DNA of 48,691 nt from Anaerolineae bacterium (GTDB lineage: Bacteria; Chloroflexota; Anaerolineae; B4-G1; SLSP01), in assembly GCA_016926915.1 (NCBI GenBank), contig JAFGNR010000083.1, forward strand, positions 1 through 48,691, read 5' to 3'. Under the pieces are notes generated by a model. The model saw only the letters and a program-made list of their open reading frames with translations. It made no database searches and was not told the DNA's origin. This document shows, piece by piece, positions 1 through 48,691 of the stretch. Every line of letters begins with the position of its first letter. The first letter of the stretch is position 1. Position numbers and translations under genes: made by a program.

Positions 1-3000
1 AATGAGGAGCGGTACAAGAAGCCGCAAGTACTGCCAGAGATTTGAAGACGCTGGCTTGTCTTCTGCTGCGACAACAAGGGGTGAGGGCTTTTGGAGCAAG
101 GGGAGTAGATACCCCGCGCCGATGAGGGCCAAATAGGTAGGGTAGTCCCAGGTATTGGTGGCGCGTAATGCACCTGTTGCCAGACCCCCGAGAATGAATA
201 GCGGCAAGTAGTGCAGCGCCTGGCGAATGCGCGCCTGAATTTGCCCTGGTTTGCGCCGCGGCTGCCGCCGTGGCGGTCGTAATCCCCACTGGAGCGCGAC
301 GCCTAAGGCAACCTGGGTCAGCGGCAGCGCCATGGCGTGCGCGTGCAGGTCGGCATAGAGGAATGTGAACAGAGGAAATTCATTGATAGGGCCGGCAACC
401 TCGCCCGGTCCCGGTGGAATGATACGCGTGGCATTCCAATACCACCATTCAGGGCGGAACGGCAAGTTCACGCCCTCGACAACAACTTTCCAGAATCCGA
501 CAATGGCTGAAACGAGTAATTCGTACCCTGGAATCAGGCTATCGAAAGAGAGCGCGCCGACTTCGGCCAACCCCTTTATCAAAAGCTGGAGCTCCCCGAG
601 GTTTCCAATCAGGAGCACACAGACCACTCCCCAAACCCCGGCGCGACGCGCGCGTTTCAAGCAGGCGGCATTGAGCGGCGCTGAACCGGCGCTCAGGTTT
701 GCAGCCAGCGAATAGGCCCCCACCCCTGTCATAGCAAACAAAGAAGGCACGGCAAGGTTATAGGCTACGCTGGGCGCCACACCCAGGAACTTCGCGATAG
801 CGCCGATGATGACAAATCCGAAGTAGTAATAGTTCATGGTTCCGCCGGCAAACCACGGGTCGTAAGGCGGGAACCAGGTGGATTTGATGGTGGCGTTGAG
901 ATAAGCAAAATCCATGGGTTTCTCGCCGGCAGCTACCGGGTGATAAAAATCCGGGTTCAGGTAACGCACGAGCACCCAGCCAAAGAACAGCAGGGTGAAG
1001 ATGATCTCGATACGCGCGAGGTCGCGCCAGTGCGTTGTCAGGTATGTCGCCAGATAAGCACGTTTCCTCAGAATCAGAAGCCCTGTGGCAATAACCCAGA
1101 TCAGGAATGTAGTCCACAACAATAGCCGGGTGTGCGGCGCCCAGTGCATCGAGGCCAGCAACCATCCTGGATATACCCAGGCCAGAAGTCCAGCTGCGCG
1201 GGCAAGGCCATAGCCGTGGTCATAAAAACGTGGAAAGACCGTGACGAGCCAGGGGAAAGCCATCCATCCAACGAGGGTGAGCAGGCCCCACCAGCGGACG
1301 GCAGCTACGATAGGATGACGATTCTGAAGGGTTTCCCGATCGAACAACGCAGACCAGGTTCCTCCAGCTTCCTGGATCAAGCGCACGCGGGTGTTCATGA
1401 CCAGCTGAACCTGGTTCCCGCTTCCCCGTGTTGCCTGGAGGGGGGTCATCCATTGTGCGGTTTCGGCAAGCGCGAGAGAGAGCAGCGTCTCCGCATTGGC
1501 CCGCGAATAGCGAGAGGTTTTGGCAAAAATCAAGACGCGAGGATGATCGTAGACACTGAACGCCTCTTCTGCGGCCGGATAAGGGATAGCACAAGTGCGA
1601 CGATTGGTGTATTGAGGGCTTGGGATTGAGAAAGGCGTTTCTTGATCCTCGAACTGGCATGGTCCTAACGCCGGAAACGAGACGAATTCCCCTACCAAAT
1701 CGAAGCCTAGGCTCCCATCGAACAGCGACCGGTAATAAGCAATCGATAGCGGGTAACGCAGGGGCAATCGGGCAATCGATCCGTAGAGACGGTTGCTCGA
1801 CAGAATGACAAAGTCGACTTCATCCAACCAAGCCAGGAGCTGCTGGCGTTTGGCTGCGTTGTCGTTGTCATACAGGTGCATCAACGAATCCGAGCTCGAT
1901 GAAAGCCCACGATACCAGTCCCTGAAGGGATCCTTGCCATCCATACGTACCGGCAGCGAATCATCCCAATGCTCGTTACCCAAAATCGATGTTGCTAAGG
2001 TAACCGGGAGGCCTTCCAGAAGCCGGACTTGAATGTGAACCACTTCCCCGGCTGCCAACCTCTGTGTTTCCATGGGGGCAGCAACGTGTACTGATTTGCT
2101 ACTGCTAAGAGGGATCAAAACCTCTGTATAGGCCAACACGTCGTCGAAATTCTGATCCGCAGCGAGTGTGATTGCGACGTTTGGTGGCGTGGTTTCGGTG
2201 GGCGTGACACGCGCTTTGTTCAACGAGACACTGATGATCCTGTCCTCTGCGGGCATCGTGAAGGAAGCTGCTGCTGGTGCACCCTCAACGATCAAGATCG
2301 CATTGGGTTGCAGAGGAATCTGGATCGATAATCCTTTTTCCGTGGTTGCAGTCACGGTGGTTGGAATATGTTCGTAAATCCACTGCGAGGCCTCGATTCT
2401 TGTAAAGGGCCTGACGTAGATTTGCATGAAGGCAATTGCCCAAGTCATGGCGCCGGCCAATACCAGCCACGGTACGCCCCGAAGGATAAAGAACCCCAAT
2501 TTTCTGATCTTCGCGGCAGTTGTGTTGACGAGTTGCCTCTTGTAGGCCCACCGGGCAAGGTCTACCAGGGCGACGGCGGCGAAAAGTACAAACACCGGAT
2601 AGACCGGCAGCAAATAGCGCATCGATTTGACCCACTGGATGCCCTGGTAGAGAAAGAACAGGGTTCCCCAGGTCCAGGGAAGCAAACCACGCCAGTCAGT
2701 TTTACGCGCAATTCGCCAGCCCATCATTCCCCAGCCAAACCAGGAGGCGATTCCAAGAGGAATGCCTAATCCCCAGAATACCATGTTGATCCAGGGGAAG
2801 ATGATTGGCAGACGATTGGCCCATTGGTGCCCTGGTGGTGTGTCGATGGTTCCGCTCACCAGCTCGCGGATGAATTTCATGCTCTCAACCCAGCGGGGGT
2901 TCAAATGCAAATCGAAGAATCCCGGCCCGGAAAATGCGTAGGGTTGGGCAATGCGGAAAGCGCAGAACGCCAGCAATCCTGATGCTGTGAGAAACAGGAT

Positions 3001-3819
3001 TGTGGTCAGGTCGAGTGTGAAAACATAGCGCGGCCTGTCGTCTGCGCCATTTTCAGTTGGAGTGTTCTCTTCCAGGCGGCGTTGGAGAATGCCGGCAAGT
3101 CCAACCATGGCGGCGACAGGCCAAGTACTGACTTTCGAAGCTATAGCCAGTCCGGTTGTCAGACCGGCCAGAAGAAGTAGCCATTTTTCGTGGTTTTCGA
3201 CTGCCGAGAGCGCGAAGTAGAGCGTCCAGACGACAAACACAGTGGCAAAACTGTCCACAACGAAGAAGTGCGCGTGCTGAATGGGCAATACCGCAAACGC
3301 ATAGAGCGCTGCCGCCCACAAGGCAACGTGATGACCGAAAAGTTTCTTGGCAAGCAGTGCCAGGGCAAGCAGTGTAAGCAGATCGGTCGCCGTAGAGAGG
3401 TAACGGCCGATGAGGTGCACCCCTCCATACCCCACATAGAGGCCCGGGTAACAGGGGGCCACGGCGCCAAAAAATACAGCGCGGGCGATCGCCGGGAGTT
3501 GTTTGGGCGTCTCGCCACAGGCGCCGTCGAACCATCCTCCGACCAGCCGGGCAGCAAACAGTGGTAATGTGCCGTATACATAGCCCCCGTAACCCCGGTT
3601 CTCGGGATTCAGAGGAGAAGATTCTGTGGACCAGTATTCGCCGGTGGTCTGGGGAATCTCAAGGGCCGAGGCTACCATTGTGAGGTAGCGTTCATCAGGG
3701 TGCAGGTGTGTTCCCTCATCCCAATTGAGATCATAAATCCGCACCCACCCCGCGACTAGCAGAATAAGAAGTAGGAAGCCAGTAAAAGATGCACGCGTGT
3801 AGCTTTTTGAATCTGCCAT
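1..3819 (-). CDS. DUF2298 / Chlor_Arch_YYY-domain giant polytopic membrane protein (putative GT-C-like glycosyltransferase); C-terminus runs off the left edge
   Basis: Own translation of the minus strand: ATG at 3819-3817, then no stop down to position 1 (1273 codons). It is absent from the ORF track, presumably because no stop lies in the window. Highly hydrophobic throughout. Signature GGTMNYYYFGFVIIG (YYY codons at 823-831) is typical of the TIGR03662/DUF2298 family of Chloroflexi and Archaea. N-terminus reads GWVRIYDLNWDEGTHLHPDERYL. Confidence 0.8.
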   Translation of the reverse strand, partial: MADSKSYTRASFTGFLLLILLVAGWVRIYDLNWDEGTHLHPDERYLTMVASALEIPQTTGEYWSTESSPLNPENRGYGGYVYGTLPLFAARLVGGWFDGACGETPKQLPAIARAVFFGAVAPCYPGLYVGYGGVHLIGRYLSTATDLLTLLALALLAKKLFGHHVALWAAALYAFAVLPIQHAHFFVVDSFATVFVVWTLYFALSAVENHEKWLLLLAGLTTGLAIASKVSTWPVAAMVGLAGILQRRLEENTPTENGADDRPRYVFTLDLTTILFLTASGLLAFCAFRIAQPYAFSGPGFFDLHLNPRWVESMKFIRELVSGTIDTPPGHQWANRLPIIFPWINMVFWGLGIPLGIASWFGWGMMGWRIARKTDWRGLLPWTWGTLFFLYQGIQWVKSMRYLLPVYPVFVLFAAVALVDLARWAYKRQLVNTTAAKIRKLGFFILRGVPWLVLAGAMTWAIAFMQIYVRPFTRIEASQWIYEHIPTTVTATTEKGLSIQIPLQPNAILIVEGAPAAASFTMPAEDRIISVSLNKARVTPTETTPPNVAITLAADQNFDDVLAYTEVLIPLSSSKSVHVAAPMETQRLAAGEVVHIQVRLLEGLPVTLATSILGNEHWDDSLPVRMDGKDPFRDWYRGLSSSSDSLMHLYDNDNAAKRQQLLAWLDEVDFVILSSNRLYGSIARLPLRYPLSIAYYRSLFDGSLGFDLVGEFVSFPALGPCQFEDQETPFSIPSPQYTNRRTCAIPYPAAEEAFSVYDHPRVLIFAKTSRYSRANAETLLSLALAETAQWMTPLQATRGSGNQVQLVMNTRVRLIQEAGGTWSALFDRETLQNRHPIVAAVRWWGLLTLVGWMAFPWLVTVFPRFYDHGYGLARAAGLLAWVYPGWLLASMHWAPHTRLLLWTTFLIWVIATGLLILRKRAYLATYLTTHWRDLARIEIIFTLLFFGWVLVRYLNPDFYHPVAAGEKPMDFAYLNATIKSTWFPPYDPWFAGGTMNYYYFGFVIIGAIAKFLGVAPSVAYNLAVPSLFAMTGVGAYSLAANLSAGSAPLNAACLKRARRAGVWGVVCVLLIGNLGELQLLIKGLAEVGALSFDSLIPGYELLVSAIVGFWKVVVEGVNLPFRPEWWYWNATRIIPPGPGEVAGPINEFPLFTFLYADLHAHAMALPLTQVALGVALQWGLRPPRRQPRRKPGQIQARIRQALHYLPLFILGGLATGALRATNTWDYPTYLALIGAGYLLPLLQKPSPLVVAAEDKPASSNLWQYLRLLVPLLI

Positions 3820-4006
3820 GAGGATGATTTTAGTCCAAAGAGACGACAAAACAAGTTCCCGCGTCAGGCAACTATATTTTGCACCCAAGGTAGAGATTTC
3901 GCATAGCCTTTGTTTTATTCCTGGAACACCAAATCCACGTGGCTGAAGTTTATGGCTACGCGAAGTTGTGTTTCCCCCAGAATATCTGTCATTGTAGTGA
4001 GAGCGC

Positions 4007-5452
4007 CTACAAATCGTCGGGACGAGTCATGCGCATTGAACCACCCAGCGGACTCTCTACCATTTCCGCTTGATCCAGAATCTCGGACATGATCTGCGCA
4101 CCCGATCGTCGCGTTGTGGGACTCAATGCAACGCTCAAGTCACGGCGGAACGAAGAGGTCAAATCATCTCCCGTCGCATACCGGACCAACGCAATCGCCT
4201 GGATGGCGTTCGAGATCGCATAGCGAGGCTCAATGCGCTCCAAATCCTCGAAGAAAAATGCACAACTGGTGAACATCCGTTGCCGGTATACCTGCGCCTC
4301 CAGGAGCCCGAGGATGCGCTGCTGGGCAATACTTGAGAGATGCCCCAGATGGTGTTGGGCGAGAAAGGTCGGACCATCTATCTTGCCCAGGAGCACTTCG
4401 ATATAGTCATCGCGCAGCGCCCAAGGCGCCAGATCACGGGACCGGACGGCATTCGCGTAGATTTCGTCGATATCACGCGAGAGATTGTCGAGCGCGCGAC
4501 GCAAGGCGCCTTTCCAATAGCCACAACCGGCAGTGCAAGCACAGCCCGTAGCCCACCGCCCCAAATTGTGCATACAGCTCCAGGCAGTGTTTTCCAGAAC
4601 CTCTACTTCAATTGCAGGCGGGTGCTGACGCAAATGATGCCCCAGTGTCGTGATCTCATAGGCGTCGTGAATACCGGGAGAGGTCAATTCTTGAAGCACA
4701 TCAACCCCATGGCGGTGATGATGTCCAAATGTCTCGCCATCTGTGGCGAGAAGTGTCAGCCCGCCAGATGGGCGACTGCGCACGGTGTCATTGATCCAGG
4801 TGCGCGCCACCTTGGGAGCCGGCATATTGAACGAAAATGAGTTAGAGAGATGACGGTCCCGGATGAAAACCGTGACAAACCGGTCTGTGGACAATCTTAC
4901 TTTGTACGGCCCGGCGCCCGCAGATAGGTCCCCACGCACCTGCTCATCAGACAAGACAACGAACCAGAGACCCGACTCAGCCACAGCCTCAAGCACACTG
5001 TAATCCACAGCCATCTCAGGAAGCCAAATCCCATCCGGACGATGCCCGAAACGGCTTTCAAAACTCCGTATTCCCCATCGAATTTGGCAGCGCTTGTCAC
5101 GTCCGCGCGCCAATGGCAAAATTGTGTGGTGAACGGATTGCGCAAGACCGTTGACTAAATTGAAACGGCGGTAGTAACGTCCAACGGATTCCACGATCTT
5201 GCCATAAGTTTCGCCCGCATGGCGATCCATCCAGCGCGCCAACGTTCCCCCGAGATTGAAACTGATGCGCTCGAAAATACCCGCGTTCGCAATCGGCGCA
5301 TAGCACTCGGCAGTAATCCGGGCATTCCAGTTTGGAAAAGGCGCCGCCTCAGGTTCGATGCGATACTCCCCGGAAAACGGGTCTTCGCGCGGCGGCTGAT
5401 AAAAGTGACCATGAATACATAGAAACGACCTGGAAGAACTTGCCATTCTCAT
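4007..5452 (-). CDS. Glycoside hydrolase family 57 protein (alpha-glucan-active, with DUF3536-like C-terminal half)
   Basis: ORF track. N-terminus FLCIHGHFYQPPRE matches the GH57 catalytic-domain start. Sits next to glgA. An alternative ATG at 5446 has better spacing to the GAAGG Shine-Dalgarno. Confidence 0.8.
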   Translation of the reverse strand: MRMASSSRSFLCIHGHFYQPPREDPFSGEYRIEPEAAPFPNWNARITAECYAPIANAGIFERISFNLGGTLARWMDRHAGETYGKIVESVGRYYRRFNLVNGLAQSVHHTILPLARGRDKRCQIRWGIRSFESRFGHRPDGIWLPEMAVDYSVLEAVAESGLWFVVLSDEQVRGDLSAGAGPYKVRLSTDRFVTVFIRDRHLSNSFSFNMPAPKVARTWINDTVRSRPSGGLTLLATDGETFGHHHRHGVDVLQELTSPGIHDAYEITTLGHHLRQHPPAIEVEVLENTAWSCMHNLGRWATGCACTAGCGYWKGALRRALDNLSRDIDEIYANAVRSRDLAPWALRDDYIEVLLGKIDGPTFLAQHHLGHLSSIAQQRILGLLEAQVYRQRMFTSCAFFFEDLERIEPRYAISNAIQAIALVRYATGDDLTSSFRRDLSVALSPTTRRSGAQIMSEILDQAEMVESPLGGSMRMTRPDDL

Positions 5453-5541
5453 CCTTCAGCTAACAGAAACCGTCGCAGTCGACCGGAGCCGGTCTTCCCA
5501 CACCCGCACCTGTCAACCGCCACGGTTGCGGCGCCAAGGGC

Positions 5542-6993
5542 TTAATGCAATGCCCTGGCGCGGCGATACAAATCCAGGTAAGCCTGCGTCGATGCCTCCC
5601 ACGAGAAATCCATCTCCATTGCCCGTCGCTGAACATCGCTCCAACGCGCCTTATCACGGTATACCCCCAGAGCACGTCGCAAAGCATCTTCAAGTGCTTC
5701 GGATGTATAGGAGGCGAAAACAAAACCTGTCCCGCGCGCGGGTTGCGCATCGAGATCGAGAACCGTGTCAGCGAGGACGCCGGTGGCCCGCACGATGGGC
5801 ACGGCGCCATAGCGCATCGCAATCATATGACTCATACCACCGGGTTCGAACTTACTAGGGGCCACAAAGAGATCGACGCCGCCATAAATCCGCCTGGCCA
5901 GGCGCTCGTCGAACTTCGTAAAGACGCGCACCCGGCGCGGGAACGCCTGCTGCAGATTGCGGAACTGGGTTTCATACGCCTCTTCACCAGTGCCAAGAAG
6001 CACGAATTGCATATCCAGCTCGCCGAGAAGGGCTTGGAGCGCAGGCAATAGAATATCAAGACCCTTCAAAGGATCAAGTCGAAAAACAGCGCCCAACATC
6101 GGTACATCAGCGCGGTCCGTCAATCCCATCTCACGCTGAAGCGCCGTCTTATTGACTGCGCGCATCTTCAAACTATCGACAGCGAATGTCTGAGTGAGCG
6201 CGCTGTCGGTTTTCGGATCCCAAATCTCATTATCGATGCCGTTGAGAATCCCAAACAACCGGTCACGCCGTGTAAACAGCAGACGATCCAGGCCCATCCC
6301 CGCTTCAGGCGTCAGGATATCCCGGCTGTACGTCGGACTGGCGACGCTGATGAGATCCGCGTGAGCAATTCCTTGAGCCATCCAATTCACCTGTCCCGGT
6401 GGTTCAGACGGCAAATGCGCCAGGTCTTGCATATGAGCAAACGTTAATATCAGGCGCCCACAGGTGCCCTGGTAAGCAAGATTGTGAATCGTGAACAAGG
6501 TCGCTATCTCTTTGAGAAAGGCCTCTTTGCGACCGTAAACATCTAGCCAGGCGACAACCGGGGCGGTGTGCCAGTCATGCGCATGGACCACATCAGGCTT
6601 CCATTCCAAGACCTGCATAGCAGAGATGATGGCCCGTGAGAAGAAAGCAAACCGTCGCGCATCATCGTTGAATCCGTAAACCTTCTGACGGGTCGAGAGG
6701 TATTTTTCATCCCACAACATGTAGACAGGAACGCCATCGACAGCCGTTTCGAAAAGGTGCACCCGTTCCTGACCGGGACCGACAGGCACAGTGATCGAAG
6801 GCCCCACTCTTTGCAGGTCATAATCCTTGTTCGAAATGTGTCCGTAGCGAGGGATCAGCAGGCGCGCATCCACACCCACGTTATGCAATGCCTTGGGCAG
6901 GGCGCCGGCAACATCCGCCAGGCCGCCCACTTTTGCGAAGGGTGCTGCCTCAGCAGCCAAAACCAGGACCTTCATTTCGTTATTCATCTCCAT
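5542..6993 (-). CDS. glgA: Glycogen (starch) synthase
   Basis: MKVLVLAAEAAPFAKVGGLADVAGALPKAL contains the K-x-GGL motif. Length of 483 aa fits a GT5/GT-B enzyme. The exact start among three nearby ATGs (6993, 6987, 6975) is uncertain. Confidence 0.9.
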   Translation of the reverse strand: MEMNNEMKVLVLAAEAAPFAKVGGLADVAGALPKALHNVGVDARLLIPRYGHISNKDYDLQRVGPSITVPVGPGQERVHLFETAVDGVPVYMLWDEKYLSTRQKVYGFNDDARRFAFFSRAIISAMQVLEWKPDVVHAHDWHTAPVVAWLDVYGRKEAFLKEIATLFTIHNLAYQGTCGRLILTFAHMQDLAHLPSEPPGQVNWMAQGIAHADLISVASPTYSRDILTPEAGMGLDRLLFTRRDRLFGILNGIDNEIWDPKTDSALTQTFAVDSLKMRAVNKTALQREMGLTDRADVPMLGAVFRLDPLKGLDILLPALQALLGELDMQFVLLGTGEEAYETQFRNLQQAFPRRVRVFTKFDERLARRIYGGVDLFVAPSKFEPGGMSHMIAMRYGAVPIVRATGVLADTVLDLDAQPARGTGFVFASYTSEALEDALRRALGVYRDKARWSDVQRRAMEMDFSWEASTQAYLDLYRRARALH

Positions 6994-7032
6994 TACCCTT
7001 ATTGTCGTGTCTCACCCGATACACCTACCATC

Positions 7033-7060
7033 ATTATAGCCGACTTCATCGAAACAGCAA
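7033..7060 (-). promoter_or_regulatory. Candidate glgA promoter
   Basis: The minus strand reads TTGCTG (7060-7055), a 16-nt spacer, then TATAAT (7038-7033). Confidence 0.4.
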
Positions 7061-7074
7061 CGAAATCGAAACAG
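7048..7074. repeat. 10-nt direct repeat with 17-nt periodicity in the glgA / LTD-PLD divergent region
   Basis: ATCGAAACAG occurs at 7048-7057 and again at 7065-7074. Confidence 0.85.
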
Positions 7075-7088
7075 TCGGGAGCGCGCGC

Positions 7089-7119
7089 ATGCCAAGTTTG
7101 GCATGAAATATGCTATAAT
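7089..7119 (+). promoter_or_regulatory. Extended -10 promoter of the LTD-PLD gene with a palindrome at the -35 position
   Basis: TGcTATAAT at 7111-7119. A perfect inverted repeat ATGCCAA-GT-TTGGCAT at 7089-7104 occupies the place where a -35 element would be. Confidence 0.5.
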
Positions 7120-7163
7120 CGCGCAGGGTTTCGAATGGCGACACCAAGCACAGGAGAGAGACC

Positions 7164-10100
7164 ATGCCGCATACCTACCTTGGGATCTCCAAACAGATCG
7201 CTTCGAGTATTCTGCTCCTTGTTGGAGTTGGCGCCGCTCTCCTCCCACCCTCTTCCAGCGCACCTGCAAGCACGCGAGTTCTTCACGCGGCCGGCAATGT
7301 TGTGATCAACGAAATCGCCTGGATGGGAACCGGTGCAGCTACCAGCGATGAATGGTTAGAACTCCACAACACGACAACCACCGCCATCGGGCTTGATGGC
7401 TGGACGGTTGCAGCGCAGGATGGGATTCCGACCATTCACCTTTCGGGGAGTATCCCTGCAAATGGGTTCTTCCTGTTGGAGCGCACTGATGATACCACTA
7501 TCGCCAACATCCCTGCCGACCAAATCTACACTGGCGCATTAGCCAATACCGGCGAGAGCTTGACCCTGACCGACGCTGAGGGCGCAATCATCGATACCGC
7601 CAACGCGGATGGCGGCGAGTGGCCGGCCGGCGACAATAGTCTGCGGGCATCCATGGAACGCATCAATCCCCGGGCTGGGGATGTGACGACAAACTGGGCC
7701 GCCAACGATGGTATCACCCGTAATGGCTGTGACGCTAATGGAGACGCCATCAATGGAACACCCCGCGCCATCAATTCTGCCGTCGCGGCGGCCGGCGCAG
7801 ATCTGGTCATCTCCAAAACCGGTCCTGTCACAGCCACGGCAGGCGCCGCCATCAGCTACACTATCACTCTCCTGAACGCCGGATCGCTTCCGGCGACAGG
7901 CAACCGCGTGACCGATACCCTGCCACTCGAGGTAACGTTCATGGAAAGCGTACCTCCCCCCACGGCAATCACCGGGCAGAACGTGATGTGGACGCTCGCG
8001 CCTCTTGAACTCGCCGCCATCCAGCAGATTACACTGACCGTGGCGGTTACGCCAGGTATCGTGGGCACATTTACCAATGAGGCGACCGCGACAACAGCTA
8101 CCCCCGAGACAGACACAGCTAATAATCACAGCGCCTGGGCAGTAACCGTAGGCGGCTCACCGCCGCCGGATGAGACAATCCTCATCAACGCCATCCTCTT
8201 CGATGGCTACCAACTCAACGACCCAGACGAAGCCGTGCAGTTGGTCAACACGAGTGCCAATCCTGTTCCCCTGAATGGGTGGACTCTGTGCAAAGTCACG
8301 ACGAGTCTGAGCTGCCGCGACCTTCCCGCTATCACGCTTCCCGCTGGCCAGACGGTTTGGCTAACCCGCGATGCAATGGCGTTTCGCACCTCATTTGGAT
8401 TTGATGCTGATTACGTGCTTAGTCCCTGGCTTTCCAGTGGTCTGAGCAACCTGGGCGATGAGGTGATTTTGCGGGACCAAAACGGGCAAATCAGCGATGC
8501 CCTCGTCTATGGAAGTGGGAATACGAACATTGCGGGCTGGTCGGGAGAAGCCCTGCAGAGTTATGGAAACGACGTTGCACGGGCGGAAGGCCAGATTCTC
8601 CAGCGTATCCCTGATGAAGTGCGCGGTCTTCCTTTGTCCGATACCAATACCCAGAATGATTGGATGCAAAACCTCACGGATCCCTTCAGGGGACGTCGCG
8701 CCGTCTTTCCCGGCTGGGACTTCGTGGACCCGCTCTTCTGGACAACGAAAGCCAGCGCATCCGCCGAACTTCACATCGGAATTCTCCCTGACAACGGCTA
8801 TGAGGTCATCCGCCAGGTACTTTCAACTGCTAACAGCAGCATCGACATCGAGGCTTATGAATTCAACCACGGCAGCCTGCTGAATCTACTGGTGGCCAAG
8901 GCGCAGCAAGGCGTTGCTGTCAGACTGTTGCTCGAAGGAGATCAAGTTGGGGTTGGCGAGCATGATGACAGCTGGCAACAGGAACTCTATGCCTGCCAAC
9001 AACTCGAAGCCGCAGGCGGTCAGTGCTATTTCATGATTCACGAGAGCGGGGAACGGATTTTCAACCGGTATACGCACTTGCACGCAAAATTGGTCGTGGT
9101 CGACAATGTCTGGGCCATCGTCTCCTCACAAAACTTCAGTAATCGTGGACTGCCGTCCGATCCCAAGGAAAATGGCACCTGCGGATCGCGAGGAACCATC
9201 ATCGCCACAACTTCCCCAGCCAGCGTAGCGCGGGCCGCCGAGATCTTTGCCCTGGACTGCGACGCAGCACACCACAACGACATCCTGCGTTGGAACACCG
9301 AGGGATACACGAAATATGGTCTACCAACCACAACGCCAGATTTGGGAATATCCGATAGCGTGAGCTACACCGTCCGGTTTGCAGAGCCATTCACCACAAC
9401 AGGCGCCATCCCACACGAACTTTTCACTGCGCCGGAGGCCGCACTGCGCCAATCGGATGCCCTATTGGGACTTCTCTCACTGGCCGGCGCCGGCGACCGC
9501 GTTTACGTAGAACAGCTCTACGAACATGCCGTTTGGGGGAACAGCGGCAATCCGGCAGTCGAACCCAACCCACGACTCGAGTCCTACATTTCAGCGGCGC
9601 GACGGGGCGCACAGGTACGCATTCTACTCAATGGCGGATACTTCGATCAAGAGTTCCTGGACTTGGTAGACAATCGCGCCACGCTGGCGTATCTTCAAGC
9701 CCTCGCCAGAACCGAGAACCTGGATCTCGAAGCCGCATTGGGCAACCCGACGCAATATGGCATTCACAACAAGATGGCGCTGGTCTGGATCGAGGGCACA
9801 GGAGGGTTCGTCCACATCGGATCGATCAACGGCAGCGAAAATTCCAACAAGGCCAATCGGGAAATCGCGCTCCAGGTACAAAACAACGCCGCCTTTGCCT
9901 ATTTGGAAGCCATGTTTCAGCTTGATTGGAACCTTTCCAATCCGGTTTTGCTCCCACTCCTGCTACATACTTACGAAATTCCAGATCGACTCCTGATCAG
10001 CGAAGTCTACTACGCCACGAGCAACACGAACGCCGAATGGGTTGAGATTCTCAACCCAACAACTGTAACCTTCGACCTCTCGGGCTACTGGATTGGGGAT

Positions 10101-10511
10101 GCGGCCGCGGCCGGCGACTATGAAGGAATGTATGGCTTTCCAGAAGGCGCCCGAATTGCGCCGGGAGCCGTGGCTGTAGTGGCCGTAAGTGGAAGCATGA
10201 CCCCGGCAGCCGATTTCGAAATCGTCGACGATTCGGAAAAACCTGACATGGTCAAATTGACTTCGTGGGGGACCGGGAACTGGACCCTGGCCAACGGGGG
10301 GGATCAGATTCTGTTGTTGGGACCGGGATATGCCCCGATTGACGTCGTAGTTTGGGGCGCCGCCATGTTCCCGGGCGCCCTGCCCCACCCGGGCGTCTCC
10401 GTTTCCTCTGCTTCATTGGAACGTTACCCGCCGGACGCAGATACCGACAATTGCGCCACGGATTTCCGGGAACGGGCACTTCCCAACCCTGGCGAGTTAC
10501 CCATCCCCTGA
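7164..10511 (+). CDS. Secreted multidomain protein: three lamin-tail domains, a DUF11-like repeat and a phospholipase D/nuclease-like domain with two HKD-type motifs
   Basis: Signal-anchor N-terminus ILLLVGVGAALLPPSSSAPA. Three LTD-like segments: VVINEIAWMG..DEWLELHN, ILINAILFDG..DEAVQLVN and LLISEVYYAT..AEWVEILN. DUF11-like segment ADLVISKTGPVTATAGAAISYTITLLNAG. HKD motif 1 is HAKLVVVD(x6)SSQN (His codon 9081-9083). Variant motif 2 is HNKMALVW..GSIN (His codon 9765-9767). Confidence 0.8.
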   Translation: MPHTYLGISKQIASSILLLVGVGAALLPPSSSAPASTRVLHAAGNVVINEIAWMGTGAATSDEWLELHNTTTTAIGLDGWTVAAQDGIPTIHLSGSIPANGFFLLERTDDTTIANIPADQIYTGALANTGESLTLTDAEGAIIDTANADGGEWPAGDNSLRASMERINPRAGDVTTNWAANDGITRNGCDANGDAINGTPRAINSAVAAAGADLVISKTGPVTATAGAAISYTITLLNAGSLPATGNRVTDTLPLEVTFMESVPPPTAITGQNVMWTLAPLELAAIQQITLTVAVTPGIVGTFTNEATATTATPETDTANNHSAWAVTVGGSPPPDETILINAILFDGYQLNDPDEAVQLVNTSANPVPLNGWTLCKVTTSLSCRDLPAITLPAGQTVWLTRDAMAFRTSFGFDADYVLSPWLSSGLSNLGDEVILRDQNGQISDALVYGSGNTNIAGWSGEALQSYGNDVARAEGQILQRIPDEVRGLPLSDTNTQNDWMQNLTDPFRGRRAVFPGWDFVDPLFWTTKASASAELHIGILPDNGYEVIRQVLSTANSSIDIEAYEFNHGSLLNLLVAKAQQGVAVRLLLEGDQVGVGEHDDSWQQELYACQQLEAAGGQCYFMIHESGERIFNRYTHLHAKLVVVDNVWAIVSSQNFSNRGLPSDPKENGTCGSRGTIIATTSPASVARAAEIFALDCDAAHHNDILRWNTEGYTKYGLPTTTPDLGISDSVSYTVRFAEPFTTTGAIPHELFTAPEAALRQSDALLGLLSLAGAGDRVYVEQLYEHAVWGNSGNPAVEPNPRLESYISAARRGAQVRILLNGGYFDQEFLDLVDNRATLAYLQALARTENLDLEAALGNPTQYGIHNKMALVWIEGTGGFVHIGSINGSENSNKANREIALQVQNNAAFAYLEAMFQLDWNLSNPVLLPLLLHTYEIPDRLLISEVYYATSNTNAEWVEILNPTTVTFDLSGYWIGDAAAAGDYEGMYGFPEGARIAPGAVAVVAVSGSMTPAADFEIVDDSEKPDMVKLTSWGTGNWTLANGGDQILLLGPGYAPIDVVVWGAAMFPGALPHPGVSVSSASLERYPPDADTDNCATDFRERALPNPGELPIP

Positions 10512-11468
10512 GGTCTGGGCGGTGTCGCGCGCCTCGTCCATGGGATTGAACGGCGGCGGCGGCGCTGCACCCTGGTTGATATCCTGGCGAGCCAGAAATG
10601 TGCCAGCAAGTAACAAAATCCCCCCTAACCACTGCGCCCACGATAGGGTTTCTCCCAGGAGGACGCGCGCCAGAGCGAGACTGACCACCATTTCCAGCAA
10701 ACTGATGATCGCCGTTTGCACACCGCCCAAACGCTCCATGCTGAAGAACATCGCCAGTCGAGAGAAGGCCGTCGTCACGCCCAAGGTCACAATCGCCTGC
10801 CATCCCGGCATGCTAATCGGCTCGAACGGCGTATTACCGGCAAAGCGCGCGATTGTCACCGTGACGGCCATGCCGGTCAGAATGTAGAGGGTAGCAGAAC
10901 GCGCAGGGACATCGGCCAATACCCATTGTCCCATCACAATGTACCAACCGTTGATTGCAGCAGAAGCTACCATGAGCATGGCTCCGAGGTAACTCGAGGC
11001 ATCTGAAGAAGTCCAGGGCGCCGTGACCAGAGCTGCGCCCAACAGCGAGGCAGCAAGACGCAGAAGCGTGAGGCGTGTAATCGGTTGTCCGGACGCACCC
11101 AGAAAAATCACTACCCAAACCGCATACAGGGTGCTCAACAGAGAAGCCTGTGAGGCATCGATACGGCCCAACCCACTGTAGTAGAAAAGCGAACCAACGC
11201 CGTTGATGGCGCCGACCAGCAAACAGCTTATCAGGTCGCGCCATCCGAGTTTCAGAAGTCTCGGCCAGAACAACACGTAGACAAACAGCAGTAGAAGCGC
11301 CGCCACGACCGTACGGAATGCCGCCAACGTCATGGGCGCAACGGCAGCCTGATAGGCCAGCTTACCCAATATCGGCGCCCACCCGAGCAGAAATGAGCTT
11401 AACAACCCACTGTAGATGCCCAATGCCCGGGTGCGTTGCTCTTGAGTGGCTCTCTTCTCCTGGTGCAT
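10497..11468 (-). CDS. EamA/DMT-family transporter
   Basis: ORF track. About ten hydrophobic helices in two similar halves. The family call rests on overall pattern only. The 3' end overlaps the convergent LTD-PLD gene by 15 nt. Confidence 0.6.
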   Translation of the reverse strand: MHQEKRATQEQRTRALGIYSGLLSSFLLGWAPILGKLAYQAAVAPMTLAAFRTVVAALLLLFVYVLFWPRLLKLGWRDLISCLLVGAINGVGSLFYYSGLGRIDASQASLLSTLYAVWVVIFLGASGQPITRLTLLRLAASLLGAALVTAPWTSSDASSYLGAMLMVASAAINGWYIVMGQWVLADVPARSATLYILTGMAVTVTIARFAGNTPFEPISMPGWQAIVTLGVTTAFSRLAMFFSMERLGGVQTAIISLLEMVVSLALARVLLGETLSWAQWLGGILLLAGTFLARQDINQGAAPPPPFNPMDEARDTAQTSGDG

Positions 11469-11525
11469 ACACCTTTCCCCAAGCTAACCGGAGGCGCTCA
11501 GCGTTCGATTCGCTCGCATCAATCC

Positions 11526-12101
11526 ATGACCCGTGCTATACTTTCGCCCATGAGACGCCGTCAGAAAGTATTCTTACTGATCCTGGGCCTGGCTGATCTG
11601 ATCGTCATTACAGGACTGATCTGGGTCATCGCGCGTCCCCAGCCCCCTCTCCCCCCAAACTACAACCGGTTGGCTCCCTGTGAACAGTTGGTACTCGGAC
11701 AAGTACCGGGGCGGCTCTCGCCCGCCATAGCCTGGTCGCCCCAGCGGCTTGAAATGCGGTTAAGGGCAGTCTATGACAGCCCCACTGCCCCCCCGGAAAG
11801 CGCGCAACTCATTTGGACGGCTCTCGACAGCCTGGCAAAGGCCGCGCAAACGGGATGCACGATCCCCAACACACTCTCCATCGTCCTAGAGACAGAAAGC
11901 AGCTCTGGAGAAACTATCGCCCACACCGCGCAACTGCGGGGCGAAGACATCATAGACTGGCTCGACGGTGATATTGATGACGATACCCTCGCCCGGCAGG
12001 CAGCTTACCGCATAGTCACACAGGCAACACCTTCTGAACCTGCACCAAGCCCGACGCCGAATCCACAATCACGTAGGTCGGCGGGCCAAAGCGTCCCATA
12101 A
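11526..12101 (+). CDS. Hypothetical membrane-anchored protein
   Basis: It is the only long frame in 11469-12015. A single N-terminal TM (VFLLILGLADLIVITGLIWVIA) is followed by a Pro-rich stretch and a soluble domain. Start candidates are ATG 11526 or 11550; the ORF-track start at 11436 is probably too far upstream. The 3' end overlaps the convergent phosphoesterase gene. Confidence 0.45.
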   Translation: MTRAILSPMRRRQKVFLLILGLADLIVITGLIWVIARPQPPLPPNYNRLAPCEQLVLGQVPGRLSPAIAWSPQRLEMRLRAVYDSPTAPPESAQLIWTALDSLAKAAQTGCTIPNTLSIVLETESSSGETIAHTAQLRGEDIIDWLDGDIDDDTLARQAAYRIVTQATPSEPAPSPTPNPQSRRSAGQSVP

Positions 12102-12519
12102 GCTCGCCGGGGTTCACCAGCAAGGTACTCCCCACACGTTCGTGATGTTGTTGGTGATCGTGGCCGTAGCAAACCAGATCATACAAGTCTGCACGCGCTA
12201 ACGCGCGCGCGATCCGGGGATAATGCACGGCTGCGACCCGGTATCCGGCGAAGTCAATCTCGGCGAATTCGCCGTGCAGCGTTACACCTGCCAACTGGTG
12301 CGCGAGCTCGGTGATTAGCCACTTGTCGCCGTCGTTGTTGCCCCAAACCGTATGCACAGGCCCCGCGAACCCCTCAACCAGCGCTTTGAACGTAAAGGGC
12401 GCATTGAGGTCGCCACAGAAAACCAGGGCCTCTGCATTCAAATCGTTCATATCTGCCAACGCGCCCGAAAGCGCCTGAAGGTTGTCATGAATATCAGAAC
12501 AAATAGCGATCTTCACCAT
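12016..12519 (-). CDS. YfcE/MJ0936-family metallophosphoesterase
   Basis: Motifs DIHDN, GDLNAP, GNNDGD and YGHDHQ appear in the canonical order. The start MVKIAICSD at 12519 is preceded by GAGGAGG. The ORF-track start at 12546 lacks an SD. Confidence 0.8.
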   Translation of the reverse strand: MVKIAICSDIHDNLQALSGALADMNDLNAEALVFCGDLNAPFTFKALVEGFAGPVHTVWGNNDGDKWLITELAHQLAGVTLHGEFAEIDFAGYRVAAVHYPRIARALARADLYDLVCYGHDHQQHHERVGSTLLVNPGELMGRFGPPTYVIVDSASGLVQVQKVLPV

Positions 12520-12542
12520 GCCCTCCTCGTGAACATGGCAGC

Positions 12543-13331
12543 TCAAACAGCCGCAGCGGCGTTTACGGCCCCATCATCCCCCAGAGATAGCGCCGCCGCT
12601 ATCTCTGCCGGGGTATTGGTAATCAAGACATCGACGCCCCAACCGGCTAAACGAAGCGCCGCCTCGCCGTCGTCGACGGTCCAGACCACCACGCGGAGAC
12701 CACGGCGGTGTGCACGCCTCACAGAAGATCCGCTGACAAGGCTCCAGTGAGGATGTAGCGCCTCATGAGGGGTCACAGGCGCCATAAGGCGTGCACCGGG
12801 CGATAGGGGGCCGTAGAGAAGCCCACACGGCAATTGAGGGGCAAGTGTGCGCATCTGAAAAAGCGCGTAAGGCTTGAACGATGAAACCCACACTCGCTGT
12901 TCGAGTCCCATACGCCTTACCAGATCAGCAACAGCAGATTCGAGGGCGTTCCCCGAGGCCGCGGCTGCTTTCAATTCGATATTGACCAGCACCTGGTTAC
13001 CCACCTCATCCAGGACTTCTTCAAGCGTCGGAATTCGCGTCCCGGCAAAAGCAGGAGAGAAGTGAGCGCCGGCATCGAGTGCCTGGAGTACATCCAAAGG
13101 CAGCTCTCCCACACGGCCAGTCCCATCGGTAACGGCGTCGACAGTATCATTATGGATCACTACCGGCGCCCCATCTGCCGATAGGTGGACATCCAGCTCC
13201 ACTCCCTGGGCGCCGATTTCCACGGCGCGCCGGAACGCAGGAAGCGTGTTCTCAGGCGCCTCGCGGCAGGCGCCCCGGTGCGCGAAGATAAGCGGATGCC
13301 GATACCGCCAGAAATCAGGGAACCGGGCCAT
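12543..13331 (-). CDS. Glycerophosphodiester phosphodiesterase (GDPD family)
   Basis: LIFAHRGACREAPENTLPAFRRAVEIGAQGVELDVHLSADGAPVVIHNDTVD is the canonical GDPD N-terminal block. The gene starts 5 nt after the AAA ATPase stop. Confidence 0.85.
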   Translation of the reverse strand: MARFPDFWRYRHPLIFAHRGACREAPENTLPAFRRAVEIGAQGVELDVHLSADGAPVVIHNDTVDAVTDGTGRVGELPLDVLQALDAGAHFSPAFAGTRIPTLEEVLDEVGNQVLVNIELKAAAASGNALESAVADLVRRMGLEQRVWVSSFKPYALFQMRTLAPQLPCGLLYGPLSPGARLMAPVTPHEALHPHWSLVSGSSVRRAHRRGLRVVVWTVDDGEAALRLAGWGVDVLITNTPAEIAAALSLGDDGAVNAAAAV

Positions 13332-13336
13332 AATGA

Positions 13337-14632
13337 TTAGAGCTCCACGAAATAGGCTTGCGCAGCACGATCGATCAGTTCTTTGCTGAGCGAAGGCGGC
13401 ACATTGAGATACCGGGCGATATCGATGATCTGATCAAGCAAATCGCGCGGGTGGCAGGCGCGAGGGGCGCGGTGGGCTTTGATGTAATGCTCCTGGATCA
13501 GATAGGCCAGAGCGCGGTCATCCCAGGCAATCTTGCGTCCCTCACAAACACGCTTGAAAATCTCACGGAATCCATCCCAATCGGGGTCCCCCACCTCGAT
13601 CTTGTGCCGGATCCGGCGTAAAAAGGCCTCATCGACGAGATCTTTGGGCGCCAGATTCGTCGAGAAAACAATGAGCACCTCGAAAGGGATCTCGATTTTG
13701 CGTCCTGTGTGCAAGGTTAGAAAATCAATCCGCTTCTCCAGCGGAACGATCCACCGGTTCAACAAGTCCCTAGGCCGCACCTGTTGGCGACCGAAGTCGT
13801 CGATGAGCAAGATCCCGCCATTGGCCCGCATCTGAAAAGGCGACTCATAATACTTGTTGTCGATATCGTAAACCAGATCGAGACTTTCGAGCGTCAGCTC
13901 GCCGCCTACAACAATGAACGGGCGTCGGATATGCACCCAACGCATGTCCAGACCCCGGTGCCCGGCATCGCTGTCTTCCGAGACAATGTGGTTGACGTTG
14001 TCAAAGATCTTGATAATCTGTCCCTCGACCTCCACGGCATACGGCACGAAAATGTCCCCTTCCATGAGCAAGGATCCCACAGCCTCGGCGATTGAGGTCT
14101 TTCCGTTGCCCGGATGGCCGAACAGGAAGATCGAGCGTCCTGAGTTGACGGCCGGCCCCACCTGCTCGAACGTAGTCTCATTCAACACCAGGTGCGAGAG
14201 CGCGTGACGGAGATGGCGCTTATGCACGGTCACATCCTTCAACCCCTGGGCCCGCACCGAGGCGTTATACACGTCGAGAGGAACCGGCGCCGCATCAGCG
14301 TACTGGCTTCGTTCCTGAGCGTCACGCGCCATCTCACGCCCCCGGGCCGTCAAAACGTATTCGTAGGTTGCTTCCGAAAAGCCGCTCATCCCGGCCGCGC
14401 CGCGTACTTCACAGAGACGCTCACGCTTCAAAAACTCCAAGACTTGATTGATCACGCCGGCGAACGGCAACGCCATACGATTGGACAGCTCCCGTCCCGA
14501 CATATAGCTCTCGAAGTATAAAATCTTCAAAGCGAGCTCCGTCAGAAATCCCATGTTAAGTCCCGTTTCCTGCACGTTACGGGGCGCCGGGGGGAGATAT
14601 GCCGAACTTTTGACAGTCCCTGACTGCGCCAT
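13337..14632 (-). CDS. AAA+ family ATPase with an unassigned N-terminal ~150-aa domain
   Basis: Walker A GHPGNGKTS, Walker B ILLIDDFG, sensor-1 VFSTN and the Arg-rich RRIRHK are present. A GGAGG lies 7 nt upstream of ATG 14632. Confidence 0.8.
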   Translation of the reverse strand: MAQSGTVKSSAYLPPAPRNVQETGLNMGFLTELALKILYFESYMSGRELSNRMALPFAGVINQVLEFLKRERLCEVRGAAGMSGFSEATYEYVLTARGREMARDAQERSQYADAAPVPLDVYNASVRAQGLKDVTVHKRHLRHALSHLVLNETTFEQVGPAVNSGRSIFLFGHPGNGKTSIAEAVGSLLMEGDIFVPYAVEVEGQIIKIFDNVNHIVSEDSDAGHRGLDMRWVHIRRPFIVVGGELTLESLDLVYDIDNKYYESPFQMRANGGILLIDDFGRQQVRPRDLLNRWIVPLEKRIDFLTLHTGRKIEIPFEVLIVFSTNLAPKDLVDEAFLRRIRHKIEVGDPDWDGFREIFKRVCEGRKIAWDDRALAYLIQEHYIKAHRAPRACHPRDLLDQIIDIARYLNVPPSLSKELIDRAAQAYFVEL

Positions 14633-14664
14633 TCAATCGCCTCCGTCAGATATATAGTTACCGC

Positions 14665-14681
14665 ATGTCATTGTATGACAT
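14665..14681. promoter_or_regulatory. 17-bp perfect palindrome (candidate operator) upstream of the AAA ATPase operon
   Basis: ATGTCAT-TGT-ATGACAT lies 33-49 nt upstream of ATG 14632. On the minus strand it overlaps a TACAAT -10-like hexamer. Confidence 0.5.
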
Positions 14682-14737
14682 CCTTGAAAAAAGAGAAATC
14701 CCAGGTGTTTTGCTCTCCCCAGGCGCACAACACAACC

Positions 14738-15829
14738 CTAACGCCGTACAACAAAAGGGTCACGAGACAAAGAGGTCAACGTCTCACTGCCGCCAGGGGT
14801 CACCACCACGTCATCTTCGATACGCACCCCGCCCAGACCGGAAACATAAATGCCCGGCTCGACCGTGAACGTCATACCCGGCTCCAAGGGCGTCTGATTC
14901 CCAGCCACAATGTAGGGCGGTTCGTGCACTTCCAGACCCAATCCATGGCCGGTTCGGTGGTTGAATTCCGGACCATACCCGCCACGCACAATAAGATCAC
15001 GCGCCGCCCGATCGACATCCTCAGCCAACACCCCAGGGCCGGCGGCAGCCCGACCGGCGTGATTAGCGCGCATCACCAATGCCTGAATATCAACCAGGGG
15101 GCCGGCAGGTTCCCCAAACACCACCATTCGTGTGATATCGGAAGGGAATCCGTCCACATAGGCCCCCCAATCAACCACCACCCAATCTCCTTCCTCGAAA
15201 GGACGCGTCCCAGGAACGGCATGAGGATTGGCGCCATTCGGCCCTCCCACGACAATAGGTTCGAAAGCCAGTGTGTCGGCGCCGCCAGTCAGCAGCCGCG
15301 CCATCAGCCGGGCAGCGGCCTCTTTTTCCGTCATGCCGACGTGTAACTCATGCAGCCAATCGAGAAACGCCGTCTCGGCGACGGCAATGGCTTGGCGCAG
15401 AGCTGACAATTCTGCTGCGCCTTTACGTAGCCGCAGTTCGGCAAAGAGATCGTCGGCGGGGACCAATTCAGACCCAGCCGCATATCGTTGTAGAATGCGG
15501 GCCTCGAGAAGCCGCATACGCAATCCTTCAACGCCAATACGAGCATCTGCCAATTCCAGCGTCGCACAAGCCTCGTGAAACGCCATGGTATACCCTTCTT
15601 CATCCGTGTAGGGGAAAACCTCGATTTCACGGGCTTTTCCAGCTTCGAGCGCCGGCGCCACCAGCGCCGGAGGCTGATCCACCGGAAACAACCCCACGAT
15701 GGGACGTTCACTCATGTGAAACGAAAGGCCAGTGACAGCAAACAGGTTCGGACCCGGCAACAACGCAATGGCGTCGAGACCTTGCGCCTGGGCCAGAAGT
15801 AACATCTGTTCAATGCGTTTCGTATGCAT
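14738..15829 (-). CDS. M24-family Xaa-Pro peptidase
   Basis: HRTGHGLGLEVHEPPYI and FTVEPGIYVSGLGGVRIEDDVVVT are metal-ligand blocks of M24B peptidases. The start MHTKRIEQ at 15829 is preceded by GGAGGTGTAGG. The ORF-track start at 15883 is an upstream extension. Confidence 0.85.
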   Translation of the reverse strand: MHTKRIEQMLLLAQAQGLDAIALLPGPNLFAVTGLSFHMSERPIVGLFPVDQPPALVAPALEAGKAREIEVFPYTDEEGYTMAFHEACATLELADARIGVEGLRMRLLEARILQRYAAGSELVPADDLFAELRLRKGAAELSALRQAIAVAETAFLDWLHELHVGMTEKEAAARLMARLLTGGADTLAFEPIVVGGPNGANPHAVPGTRPFEEGDWVVVDWGAYVDGFPSDITRMVVFGEPAGPLVDIQALVMRANHAGRAAAGPGVLAEDVDRAARDLIVRGGYGPEFNHRTGHGLGLEVHEPPYIVAGNQTPLEPGMTFTVEPGIYVSGLGGVRIEDDVVVTPGGSETLTSLSRDPFVVRR

Positions 15830-15850
15830 CCTACACCTCCAAGACAGAAC

Positions 15851-16540
15851 ATGGTAAAATACCCTATCATTCACAGGAGACAAAGCTTGATCCTACAATT
15901 GCCGATAGGGATGCTGGACTCAAACACCTACCTCATCGTAGATGAGACCACCGGAGCGGGGGCCATCGTAGATCCCGGCGGAAAAACCGGACCGCTTTTC
16001 GCTGCGATCGAGAGCCATGAAGTCGAGGTCAAGTATCTCCTCAACACGCATGGCCATTTCGACCACGTGGCCGCAAACGCACACCTCAAGGCGCGCTTCC
16101 CTGTTCCCCTTGGCCTTCACGCGGCAGACGCATCACTGTTGAGTTCTGGCGGCGGCGCGACCTGGTTTGGATCAAGCGCCTCCCCCTCCCCGCCTCCTGA
16201 CCTGCTGCTGGAGAACCGGATGCGGCTGCCGCTGGGAGCGCTGGAGATCGTGGTCATCCATGCACCAGGACACACACCGGGAAGCGTATGTTTCTACATC
16301 CCCCAAGAAAACGCGCTCCTGACCGGCGACACCCTTTTCAAGGGCAGCGTCGGCAGAACCGATCTTCCTGGAGGGAATACGCGCCAGCTCACCGAGAGCT
16401 TGCGCGCCCTGCAAGAGCTCCCCCCAGATACTCAGATCTATCCTGGCCACGGGGCGGCCACGACCCTGCGCGCGGAGCTGCGTTACAATCCATGGCTCCG
16501 GCGGCTACGCCCCCAATCTACCACGAACGACGCGAGATAG
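15851..16540 (+). CDS. MBL-fold metallo-hydrolase (hydroxyacylglutathione hydrolase-like)
   Basis: The THGHFDHV (HxHxDH) motif is present, plus downstream PGHTPGS and GHG. The start is uncertain: ATG 15851, or TTG 15887, which follows AGGAGA at good spacing. Confidence 0.8.
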   Translation: MVKYPIIHRRQSLILQLPIGMLDSNTYLIVDETTGAGAIVDPGGKTGPLFAAIESHEVEVKYLLNTHGHFDHVAANAHLKARFPVPLGLHAADASLLSSGGGATWFGSSASPSPPPDLLLENRMRLPLGALEIVVIHAPGHTPGSVCFYIPQENALLTGDTLFKGSVGRTDLPGGNTRQLTESLRALQELPPDTQIYPGHGAATTLRAELRYNPWLRRLRPQSTTNDAR

Positions 16541-16542
16541 CA

Positions 16543-16577
16543 ACTGCCCCCCCTACCCAAATGAGATAGAGGGGGCA
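16543..16577. terminator. GC-rich hairpin between convergent genes (possible bidirectional terminator)
   Basis: CTGCCCCC (16543-16550) pairs with GGGGGCAG (16570-16577). There is no clear U-tract on either strand. Confidence 0.35.
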
Positions 16578-16594
16578 GCAACATCATAGGCGAC

Positions 16595-16795
16595 TCACCC
16601 GGAGATCGAACGCAGTACGCCCAAAACACCCAAACTCAGCTTCAGAGCGTCGCCGGCAGAAGGTGCAGGCACGTGCTCTTTACCCTCTTCGTCCGTCTGT
16701 ACAGGGACCGAATTGAAGTAAAGCCATCCGGCCAGCACACCCAGAAGCGCGCCCAACACACCGCCAATCAACAGCACACGGGTCTTTACATTCAC
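16595..16795 (-). CDS. Small hypothetical membrane protein (about 66 aa)
   Basis: One TM (VLLIGGVLGALLGVLAGWLYF). A GTG at 16795 lies 5-6 nt after GGAGGAGG. The ORF-track TTG start at 16810 lies inside that SD. Confidence 0.45.
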   Translation of the reverse strand: MNVKTRVLLIGGVLGALLGVLAGWLYFNSVPVQTDEEGKEHVPAPSAGDALKLSLGVLGVLRSISG

Positions 16796-16942
16796 GACAA
16801 CCTCCTCCAAAAGTAGACTGGATTACAGGATTCACGAATCGAGAACTGACTACTGAAAAACGTTACCTGACCGCAGCGTGCGTCAATGACCATAAGGTCT
16901 TGTGACCGTTAGCAAAGAACACAAAGGTAAGATTGAGATTCT

Positions 16943-17257
16943 TCAAGAGCTGTTCTCCACACGCAGGCGACCCATAGGGCGCTTGTGGGTGAACCGGCGC
17001 AGGATAGTCTCAATCATGCGCACGCGAGCGTGAAACCAAATGAACGGCGCCGCCACCTTTCGTGAGTATTCCTCTACCCATTCACGCGCCATTTCCGCAT
17101 ACGAGAATGCCAGACGCAAATACTCACGGACGAGACCGCGGAGACGGTAGATGCCGTAGGCCAAGCCGGCCAACAGAGCCAGCGGAATCACCGCCATAAC
17201 CATAGCTTCCAGACTCAGAAAAATCAGCGCAATATCTCGCGGGTTCGCCCAGACCAT
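16943..17257 (-). CDS. Small hypothetical membrane protein (about 104 aa)
   Basis: The ATG at 17257 is preceded by GGAGG at 7 nt. A TM segment (IALIFLSLEAMVMAVIPLALLAGLAYGIY) is followed by a basic helical tail. Confidence 0.45.
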   Translation of the reverse strand: MVWANPRDIALIFLSLEAMVMAVIPLALLAGLAYGIYRLRGLVREYLRLAFSYAEMAREWVEEYSRKVAAPFIWFHARVRMIETILRRFTHKRPMGRLRVENSS

Positions 17258-17371
17258 TCTGTCGCCTCCGTAATGAACTTCGCCCAAGTACAACACATAC
17301 GAAACCGGTCACCTATCACCAAAGTGCCACACATTCATTCACAGTATACAACGAGAATCGAAAACAGACCA

Positions 17372-17755
17372 TCAAAGGTCAATACCAAGACGAAGCGCCA
17401 AAGGGGGGCCGAACAACAGCAGACCGACAACGACGGCGATGAGCGCCGAAAGCAAGACGGCCCCAGCAGCCAGGTCCTTGACGCGTTTTGCCAGGGGATG
17501 ATAATCCGGACTGGCCAAATCCACCAGCGTCTCCGCCGCCGTATTGAACATCTCGGCAATCAACACCCGGCCAATGGTCAGCGTCAAGAGCGACCACTGT
17601 TCTCGCGACAACCCCACCCAGAAGCCCAGAACGATGACCGACGCCGTGAATCCCAGGTGAATGCGGAAATTCCGCTGTGTGCGGACGACATCCCATACCC
17701 CTTCCACGGCAAAACGGAAACTTGCCAGGAGACTTGGCGGCTTCTCAGGTATCAT
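17372..17755 (-). CDS. dgkA: Diacylglycerol kinase family protein
   Basis: FRFAVEGVWDVVRTQRNFRIH...AEMFNTAAETLVDL...AKDLAAGAVLL is the DgkA pattern with three TM segments. An ATGA overlap joins it to the ybeY stop (17752-17755). Confidence 0.85.
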   Translation of the reverse strand: MIPEKPPSLLASFRFAVEGVWDVVRTQRNFRIHLGFTASVIVLGFWVGLSREQWSLLTLTIGRVLIAEMFNTAAETLVDLASPDYHPLAKRVKDLAAGAVLLSALIAVVVGLLLFGPPLALRLGIDL

Positions 17756-18231
17756 TCAGGAAGCGGCGCCTTGATGTTCAAGAGCTCCAGGATTTCCGCC
17801 TGCACGGCCCACATCCGCGCTTTTTCGCCCGGCTCGCCATGATCATACCCCAGGAGATGCAGCGTACCGTGCACGATCAACAGCTGGACTTCTTCGACAA
17901 CGGTACAGCTCACTTCCCGGGCCTGGGACGTGGCCCGAGGCAGTGAAATGACAATGTCCCCAAGATAACGGGGAAACCCGCCGCCGCCGCTGGCAAAAGG
18001 CCCGCGTGTGTCTTCTGGAAATGACAGCACATCGGTGGGGTGATCGATGCCCAAGAAACGCCGGTTCAAATCACGCAGCGCCTCGTCTCCGGCGATGACA
18101 ATGGTCATCTCGATAGCCTCAGCGATGTGCTGATGCTTCAAAACCACCAACGCGGCCAGGCGCAGCAGTTTTTCGTCGATGCCCTCCAGGGGCACTTCTG
18201 TCTGGATCTCGATCGTATGCGGAATAGTCAC
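17752..18231 (-). CDS. ybeY: rRNA maturation endoribonuclease YbeY
   Basis: Zinc motif HGTLHLLGYDH. The GTG start overlaps the upstream stop as GTGA (18228-18231). Confidence 0.9.
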   Translation of the reverse strand: MTIPHTIEIQTEVPLEGIDEKLLRLAALVVLKHQHIAEAIEMTIVIAGDEALRDLNRRFLGIDHPTDVLSFPEDTRGPFASGGGGFPRYLGDIVISLPRATSQAREVSCTVVEEVQLLIVHGTLHLLGYDHGEPGEKARMWAVQAEILELLNIKAPLPE

Positions 18232-20318
18232 GACGCTTCTTTTCCTTTTTCTGTAGGTTGCGGATACTGAATGCGGGGATGATAGGCGCCCCGGAGAACC
18301 TCAATGTAGGTTGCTTTGACAATTGCCAAATCGTGTAGCGTGATCGGGCATTCGTCGAGCTGTCCGCCTCGAATACGCGCATCAAAAATACGCTCGACGA
18401 CCGCGGTGATCTCTTCCGGCGTCGTAGGGCGCGCCGCCCGCGTGGCAGCCTCGCAGCCATCTGCCAGCATCGTCAGCGAGGTTTCGCGGCTCTGTGGACG
18501 GGGTCCCGGGTAGTGGAACAGCGATTCATCCACCAGACCGGCTTCACCGCCGGCCGCCTTGAGCGCTTTCTGGAAGAAAAAACTGGCCTGCGCTGTGCCA
18601 TGATGCTCCGGGATGAATGCGCGGACCCTGGCCGGCAATCCATACTGCCGCGCCAACTTGAGGCCGTCGGCCACGTGCCCGACCACAATGCTCGCACTGG
18701 CCTGGGGATCAAGCCGGTCGTGGGGGTTGCTCATGCCCTCTTGATTCTCGACAAAGAAATAGGGGCGCATCAGCTTGCCCACATCATGGTAATAGGTCCC
18801 GGCGCGCGTCAACAAGGCATTGGCCCCAATACGCTCGGCCGCCTGTTCAGCCATACTGGCCACCATCATCGTATGGTGAAACGTGGCCGGCGCCTCCCGT
18901 AACAACCGCTGCAAAAGCGGGTGGTTGGGATGGCTCAACTCCACCAACCGGAATGTCGTCGTCAAGTCGAAAAGCGGGGCCAGAAGAAACAACCCGCCGA
19001 GCGCCAACCCTCCAGATACCACGCCGCCGGCAACGCTGGCGCCGGCCTCAATGAGGAACGGCAACGGATCGGTGGTCAAATCGCGGACCGGCGACAAGAT
19101 CACCCCTACCACCGCCATCACCAACCCACCCAAAAGACCAGCGCGAAAGATCGATGCCGTTTGTTCATACTTAGGCAACGTCAACGCCGCCGCTGCTCCA
19201 CTCGCCCCGACCATCGCCAGCACCGCGAAGTTCCCTCCCGCAATCCAACCGCTAATGACTGCCAGCAAGAGAACCCCGCCCAACGCGGCTTCACGGCCCA
19301 CGGTGGTAGCCAGCAGAATACCCAACGCCGCCACGGGATAAAGGTGGAGCAGAAGCGGTCCCGACGGGACCAATAGACGCGCCAGCCACATGAATGTGAC
19401 CAGAAGCAAAAACATCAGCCCTTCCAGGCGCCGGTTGACCAACGCCTCGCGCTGGAGCACATACAAATACAATCCCAGAAGAAGGGTCAGCGCTAATGCC
19501 AGAGCCAGGGTCAAAATCGTTCCCGGCCAATCCCGGCGGGGTGTAGTCAGTCCCAATTGCGCCAGGGCCTCTACTTCCAGATCCGAGACCACACTGCCAT
19601 CCCGCACAATGATCTCGCCATTGCGCACGGTTCTCACGACAGGACCCACGGCCTGGGTGGCCTGTTCCCGCGCCAGATCGGTCGCTTCTTGATCATAGAA
19701 GCTATTCGGAACGATGAAACGCTGGACCAAGGCGACGACGAGACTGGCTTCATCCTGGGGTAGCTCTAGCGGGACCATCAGGGGGACGCGCTCGCGCACC
19801 CCATTCAACGATGTTCCCCGAATCTCCTCCTCACGCAGAATCTGATCCACCAACCCCCGGGATTCGACCTGGACGCGACTCCAACCGACATCCGGCAGGG
19901 TCAACATCACCGTAACGTCGCTCAACGCCATGTCCGCAATCTCGTCCACGGAAAGTACCCAACTACGTTTCTGGGAATCCGTAGCATACGTATCCGCGCG
20001 CACGGCCGTCACAAAGTCGAGCGCCGCGCGCACGCGGTCGAGTTGTTCGCGGACAATACTGAAATCCGGACGGGTATAGATGGACTCCACCTGACGGCGC
20101 GCTTCTTCTTGCGCCTGCACCGTCAGGATCTCGCTGACAAAGGTGAGTTCGCGAGGGGCATAAATATCTTGAGAGGCCACGTCGCCTGGGGCGAGGCTAT
20201 ACTGCCCGGTGAAACTAACCAACAAGACCATGGACACGGCCACGACCAGGCCCACAAGATACACGAGCTGGCGCAGCTTCCAGCGCCTCCCGTTGGATGA
20301 TGCTTCGACACGGTTCAT
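18228..20318 (-). CDS. 7TM-receptor / HD-domain membrane phosphohydrolase (PgpH/YqfF-like)
   Basis: An extracellular N-terminal domain is followed by seven hydrophobic helices and an HD domain (HHTMMVASMAEQAA...YYHDVGKL). It occupies the classical position upstream of ybeY-dgkA. Confidence 0.85.
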   Translation of the reverse strand: MNRVEASSNGRRWKLRQLVYLVGLVVAVSMVLLVSFTGQYSLAPGDVASQDIYAPRELTFVSEILTVQAQEEARRQVESIYTRPDFSIVREQLDRVRAALDFVTAVRADTYATDSQKRSWVLSVDEIADMALSDVTVMLTLPDVGWSRVQVESRGLVDQILREEEIRGTSLNGVRERVPLMVPLELPQDEASLVVALVQRFIVPNSFYDQEATDLAREQATQAVGPVVRTVRNGEIIVRDGSVVSDLEVEALAQLGLTTPRRDWPGTILTLALALALTLLLGLYLYVLQREALVNRRLEGLMFLLLVTFMWLARLLVPSGPLLLHLYPVAALGILLATTVGREAALGGVLLLAVISGWIAGGNFAVLAMVGASGAAAALTLPKYEQTASIFRAGLLGGLVMAVVGVILSPVRDLTTDPLPFLIEAGASVAGGVVSGGLALGGLFLLAPLFDLTTTFRLVELSHPNHPLLQRLLREAPATFHHTMMVASMAEQAAERIGANALLTRAGTYYHDVGKLMRPYFFVENQEGMSNPHDRLDPQASASIVVGHVADGLKLARQYGLPARVRAFIPEHHGTAQASFFFQKALKAAGGEAGLVDESLFHYPGPRPQSRETSLTMLADGCEAATRAARPTTPEEITAVVERIFDARIRGGQLDECPITLHDLAIVKATYIEVLRGAYHPRIQYPQPTEKGKEAS

Positions 20319-20343
20319 TGACCGGACTTTCCTGGCAACTTCG

Positions 20344-20371
20344 TTTTCGGGATTAGATTTTCGGGATTAGA
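20344..20371. repeat. Tandem direct repeat, 2 x 14 nt
   Basis: TTTTCGGGATTAGA is repeated head to tail (20344-20357 and 20358-20371). It lies between the yqeY terminator and the pgpH-like start. Confidence 0.9.
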
Positions 20372-20400
20372 AAAGAGGGAACCCCAAAGGGCCCCCTCTC
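20370..20400 (-). terminator. Intrinsic terminator after yqeY
   Basis: The minus strand reads AGAGGGGGCCCTTTGGGGTTCCCTCT followed by TTTC. The outer stem is AGAGGG/CCCTCT with inner CCC/GGG pairing. Confidence 0.55.
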
Positions 20401-20424
20401 GTTCGCCTGTTGTTCTAGAGGGGT

Positions 20425-20868
20425 TCAGGCAAGGAGCAAATCGCGTACAACCTGATTGACCAACCGGCCCTCGGCGCGTCCTTGTACCTGGGGCATGAGC
20501 GCCTGCATCACCTTGCCGGCATCCTTTGGCGACGTCGCGCCGACTTCGGCAATCACCACTCGCGCCAGATTTGCGATTTCAGCCGCGTCGAGTTGTTCCG
20601 GAAGATACGCTTCGAGCACGGCAATCTCCGCCAGGTCGACTGTTTCCAGATCGGTCCGCCCGGCATCCTGAACCATGACCAGCGCCTCTTTGCGACGCTT
20701 GACTTCTTTCTGGATCAGGGACAAGACCTCCTGGTCGGAGAGCTCACCGCTTTCTACCTCGGCCATCTGAATGGACAAAAGGACCATGCGCAACGCCGAT
20801 TTACGGCGCGCATCGCGATCCCGCATCGCCTGTTTCAAGTCAGCCTGAAGTGTATCTCGCAAGCTCAT
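20425..20868 (-). CDS. GatB/YqeY-domain protein
   Basis: LKQAMRDRDARRKSALRMVLLSIQMAEVE resembles the YqeY family. It lies directly downstream of rpsU, as in many bacteria. An SD GGGGGAGG sits 7 nt upstream. Confidence 0.8.
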   Translation of the reverse strand: MSLRDTLQADLKQAMRDRDARRKSALRMVLLSIQMAEVESGELSDQEVLSLIQKEVKRRKEALVMVQDAGRTDLETVDLAEIAVLEAYLPEQLDAAEIANLARVVIAEVGATSPKDAGKVMQALMPQVQGRAEGRLVNQVVRDLLLA

Positions 20869-20904
20869 CTCACTGCCTCCCCCGTTTCTCGTGAACCCGT
20901 AGCT

Positions 20905-21117
20905 CTAATAACGGCGGCGAAGGTCTTTCAGCGTAGAGCGACGGCTTTTGCGGAGCTTCGCAGCGCGTTTGCGTTTACGAACAATGCTCGGTTGCTCGAA
21001 ATACCGGCGCTTGCGAATTTCGGACAAAATCCGATCCCCCTGCACCTTTTTCTTGAACCTTCTCATTAACGAGTCAAAGGACTCATTGTCATCAGCCACT
21101 ACATAGGTCACGCTCAT
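20905..21117 (-). CDS. rpsU: 30S ribosomal protein S21
   Basis: MSVTYVVADDNESFDSLMRRFKKKVQGDRILSEIRKRRYFEQPSIVRKRKRAAKLRK aligns with the S21 pattern (E-S-x-x-x-A-L-R-R-F-K-like). The ORF-track start at 21153 is an N-terminal extension. Confidence 0.9.
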   Translation of the reverse strand: MSVTYVVADDNESFDSLMRRFKKKVQGDRILSEIRKRRYFEQPSIVRKRKRAAKLRKSRRSTLKDLRRRY

Positions 21118-21206
21118 CCCCCCCTTCGGTTCTACCGGCGCCTGCGTAGTCAACGACGCCAGCTAGGAGTCAGCCGCGGGCACAAATCCAGCAAGCTTCA
21201 ACTCAC

Positions 21207-21234
21207 ATTATACCGGCGCAAGGGTGATTGTCAA
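21207..21234 (-). promoter_or_regulatory. Consensus sigma-70-type promoter of rpsU-yqeY
   Basis: The minus strand reads TTGACA (21234-21229), a 16-nt spacer, then TATAAT (21212-21207). It lies about 90 nt upstream of the rpsU start. Confidence 0.7.
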
Positions 21235-21353
21235 GGAAGGGACGCTAGACGCTAGAGGCATGTATGTACGGCACTCACTAACAAGTTTCAGCGCCAACCC
21301 TACCCCAACTGAAATCAAACAAAATCTGGCAGGTCTCTGCGCGCCCGAACTCT

Positions 21354-23276
21354 TCACCGGCATGTCCAGTCATAGATCAGAGCCGTGATGTCGCCGGCCG
21401 GATTGCGAATTTCGGCGGTTGCGCCGCCGGGATAGGCTTGCGCGACGCTCTGGTATTCGATCAGGAGATCCAATATGAAGACAAAGCGGGTCGGACATGT
21501 GGCAGGGGCAAGCTCGTGTCCCGGCAACACATCCACGCCCTCCTGTCCGCGCAACAGGAAGGCCAACGCGCCAAAGTCCCAATAGAGCTGCGGGGCGCCA
21601 TAGAAACGCACCGGCGCTTCCGGCAGCGGTTCCGCAAGCAGGCGGCGCGCCACAGCCGTCGCGACTTGCGCCGTGGGATTACCGTAATCCCCACGCGGTG
21701 TGTAGACGGCGAAGTAGAAAGTGAGGTTGAACGTGACGACTGCCGTCGCGAGCACCAGAATCACGCCCATCTGTACCCGCGGCCGCGAAGCCAGGCGTCG
21801 CCACAGGACGTCAACGCCCCAGGCAACCAAGAAAGCCGCCGGCGGAACCAGTAACAAGCCCCGCTGGCTGCTGGGGGGATTCTCGGTGAGCGTCCAGGCA
21901 GCCGTTAACGTCGACAGAAACCAGAGCAATACCAAGAAACGAGAAGGACGCCGCCAGTGAAGACAGGCCTCGAGAAGCCCAAGGAGCATCAGCGCTCCGG
22001 CAACGAAGTCCAAGAGAGGCGCGCGAGGATAATACCAGAACGTGGGGTCGGGGGTTAGGTGAAAAGCCGAAATGGACTTCCAGAATTGCTGAAACAGGAG
22101 CGCCAGAGCCGGCTTTCCGGTAATCACGACTTCGCGTTCCAGCCATCCCGACGCGAAAATGCTGACCGCATTCATCCTTGCAGTCAGATCCGCCGGATGC
22201 CCGGCATACCAGAGCCAAAGCGGCAAGGTCGCAACGACCCAGCCCAGGGCTAGCATCCCTATCCCGCGCCAATGCCGCTTCAGGAAGGCCGGTTCCGCCA
22301 ACATACGCCAGACCAGGGTCAAGCCAATGAGAACGGTCACCCACCGCGCACCAAAATAGAGATACCAGCCCACCCCCGCCGCCAGTCCCGCCCACCCCCA
22401 ATCGGGGACCGCGGGTGAACCGGAGCCGGACCGCAACTCACGGCGCAACGCGCGCCACAATAACCACAACGCCAACGTTGCAATCAGCGGATCGAAGATT
22501 TGATTCGAGGCCAAACGGCTGAAATGGATGTGGTAGGCTGCCGCCGCAACGGTCAGGGCAGCAGCCCATCCCACCCGCTCGCCTCCCAACTCGCGACCCA
22601 GTAGAAAGGTAGTCAAAACTGTTGCAGTACCCGCCAAGACCGAAAGCAACCGGGCGCCGGCAATGCTCGCGCCCACCAGACGCATCGCCAGACCATAAAG
22701 CATGAATGAGAACGTGGGCACCGAGTACCAGCCGGCAGCAAAGGGATTGCCAAACGGGGCTTCTACCAGTTGCACACCCAGGAGCGCTTGTGTTCCTTCG
22801 TCGCCGCCGAAGTTAATCGGGATGCGTGAAAGGGCTACGCAACGCACCAGGAAAGCTGCCAGGAGCAGCAACCCCACAGGCATAGCGCGACGGAGGCGCC
22901 GCCCGGCTATCCGGTCCCACGACAGGGACAAACGAGCATTCGCGATACCAAAAAGTAACAGGGCGACACACCACAGACCCAACGACGGAACGTGGCTTGT
23001 GCCGGGAGGGCGCGCGCGGGCCGTGTATCCAGCAGCGAAAGTAAACAGTAGCGAGGCAATCGCCGCACCCCACCGGATGAGCCGCCGGTGATCGAGATCG
23101 ACCAGCACAGGCGTCCAGCGCCCCAGACGGCGCGGCTGTAGGCGCAGAAACACGCCGAGGTAGCTGGCCAACCCTAACAGGACCAGCAGCCCCCCATCCC
23201 AAGGGTAGCGGCTGTTTCCCAGCAGAAATGAGCCAGCCAACAGCAGGCTCAGGGAAAAGAGCGTCAAGCCGGCCAT
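21354..23276 (-). CDS. GT39/ArnT-like (PMT_2) membrane glycosyltransferase
   Basis: A polytopic 640-aa protein with an early loop motif GGDEGTQ (DE) typical of GT-C family 39 enzymes. The family call is moderate. Confidence 0.65.
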   Translation of the reverse strand: MAGLTLFSLSLLLAGSFLLGNSRYPWDGGLLVLLGLASYLGVFLRLQPRRLGRWTPVLVDLDHRRLIRWGAAIASLLFTFAAGYTARARPPGTSHVPSLGLWCVALLLFGIANARLSLSWDRIAGRRLRRAMPVGLLLLAAFLVRCVALSRIPINFGGDEGTQALLGVQLVEAPFGNPFAAGWYSVPTFSFMLYGLAMRLVGASIAGARLLSVLAGTATVLTTFLLGRELGGERVGWAAALTVAAAAYHIHFSRLASNQIFDPLIATLALWLLWRALRRELRSGSGSPAVPDWGWAGLAAGVGWYLYFGARWVTVLIGLTLVWRMLAEPAFLKRHWRGIGMLALGWVVATLPLWLWYAGHPADLTARMNAVSIFASGWLEREVVITGKPALALLFQQFWKSISAFHLTPDPTFWYYPRAPLLDFVAGALMLLGLLEACLHWRRPSRFLVLLWFLSTLTAAWTLTENPPSSQRGLLLVPPAAFLVAWGVDVLWRRLASRPRVQMGVILVLATAVVTFNLTFYFAVYTPRGDYGNPTAQVATAVARRLLAEPLPEAPVRFYGAPQLYWDFGALAFLLRGQEGVDVLPGHELAPATCPTRFVFILDLLIEYQSVAQAYPGGATAEIRNPAGDITALIYDWTCR

Positions 23277-23288
23277 CGCCAGATCCAG

Positions 23289-24197
23289 CTATCCGACGGA
23301 GAAACCGCAGAGGGCGGCAATATCTTCGGCGGCGCCGCGCGCACGGTGGCGAAGTAACCCCAGGGTTGCCCCCCCCCGGATTGCCGCCGCCAGGATCATC
23401 CGCTCGCCGACACTGAGCGCATACAGCATGTAATCGCCGCCGGTAATACTCTGTTCGAAGCGCACCTGTTCTCGCCCCAAGATCCGCGCCACCTCAACAG
23501 AGGTATGCCATCCTTGAATCACTGCATTCCCCATGGCGTTTGCCTCTTGCGGCTGAAGTCGCCCCACCCATAGTTCCAACCGGTCGTCTACCGTCAGCAA
23601 CACCGCATCCGCCGTCACCTCCAGGGCCAGGGCATTCATCACCCGTTGGATTTGTGACCGGTGAGCAGTAACAGCCCGGGAAACCTCAGACGGCTCTGCG
23701 GGCGACCGCGAGACGATGGGCGGAGCAGGTTCGGAGATAGCCGGGGGAGCATCTCCTGTAGCGCTTTCTTCTACCTCTGGCTCAGGCTCTGATTCTGGTT
23801 CCGTGTTTACAGGATCAGGAGCCGGAGCCAGAGGCATCGGGGCCAGTAGAGCAGCCTCGATACGCTCGGGGAGTTCAGGAAGGAAAAAGGGTTTCGGCAA
23901 TACCCCCTGAACAGAGAGGGAGATCGTGACAGACTCGGTCAACTCCTCTCCCATGAACGGAATCAACATGATACGTAAATCCGGACGTTTTTCGCGTAAC
24001 TGCTTGACCAAAGCAACAGGTCCAGGCCGCTCTACGGCCATGTCCACTATGGCAAGATCCAACAAAGACGCAGCGCCGATATCCAGCGCAGCCTCCATGG
24101 TATGTACAACAGTGACTCCATGTCCATGACGCGACAATTCTTCTTGCAGAAGGGTAGCAAATGCGACGTTCGGATCGACGATCATTATCTGTGCCAT
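23289..24197 (-). CDS. Atypical receiver domain fused to a Roadblock/LC7 (MglB-like) domain
   Basis: N-terminal receiver-like pattern (MIVDPN, LAIVDM, LPKPF), with the second acidic residue and the Thr/Ser position apparently substituted. A Pro/Glu-rich linker (EPESEPEPEVEE) follows. The C-terminal ~115 aa have a Roadblock-like pattern (AVLLTVDDRL...YMLYALSVGERMILAAAI...LGLLR). Confidence 0.6.
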   Translation of the reverse strand: MAQIMIVDPNVAFATLLQEELSRHGHGVTVVHTMEAALDIGAASLLDLAIVDMAVERPGPVALVKQLREKRPDLRIMLIPFMGEELTESVTISLSVQGVLPKPFFLPELPERIEAALLAPMPLAPAPDPVNTEPESEPEPEVEESATGDAPPAISEPAPPIVSRSPAEPSEVSRAVTAHRSQIQRVMNALALEVTADAVLLTVDDRLELWVGRLQPQEANAMGNAVIQGWHTSVEVARILGREQVRFEQSITGGDYMLYALSVGERMILAAAIRGGATLGLLRHRARGAAEDIAALCGFSVG

Positions 24198-24373
24198 GCG
24201 TTACCTCAAATCGAAATAGTGGAACACCGAACACACCTATTCTATAAAAGCCATAGAAAAATGCAAATGCCCTCAATACTCGAAGTCGCCCAACTGCAAC
24301 CCCGGTGGTACAATGAAGTCGAAAGGTTTCACCATAATGCCATCAGACCGAACCGGAGCATGTAGGCGACGCC

Positions 24374-25747
24374 GTGATAGAGAAACCAAGTCTTGACCCT
24401 CCAGCCTTCAGCCCCAAGGGACTGGGCCTAAGGTTTGTGCTGCTTGTTGTGGCGGGAATGCTGCTTTTCACGCCGCTTCCGACGCTACCCGGATTAGCAG
24501 CAGTGCGTGCCGGGGAACAAGCGCTCGCCGACGGTGCATTCACAGCCGCAGAACGCCAGCTCTTGCAAGCCCAGACGGAGTTGCCGGCAACCCCGGAAGT
24601 CACCTGGCGCTTGATCGAGCTCTACACCCGTTGGGAACGTTTTGAAAAAGGGCTGGCTCTGCTCCCCGATACCAATCCAGACCCGTATCGCCAACGATTG
24701 GCGCTTCGCCTGCTCGCCGGAGCCGGCGAGTGGGCAACCGTAGAACAGCAAGCCCGGGACTACCTTGCGGAGTTTGAAGTTGAACCGGAGATACAAAACT
24801 TACAAATCAAAGCGCAACTCCAACAAGGCAAGTGTGCAGCGGCGGCCCGGTCAGCAGCAGAATGGTATGCCATATCCCCCACGAATCACGCCGCTGCCGA
24901 AGTCTGGGGAATCCTGACCGTACTGGAAACAACCGCTGCTCCAACGGAAGGCGCCGCGATTTTGTGCGACGCGGAGGCAAATCAGGTCCTCTGCACGACA
25001 CTCAGGACATGCCTCTCTCCCGCAGAATGCACCACCACTCTCGGTCTTGCACTCCTGAGACAGGGTGAATTTGCGCTGGCCGCCTGCATGTTGGAGTCTG
25101 CAACCGAATTGACCCCGACATCCAGCCGCAACCATCTCTGGCTGGGCGCCGCCCTGGAGCGGACGGGACGGTCGCGCGAGGCCCTCCCACATCTCAGCGA
25201 AGCAACGCGCCTTGACCCAACAATGCCGGCAGCCTGGCTCCTACTCGGAATTCACCAGCTCAACGCGGGGGAACTCAACGCCGCCGTCGAGGCGCTGCAA
25301 GAAGCACACCGGCTGGACCCTGCCAACCCACTGCCCTGCCTATCTCTAGCTGCCGCGGCCGCGGCCGAAGCACGCTACCTTGACGTCCCCGTCTGGACAT
25401 ACGCAGCCCTGGAACGCGCGCCGGATGACGCCGAGGTGTGGAAATCGGCGGCCAGACTGTATCTGGAACGAAGCCTCGAATTGGAGGACGAGCCACTCCA
25501 CGCCGCGGAAGGCGCCGTGGCTCTGGCCCCGGATGATGCGGAGGCCTGGATGTTATTGGGGCGAGTCCGGCTGAACAACGCTGACCTCGACGGCGGGCTG
25601 GCAGCCCTACAAGAAGCCGTCGCGCGCGATGCCAACTACGGAGAGAGCTATTATTGGATAGGACGCGCACTCGAATTGTTGGGGAAGCGAAGCGAGGCAC
25701 GACGCGCGTTCGAGCAGGCTGCCGACCTGGGATTTCGCAATGAGTGA
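24374..25747 (+). CDS. TPR-repeat protein with N-terminal membrane anchor
   Basis: N-terminal TM LRFVLLVVAGMLLFTPL. Repeated 34-aa A/L/W-rich units follow (e.g. AEAWMLLGRVRLNNADLDGGLAALQEAVARDANY). The GTG start is uncertain. Confidence 0.75.
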   Translation: MIEKPSLDPPAFSPKGLGLRFVLLVVAGMLLFTPLPTLPGLAAVRAGEQALADGAFTAAERQLLQAQTELPATPEVTWRLIELYTRWERFEKGLALLPDTNPDPYRQRLALRLLAGAGEWATVEQQARDYLAEFEVEPEIQNLQIKAQLQQGKCAAAARSAAEWYAISPTNHAAAEVWGILTVLETTAAPTEGAAILCDAEANQVLCTTLRTCLSPAECTTTLGLALLRQGEFALAACMLESATELTPTSSRNHLWLGAALERTGRSREALPHLSEATRLDPTMPAAWLLLGIHQLNAGELNAAVEALQEAHRLDPANPLPCLSLAAAAAAEARYLDVPVWTYAALERAPDDAEVWKSAARLYLERSLELEDEPLHAAEGAVALAPDDAEAWMLLGRVRLNNADLDGGLAALQEAVARDANYGESYYWIGRALELLGKRSEARRAFEQAADLGFRNE

Positions 25748-25760
25748 GCCTGTCGCCGGC

Positions 25761-26384
25761 TCAAGACTCGGCCGCCGAACGAGATGCGCGATAGACATAC
25801 CAGATACGTTGGGCGACGGTGAACCAGGTTCCTATGGCCAGAACCAGCAATGCGCCGTGCAGCCAACCGGCTAACGTCCCTACTCCCAGCACGACAATGC
25901 GCGGCACCCGGGTGAAAAGACCCGTATTACAGGCGAGACCGACGCCCTCGGCCCGGGCGCGGGCATAACTGACCATTACGGAGCCCAGCAACGCCACGAC
26001 TGCCCATATCACAGACCACGTAGCCTGCGCCCCCAACAACCAGACCAGTAAACCGAGGAAAAGCGCGCCTTCAGAGATACGATCCAAGGTGGAATCCAGG
26101 AATGCCCCAAAGGACGACTTCTCACCGGCAACCCGCGCCAGAGCGCCATCGACGGCATCGAGGGATGAGACTAAGAGCAACAACACAGCCCCCAGTTTTA
26201 GCCGGCCACTACCCAGAACCACCCCCACCCCGCATGACAGAATCGCGCCAAGAATCGTGATAGTGTTGGCGTGAATGCCCCAGTGATGAAGTTGCCGGGC
26301 AAGGGGATGGGTGATAACCGAGGCCTGCCGGCGCAACCAATCTGTCATCGATTCGTGAAGTTCTCCGTTCGTTGGGTCGGTCAC
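25761..26384 (-). CDS. CDP-alcohol phosphatidyltransferase family protein
   Basis: DAVDGALARVAGEKSSFGAFLDSTLDRISE matches D(x2)DG(x2)AR(x8)G(x3)D(x3)D. The GTG start at 26384 lies 7 nt after GGAGG. Confidence 0.85.
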   Translation of the reverse strand: MTDPTNGELHESMTDWLRRQASVITHPLARQLHHWGIHANTITILGAILSCGVGVVLGSGRLKLGAVLLLLVSSLDAVDGALARVAGEKSSFGAFLDSTLDRISEGALFLGLLVWLLGAQATWSVIWAVVALLGSVMVSYARARAEGVGLACNTGLFTRVPRIVVLGVGTLAGWLHGALLVLAIGTWFTVAQRIWYVYRASRSAAES

Positions 26385-26498
26385 TCATTTTCCTCCAAAA
26401 GAGTCAGATAAGCGTTAGCAACACCGCTGCTTGACAAACCTCTGCATTCTACGGCAATCGAGAATCCTGTCAAACCGATTTTTAGACCACGACGAATC

Positions 26499-26527
26499 TT
26501 GCCATTTCAGCCGCGCTGATTTACAAT
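26499..26527 (+). promoter_or_regulatory. Promoter of mutL
   Basis: TTGCCA (26499-26504), 17-nt spacer, TACAAT (26522-26527). A short leader containing AGGAGG follows. Confidence 0.55.
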
Positions 26528-26547
26528 CAAGGGTAGGAGGATGTCAG

Positions 26548-28356
26548 ATGCCGATTCGACTGTTGTCCGAAGATGTCGCTGCACGCATCGCCGCCGGCGA
26601 AGTTGTCGAGCGCCCCGCTTCCGTGGTGAAGGAACTGCTCGAAAACAGTCTTGATGCTGGCGCGACTGAAATTCAGGTTGAAACCCGGGAGGGAGGTAAA
26701 TCCTTGCTCCGCGTGCAGGACAACGGCGCGGGCATTCCAGCAAACGATGTCGAATTGGCCTTTCGCAGGCACGCCACGAGCAAGATCGAAACTGCCGAAG
26801 ACTTGCAGCGTATCGCCACCCTGGGATTTCGGGGAGAAGCGCTCGCCAGCATCGCTTCAGTCAGCCGCATCACGTGCACCACACGACACCGGGAAGAAAT
26901 GGTGGGGACGCGGCTACGGATTGAGGGGGGCGCCGTCATCGCGCGTTCGCCCAACGGGCGCGCCCCGGGGACCGATATGCACATACAGGATTTGTTCTAC
27001 AACGTCCCGGCGCGGCGCAAGTTCCTGCAAACGGAAAAAACCGAACGTCGTCACATCGACAGTTTCTTGACCCGGTATGCCATTGCCTATCCTGAAGTCG
27101 CTTTCCAGGTAGTGCACGACGGTCGCGAAATCCTGCGGACTGCCGGGGGAGGTTCGGTCGCAGAAGCGCTTATCAGCGTATATGGGCTCGATCTCGGCGG
27201 CAGTCTGCTCGCCATCCCCCCGGCGCTGACCCACGATACCCCCATCAAAGTCAGTGGATTCGTCGGGCCGACCACTGTGCACCGCGCCAACCGGGGATAC
27301 ATCACGCTGTTCATCAATGGACGCTGGATCCAGGATTTGAGAACAACCTATGCCATCATTCAAGCCTATCACACGTTGCTCCCGGTCAACCGGTATCCGG
27401 TGGCGTTCGTCCTGCTTGAAATGCCGCCGGAGGACGTGGATGTGAACGTGCATCCTGCCAAAACGGAGGTGCGCTTCCGGGATGGCGACACTGTTTTTCG
27501 CGCCGTGCAGCGCGCCGTCCGGAGCGCCGTGATCGAGATGGCGCCGGTTACGGCAACGTGGCAGCCGCCCAATTCTCCCGAAGCGGTCACGACCGGTGAT
27601 GCTCCGCACCCTCCCAAGATAGGACTGGCGACACTCAAACCGGCCCCGCTATTTTCGCCGGAAACACAAGGCACACCGCCCCGCACCGCGAGCGGGCAAA
27701 ATGCAGCCCCACTCCTATCCCGAGATCCAGGGGCAGAGACTGTAGGAACGTTAGCCGCCTCGGGGGATGCTCCCCCCCAGATCCCCCCCCTACGTGTACT
27801 GGGGCAAGCCTCCACCATGTTCATCGTAGCCGAAGGTCCGGATGGCCTCTATCTTATCGACCAACACGCAGCCCACGAGCGCGTGCTTTACGAACGGCTA
27901 CTCGGCGACTGGATGCAAGGGGAAGTCCAGGCGCAAGCCCTGCTTGACCCAGTCTCCGTTACGTTGCCGGCAGATGAAGCGGCGCAACTGGAATCGCAAC
28001 TCGACACGCTCGCGCGCCTGGGCTTACAAGTGGAGAGTTTCGGCCCCAATACCTTCCTGGTACGCTCCACACCGGCCCTTCTCGGCGCCATTTCTCCGCA
28101 AGCTCTGCTGGCAGACATTGCGGCAACAGGAGAAGAACAGCGCTCACCGGTGCGCGAAGGGCTGGAAGCCCGGACCGTTCGCAGAATCTGCAAACGGGTA
28201 GCCATCAAGGCCGGACAGGTATTGGCGCGAGAGGAAATGGAGCAGCTCGTTCATGAATTGGAAAGATGCAGGAATCCACGAACCTGCCCACATGGACGCC
28301 CTACGCTATTGAAGCTTTCCGTCGAGCAACTGGCATCGCAATTCGAGAGAACCTGA
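26548..28356 (+). CDS. mutL: DNA mismatch repair protein MutL
   Basis: MPIRLLSEDVAARIAAGEVVERPASVVKELLENSLDAGAT is the canonical GHKL N-terminus. The C-terminal block is QHAAHERVLYE. The ATG at 26548 follows AGGAGG by 7 nt. The ORF-track TTG at 26431 is an upstream extension. Confidence 0.95.
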   Translation: MPIRLLSEDVAARIAAGEVVERPASVVKELLENSLDAGATEIQVETREGGKSLLRVQDNGAGIPANDVELAFRRHATSKIETAEDLQRIATLGFRGEALASIASVSRITCTTRHREEMVGTRLRIEGGAVIARSPNGRAPGTDMHIQDLFYNVPARRKFLQTEKTERRHIDSFLTRYAIAYPEVAFQVVHDGREILRTAGGGSVAEALISVYGLDLGGSLLAIPPALTHDTPIKVSGFVGPTTVHRANRGYITLFINGRWIQDLRTTYAIIQAYHTLLPVNRYPVAFVLLEMPPEDVDVNVHPAKTEVRFRDGDTVFRAVQRAVRSAVIEMAPVTATWQPPNSPEAVTTGDAPHPPKIGLATLKPAPLFSPETQGTPPRTASGQNAAPLLSRDPGAETVGTLAASGDAPPQIPPLRVLGQASTMFIVAEGPDGLYLIDQHAAHERVLYERLLGDWMQGEVQAQALLDPVSVTLPADEAAQLESQLDTLARLGLQVESFGPNTFLVRSTPALLGAISPQALLADIAATGEEQRSPVREGLEARTVRRICKRVAIKAGQVLAREEMEQLVHELERCRNPRTCPHGRPTLLKLSVEQLASQFERT

Positions 28357-28373
28357 AGAAAGGAGAGAACGCC

Positions 28374-28670
28374 ATGGCCGTCTTTCTGATGTTGTCAAAA
28401 CTTTCGGTTCATTTCCCGGGGGAGGTCAAATCCCTTGCCCAGCTCGATGGGGAGCTGGAGCAGCGTCTGAAGACCGATTTCCCCAACGTCAAACGTATCG
28501 CCAGTTACGTACTGCTTGGCGAATATGACTTTCTGCACATCTTTGAGGCCCCCGATGCTGCCGTTGCCGCTCGCATCGCACTCGTCATCCATTCTCTCGG
28601 CATGGGTTCGACACAGACGCTCACAGCGATCCCATTCCAGGAATTCCGTGACGTCATGGAGGAAGCATAA
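28374..28670 (+). CDS. GYD-domain protein
   Basis: About 98 aa with GEYDFLHIFEAPD (the G-x-YD motif). The ATG at 28374 follows AAAGGAGAG. Confidence 0.7.
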   Translation: MAVFLMLSKLSVHFPGEVKSLAQLDGELEQRLKTDFPNVKRIASYVLLGEYDFLHIFEAPDAAVAARIALVIHSLGMGSTQTLTAIPFQEFRDVMEEA

Positions 28671-29117
28671 GTGCAGACCACGCTCACACCCGCCGAACAA
28701 AAACTCATCGACGATCTTGCACAAAAAATCGTCAAGAGTTACGGCATCCGTCGGCCTCCAATTCCTGTCGAAACTATTCTCAAGCATCCCCCTATCCCAG
28801 AATTGGAGGCCGTAGATATCACTGACCTGTCGCTAGTTTTCGGGATAGGCGAGCATCCGTATGAATACCGTATGGCGATAGCCAGGCTCCTATATCGTGA
28901 AATCTGCCGCAGCCAGAGCCTGGCCGCCGGTCTGCCTATCAACCGGGAAGCCGCGCGCTATTTTGCCGCATGCTTACTCATTCCCAAAATCTGGATCCTC
29001 AAAGCCTTGCGTAGACCGCGCGTGACGCTGCAACAGCTGAGTGAAGCCTTTCAAGTGCCCGAATACGTGATGACCACACGGCTTGCCTATCTGGGAAAAG
29101 AAGTACGTGGTATGTAG
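28671..29117 (+). CDS. ImmA/IrrE (M78)-like protein with degenerate metal site
   Basis: The layout resembles M78 peptidases, including the helix REAARYFAACLLIP. The expected HExxH position reads REICR (28896-28910). The GTG start directly abuts the GYD stop codon. Confidence 0.5.
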   Translation: MQTTLTPAEQKLIDDLAQKIVKSYGIRRPPIPVETILKHPPIPELEAVDITDLSLVFGIGEHPYEYRMAIARLLYREICRSQSLAAGLPINREAARYFAACLLIPKIWILKALRRPRVTLQQLSEAFQVPEYVMTTRLAYLGKEVRGM

Positions 29118-29157
29118 TCAACCACGATGCATAGCAGCGCGGATCAAGGAGGGGCCT

Positions 29158-30030
29158 ATGAAACGCTGGTGTTGGTTTTGCCTGGAGTTGGGGCTGATGC
29201 TGGCCCTTTCCACAGGAATTGCCCTCGCGCAAGACGGAAGCGCCGTTACCGATACGGATTCCCTTTGGACCATGCTGGCGCCCATCACCGCAATCGCCAC
29301 AGCTACCGAGCGCATCCTGGAGTTCTTCTGGGATCGCTTTGAGAAGAAAGACATCCGGCCAAACAAAACAGGTGTGTCGGATCCCAAAAGCGATCCGCAC
29401 GTGTTTCGCAAGAAACAGTGGTCACATTGGCTTGGCATGGCCTCCGCTTTCATCATGATCGGTCTGACCAATGCACGCTTTTTCCGCCTGCTGGGAATCG
29501 ACGTCCTGTTCGCCAATCTGTTGCTTTTCAATCTCAATGTCGGCGGGATATTCGATGACTTCACCATCGGTACGGTCATCGACTGGTTAATGACCGCGGG
29601 GATCATTGGCTGGGGAGGCACCGAACTGGTCCACAATCTCATCGAAGGCTTAGTGAAAGGCCGGAGTCTCTGGAAAGAAACCCAACAGGTACGGGAAGGC
29701 GAACGCGTTTTGACAGAGACGAAGTTGTTCCACCACTATCTGCTCCCCCAGGTGGAACGACTGGGGATTTCGCGTGAGGCTTTTCTCCAGATGATCAGCT
29801 GGCTTCGTGAAGCTGGCATCCCGCTGGATGACTTCGCAGGTGCGGTCATTGGACAAACCACTGACCAGCTCTTCGAGGCCATGGAAGCCAGCCCGGAAGG
29901 CGTCAGAGCTGCGGAGGCGTTGCGGAACTTGCTCGAAAGGGAAGAACTTCCCGATAGTGCATTGATCGAAGTCCCCAATCTGATGAAGGCACTGACGCCG
30001 GATCTGGCCTCACGACTCAACCAATCGTAA
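29158..30030 (+). CDS. Hypothetical secreted/membrane protein
   Basis: The ATG at 29158 follows AAGGAGGGG. A signal-peptide-like N-terminus (LGLMLALSTGIALA-QD) is followed by at least two further hydrophobic segments and an acidic helical C-terminal domain. Confidence 0.55.
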   Translation: MKRWCWFCLELGLMLALSTGIALAQDGSAVTDTDSLWTMLAPITAIATATERILEFFWDRFEKKDIRPNKTGVSDPKSDPHVFRKKQWSHWLGMASAFIMIGLTNARFFRLLGIDVLFANLLLFNLNVGGIFDDFTIGTVIDWLMTAGIIGWGGTELVHNLIEGLVKGRSLWKETQQVREGERVLTETKLFHHYLLPQVERLGISREAFLQMISWLREAGIPLDDFAGAVIGQTTDQLFEAMEASPEGVRAAEALRNLLEREELPDSALIEVPNLMKALTPDLASRLNQS

Positions 30031-30092
30031 CGACGCAGTTTGGGGAATGCTTCCGGTCTGGGTGAAGTCCCCTTCTTGCAGTGCAGTCAATG

Positions 30093-31583
30093 TTACAACT
30101 CGGATAGTGAAAGGCTGGCTCGGAAGACGCCGCCCGCCGCAGCTGTCCGACTCACGACCCAGGCTGTCAAAGCCAGCATGACGCCAAGATGTAGCTGCAC
30201 GTTGTTGACCATCAAATTGTCAACCAGGCCGTGAACCGCATAGTGGGTCCAGGCTCCTAGAAGTCCCAAGGCCAAGCCGCGGCGCCAGCCTTCCAGAATG
30301 TGCACCGCGCGCCACAAACGCCACAGAATGGCAACTAGAAACACGCCATAGGCCATCAGCCCCAGCAAACCCGTCTCGGCCAACAGATTCAGATAGAAGT
30401 TATGAGCATGACCTAAGGCATAAGGCCAGTTCAATAACCGGTAATCGGGATAGGCAGCCTCGTAACAACCGATTCCGACGCCAGTCCAGAAATTCGCGCG
30501 CCACATCTCGAGCGCGGCTTGCCAATGCGCCATACGTTCCAACACGGCGAAGTTCTCATCAGTAATCGCCGCCCCGCGTACATCTTCGAACCGCGCATAA
30601 TCAAGAAATCCCGTCAAACGCTCGGCAACTGAAGAGGGCAAAACACCGGCGCTGTAAACCCCCACTCCCCCAACGATAACGATCAACGCCAGGAGCAGCC
30701 CCCAGGTACTACGTTTTGGAAGCCCGACGACCATCAGGAGCAGCGCAGCCCCAAATCCCATCCAGGCGCCCCGCGACCACGATCCATAAAGACCTATCAG
30801 AATAATCAACAACGCCCCCACCACCAGGCCCAACCATCTCCGGAGCGCAGCGCGATCTCTGAAGAAGTCGAACAACTGCCCCAGCGCCAGACCAGCAAGC
30901 AGGGCGCCCCCCATCCCGACAAAACCGCCAAAGGGGTTGGGCTGCTCGAAAGTCCCATACGCGCGATAACGTCCGGATCCCAGCATAAAGTGTACCGGTC
31001 CGTAACCCCGCAGCACGAACTGCCAGATTCCCAACACCGCTTGAACCAGCACCGCGCCTACCAGGGACGCTATCAGGGCGATGATGCGCGGCCCGGCGCC
31101 ACGGACGCAGATTCGATCGCAGACAAGCACAAACAGGAGCATGAGCTGCCCCCATTTGGCCCACTCCGTAAACCCCAGCCAGACATCCGCAGGATTCCAC
31201 AGAGAGAGCGACGCGCTGATCCCAAATACCAGCAGTGGGACTGAAAACGGCAGCAAGTGGGGCAGCATGAGCGCGCGGTCGCGAAGACTGCGAAGCACCC
31301 AAGCCCCAACCGCAATGACAAAAAGAATCTGCCCCACTTCACTGGGGATTTGCGAAGGCTGAGTTGCCAACCACGCACGCCAGGGGCCTAACACCAGAGC
31401 AGCAGCGACACCGACAAGCGGTTCGACGAGACTGCCGAGCGCCACGCCTACCAACAAAAACAGGAAGAGACTTACCGCGAGGGGCAAATAGGCGACGGCC
31501 AATCCCGTGACCACACTGACCACGAAGAATCCCCCCACAAACCAGGGGGAAACGAGAACCGGAGACTTCAATACTCCACCCAT
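30093..31583 (-). CDS. O-antigen ligase (Wzy_C)-like polytopic membrane protein
   Basis: About 12 hydrophobic segments with the motif GSWSRGAWMGFGAALLLM typical of the O-antigen ligase/Wzy_C loop. The start overlaps the Nudix gene end by 16 nt. Confidence 0.65.
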   Translation of the reverse strand: MGGVLKSPVLVSPWFVGGFFVVSVVTGLAVAYLPLAVSLFLFLLVGVALGSLVEPLVGVAAALVLGPWRAWLATQPSQIPSEVGQILFVIAVGAWVLRSLRDRALMLPHLLPFSVPLLVFGISASLSLWNPADVWLGFTEWAKWGQLMLLFVLVCDRICVRGAGPRIIALIASLVGAVLVQAVLGIWQFVLRGYGPVHFMLGSGRYRAYGTFEQPNPFGGFVGMGGALLAGLALGQLFDFFRDRAALRRWLGLVVGALLIILIGLYGSWSRGAWMGFGAALLLMVVGLPKRSTWGLLLALIVIVGGVGVYSAGVLPSSVAERLTGFLDYARFEDVRGAAITDENFAVLERMAHWQAALEMWRANFWTGVGIGCYEAAYPDYRLLNWPYALGHAHNFYLNLLAETGLLGLMAYGVFLVAILWRLWRAVHILEGWRRGLALGLLGAWTHYAVHGLVDNLMVNNVQLHLGVMLALTAWVVSRTAAAGGVFRASLSLSEL

Positions 31584-32035
31584 TCGGTCAACCGGAGATC
31601 AAGATCATAGACGAATTTCGCCTGGAAGAATGGCGTTTCAGGTGAAAGCACGCGCGGAGCAAAAATCGCATCGGCCTGGGGGATACTAAGATGATTGAAA
31701 TAGGCATCTAACGGGATCCAGGCCAGTTCCCCCTCACGAAGGTCAGGGGTCAATACACCATGAAACTGCACGGAGGCATAAACAAAGAGGAACCATTGCC
31801 AGTCCTCCCGCTCAGACACTTCGGTGATGAAGCCGCGAAAGGTCAGCGCCTCAACCACCAACCCGGTCTCCTCAAGAATCTCACGTCGCGCAGCATCAAA
31901 CGGCGACTCATGTACCTCCACCTTCCCACCGGGCGCCACCCAGAGACCCAGATTAGGTTCTTTGTTGCGGCGCATCAACAGCACCTCATCGGCGCGGCGG
32001 AGATAGACCAGAACAGAGGGAATACGGGGCATCAT
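31568..32035 (-). CDS. NUDIX hydrolase
   Basis: Nudix box [24 protein letters not shown]. The start MMPRIP at 32035 forms an ATGA overlap with the upstream stop (32032-32035). The ORF-track start at 32146 lies inside the upstream gene. Confidence 0.85.
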
Positions 32036-32982
32036 CCCGCCCCTTGACGTGTGCGGAAGAACTCCGCAGTGCGCTTCAGTCCTTCCGCAACGGATACTTG
32101 GGGTTCCCACCCTAACAGAGTTTTGGCGCGCGAGATATCGGGGCAACGAACCTTGGGGTCATCGCGCGTACGTTCATCGGTGGGATGCAAGAACGTGATT
32201 GCAGAACGACTCCCTGTAACCGCAATGACTTTTTCCGCGAATTCCAGGACAGTGAATTCCGTGGGGTTCCCCAGATTGATCGGATCATGAACGTCGGCAG
32301 CCATCAAGCGGACAATTCCTTCGACCAGATCAGAAACGTAACAGAATGACCGCGTCCGCAATCCATCATCGTAAACCGTCAGTGGATCTGCGCGCAATGC
32401 CTGGCAAATGAAATTCGGCACCACCCGGCCATCATCAGAACGCATGCGAGGTCCATAGGTGTTGAAAATGCGCACAATACGGGTATCGACGTGATGATAG
32501 CGATGGTAGGCCATCGTCAACGCCTCGGCAAACCGTTTACTTTCATCATATACCCCGCGCGGCCCGACCGGGTTGACGTTCCCCCAGTAGGTTTCCGGCT
32601 GCGGGTGCACCTGCGGATCACCGTAGACTTCCGAAGTAGAGGCCAAAAGAAACCGGGCGCCCTTGGCGAAGGCCAGGCCCAACGTATTGTGCGTGCCCAG
32701 CGCACCGACTTTCAAAGTCTGTATAGGGAAGTTCAGGTAGTCTACCGGGCTAGGAAGCGATGCCAGGTGCAGCACCATATCCAGGTCTCCGGCTACATAG
32801 ATGTAATGTGTCACATCGTGCTTGATGAAGTGAAAACGTGGATGCCCCGATAGGTGGGCGATGTTAGCGACAGATCCGGTACTGAGATTGTCCATGGCGA
32901 TGACGTCATGACCATCCGCCAGGTACCGATCACACAAATGAGAACCAATGAAACCTGCACCGCCGGTGATGAGTATACGCAT
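32032..32982 (-). CDS. UDP-glucuronate decarboxylase (UDP-xylose synthase, SDR family)
   Basis: Near-colinear resemblance to UXS enzymes: [44 protein letters not shown] and DGRVVPNFI. The ATG at 32982 follows AAGGAG. Confidence 0.9.
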
Positions 32983-32992
32983 CTTCTGCTCC

Positions 32993-33020
32993 TTGTCTGA
33001 TATCACGTTGCGATTATACT
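32993..33020 (+). promoter_or_regulatory. Promoter of the THEP1-like NTPase gene
   Basis: TTGTCT (32993-32998), 16-nt spacer, TATACT (33015-33020). Confidence 0.5.
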
Positions 33021-33053
33021 CCAGAGGATTCAATCAACAAACAAGAGGAAAAG

Positions 33054-33578
33054 ATGGGCAAAACGCTGTTGCTCGTAGGACATCCCAGGAGCGGGAAAAC
33101 AACCATCATCCGCGAAGTCTGCACCACACTGGGTGATCGCGCAGGTGGGTTCTATACAGAGGAAATTTTCGGGCCTGGCGGAAGAAAAGGGTTTCACCTG
33201 GTCACGCTGGACGGTAAACGCGCGGTGCTGGCGCACAAAGACCTGCGGGGTCCGAAAAGCCGATTGGTGGGGCGCTATGGCGTCGATCTCAATGTATTGG
33301 AAAACACGGGGGTTCGGGCGCTTGACGAAGCGCGAAACGCCGGAAAAATCGTGATCATCGATGAGATCGGCAAAATGGAACTCCTATCCCAACGATTCCA
33401 GGAAGCTGTACTGCGGGCGATATTGGGACCTACGCCAGTGCTGGGGACGATCCTATACAAGCCTCATCCCCATGCAGACATTGTCAAGAGCCTGGCGCCA
33501 GTAACCCTGTGGGAGGTCAATCCGCTGACCCGTGACGCGCTGCCGGATCAAATTCTGGCCTGGCTATCCGCTCAGTGA
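33054..33578 (+). CDS. THEP1/NTPCR-type nucleoside-triphosphatase
   Basis: Walker A GHPRSGKTT, FYTEE, VGRYGV and Walker B IIDEIGKMEL are colinear with Aquifex THEP1 as I recall it. Confidence 0.8.
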   Translation: MGKTLLLVGHPRSGKTTIIREVCTTLGDRAGGFYTEEIFGPGGRKGFHLVTLDGKRAVLAHKDLRGPKSRLVGRYGVDLNVLENTGVRALDEARNAGKIVIIDEIGKMELLSQRFQEAVLRAILGPTPVLGTILYKPHPHADIVKSLAPVTLWEVNPLTRDALPDQILAWLSAQ

Positions 33579-33660
33579 CGACAGCCCCCTGGCCCAGCTC
33601 GCTTTCAACATTGAAAGTCTGTCTCCGCACGGGATTCCACTTTCCCAAGCCCCTTTTCTA

Positions 33661-33669
33661 TGCTAGAAT
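33661..33669 (+). promoter_or_regulatory. Extended -10 element upstream of the helical-protein/SPFH cassette
   Basis: TGcTAGAAT at 33661-33669. The -35 (TTTCCC) is weak. It would give a leader of about 95 nt. Confidence 0.45.
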
Positions 33670-33684
33670 AGGAACGTCAGAGGT

Positions 33685-33715
33685 CAAACCTGTGCAACCT
33701 GGATTCGCAGGTTTG
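33685..33715 (+). promoter_or_regulatory. Leader hairpin in the 5' region of the helical-protein/SPFH cassette
   Basis: CAAACCTG (33685-33692) pairs with CAGGTTTG (33708-33715) across a 15-nt loop. No U-tract follows, so it is not a terminator. Confidence 0.4.
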
Positions 33716-33770
33716 CGTATTACCTTTAGCCGGCAAACACCATTTGAAGGAGCCAAAGGAGGAACAAGGG

Positions 33771-34319
33771 ATGAACTTACTCGACCGCATCAAGGACGAC
33801 ATGTTTGGTCTGGAGCGTGGAATCGCCAATGTGGTCCCAGGCTACAAAGGCTACAAGCAAAAGGAACTGCGTCGCGAAGCCGATAAGCTGCTGCGAGACA
33901 CCATCGTATCACGCATGCGCACGGTCAAGACCCAGCTAGACGGCTTGCAGCAAGAGCTAATCGGTGCAGGCAAAATCGATCTGCTGGATGAGACCGGTAG
34001 CGCCGCAACACAACTTCAGATGTTTATCGATCGTGTCCGCACGGCGGCTTATGGGTACGGCGGTTTCTTCGACGCCGTCCGGATCAAGGAAGACGATTTG
34101 GATCGCGTCTATCAGTTCGACGCCGCGCTGCTCGATTACGCAGAACGCATTGAAGGAGCGATCGATCGAGCCCGCACAGGCATCCACGGCGAGGATTTGC
34201 GCGCGCATGTCCTCATGGTTCGCGACCTGGCGCGTGAGGCGAATGCCACTTTCGACGATCGTCGAGAAGTGATGACCGGGGCTTTCGATATCGGATCGAG
34301 CGCTTCTCCCGAGCTGTAA
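33771..34319 (+). CDS. Hypothetical all-helical soluble protein (182 aa)
   Basis: The ATG at 33771 follows AAAGGAGG. No TM segment and no recognisable motif; the composition is rich in charged heptad-like stretches. It ends 25 nt before the SPFH gene start (ATG 34345). Confidence 0.6.
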   Translation: MNLLDRIKDDMFGLERGIANVVPGYKGYKQKELRREADKLLRDTIVSRMRTVKTQLDGLQQELIGAGKIDLLDETGSAATQLQMFIDRVRTAAYGYGGFFDAVRIKEDDLDRVYQFDAALLDYAERIEGAIDRARTGIHGEDLRAHVLMVRDLAREANATFDDRREVMTGAFDIGSSASPEL

Positions 34320-34344
34320 CCTGTAAACCAAAAGGAGGTCATTG

Positions 34345-35388
34345 ATGGCTCGCATTTTCGATGTAATTGAATACGTGGACGAGGGACGGGGCGAAATCGT
34401 GCACCGCATTCCGGAGCGCGGCTCCGGCGATTTTCGCATCGGCAGCCAGTTGATTGTGCGCGAGTCACAGGCCGCCGTTTTCTTCCGCGACGGCAAGGCC
34501 CTCGATACATTTGGCGCGGGTCGCCACACGATCACCACCGCCAACATCCCGTACGTAGTCGACTGGGTCGGCAAGGCTTTCTCCAACCAGACGCCGTTCA
34601 AGGCCGAAGTTTATTTCGTGACGCTGCGTGAACTCAACGACATGAAATGGGGTACGCCGCAGCCCATTACCATTCCCGATCCGATTTTGGGCATGGCCCG
34701 CGTCACGGGTTACGGGACCTATGCCATCCAGGTAACGGATCCGCAGATGTTCGTATCCAAGATGGTCGGCACCCAGGGACTCTATCGCACGCGCGATATC
34801 GAGAGCTTCTTCCGGAGTATCATCATCAACAAGATGACGGATCTCATCGGCGAGATGAAGAAATCGGTCATCGAAATGGCGGCCTTCGTGGAAGAGCTCG
34901 CCGCTGGTGTGCGGGCGAAAGCTGCTGAGGAGTTCGCGGCCCGTGGCGTGACCCTGACTTCATACTACGTCGAGTCGATCGCGCCGACCGAGGAGACCGC
35001 GAAAGCCATTGACGCCCGGGCGTCGATGGGAGCTATCGGCGATATGAATGCTTACATGCAGTATCAAGCGGCGCAGGCGCTGCGCGAAACCGCTCAGAAG
35101 GAAGGCGGCGGCGCTGCAGCTACCGGCGTAGAGCTTGGCGCAGGCATCGGTTTGGGCGCCACAATGGCGCAGATGGTCAGCCAGGCCACCCAGCGCCCCG
35201 CCGCCCCCGCGCCGGCTGCGGCCGCGCCGGCTGCGGCCGCAGCAGCGCCCACAAACCCCCAAACAGCGGATGAAATTCAGGCCCTGCTGGATAACCTGGA
35301 CTCCCGCCTGGCCGCCGGCGAGATCAGCGAGAATGTCTACGAGCGACTCTACACCAAGTGGGAGACGCGCCTCAACAACATCAAGTAA
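34345..35388 (+). CDS. SPFH/Band-7 domain protein of the YdjI (COG4260) type with Ala/Pro linker and C-terminal SHOCT-like helix pair
   Basis: MARIFDVIEYVDEGRGEIVHRIPERGSGDFRIGSQLIVRESQAAVFFRDGK is the characteristic N-terminus of YdjI-like SPFH proteins. The C-terminus DEIQALLDNLDSRLAAGEISENVYERLYTKW resembles SHOCT. The ATG follows AAAGGAGG by 6 nt. Confidence 0.75.
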   Translation: MARIFDVIEYVDEGRGEIVHRIPERGSGDFRIGSQLIVRESQAAVFFRDGKALDTFGAGRHTITTANIPYVVDWVGKAFSNQTPFKAEVYFVTLRELNDMKWGTPQPITIPDPILGMARVTGYGTYAIQVTDPQMFVSKMVGTQGLYRTRDIESFFRSIIINKMTDLIGEMKKSVIEMAAFVEELAAGVRAKAAEEFAARGVTLTSYYVESIAPTEETAKAIDARASMGAIGDMNAYMQYQAAQALRETAQKEGGGAAATGVELGAGIGLGATMAQMVSQATQRPAAPAPAAAAPAAAAAAPTNPQTADEIQALLDNLDSRLAAGEISENVYERLYTKWETRLNNIK

Positions 35389-35409
35389 CCGGCAACGTGT
35401 GCAACGATA

Positions 35410-35451
35410 AAACATCTCGCCTGTCCATATGCGGCAGGCGAGATGTTTGTT
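35410..35451 (+). terminator. Intrinsic terminator after the SPFH gene
   Basis: A perfect 14-bp stem, AAACATCTCGCCTG (35410-35423) with CAGGCGAGATGTTT (35435-35448), has an 11-nt loop and runs into TTTGTT. It lies 21 nt after the stop codon. Confidence 0.75.
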
Positions 35452-35462
35452 GGAAGATAGCA

Positions 35463-35491
35463 TTGACGTACTCAAAAAAGCTCTGTATACT
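35463..35491 (+). promoter_or_regulatory. Promoter of the sensor kinase gene
   Basis: TTGACG (35463-35468), 17-nt spacer, TATACT (35486-35491). It sits in an AT-richer gap about 80 nt upstream of ATG 35570. Confidence 0.65.
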
Positions 35492-35569
35492 AAAAGTTAT
35501 AGAAAGGTATGAGAAGAGGCAGTACAGAGTTGGCTAACCTTCCAGCGCACTTGATACACCGGAGTAAAA

Positions 35570-38041
35570 ATGCACGATGTGACCAGGTTACTACTCCCCA
35601 TCACGTTCATCATTGCACTCACTATGGCAGCCCTAATCTGGAAAACGTGGCGCAGAGGACGCCTTACGAATCGCAGACTCCATGATCAGGAGCAGATTCT
35701 TGAACGCCTACTGGCGGTTCTGGATGAAGGTATTGCGCTATGCGATGAGCACGGCGCGATCGTAATATGGAGCCAGCAACATGAGGACATCACGGGCATT
35801 CCGCGCCACGAAGCCAGGGGCGAATTTGCGTGGGATCTGGATGCAAAACTCATGCAAAAATCCGGCAGCCAGCCCAACCCATCCACACACGCGATGCTAG
35901 AGGGTTGGCTCCAGACCGGTGAGGTTCCCGCAGACAGGCAGGTAGTCAAGACAGTTATCCAACGCGCCGATGGCAACACCAGCATTCTCTTACAACGGAC
36001 TTTCACCGTTCCTACATCACGTGGGTTCATGATCGGCAGCATTATCCAAGATATCACAAGCGCTGAACAGACGGCCAGCGCCCTCAAAGAAAAAGAACTC
36101 CGTTATCGCGATCTTTTCGACCGCATCCCCGCCGGTCTATATCGCACGACGCCAGAGGGACAGATCCTCGAAGCCAATGCCGCATTGGTCAAAATACTGG
36201 GATTCCCGGATAAAGAAACGTTGTTAGCCGCGAATGCCGTAAGCCTCTATGACACCCCCGAGTCTCGACAAGCCATCCTACGCCAGATCGATCTCAATGG
36301 CGCCGTACAACTCGCGAAAGTGAAACTGCGTCGAAATGATGGCGCTAACATCTGGGTCGAAGAATCGGTACAGAGCGTCAAAGATGAACAGGGGAACCCC
36401 CTGTTCTACGATGGCGTTCTGGTTGACGTCACCGGGTGGCATCATGCCGAGAGCAACCTCCGTAAGAGCGAAGCGCGAAATCGCGCGCTTTTGCAGGCTC
36501 TGCCGGATCTCATCTTCATCTTTAGCGAAGAAGGTATCTATCTGGATGGCTTTGCTAATGCTCCAGACAACCTCCTGGTTCCCAAAGAGTCCTTTATCGA
36601 CCGATCGCTTTTCGACATTATGCCGCCTGACGTGGCACAACGGGCAATGGCGTTGATTGAGCGCGTCCTAAACACCGGCGACATGCAAGCACTTGAGTAC
36701 AGCCTGCCATTTCATAACGGAACACAGCGCCACTTCGAAGCGCGGATCGTGCCATATCTGGATGGCAATGTACTATCCATCGTTCGCGACATCACCAAAC
36801 GCAAACTTGCCGAGCACGCCCAGCAAGACTATGCGATACGTTTGGCTACCCTACACGAGATTGACCACGCTATCATCGAAGCACAATCCCCGGAATCGAT
36901 CGCGCAGGCTGCGCTAGGAAGAATCCGGTATCTTGTGGGCAGCGAAGGGGGATACGTGGGCCTCTTCGATGGACACAACCACACGTTAACGGTCTTTGCC
37001 GCCGATCACAGCTTCGGAAGTCTGGAAACCATGATTGGCGCCCGGATTGCACTCGGCGCAGCCGACATGTGCTCCCCGGCATTCCAGGACTTTACCCAGG
37101 GGGTGGCCTACCACGCGGCGGACGGAGTACTCGATTCTTTTGTAGCGACGACACTCCACAGAATCGGACTTGTGGACGTCCAAAGCGTTGTGGCTGTGCC
37201 GTTCATCGTGCAAACGGATCTAATCGGCGTCCTCATGTTGGTTTCCACACAGCACGCCGCTTTCTCTCAAGATCACATTGACATCACCAAAGAAATTGCC
37301 GGGTCGTTGGCCATCGCCATCCACCAGGCGCAGTTACACGCACAAGCCAAGCGCGAGGCCGAAGACAAAGCCATGCTTCTGGATGAGATCAACCACCGGG
37401 TAAAAAACAACCTGGCCGCCATCATTGGCTTACTCTATGCCGAACAACGCCGTAACGCCAACCGGTTGCCGGCGCAACACCCAGAAGTGGACAAGGAATC
37501 CCGGGCGCTTCTTGAGACCGCCCTTGACCGCGTTATGAAACGCATTCAGGGCCTCTCGGCCGTCCACGACATGCTGTCGGCATCGGCGTGGTCTCCGCTG
37601 CCCTTGCATGAGTTGGTCAAGCGCATCATCCACATGTCACTCCGCGTGCTGCCAGGCGATAAAAAGGTAAGCGTTGACAACCGTGAATCTGAAGTCGAGG
37701 TGGATTCCAGACAAGCCAGTAGTCTGGCCTTGATCCTGCACGAGCTCGTCACCAACACGCTGAAATATACGCTCGAAGGTCGCGATTCCACACATATTCA
37801 GACACACATCACGACCCGCCCGACATCACCGGATACCGGGCATCCGGCGACGACCTCGATGATCACGCTGCGCTATAGTGATGATGGCCCAGGATATCCA
37901 CGCGCAGTCCTCGCCGGACAACAACGGGACTCCGGCCTGTTTCTCATAGAGCGACTGGTCCGAAACAATCTGCAGGGATCGCTTGAACTCTGCAATGACC
38001 ACGGCGCTGTCGCCACGCTCGAATTCCCCGCGCCAGAATGA
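35570..38041 (+). CDS. Membrane-anchored multi-PAS / GAF sensor histidine kinase (HisKA_2 type)
   Basis: One N-terminal TM. Repeated PAS-like units follow (ERLLAVLDEGIALCDEHGAIVIWS; YRDLFDRIPAGLYRTTPEGQILEAN; NRALLQALPDLIFIFSEEGIYL), then a GAF-like segment. The H-box is EINHRVKNNLAAI (His codon 37394-37396). The C-terminal ATPase region contains DDGPGYP. Confidence 0.85.
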   Translation: MHDVTRLLLPITFIIALTMAALIWKTWRRGRLTNRRLHDQEQILERLLAVLDEGIALCDEHGAIVIWSQQHEDITGIPRHEARGEFAWDLDAKLMQKSGSQPNPSTHAMLEGWLQTGEVPADRQVVKTVIQRADGNTSILLQRTFTVPTSRGFMIGSIIQDITSAEQTASALKEKELRYRDLFDRIPAGLYRTTPEGQILEANAALVKILGFPDKETLLAANAVSLYDTPESRQAILRQIDLNGAVQLAKVKLRRNDGANIWVEESVQSVKDEQGNPLFYDGVLVDVTGWHHAESNLRKSEARNRALLQALPDLIFIFSEEGIYLDGFANAPDNLLVPKESFIDRSLFDIMPPDVAQRAMALIERVLNTGDMQALEYSLPFHNGTQRHFEARIVPYLDGNVLSIVRDITKRKLAEHAQQDYAIRLATLHEIDHAIIEAQSPESIAQAALGRIRYLVGSEGGYVGLFDGHNHTLTVFAADHSFGSLETMIGARIALGAADMCSPAFQDFTQGVAYHAADGVLDSFVATTLHRIGLVDVQSVVAVPFIVQTDLIGVLMLVSTQHAAFSQDHIDITKEIAGSLAIAIHQAQLHAQAKREAEDKAMLLDEINHRVKNNLAAIIGLLYAEQRRNANRLPAQHPEVDKESRALLETALDRVMKRIQGLSAVHDMLSASAWSPLPLHELVKRIIHMSLRVLPGDKKVSVDNRESEVEVDSRQASSLALILHELVTNTLKYTLEGRDSTHIQTHITTRPTSPDTGHPATTSMITLRYSDDGPGYPRAVLAGQQRDSGLFLIERLVRNNLQGSLELCNDHGAVATLEFPAPE

Positions 38042-38058
38042 TGCCTTCCAACCCTGTT

Positions 38059-38086
38059 TTGACTTAATAACCGGGATGCGTATACT
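38059..38086 (+). promoter_or_regulatory. Promoter of the CHAT-WD40 gene
   Basis: TTGACT (38059-38064), 16-nt spacer, TATACT (38081-38086). It lies 45 nt upstream of ATG 38131, with a CCGGAGG SD in between. Confidence 0.6.
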
Positions 38087-38130
38087 TGCCCAAACGATAG
38101 ACAGCTTAATACCCCCGGAGGCTTGGAAGT

Positions 38131-40320
38131 ATGGTGGATGAACCACTGCGTGTCTCGAACTTCGACATTGACATTGGCGATGGGCAAGGCCGGGATTATC
38201 CCGTCACAGCCCGCACCCCGGCAGGAGAGGCGCAGGAAACACTACACTTTCCATTTGATCAACTTGCCCTCGAGAATGCTGAACTCCAGCTCAAATTGGC
38301 GCTGCGCCAATCGCATCACGTCGCACGCCGCATCCTATCGCCGGAAATCCAGGCGGTGCAGGATTTCGGAGCCGCGCTCTTCGATGCGCTATTCACCGGT
38401 GAGATTCGTAATCGCTACGATCTAAGCCGGGAACGGGTTTTGCAGACCGGGGAATATCTCCGCATACGGTTGCGAATCACCGCCCCGGAATTAGCTGCGC
38501 TGCCTTGGGAGTTTCTCTACGATCCTCGCACCGATAACTACCTGAGTCTGTCTTCGCATACACCCATCATACGGTATCTGGAACTCCCTCACCCACCGCG
38601 CGCGATCAAGATCACGCCTCCGCTCCGCATTCTGGGATTGACCTGCAGCCCGGCTAATCTTCCGCCCCTTGATTTAGCGCAAGAACAACGTCGTATCGAA
38701 ACCGCCCTAGAGCCGCTGATGGAACGCGGGTTCATCGAATTGCACTGGGCCAAGAGACATACCTGGCGCGATCTCCAGCGGGCCTTACGCCAAGAAACAT
38801 GGCACGTATTCCACTTCATCGGCCACGGGGGGTTCGATCGCGGGCGGGACGAAGGATTCGTCGTTCTGGAAGAGTCCGATCACACCGCGCAGTACCTCTA
38901 CGCTACACAGTTAGGCCGCATGCTCGCCGATCATACCACACTAAGGTTGGCGTTTCTAAACGCGTGTGAGGGAGGAACGGCTGGCGATCTGGATGTGTTT
39001 TCCAGCACAGCGGCGATCCTCGCGCGACAGGGGCTTCCGGCGGTGTTGGCAATGCAATATAGCCTGAGTGATCAAGCCGCGATCGAAATTGCCGCCACAT
39101 TCTACGAAGCCCTGACCGATAACTATCCGGCCGACGTCGCTCTCTCCGATGCCCGCAAAGCTGTAGAGATCTCCCTTCCTCAGACGGTTGAGTGGGGTAT
39201 CCCTATTCTGCACTTGAGAACGCCTGATGGCTATCTGTTCACCCTTCCCCCAACCTCGCTCAGCGGTTTTGCTTCATCACATGGGCCACGGCATTCACCC
39301 TCCCGAAGCGAAGCTCTTCACAAACCGGAACGTGCTGAGACACTCCGGGCAAAGGTTTCAACACTGGCGCTGCTCCTGAAAGGAGAGTCTTTCATCACGA
39401 TCGCAAACCATGGGGCTCCGGTCAACAGTGTAGCATTCAGCCCCCGGGGAGATATCGCGGCAACCGCCGGTGATGACAACAAGATTCGCATCTGGGACCT
39501 TGCAAACGGCACGCTGGCCCAGATACTCCGAGGACATACCGCACCGGTAAGTCATGTGGCTTTCCACCCCGACGGCAACGTGCTCGCGTCCGGTTCCCAA
39601 GACGCAACAGTACGTCTGTGGAATGCAGATCAAGGGAAACTCCTATCCACGTTTAGCGCCGGAGATGGGGTCAAGGCAGTCGCCTTCAGTCCAAGGGGCC
39701 ACATCCTGGGAGCCGGTAACTGCGAACACACCCTCTATCTATGGGATACTCACCGCGCGACGATTCTGCGGCTATTACGGGGCCATACGAGCCCGGTCAA
39801 TGCCCTGGCATTCAGTCCGGAAGAAGATCGCCTGGCCTCAGGAGCGGCGGATGGAGTCTTGCGATTATGGGAACTGGCGGGCGGGCAGTTCGTCGAGACA
39901 CTCAAACACTCCCACGCCCTGAGCAGCATCGCATTCAGTAGAGACGCCGGGTTACTGGCTGCCGGCAGCGTCGATGGCGCCCTGCTGATCTGTCATCGCA
40001 TGGTTCACGCATCACAGGCGCTAACTGCGCAGGGTGTGCAGTTCAATCTGACCGCGTGGAGTATCTACGCGCCCAAGAAGACTTTCAGAAGCACACTGGA
40101 ATCGATTCGCTGGCTCGCCTTTGGACAGCGGGATACACTGCTGATCGCCGGCGGCGACGCACCGCAAATCCAAGTCCTTGACGTGACGCTGGGCAAAATC
40201 CTCCGGCGCCTGTCGGGGATCACATCAGGAGTCCGGGGCGGCGCCCTCAGTGCAGACGGGCGCCACCTCCTGGCAGCTGCATCCGATGGCGCGCTCTGCG
40301 CCTGGGATCTCGGCAGGTGA
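38131..40320 (+). CDS. CHAT-domain (caspase-like) protease fused to a WD40 beta-propeller
   Basis: CHAT dyad: His in FHFIGHGG (codon 38824-38826) and Cys in FLNACEGG (codon 38965-38967). The C-terminal ~320 aa contain about seven WD40 blades (GHTAPVSHVAFHPDGNVLASGSQDATVRLWN; GHTSPVNALAFSPEEDRLASGAADGVLRLWE). Confidence 0.85.
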   Translation: MVDEPLRVSNFDIDIGDGQGRDYPVTARTPAGEAQETLHFPFDQLALENAELQLKLALRQSHHVARRILSPEIQAVQDFGAALFDALFTGEIRNRYDLSRERVLQTGEYLRIRLRITAPELAALPWEFLYDPRTDNYLSLSSHTPIIRYLELPHPPRAIKITPPLRILGLTCSPANLPPLDLAQEQRRIETALEPLMERGFIELHWAKRHTWRDLQRALRQETWHVFHFIGHGGFDRGRDEGFVVLEESDHTAQYLYATQLGRMLADHTTLRLAFLNACEGGTAGDLDVFSSTAAILARQGLPAVLAMQYSLSDQAAIEIAATFYEALTDNYPADVALSDARKAVEISLPQTVEWGIPILHLRTPDGYLFTLPPTSLSGFASSHGPRHSPSRSEALHKPERAETLRAKVSTLALLLKGESFITIANHGAPVNSVAFSPRGDIAATAGDDNKIRIWDLANGTLAQILRGHTAPVSHVAFHPDGNVLASGSQDATVRLWNADQGKLLSTFSAGDGVKAVAFSPRGHILGAGNCEHTLYLWDTHRATILRLLRGHTSPVNALAFSPEEDRLASGAADGVLRLWELAGGQFVETLKHSHALSSIAFSRDAGLLAAGSVDGALLICHRMVHASQALTAQGVQFNLTAWSIYAPKKTFRSTLESIRWLAFGQRDTLLIAGGDAPQIQVLDVTLGKILRRLSGITSGVRGGALSADGRHLLAAASDGALCAWDLGR

Positions 40321-40377
40321 GCCGGGCATAGAACACGCAACGCGTAGCCCCGCGCTCCGAGGGTATGGGGATAGGTT

Positions 40378-41070
40378 TCAGGCCTCGATATCGAACGCCT
40401 TCAATACCTCGGCGCGTGTTTCTGCCGGCAACGCTGGTCGCCGCCCCGGGCCACGGAGCCACCCTTTCACTTTGCTGGCGCGCAGACTGGGAATCGGCGC
40501 CGAGTCCGCTTCCAACTGCACATCCGGATCAATGAAAACCGCAATCGCCCGAACAGGGATTTCCAGCGCTTCCGGCAAGACACGCTTCAAATACTTCACC
40601 ACCTGATCGACCAGCGCCTCCCCCTGAAGTTCAGGGCGTCCTAACGACTCTTGCCCCGCCATCTGCCGGAAAAAGCGCAGCCGCTGTTGGTGCTGCCAGC
40701 GATTGTTCTGAAAAGCGACCGTTCCCCCCTGGTTTTTCACGACCAACACAGTTACACCACCGGGATCAACCAACATAAAGGGTACCGGTCCTGAATACAT
40801 CAACAAGGTATGGGTATCGTCTAACCCTTTCAACAGTTCTGGCACCTTGAGGTGCTGCGCCATAGGACCGGAAAAACGGTCGGTGTAGTAACTGCCAGCC
40901 ACCGACATAATAAAGCCCACCGAGCCGATGAGCATAGTGAGTGACCACATTTCCTCCCGCGTGAAAAACACAATCAGCGATCCCCCCAGCACGACTAACG
41001 CACCCAGAGAGAGCCACTGCCCTGCTTTTACCCGGCGGTCGATATATTTGTCGCGCGACACGATTTTCAT
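40378..41070 (-). CDS. Two-TM membrane protein with NERD-like domain
   Basis: TM1 is WLSLGALVVLGGSLIVFF and TM2 is LTMLIGSVGFIMSVAGSYY. The core FMLVDPGGVTVLVVKNQGGTVAFQNNRW resembles the NERD D...ExK block, with Val in place of Glu. It lies 19 nt downstream of plsX. Confidence 0.55.
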   Translation of the reverse strand: MKIVSRDKYIDRRVKAGQWLSLGALVVLGGSLIVFFTREEMWSLTMLIGSVGFIMSVAGSYYTDRFSGPMAQHLKVPELLKGLDDTHTLLMYSGPVPFMLVDPGGVTVLVVKNQGGTVAFQNNRWQHQQRLRFFRQMAGQESLGRPELQGEALVDQVVKYLKRVLPEALEIPVRAIAVFIDPDVQLEADSAPIPSLRASKVKGWLRGPGRRPALPAETRAEVLKAFDIEA

Positions 41071-41089
41071 GACCTTGCCCCCGGCGTAC

Positions 41090-42115
41090 TCAAACTTGAA
41101 GACCTGATTTGATTAATCGAATGACGTCGCCCGCCGCCGCCTCGCGCCCTTGGCGGATCGCGTTCTTGACAGCCCTGGCGTTAGAGCGACCATGTCCCAC
41201 AATCACGACGCCATCGACGCCCATTAACAAGGCGCCGCCGTATTCCGCGTAATCGGTGCGTTTGCGCAAACGCAAAATACCCGGAAGGAGCAGTAGGATC
41301 CCCGGTAAAGCTACCAGGAGTCCCGGTAACATTAACACCAGTCCAACCCATCCCAAGGCGCCCCCCAGCAACTCGCGCTTCAACAACCGGGCAACAAAGG
41401 AGACGACAGCCTCGCTGGTTTTCACCAGAATGTTGCCGGTGAATCCATCGGTCACCACCACGTCAGCATGCCCACGCGCCACCTCTTTGGGTTCCACGTT
41501 GCCTACAAAGTTCAGGTCACTCTCTTTGAGAACGTGGTAAGTATCACGCACAACCATGCTTCCCTTTTCGGCTTCCTCGCCGTTCGCCAGCAATCCCACC
41601 CGGGGGTTCGAGATCGCCATGACCTGCTCCGCGTAGATGGCGCCCATGCGGGCAAATTGAAGCAGATACTCGGGTTTCGGGTCAGCCGTAGCGCCGATAT
41701 CGAGCAACAATACCGGGCGGTCGGCCACAGGATAACGCGTCGCAAGCGCCGGTCGCCGGATACCACGGATACGGCGCAGATCGAAAATCGCCGCCGACAA
41801 CACGGCAATGGTGTTGCCGGCGGAAACAAAGGCCTCCGCCTCCCCCTCTTTCACCAGGCGCATGCCCACGCGAATCGATGAGTTCTCCATCCGGCGCACG
41901 TCGTCAGCGTGATGCTCCATGGTCAGCACCTCGGGAGCATCCACAATCCGGATATTAAGTCCGCCAGTATCGTGTTTGGCCAACTCCTCGCGGACCTGTT
42001 GTGCGGGCCCCACCAGAATGATCTCATCACCCCACTCGCGCGCCGCCAACACCGCGCCCTCGACATCAGGGCCGGGACACTGATCCGAACCGAAAGCATC
42101 AACGACAATACGCAT
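41090..42115 (-). CDS. plsX: Phosphate acyltransferase PlsX
   Basis: MRIVVDAFGSDQCPGPDVEGAVLA at the N-terminus and YAEYGGALLMGVDGVVIVGHGRSNARAVKNAI at the C-terminus are canonical PlsX blocks. Confidence 0.9.
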   Translation of the reverse strand: MRIVVDAFGSDQCPGPDVEGAVLAAREWGDEIILVGPAQQVREELAKHDTGGLNIRIVDAPEVLTMEHHADDVRRMENSSIRVGMRLVKEGEAEAFVSAGNTIAVLSAAIFDLRRIRGIRRPALATRYPVADRPVLLLDIGATADPKPEYLLQFARMGAIYAEQVMAISNPRVGLLANGEEAEKGSMVVRDTYHVLKESDLNFVGNVEPKEVARGHADVVVTDGFTGNILVKTSEAVVSFVARLLKRELLGGALGWVGLVLMLPGLLVALPGILLLLPGILRLRKRTDYAEYGGALLMGVDGVVIVGHGRSNARAVKNAIRQGREAAAGDVIRLIKSGLQV

Positions 42116-42202
42116 CAGACTCTCCTCTCATTTGGCAAATAACGAATCTGCAAACGACACAAATCCGACCTGGGACAGTGCACACCGGCAGGCGATGCTC
42201 CC

Positions 42203-45127
42203 TCATACCCACCAGGGCGGTTCCTCCGGCGGAGGCACGCCCCAGGGGTCGTCATCAGATTGGGACATGACCGGCAGCGGCTTACCCGCCAACCACCGTC
42301 GCGCATATTCAGGCAAGTCGGCAACCGGACCAATTCTGACAGTAGGCCCTGGCAGGGACTGGATGAATCTCTGACCATAACGTTTGGTCACGATACGGCT
42401 ATCCAACACAACCACAATGCCGGTATCCGACCGGGTGCGGATCAGACGACCAAACCCTTGCAAGAAGCGCAACACCGCTTCGGGCACCATGTAATCATTA
42501 AACGCACTGTCGCAAGCCTCCGATCGGGCAGCAACAATGGGGTCATTCGGCACATCAAAAGGCAGCTTGGCGATCACCAGACAAGATAGATCTTCTCCGG
42601 GAATGTCGACCCCTTCCCAGAATGAACGCGTTCCTAACAGCACAGCCCGTGCATCTCTGCGGAAATTCTGCAGGAGTTGTGCCCGTGATGAACCATTGCC
42701 CTGCGCGTAGACGGTAATCCCAGCCCCACCAAGCGGGCCCCTGATCATGTCTGCCGTTGCACGCAGCTGAGTATATGATGTGAACAGCGCCATGGCTCGC
42801 CCCTGTGTGGCTGTGAATAAGTTCAACAACGCCTCCGAGACACGTTGTTGGTAACCGGCGCGTCCTGGCTCCGGAATATTGTTGGCGACATACAACAACG
42901 CCGCGGACCTATAATCAAACGGAGAGCCAACCGCCAACTCTTCAGCATCCCAGGCGCTTAGCCGTTCACGCACATAGTCGAACGAATCATCCACACGCAA
43001 GGTGGCCGACGTCATGATGACGGTACGCTTCTTCTCGAAAAGGTGTTCCTGTACCAAGGGTCCCACGTGCAGCGGCGCCGAATGCAAGGCCAATACTCCA
43101 TCGGCATACGAAGCACTCGTGTTGTTCCTTCGCGAGCTGGATTCAAGCCAGTAAATTGCATTCTCTGAAGGCTGGGCAATCAAGGCAGCCAATTGCATGT
43201 GGGCTTCGGACAGGCGCAACGATGTGCTGAGCAGACGCGAAAGTGGCGCCTCAAGATCGGGCCCCGCAGATTCCTGGGCGTCGTCCAATGCGTTTGCCAG
43301 ACGTTGCAATCCTTGCACGAGCGTCCCAAACGGAATAGAAACGCTATCCCAGGTCACTGCAACGGCTTCCCAGCCTGGTTGCATCCGCGAGCCCGGCGTC
43401 AGTCGCAAACGCACGCCATAGGGGTTGTCCCCATCCTGAACGTGGTCATCCAGAAACACCGTCAAGACATCGAACAGACGCTCGAGATGCTGCATCGCCT
43501 GATTTGCGGCGTCCTGCAATCTGATCACTTGATCCGCCAGCGCGGTACGGACCTTGCGTGAGAGTTGCTGGGCGACACCCTGCAGCTCATCCAAAATCCC
43601 CGGAAAGTTTCCCCGACCCGAAAGCAACTCCTCGAATAGATACCGCAGGCTGTACCAATCCACAGAGAAGTGTAGCGCCTCCGTGGTAGCACGCTCCAGA
43701 TGGTGAGCCTCATCCACAATCAGATGATTGTAGTCCGGCAGAACACGGTTCTGCGCTGCAATATCGGCCAACAGCAGCGCATGGTTGACGACCAACAGAT
43801 GTACGGTCTCCGCGCGCTCGCGTGCCTGGTAGAAGAAGCAACCCGAGCCGTGATAGTAAGGACAATCGCGAGCACTACAGTTCTCGGCAGAGGCGGATAG
43901 ACGCGACCACACGCCGCGTTCCCCAGGTGTAGGCAAGAAGAGACCATCGCCATCCCCATCCAAAGTGTTGGGTAACCAAAGCAGGATTTTTGCCAGAACA
44001 CACATTTCATCCTGGGTGGAAGGCCCGCGACGCCGTAAAGCCTGGAACTGCCGGCGACACAAATAGTGCGAACGGCCTTTCAAAACCATGTACCTGAAGC
44101 CGGTCGGGAATAGACGCTCCAGTAGAGGGATGTCTTTCCCGGCAAGTTGTTCCTGCAAGTTGATCGTGTTGGTCGAGATAACAACACGATCGTCGTTTTG
44201 ATCGGCCCACTTGAGCGCGGGCAAGAGATATGCCAACGATTTCCCGGTCCCGGTCCCGGCTTCGACCAGGAGATGATGTCCCTGGTTGAAAGCCAGAACA
44301 GCGCTGCGCATCATCGCGACCTGTTCCTCGCGAAATTCATAGTCCTCGAAAACCTGGGCCAGCGGGCCATTCTCACCCAGCAGATCTTCGAGACGGGCAA
44401 CATCAATCGGAACCGATTTCTCACGAGGTTCCAGTGGATCAGACTCAACTTCAGGTAGGAATAGCGGCCCAAACACATCCTGACCACGACGGTCTGCTAA
44501 CTGCACGCCGATGGCGCCCTGAAACCCCTCCCGGCTGCGGTTACGCAACGCGGATTGGAAGAAAAACCCCGGCCCCCAGTTGATGAATCCACCGAGACGA
44601 TACAGCTCCTCCAATGTTTCCTGGGGGAGCCGTAGAGCACGCTCAAACAAAGCGTTGTAGAGCGCGTGTGTCATACGCGCATCATCCAGAGCCCGGTGGG
44701 TCTGTGCTGTAGTAGCGATACCCAGCTCGTGCGTAAGGTTCTCCAGGCTGTACCGGCTGGCATGTGGCACCAGAATACTGGCCAATTCGAAAGTATCGAT
44801 TCGGGAATTGCCAACCAGAGCGTTATGATTACGAAGAAACGCCAGGTCAAAGCCCACGTTGTGCCCGATAACCGTGTCGCGCCCTACAAAGTCGCGTAAA
44901 TTACGGATGACCGCGCGCGCTGGCGGCGCGCCCGCCACGTCACGATCCGAAATGCCGGTCAGCTCCGTTACGAAATGTGGAATCGGCCGCCCTGGGTCGA
45001 CAAAAGAGGAAAAAGCCTCGATTTCTTCAGTGCCAGAAAAACGTACAGCCCCCACTTCGATAATCTCATCCCTCGCGGGGTCAAGACCGGTGGTCTCCAA
45101 GTCGAGGGAGACATAGGTGTTACGCAT
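42203..45127 (-). CDS. dinG: DinG-family ATP-dependent helicase with N-terminal DnaQ-like 3'-5' exonuclease domain
   Basis: Exo motif I is YVSLDLETTGLDPARDEIIEVGAV. Helicase motif I is VEAGTGTGKSLAYLLPA. A DEAH box (VDEAHHLE) and Cys-rich segments are consistent with an Fe-S helicase. Confidence 0.9.
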   Translation of the reverse strand: MRNTYVSLDLETTGLDPARDEIIEVGAVRFSGTEEIEAFSSFVDPGRPIPHFVTELTGISDRDVAGAPPARAVIRNLRDFVGRDTVIGHNVGFDLAFLRNHNALVGNSRIDTFELASILVPHASRYSLENLTHELGIATTAQTHRALDDARMTHALYNALFERALRLPQETLEELYRLGGFINWGPGFFFQSALRNRSREGFQGAIGVQLADRRGQDVFGPLFLPEVESDPLEPREKSVPIDVARLEDLLGENGPLAQVFEDYEFREEQVAMMRSAVLAFNQGHHLLVEAGTGTGKSLAYLLPALKWADQNDDRVVISTNTINLQEQLAGKDIPLLERLFPTGFRYMVLKGRSHYLCRRQFQALRRRGPSTQDEMCVLAKILLWLPNTLDGDGDGLFLPTPGERGVWSRLSASAENCSARDCPYYHGSGCFFYQARERAETVHLLVVNHALLLADIAAQNRVLPDYNHLIVDEAHHLERATTEALHFSVDWYSLRYLFEELLSGRGNFPGILDELQGVAQQLSRKVRTALADQVIRLQDAANQAMQHLERLFDVLTVFLDDHVQDGDNPYGVRLRLTPGSRMQPGWEAVAVTWDSVSIPFGTLVQGLQRLANALDDAQESAGPDLEAPLSRLLSTSLRLSEAHMQLAALIAQPSENAIYWLESSSRRNNTSASYADGVLALHSAPLHVGPLVQEHLFEKKRTVIMTSATLRVDDSFDYVRERLSAWDAEELAVGSPFDYRSAALLYVANNIPEPGRAGYQQRVSEALLNLFTATQGRAMALFTSYTQLRATADMIRGPLGGAGITVYAQGNGSSRAQLLQNFRRDARAVLLGTRSFWEGVDIPGEDLSCLVIAKLPFDVPNDPIVAARSEACDSAFNDYMVPEAVLRFLQGFGRLIRTRSDTGIVVVLDSRIVTKRYGQRFIQSLPGPTVRIGPVADLPEYARRWLAGKPLPVMSQSDDDPWGVPPPEEPPWWV

Positions 45128-45254
45128 AGACTCCTTTCCAACCTACAGCTGCAAGCAATTATACAACGGATCAGTAAATGCAAAAGGTGCAAGACGACAC
45201 AGGATGCGTTTCAAAACTGGGGCTCCTCTCGCAAGACCTGCCCCCACCCACGAT

Positions 45255-45296
45255 AAACAAAACCACGGCAGATGCAGTTTATACATCCGCCGTGGT
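45255..45296 (-). terminator. Intrinsic terminator after lon
   Basis: On the minus strand, CCACGGCGGATG pairs with CATCTGCCGTGG (12 bp, one G-U) and is followed by TTTTGTTT. Confidence 0.75.
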
Positions 45297-45317
45297 GATA
45301 GGCGATCTCGGAAAGAC

Positions 45318-47828
45318 TCACGCTGGCGCGACAGTTTCAGGTTGTGCGGCAGATGTGTCTTCTGGGATGGCGCGCTCTTCTTGACTTGTGGGAGCTGATT
45401 CTGTTTTCTCAACCGGCTCCAAAGCATGCTCTAGAACCTGAAGCATATCTTCGACCAGGATGAAACGCATATCATTACGGACTTCTTCGGGAATCTCGTC
45501 GAGGTCCACCTCGTTGAGATGCGGCAACAGCACAGTCTTAAGTCCGGCGCGGTGTGCTGCCAGGACCTTCAACTTCAAACCTCCAATTGGAAGCACCTGC
45601 CCTTGAAGCGTGATTTCACCGGTCATGGCAACGTCAGAACGCACCGAGCGCTCCGAAAGCAGCGATACCAGCGCCGTCACCAGCGTGATGCCTGCCGAAG
45701 GACCATCTTTAGGGACTGCGCCGGAAGGTACGTGCAGGTGGATCTTACCTTTGCAGGCATCCTCACAGAGTCCCAACTGACCGGTGTGAGATTCGACGTA
45801 ACTCAGAGCAATCCTCGCCGACTCGCGCATACCCTCACCCAGTTTACCGGTCAAAATCAGTGCACCATCACTTCCCGGCATGGTAGCGGCTTCCACAAAA
45901 AGCACTTCACCGCCGGTAGGCGTCCAGGCCAATCCCGTTGCCACGCCCGGTCGCTCGGTGCGCAAAGCGGCTTCGAAACGATAACGCGGTTTGCCCAGAA
46001 AGTCGCGAATCTCATCGGGATTGACATCGACTATGCCATCCACAACACCCTCGGCAACTTTCGTCGCGACTTTGCGGCAGACCTTGCCGATTTGTCGCTC
46101 TAGCTGCCGCACACCGGCCTCACGCGTATAATCACGGATGATCTGCCGGATACTCTCCTCCGAAAACGAAATCTCCTGCGATTGCAGGCCGTTTACCTTC
46201 AACTGGCGTGGAACCAGGTACTCCTGGGCAATACGGACCTTATCATATTCCGTATAGCCGTCCAGGTGAATCAGTTCCATCCGGTCCAGAAGCGGCGCCG
46301 GAATCGTGGACGTCGTATTAGCAGTACAGATGAAAAGCACCTGGCTCAAATCGAAATCCACATCAAGATAATGGTCACGGAACGCATGGTTCTGTTGGGG
46401 GTCCAGGACCTCCAACAAAGCCGATGACGGATCTCCGCGCCAATCGGCGCCGATTTTGTCCACCTCATCCAACATAAATACAGGGTTCTTGACGCCGGAT
46501 CGTTTGATCGCCTGCATAATCCGCCCCGGCATTGCTCCAATGTAGGTCCTCCGGTGCCCGCGAATCTCAGCTTCATCACGCATACCACCGAGGCTCATGC
46601 GCGTGAACTCCCGGCCCAGCGCGCGCGCTACTGATTGCCCCAGCGAAGTTTTGCCAACGCCGGGCGGCCCTACCAGCACTAAGATCGCGCCCAGGCCCAA
46701 ATCAGCACGTCCCTGCAAATCGCGAATGGTTTTATCTTCCTCGCTCTCATCTCGTTCTGCCCGCAGCTTACGCACGGCGAGGAATTCCAGAATACGCTCC
46801 TTGACATCCTCGAGATCATAGTGATCTTCATCCAAAACCCGCCGGGCATGAGCGATATCGAGCCGGTCCTCAGTCGCTTTCTGCCAGGGAAGCGACGTCA
46901 ACCAATCCAGATAGGTCTTGATGACCCAATATTCAGCAGCCTGGGGCGGCATCTTCTCAAGACGCGCCAGCTCCCGCAGGGCCTCCTCACGGCCTTCTTC
47001 GGATATCCCGGCCTCTGCGATCTTCTTCCGGTACTCCTCTACCTCCCGCTTCCCGTCATCCCCCTCCCCTAGTTCTTGCCGAATCGCTTCCATCTGCTGC
47101 CGCAGATAGTATTCACGTTGGGATTTTTCGATCTCTTCTTTGGCTTTCTCTTGAATCTGCTGCCCGATCTGACGGACTTCCAGCTCACGATTCAGCACGC
47201 GGGTCAAGAACCGCATCTTCTCGGTGACCTTCTCGAATTCGAGAATGGTCTGGGCATCTTCCATGCCAACCCGCAGATTCGAGGCCAAAAGGTAGACCAA
47301 CAGACGAGGATCCTCCAACTGTTGAATGAAACGTATGGCCTCTTCCGGGAACTGCGGGATCAGCTCCGCCAGTTCGGTAGCCACGTCAACCAGATTGCGG
47401 CGCAGAGCTTCTTCAACAACAGTATCATCGACTTCATCCGGTATGAGCTTGACCTGTGCTTTGAGGTAGGGAGACGTATCGGTCCACGTCTCGACGCGGA
47501 AACGCTCTAGCCCCTGAATGAAAACGGTCAAGGTGCCGTCCTGCGTGCGCATGACACGATGCACCATGGCAACGGTGCCGATCTGATGGACTTCGTCGGA
47601 ACCCGGCACCTCGACAGAGGGATCTTTCATCGCCACCAACCCGACCAAATGGTTTCCCTCTTCTACATCCTCTATGAGCCGAATCGAACGCGGGATTCCA
47701 ACCGCGAGTGGCATCACAATGAACGGAAAAGCTACTGTATTGCGTAGAGGCAAAATCGGTAACTCATCCGGAATTTCGCTCAGCATTGCGTCGAAATTTT
47801 GATCTTGCATATTGAACCAGGGTATCAT
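45318..47828 (-). CDS. lon: ATP-dependent Lon protease (LonA)
   Basis: LON N-domain ([22 protein letters not shown]), Walker [10 protein letters not shown] and catalytic Ser block [15 protein letters not shown]. The ATG at 47828 follows GGGAGGAAGGGGG. The ORF-track start at 47888 is an extension. Confidence 0.95.
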
Positions 47829-47920
47829 GACTCCCCCTTCCTCCCAGTACCCAACTTTTTTGCTCCCCGGTAATGCGCTTCCCAACAACAGTATTCATGC
47901 CGGAGATTTATCGTGAGGCC

Positions 47921-47929
47921 ATTATAACA
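47921..47929 (-). promoter_or_regulatory. Extended -10 element upstream of lon
   Basis: The minus strand reads TGTTATAAT, about 90 nt upstream of ATG 47828. Confidence 0.45.
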
Positions 47930-48060
47930 CTAACAGATTAGAAATGCATAAGAACAACGCGCCCGGCTATGTTTCACAGCGGGGGTGAAAACTCCACTAC
48001 CCCGCTTTTGGGAATAATACTGCCGCCATCCCACAGTGCGGTATAATGAAAGGCATGGAT

Positions 48061-48691
48061 ATGCAAATCGTCGACACACACGTGCATCTTCAAGATCGCA
48101 AGTACGGCTCGGACCTGGAACTGGTGCTCGAACGCGCCGCCGAAGCGGGCGTTGCTGTTTGTATCATTCCGGGTACCACAATCGAGGATAGTCGCAGGGC
48201 AATTGAGCTTTCCGAGAAGTACATCAGCCGCCCCGTCGCAGTATACGCTGCGGTAGGGATACACCCCACCGCAGCGTATCGCCTGACCCCTCAGACGCTT
48301 CGCGAACTTGAAACATTGGCAACTCACCCTCGCGTTGTCGCCATCGGAGAGATTGGATTGGATTATTATTGGCCTCACCAACCCGACCGGGCCTGGCGTT
48401 GTGCAGAACCGGCAGAGCAACGGATTGCGTTGCACCAACAGCTGCGGTTGGCCGCCGAAGTCCATCTTCCGGTCATCATCCACGACCGCGAGGCGCACGC
48501 TGACACGTTGCAAGCGCTCTCTAAATGGGTTGCAGAGGACACAGCGCGAACCGGAACACTGCATGCCTACGCTGCCGGGCCACAATGGCTTTCCCAAGCG
48601 CTCGAGATAGGGTTTTTCATTGGCATGGATGGCCCCGTGACCTATCGAAAAGCTGGCGCCCTCCACGAAGTTGCAAAACTGGTCCCCCTCA
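48061..48691 (+). CDS. TatD-family metal-dependent hydrolase; C-terminus runs off the right edge
   Basis: Own translation: MQIVDTHVHLQDRKY...AIGEIGLDYYW...LPVIIHDREAH...GTLHAY...IGMDGPVTY, the TatD motif series. It is not in the ORF track because no stop lies in the window. An in-frame ATG at 48055 is an alternative start, but GAAAGG spacing favours 48061. Confidence 0.85.
   Translation, partial: MQIVDTHVHLQDRKYGSDLELVLERAAEAGVAVCIIPGTTIEDSRRAIELSEKYISRPVAVYAAVGIHPTAAYRLTPQTLRELETLATHPRVVAIGEIGLDYYWPHQPDRAWRCAEPAEQRIALHQQLRLAAEVHLPVIIHDREAHADTLQALSKWVAEDTARTGTLHAYAAGPQWLSQALEIGFFIGMDGPVTYRKAGALHEVAKLVPL

Follow-up and report, generated by a model that had tools for sequence, protein, structure and literature searches.

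In what kind of system does a CHAT protease joined to a WD40 repeat domain act when its gene has no recognisable partner beside it? The question is raised by the CHAT-WD40 gene in the 48.7-kb stretch of DNA that was analysed here (the window). An earlier note on this DNA had described a 729-aa open reading frame of this kind, and the reading frame, the codons of the catalytic dyad and the WD40 propeller were all verified (Table 1). An identical 729-aa protein is called on the Logan contig SRR13394437_270326.

Gene structure and expression signals

The CHAT-WD40 gene is separated by 89 bp from the stop codon of the upstream kinase gene and by 57 bp from the convergent downstream gene. Gaps of this size mean that it is not translationally coupled to its neighbours, as had been claimed. 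The gene had also been credited with a near-consensus promoter of its own. The site is present, but the number of promoter-like sites in the region (3 observed) is not above that in shuffled sequences (2.7 expected), so TTGACT-N16-TATACT is suggestive only by its position and is treated as a candidate.

Table 1. Features of the CHAT-WD40 locus, with positions counted from the first nucleotide of the window
Feature	Position	Strand	Details
Insertion carrying the PAS/PAS/GAF HWE-type histidine kinase and CHAT-WD40 genes	35570..40320	+	Flanked by the SPFH and plsX operons
Sigma-70-like promoter candidate, TTGACT-N16-TATACT	38059..38086	+	10/12 against consensus; inside the 89-bp upstream gap
Shine-Dalgarno sequence, GGAGG	38117..38121	+	9 nt before the ATG; direct sequence reading
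CHAT-WD40 gene	38131..40320	+	729 aa plus stop codon; ATG start
N-lobe of the CHAT module	38131..38610	+	Residues 1-160; conserved with the core as a single unit
Catalytic core, caspase-haemoglobinase fold	38617..39216	+	Residues 163-362; Pfam CHAT, PADLOC SAVED_CHAT, PDB 8tl0
Catalytic His232, motif FHFIGHGG	38824..38826	+	Invariant in 77 sequences; aligns with HFIGHG of 8tl0
Catalytic Cys279, motif FLNACEGG	38965..38967	+	Invariant in 77 sequences; aligns with LNAC of 8tl0
Disordered linker, protease to propeller	39262..39384	+	Residues 378-418; pLDDT <50
Seven-bladed WD40 beta-propeller	39388..40317	+	Residues 420-729; putative binding module for a ligand or substrate
Insert between blades 5 and 6	39991..40056	+	Residues 621-642; 22 residues, lineage-specific

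The CHAT protease module

The protein matches the Pfam CHAT family (PF12770) over residues 78-345 with an E-value of 4.5e-24 and a score of 85.8 bits against a cutoff of 24, and the N-terminal half (N-half) searched alone gives E = 1.2e-24. The PADLOC SAVED_CHAT profile matches residues 197-365 (8.3e-17). When residues 1-378 were compared with Pfam at E<=10, only CHAT and, weakly, Peptidase_C25 were returned. All 31 N-half residues that are invariant in an alignment of 77 family sequences are kept in the CHAT-WD40 protein, and the catalytic histidine and cysteine are invariant throughout that alignment, which bears out the CHAT domain with both catalytic residues described before.

The N-terminal region of about 140 aa had been set apart as a separate part of the protein, and prediction of its structure had been proposed. 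Residues 1-160 alone have no match in Pfam, but the Pfam CHAT match begins at residue 78, and the region forms the N-lobe of the protease module instead of a separate part, which leaves no independent module to look for in other proteins of the genome. The N-lobe contains a three-stranded sheet (residues 8-39), three helices (44-106) and two further strands (109-116 and 146-149), and carries the family motif xLDFxLEIGxGxGRxYPVxVxRSPAGEAxxTxxFPFD. The AlphaFold2 (AF2) model of the N-half has a pLDDT of 92.2 and a pTM of 0.92. A Foldseek search with the full-length model was swamped by WD40 structures and was repeated with the N-half model, for which the best matches were SAVED-CHAT, Csx29, separase and DdvA, followed by caspases and metacaspases. 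The alignments with Csx29 and separase extend over ~375-394 columns (TMq 0.55-0.60). This is more than the core of ~200 residues could give by itself, and the predicted N-lobe therefore shares the fold of Csx29 and separase. In all 150 best representatives of the family, a single best-scoring stretch covers query residues ~10-372. The N-terminal ~370 residues thus make up one rigid CHAT module with two lobes, similar in type to separase, Csx29 and SAVED-CHAT, and its His232/Cys279 dyad is intact.

The WD40 propeller, linker and insert

The C-terminal half matches Pfam WD40 with an E-value of 1.5e-51. The full-length AlphaFold2 model (pLDDT 87) places 28 strands, making up seven blades, across residues 420-729, and Foldseek gives TM values of 0.93-0.95 to 5yzv, 7big and 7bie, including seven-bladed designer propellers. 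The earlier description of about seven blades, one of them interrupted by an insertion, agrees with this model and with the insert at residues 621-642. The insert has an occupancy of zero in 59 aligned homologues and overlaps a stretch of predicted disorder at residues 626-646. The flexible linker of ~40 residues that connects protease and propeller differs in length among homologues. The full-length model has a pTM of 0.60, so the orientation of the two domains is uncertain and autoinhibition of the protease is something that we purely infer.

Mean identity to homologues is 30% in the propeller versus 52% in the N-half. Blades 5-7 are degenerate, with a mean identity to homologues of 17% for blade 6. 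Within the family, it is the propeller that evolves fast and can be exchanged. Recent shuffling of the WD repeats was considered and rejected, as their homogeneity is unremarkable: by a crude method, mean pairwise identity between repeats is 0.26 in the CHAT-WD40 protein versus a family mean of 0.33.

The locus

The local context of the CHAT-WD40 gene is housekeeping. In the related Anaerolineae loci L107, L120, L123, L127 and L132, the gene unk230 is directly convergent with SPFH, with no kinase or CHAT gene in between, and at L109 and L116 the two are separated only by unrelated genes, neither kinase nor CHAT. The kinase and CHAT-WD40 pair is a lineage-specific, accessory insertion in a housekeeping region. 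Signs of recent transfer were looked for: the insertion and its flanks have an even GC content (0.54-0.59), notable direct or inverted repeats are absent from the borders, and there are no mobile-element genes. The gap between SPFH and unk230 contains genes for a 2-oxoacid dehydrogenase complex, MsrA/B and an ABC transporter in relatives. Because these genes are metabolic, the gap marks a break in synteny rather than a hotspot for defence genes, and its reading as a defence islet was rejected.

The convergent gene unk230, at the end of the plsX operon, encodes a 230-aa two-TM protein. It had been proposed as a NERD-like candidate partner of the protease, a proposal that is rejected here. The Pfam NERD match has an E-value of 0.15, and unk230 adjoins plsX in ~25 loci of related Anaerolineae, none of which has a CHAT gene at that place, so it is not the partner of CHAT-WD40. 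The kinase/CHAT/NERD neighbourhood, whose conservation the earlier note had suggested checking, is not conserved in related genomes.

Neither a STAND NTPase nor a gasdermin, a TIR domain or a CRISPR array was found in the entire window, which extends the earlier observation that no STAND NTPase, gasdermin or CRISPR array is adjacent. The recurrent neighbours of relatives, used as tblastn queries, gave no match in the window.

Family, architectures and neighbourhoods

The N-half family comprises 6,051 clusters at 50% identity (E<=1e-30). A GTDB scan with the single protein gave WD40-only matches and was repeated with the N-half alignment. The C-termini among the 73 GTDB loci with the N-half include 12 WD40, 15 FGE-sulfatase, ~9 TPR and 2-3 NACHT/AAA_16 domains, and Kelch, PA14 and EAD2 were each seen once. 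FGE-sulfatase/CLec domains fused to CHAT or TIR have been described as putative antigen sensors diversified by DGRs (PMC10907252). In the N-half the closest GTDB relative shares 55% identity, and no homologue exceeding 60% was found. The taxa that contain the N-half belong mostly to filamentous or multicellular phyla (e.g., Chloroflexota, Actinomycetota), in agreement with the pattern reported previously (PMC7159879).

The neighbours of the homologues are mostly metabolic genes. No neighbour cluster occurs at more than 7/73 loci, and no Pfam family occurs more than three times among 149 adjacent proteins. As the family has no conserved neighbour, the term stand-alone, applied earlier to a gene with no recognisable partner, is a fair description. 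The closest CHAT-WD40 relatives are lone genes located in an ATP-synthase operon, in a radical-SAM cluster and beside an MNT/HepT pair. A minority of relatives adjoin genes for CATRA-N/C, CATASP or Trypco1, or tandem CHAT-EAD7 paralogues. A search for defence-island enrichment around the homologues gave only isolated PADLOC matches among the 149 neighbours (DarG, one PD-T4-6 kinase, MzaA and one RT); with so few matches, the usual defence-island signature is weak.

The CHAT-WD40 gene is an ordinary member of this very large bacterial family of stand-alone protease-plus-binder genes. Its architecture is common: entries of this kind carry the annotation "CHAT domain-containing protein" or "WD40 repeat protein", other groups have listed fusions of CHAT to repeats, and databases contain close architectural relatives by the thousand. 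The single gene adds little to this catalogue; its value is that of a clean minimal representative of a clade of ~6,000 clusters with a common rigid protease module. It could be used to address how a caspase-like protease is silenced and activated without an NTPase or a nucleotide second messenger, which targets are cleaved, and whether altruistic cell death in filamentous Chloroflexota makes use of such proteins.

Comparison with other CHAT proteases

The closest solved structure is SAVED-CHAT (8tl0), which is matched in sequence with E = 2e-5 and in fold with E = 3e-13, and in which the His and Cys motifs align with those of the CHAT-WD40 protein. The protease of SAVED-CHAT is activated via ligand-induced assembly. 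Assignment to this system was rejected: the match to the PADLOC profile PDLC02016 is restricted to the CHAT part (profile positions 125-270 of 498), the protein has no SAVED domain, the window contains no CD-NTase, cas genes or array, and there is no PCaspase neighbour.

Csx29, the TPR-CHAT protein of the type III-E CRISPR Craspase, and eukaryotic separase resemble the whole predicted N-half in fold, each with a two-lobed CHAT module, at a sequence identity of 9-12%. Csx29 has an N-terminal TPR that binds Cas7-11, whereas the CHAT-WD40 protein has a C-terminal WD40 propeller and no TPR. A Craspase-type TPR-CHAT was rejected on the missing TPR, and because the window contains no gRAMP or cas genes, CRISPR array or Csx30-like substrate.

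The defence system Borvo (BovA), like CHAT-WD40, consists of a single CHAT-protease gene with no partner. Membership was rejected, as the BovA profile (PDLC03832) matches residues 202-287 only (86 residues, E = 0.0033, 14.5 bits) and the architecture is different. A gasdermin-activating protease was also rejected: the neighbours are the PAS kinase and unk230, and no gasdermin family match was obtained in the window.

Proposed function

The systems described by Kaur, Burroughs, Iyer & Aravind in 2020 likewise combine a CHAT domain that has an intact dyad with a repeat domain (WD40, TPR) (PMC7159879), and the repeat domains of these conflict systems are thought to sense protein ligands (PMC7159879). 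They are likewise enriched in Chloroflexota and Actinomycetota, patchy in distribution and found in paralogue arrays, with a minority beside CATRA, Trypco1 or EAD. However, the systems of Kaur et al. are defined by an NTPase (STAND, MoxR-vWA) and EAD adaptors, which most of the CHAT-WD40 clade does not have nearby; a check for STAND, MoxR-vWA and CATRA found no NTPase or EAD in the protein or in the window.

If other CHAT proteases and the systems of Kaur et al. are taken as a guide, CHAT-WD40 is best read as a cytoplasmic single-chain sensor-protease of the conflict/programmed-death type, a reading to which a rough probability of 0.5 is given. The protease would be held inactive in the resting state. 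The propeller would bind a protein ligand, either invader-derived or a signal of damage or self, and binding would relieve autoinhibition or bring protease modules together. The activated CHAT module would then cut its own linker or at least one cellular protein whose gene lies elsewhere, and the infected or damaged cell of the filament would arrest growth or die.

The observations in favour of a conflict role are the domain identity, the intact active site and the conservation of the N-half as a single unit, together with the swappable C-termini and a propeller that evolves faster than the protease (30% versus 52% identity). The absence of the gene from the syntenic site in related Anaerolineae, the autonomy of the family, the minority of relatives linked to conflict machinery and the filamentous or multicellular taxa point the same way. 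Against it stand the weak defence-island signal, the housekeeping context, the metabolic genes in the same gap of relatives, the lack of an identifiable substrate or effector gene and the degenerate blades 5-7.

A broader idea is put forward tentatively: the two-lobed CHAT cassette with a swappable binder could be an NTPase-free, single-polypeptide immune receptor and executioner, a "one-protein inflammasome" that spreads as a lone gene. Direct recognition of an invader protein would fall to the binder (WD40, FGE-sulfatase/CLec, TPR or Kelch), and death or arrest of the cell to the protease, without a dedicated effector gene; the lone gene could land even inside core operons, as between atpG and atpD in one Anaerolineae genome.

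Alternative explanations

The main rival to the conflict-type sensor-protease is a site-specific regulatory protease like HetF, which would cleave one endogenous regulator and so control how this filamentous bacterium divides, differentiates or responds to stress; substrate recruitment would be the task of the WD40 propeller, and the upstream PAS/GAF kinase might share the pathway. HetF (NF045509) is the best NCBIfam match of the protein (1.2e-17), with residues 78-369 aligned to HetF positions 72-383. In HetF of the filamentous bacterium Anabaena PCC 7120, the CHAT domain is likewise N-terminal and the repeat domain comes after it (PMC9457339, PMC8406250), and the catalytic Cys has a similar position (279 in CHAT-WD40, 295 in HetF; PMC9457339). 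HetF is a proven site-specific protease that cleaves PatU3 at R117|S118 (PMC9457339). The housekeeping surroundings, the promoter-like site of the gene, the adjacent sensor kinase and the scarcity of defence-island signal would also suit a regulator. However, HetF orthology was rejected: a score of 63.5 bits against an equivalog cutoff of 1200 means that the CHAT-WD40 protein is not a HetF orthologue, and the architecture is different, since HetF has a transmembrane segment and periplasmic TPRs, whereas the CHAT-WD40 protein is soluble, with a WD40 propeller and neither of these elements. HetF is a conserved divisome and differentiation factor, and a core developmental regulator would be expected to be conserved, but the CHAT-WD40 gene is missing at the syntenic site of related species, and the relatives found for it do not exceed 60% identity in the N-half. 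The swappable C-termini, the tandem arrangement of some paralogues and the association with EAD, CATRA and Trypco genes fit conflict systems better. A HetF-like role is considered less likely than a conflict role.

The protein could instead serve as effector for a multi-component system (STAND NTPase, CATRA-type ternary or EAD-coupled) whose other genes lie elsewhere in the genome, with the propeller or the N-lobe docking onto the machinery that senses. Caspase-like effectors recruited by multi-component conflict machinery have been described by Kaur et al. (PMC7159879, PMC8195603), and some relatives adjoin CATRA-N/C, CATASP, Trypco1, AAA_16, NACHT or CHAT-EAD7 paralogues. More than 90% of the homologue loci, however, are without CATRA/STAND/EAD-type genes, the CHAT-WD40 protein has no EAD or Death-like adaptor, and neither such a component nor a tblastn match to the recurrent neighbours was obtained in the window. 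An effector arm of this kind is considered unlikely.

The PAS/GAF kinase had also been named as a candidate partner, and in a two-gene module the HWE-type kinase would respond to a redox signal or a small molecule and activate the protease by phosphorylation or binding. The two genes are on the same strand in the same lineage-specific insertion between SPFH and unk230, and the kinase has no adjacent response regulator. This module is nevertheless very improbable, as each gene has a promoter-like site in its own upstream gap, only 1/73 homologue loci contains a kinase of weak similarity, located two genes away and 21% identical, none lies beside the three closest CHAT-WD40 relatives, and the CHAT-WD40 protein has no receiver or phospho-acceptor domain.

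That the gene is a decaying relic, with an intact reading frame and an eroded function, is suggested by the low identity of blade 6 and the unique disordered insert after blade 5, but is hardly credible given an uninterrupted frame of 729 codons, the full retention of the family-invariant N-half residues, a confident predicted fold in both domains and the flat GC content across the insertion and its flanks.

Architecture of the CHAT-WD40 protein

The product of the CHAT-WD40 gene joins an intact CHAT protease module to a WD40 propeller and is a bona fide member of both superfamilies. Pfam searches matched CHAT (PF12770) at residues 78-345 (E = 4.5e-24) and WD40 (E = 1.5e-51). The catalytic His and Cys codons named in an earlier note correspond to His232 (FHFIGHGG) and Cys279 (FLNACEGG), which are invariant across a 77-sequence family alignment and whose surrounding motifs align with their counterparts in the solved SAVED-CHAT protease 8tl0. 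An AlphaFold2 model built with 60 homologues as input (mean pLDDT 87) places the protease module at residues 1-372, followed by a disordered linker (378-418) and by 28 strands that make up seven blades (420-729). The propeller was superposed by Foldseek on seven-bladed WD40 structures with TM 0.93-0.95. A 22-residue insert (621-642) past blade 5 is predicted to be disordered and is missing in 59 of 59 aligned homologues. The ORF, Pfam, alignment and model results thus confirm the earlier description of a CHAT domain followed by about seven blades with an insertion.

The N-terminus had been described as a separate, unassigned part. Residues 1-160 alone indeed gave no Pfam match at a threshold of E<=10, but they are not an independent module. 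In an exhaustive HMMER search over 1.84 billion representatives, all of the best 150 proteins matched query residues about 10-372 as one best-scoring stretch, and the motif xLDFxLEIGxGxGRxYPVxVxRSPAGEAxxTxxFPFD within residues 1-160 is strongly conserved in nearly all relatives. The N-half modelled alone reached a pLDDT of 92.2 and a pTM of 0.92. The structures that match this model best are SAVED-CHAT (E = 3e-13), Csx29/TPR-CHAT of Craspase, separases and DdvA, a CHAT-containing anti-sigma factor. The Csx29 and separase alignments cover about 375-394 columns (TMq 0.55-0.60), more than a catalytic core of about 200 residues could give; residues 1-160 are therefore read as the putative N-lobe of a two-lobed CHAT/separase-type module.

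The ORF is separated from the upstream gene by 89 bp and from the convergent downstream gene by 57 bp. The near-consensus promoter reported earlier is present in the upstream gap, but three promoter-like sites were found in 5.4 kb vs 2.7 expected from shuffles, so the motif alone is statistically unremarkable. Two of these sites lie in intergenic gaps, before the kinase gene and before the CHAT-WD40 ORF.

Coordinates of the features in the window and at related loci (L-numbers)
Feature	Position	Strand	Remarks
PLD-family protein	7164-10511	+	1115 aa
7TM receptor with HD hydrolase	18228-20318	-	7TMR-HDED / 7TM-7TMR_HD / HD
unk191-SPFH/Band_7 pair	33744-35388	+	unk191: NCBIfam LIMLP_15305 family, 2.7e-13
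Inverted repeat	35410-35448		14 bp, perfect; past SPFH stop codon
Promoter-like site	35463-35491		before kinase gene
Histidine kinase	35570-38041		PAS/PAS/GAF, HWE/HisKA_2; upstream of CHAT-WD40
Promoter-like site	38059-38086		TTGACT-N16-TATACT
GGAGG	38117-38121		9 nt before ATG
CHAT-WD40 ORF	38131-40320	+	729 codons, ATG start
unk230	40378-41070	-	230 aa, two N-terminal hydrophobic segments/helices; convergent, downstream of CHAT-WD40
DinG-type helicase	42203-45127	-	974 aa
CHAT-WD40 homologue P0009	L168:8001-10307		GCA_025060135.1, JANXCY010000015.1
Pro/Thr-rich protein	L050:12472-13623		
Pro/Thr-rich protein	L052:5100-6254		
Pro/Thr-rich protein	L053:12802-14115		
Pro/Thr-rich protein	L055:5576-6652		
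Pro/Thr-rich protein	L080:4536-6128		
Pro/Thr-rich protein	L081:2438-4438		

Distribution and C-terminal exchange

More than 3,500 relatives were significant in a word-indexed search; those that bear a name are labelled 'CHAT domain-containing protein' or 'WD40 repeat protein' and come from Anaerolineae, Ktedonobacterales and other Chloroflexota. The exhaustive HMMER search assigned 6,051 clusters at 50% identity to the N-half family (E<=1e-30). Among GTDB species representatives the N-half is encoded at at least 587 loci, mainly in Chloroflexota and also in Actinomycetota, Acidobacteriota, Gemmatimonadota and others; the best match is only 55% identical, so the CHAT-WD40 gene has no orthologue there. 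At the best 73 loci, the N-half is joined to WD40 (12), FGE-sulfatase (15), TPR (about 9) or NACHT/AAA_16 (2-3) domains, to Kelch, PA14, periplasmic-binding and EAD2 domains in single cases, and to many C-terminal regions with no Pfam match. Mean identity to the WD40-type homologues is 52% for the N-half and 30% for the propeller. The architecture is known, abundant and already annotated, and is not a new kind of system.

Genomic context

The organism was placed in Anaerolineae by a PlsX-anchored scan of GTDB genomes (best PlsX identity 79%). Past unk230, the minus strand carries plsX, a DEDDh-DinG helicase gene and lon; the remaining window holds housekeeping genes (glycogen and cell-envelope enzymes, mutL, the 7TM-HD receptor and similar genes). 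The earlier report of no STAND NTPase, gasdermin or CRISPR array holds for the window, where no TIR, cas gene or repeat array was found either.

In relatives, the order is lon-dinG-plsX, a gene of about 415 aa (present or absent) and unk230, followed by the convergent SPFH-unk191 pair. The unk230 gene directly abuts this pair in L107, L120, L123, L127 and L132, and only unrelated genes lie between them in L109 and L116. The kinase and CHAT-WD40 segment (35570-40320), which separates SPFH from unk230, is a lineage-specific insertion. The GC profile is flat, and neither repeats flanking the segment nor mobility genes were seen. The gap was rejected as a defence islet: it is filled by metabolic genes in other relatives and represents a synteny breakpoint.

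The proposal that a NERD-like convergent gene is a candidate partner was abandoned. The NERD match of unk230 is insignificant (E = 0.15), and unk230 accompanies plsX at about 25 loci that lack a CHAT gene in the vicinity, so it belongs to the plsX operon. It has no significant family match, lies directly 3' of plsX or of the ~415-aa gene, and is kept across many Anaerolineae at 32-47% identity; its role may be linked to lipid synthesis. The unk191-SPFH unit is also conserved in related Anaerolineae, and the inverted repeat behind it looks like the SPFH terminator.

Four genes on each side of the homologues at the best 73 loci were clustered all against all. No neighbour family occurred in more than 7 of the 73 loci, the largest cluster being a second CHAT paralogue that carries EAD7 at its C-terminus, and no Pfam family occurred more than three times in the 149 immediately adjacent proteins. 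PADLOC matches were isolated only, and CATRA-N/C, CATASP and Trypco1 (known conflict-system adaptors) were present at a minority of loci. The three closest full-length CHAT-WD40 relatives are lone genes, located in the atpG/atpD gap, in a radical-SAM cluster, and next to an MNT/HepT pair with a glutamate dehydrogenase gene on the other side. The CHAT-WD40 gene is accessory and, as first described, stands alone with no conserved partner.

The homologue in the ATP-synthase operon (42% identical) lies in the order atpA, atpG, a 45-aa NTP_transf_2 fragment, CHAT-WD40, atpD and atpC, which suggests that such genes are able to enter core operons. In a subclade of Caldilineaceae and Anaerolinea-type MAGs, the CHAT gene is followed on its own strand by a gene for a Pro/Thr-rich, signal-peptide-like protein of ~360-670 aa, which matches no Pfam family and is absent from the window. 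At three of six loci the two genes overlap by 1-4 nt (CHAT stop and downstream start), so that translational coupling is possible; in that subclade the protein may be a partner or substrate. Tandem paralogues of the N-half lie no more than a few kb apart at L022, L026, L032, L063 and L076, some ending in Effector-associated domain 7 (EAD7) and not in a repeat domain.

Proposed function

The CHAT-WD40 protein is favoured as a self-contained sensor-protease, since the family traits match the signature of conflict and programmed-death systems of multicellular bacteria (Kaur et al., PMC7159879; Doré et al., PMC10907252). These traits are a rigid enzymatic cassette joined to a binder that changes fast and is exchangeable, a patchy distribution, paralogues in tandem, and EAD, CATRA or Trypco genes as occasional neighbours. 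If the protein acts in analogy to Craspase, SAVED-CHAT and separase, its linker and propeller would restrain the protease until a protein ligand is bound by the propeller; the CHAT domain, once activated, would then cleave targets encoded elsewhere.

The main weakness of this reading is that defence-island association is lacking and the neighbourhoods are purely housekeeping, which keeps alive the alternative of a site-specific regulatory protease like HetF, whose cleavage of PatU3 has been demonstrated (PMC9457339). HetF has a similar domain order and is the best NCBIfam match, but the score (63.5 bits) is far below the cutoff of 1200 bits, and a conserved developmental regulator is not expected to be absent from sister species, as the CHAT-WD40 gene is. 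A trans-encoded multi-component system, a kinase-protease pair and a decaying relic are less likely.

The sensor-protease would work most like the CHAT-repeat sensors/effectors of Aravind-group conflict systems. The gene lacks defining features of Borvo, SAVED-CHAT, Craspase, the gasdermin-protease module, STAND/ternary systems and HetF. It would not surprise a specialist but would offer a convenient minimal model for the gating of an NTPase-free CHAT protease.

Other genes of the window

The DinG-type helicase carries an N-terminal DEDDh (RNase_T) exonuclease domain and matches the PADLOC 'typeIV_DinG' model (6e-127). In relatives its gene lies in synteny with lon and plsX, and it is probably a housekeeping DinG, not CRISPR-associated. 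The HD hydrolase domain of the 7TM receptor is intracellular. The 1115-aa protein contains DUF11, two PLD-like domains and three lamin-tail domains, and is an unusual, probably extracellular PLD-family enzyme.
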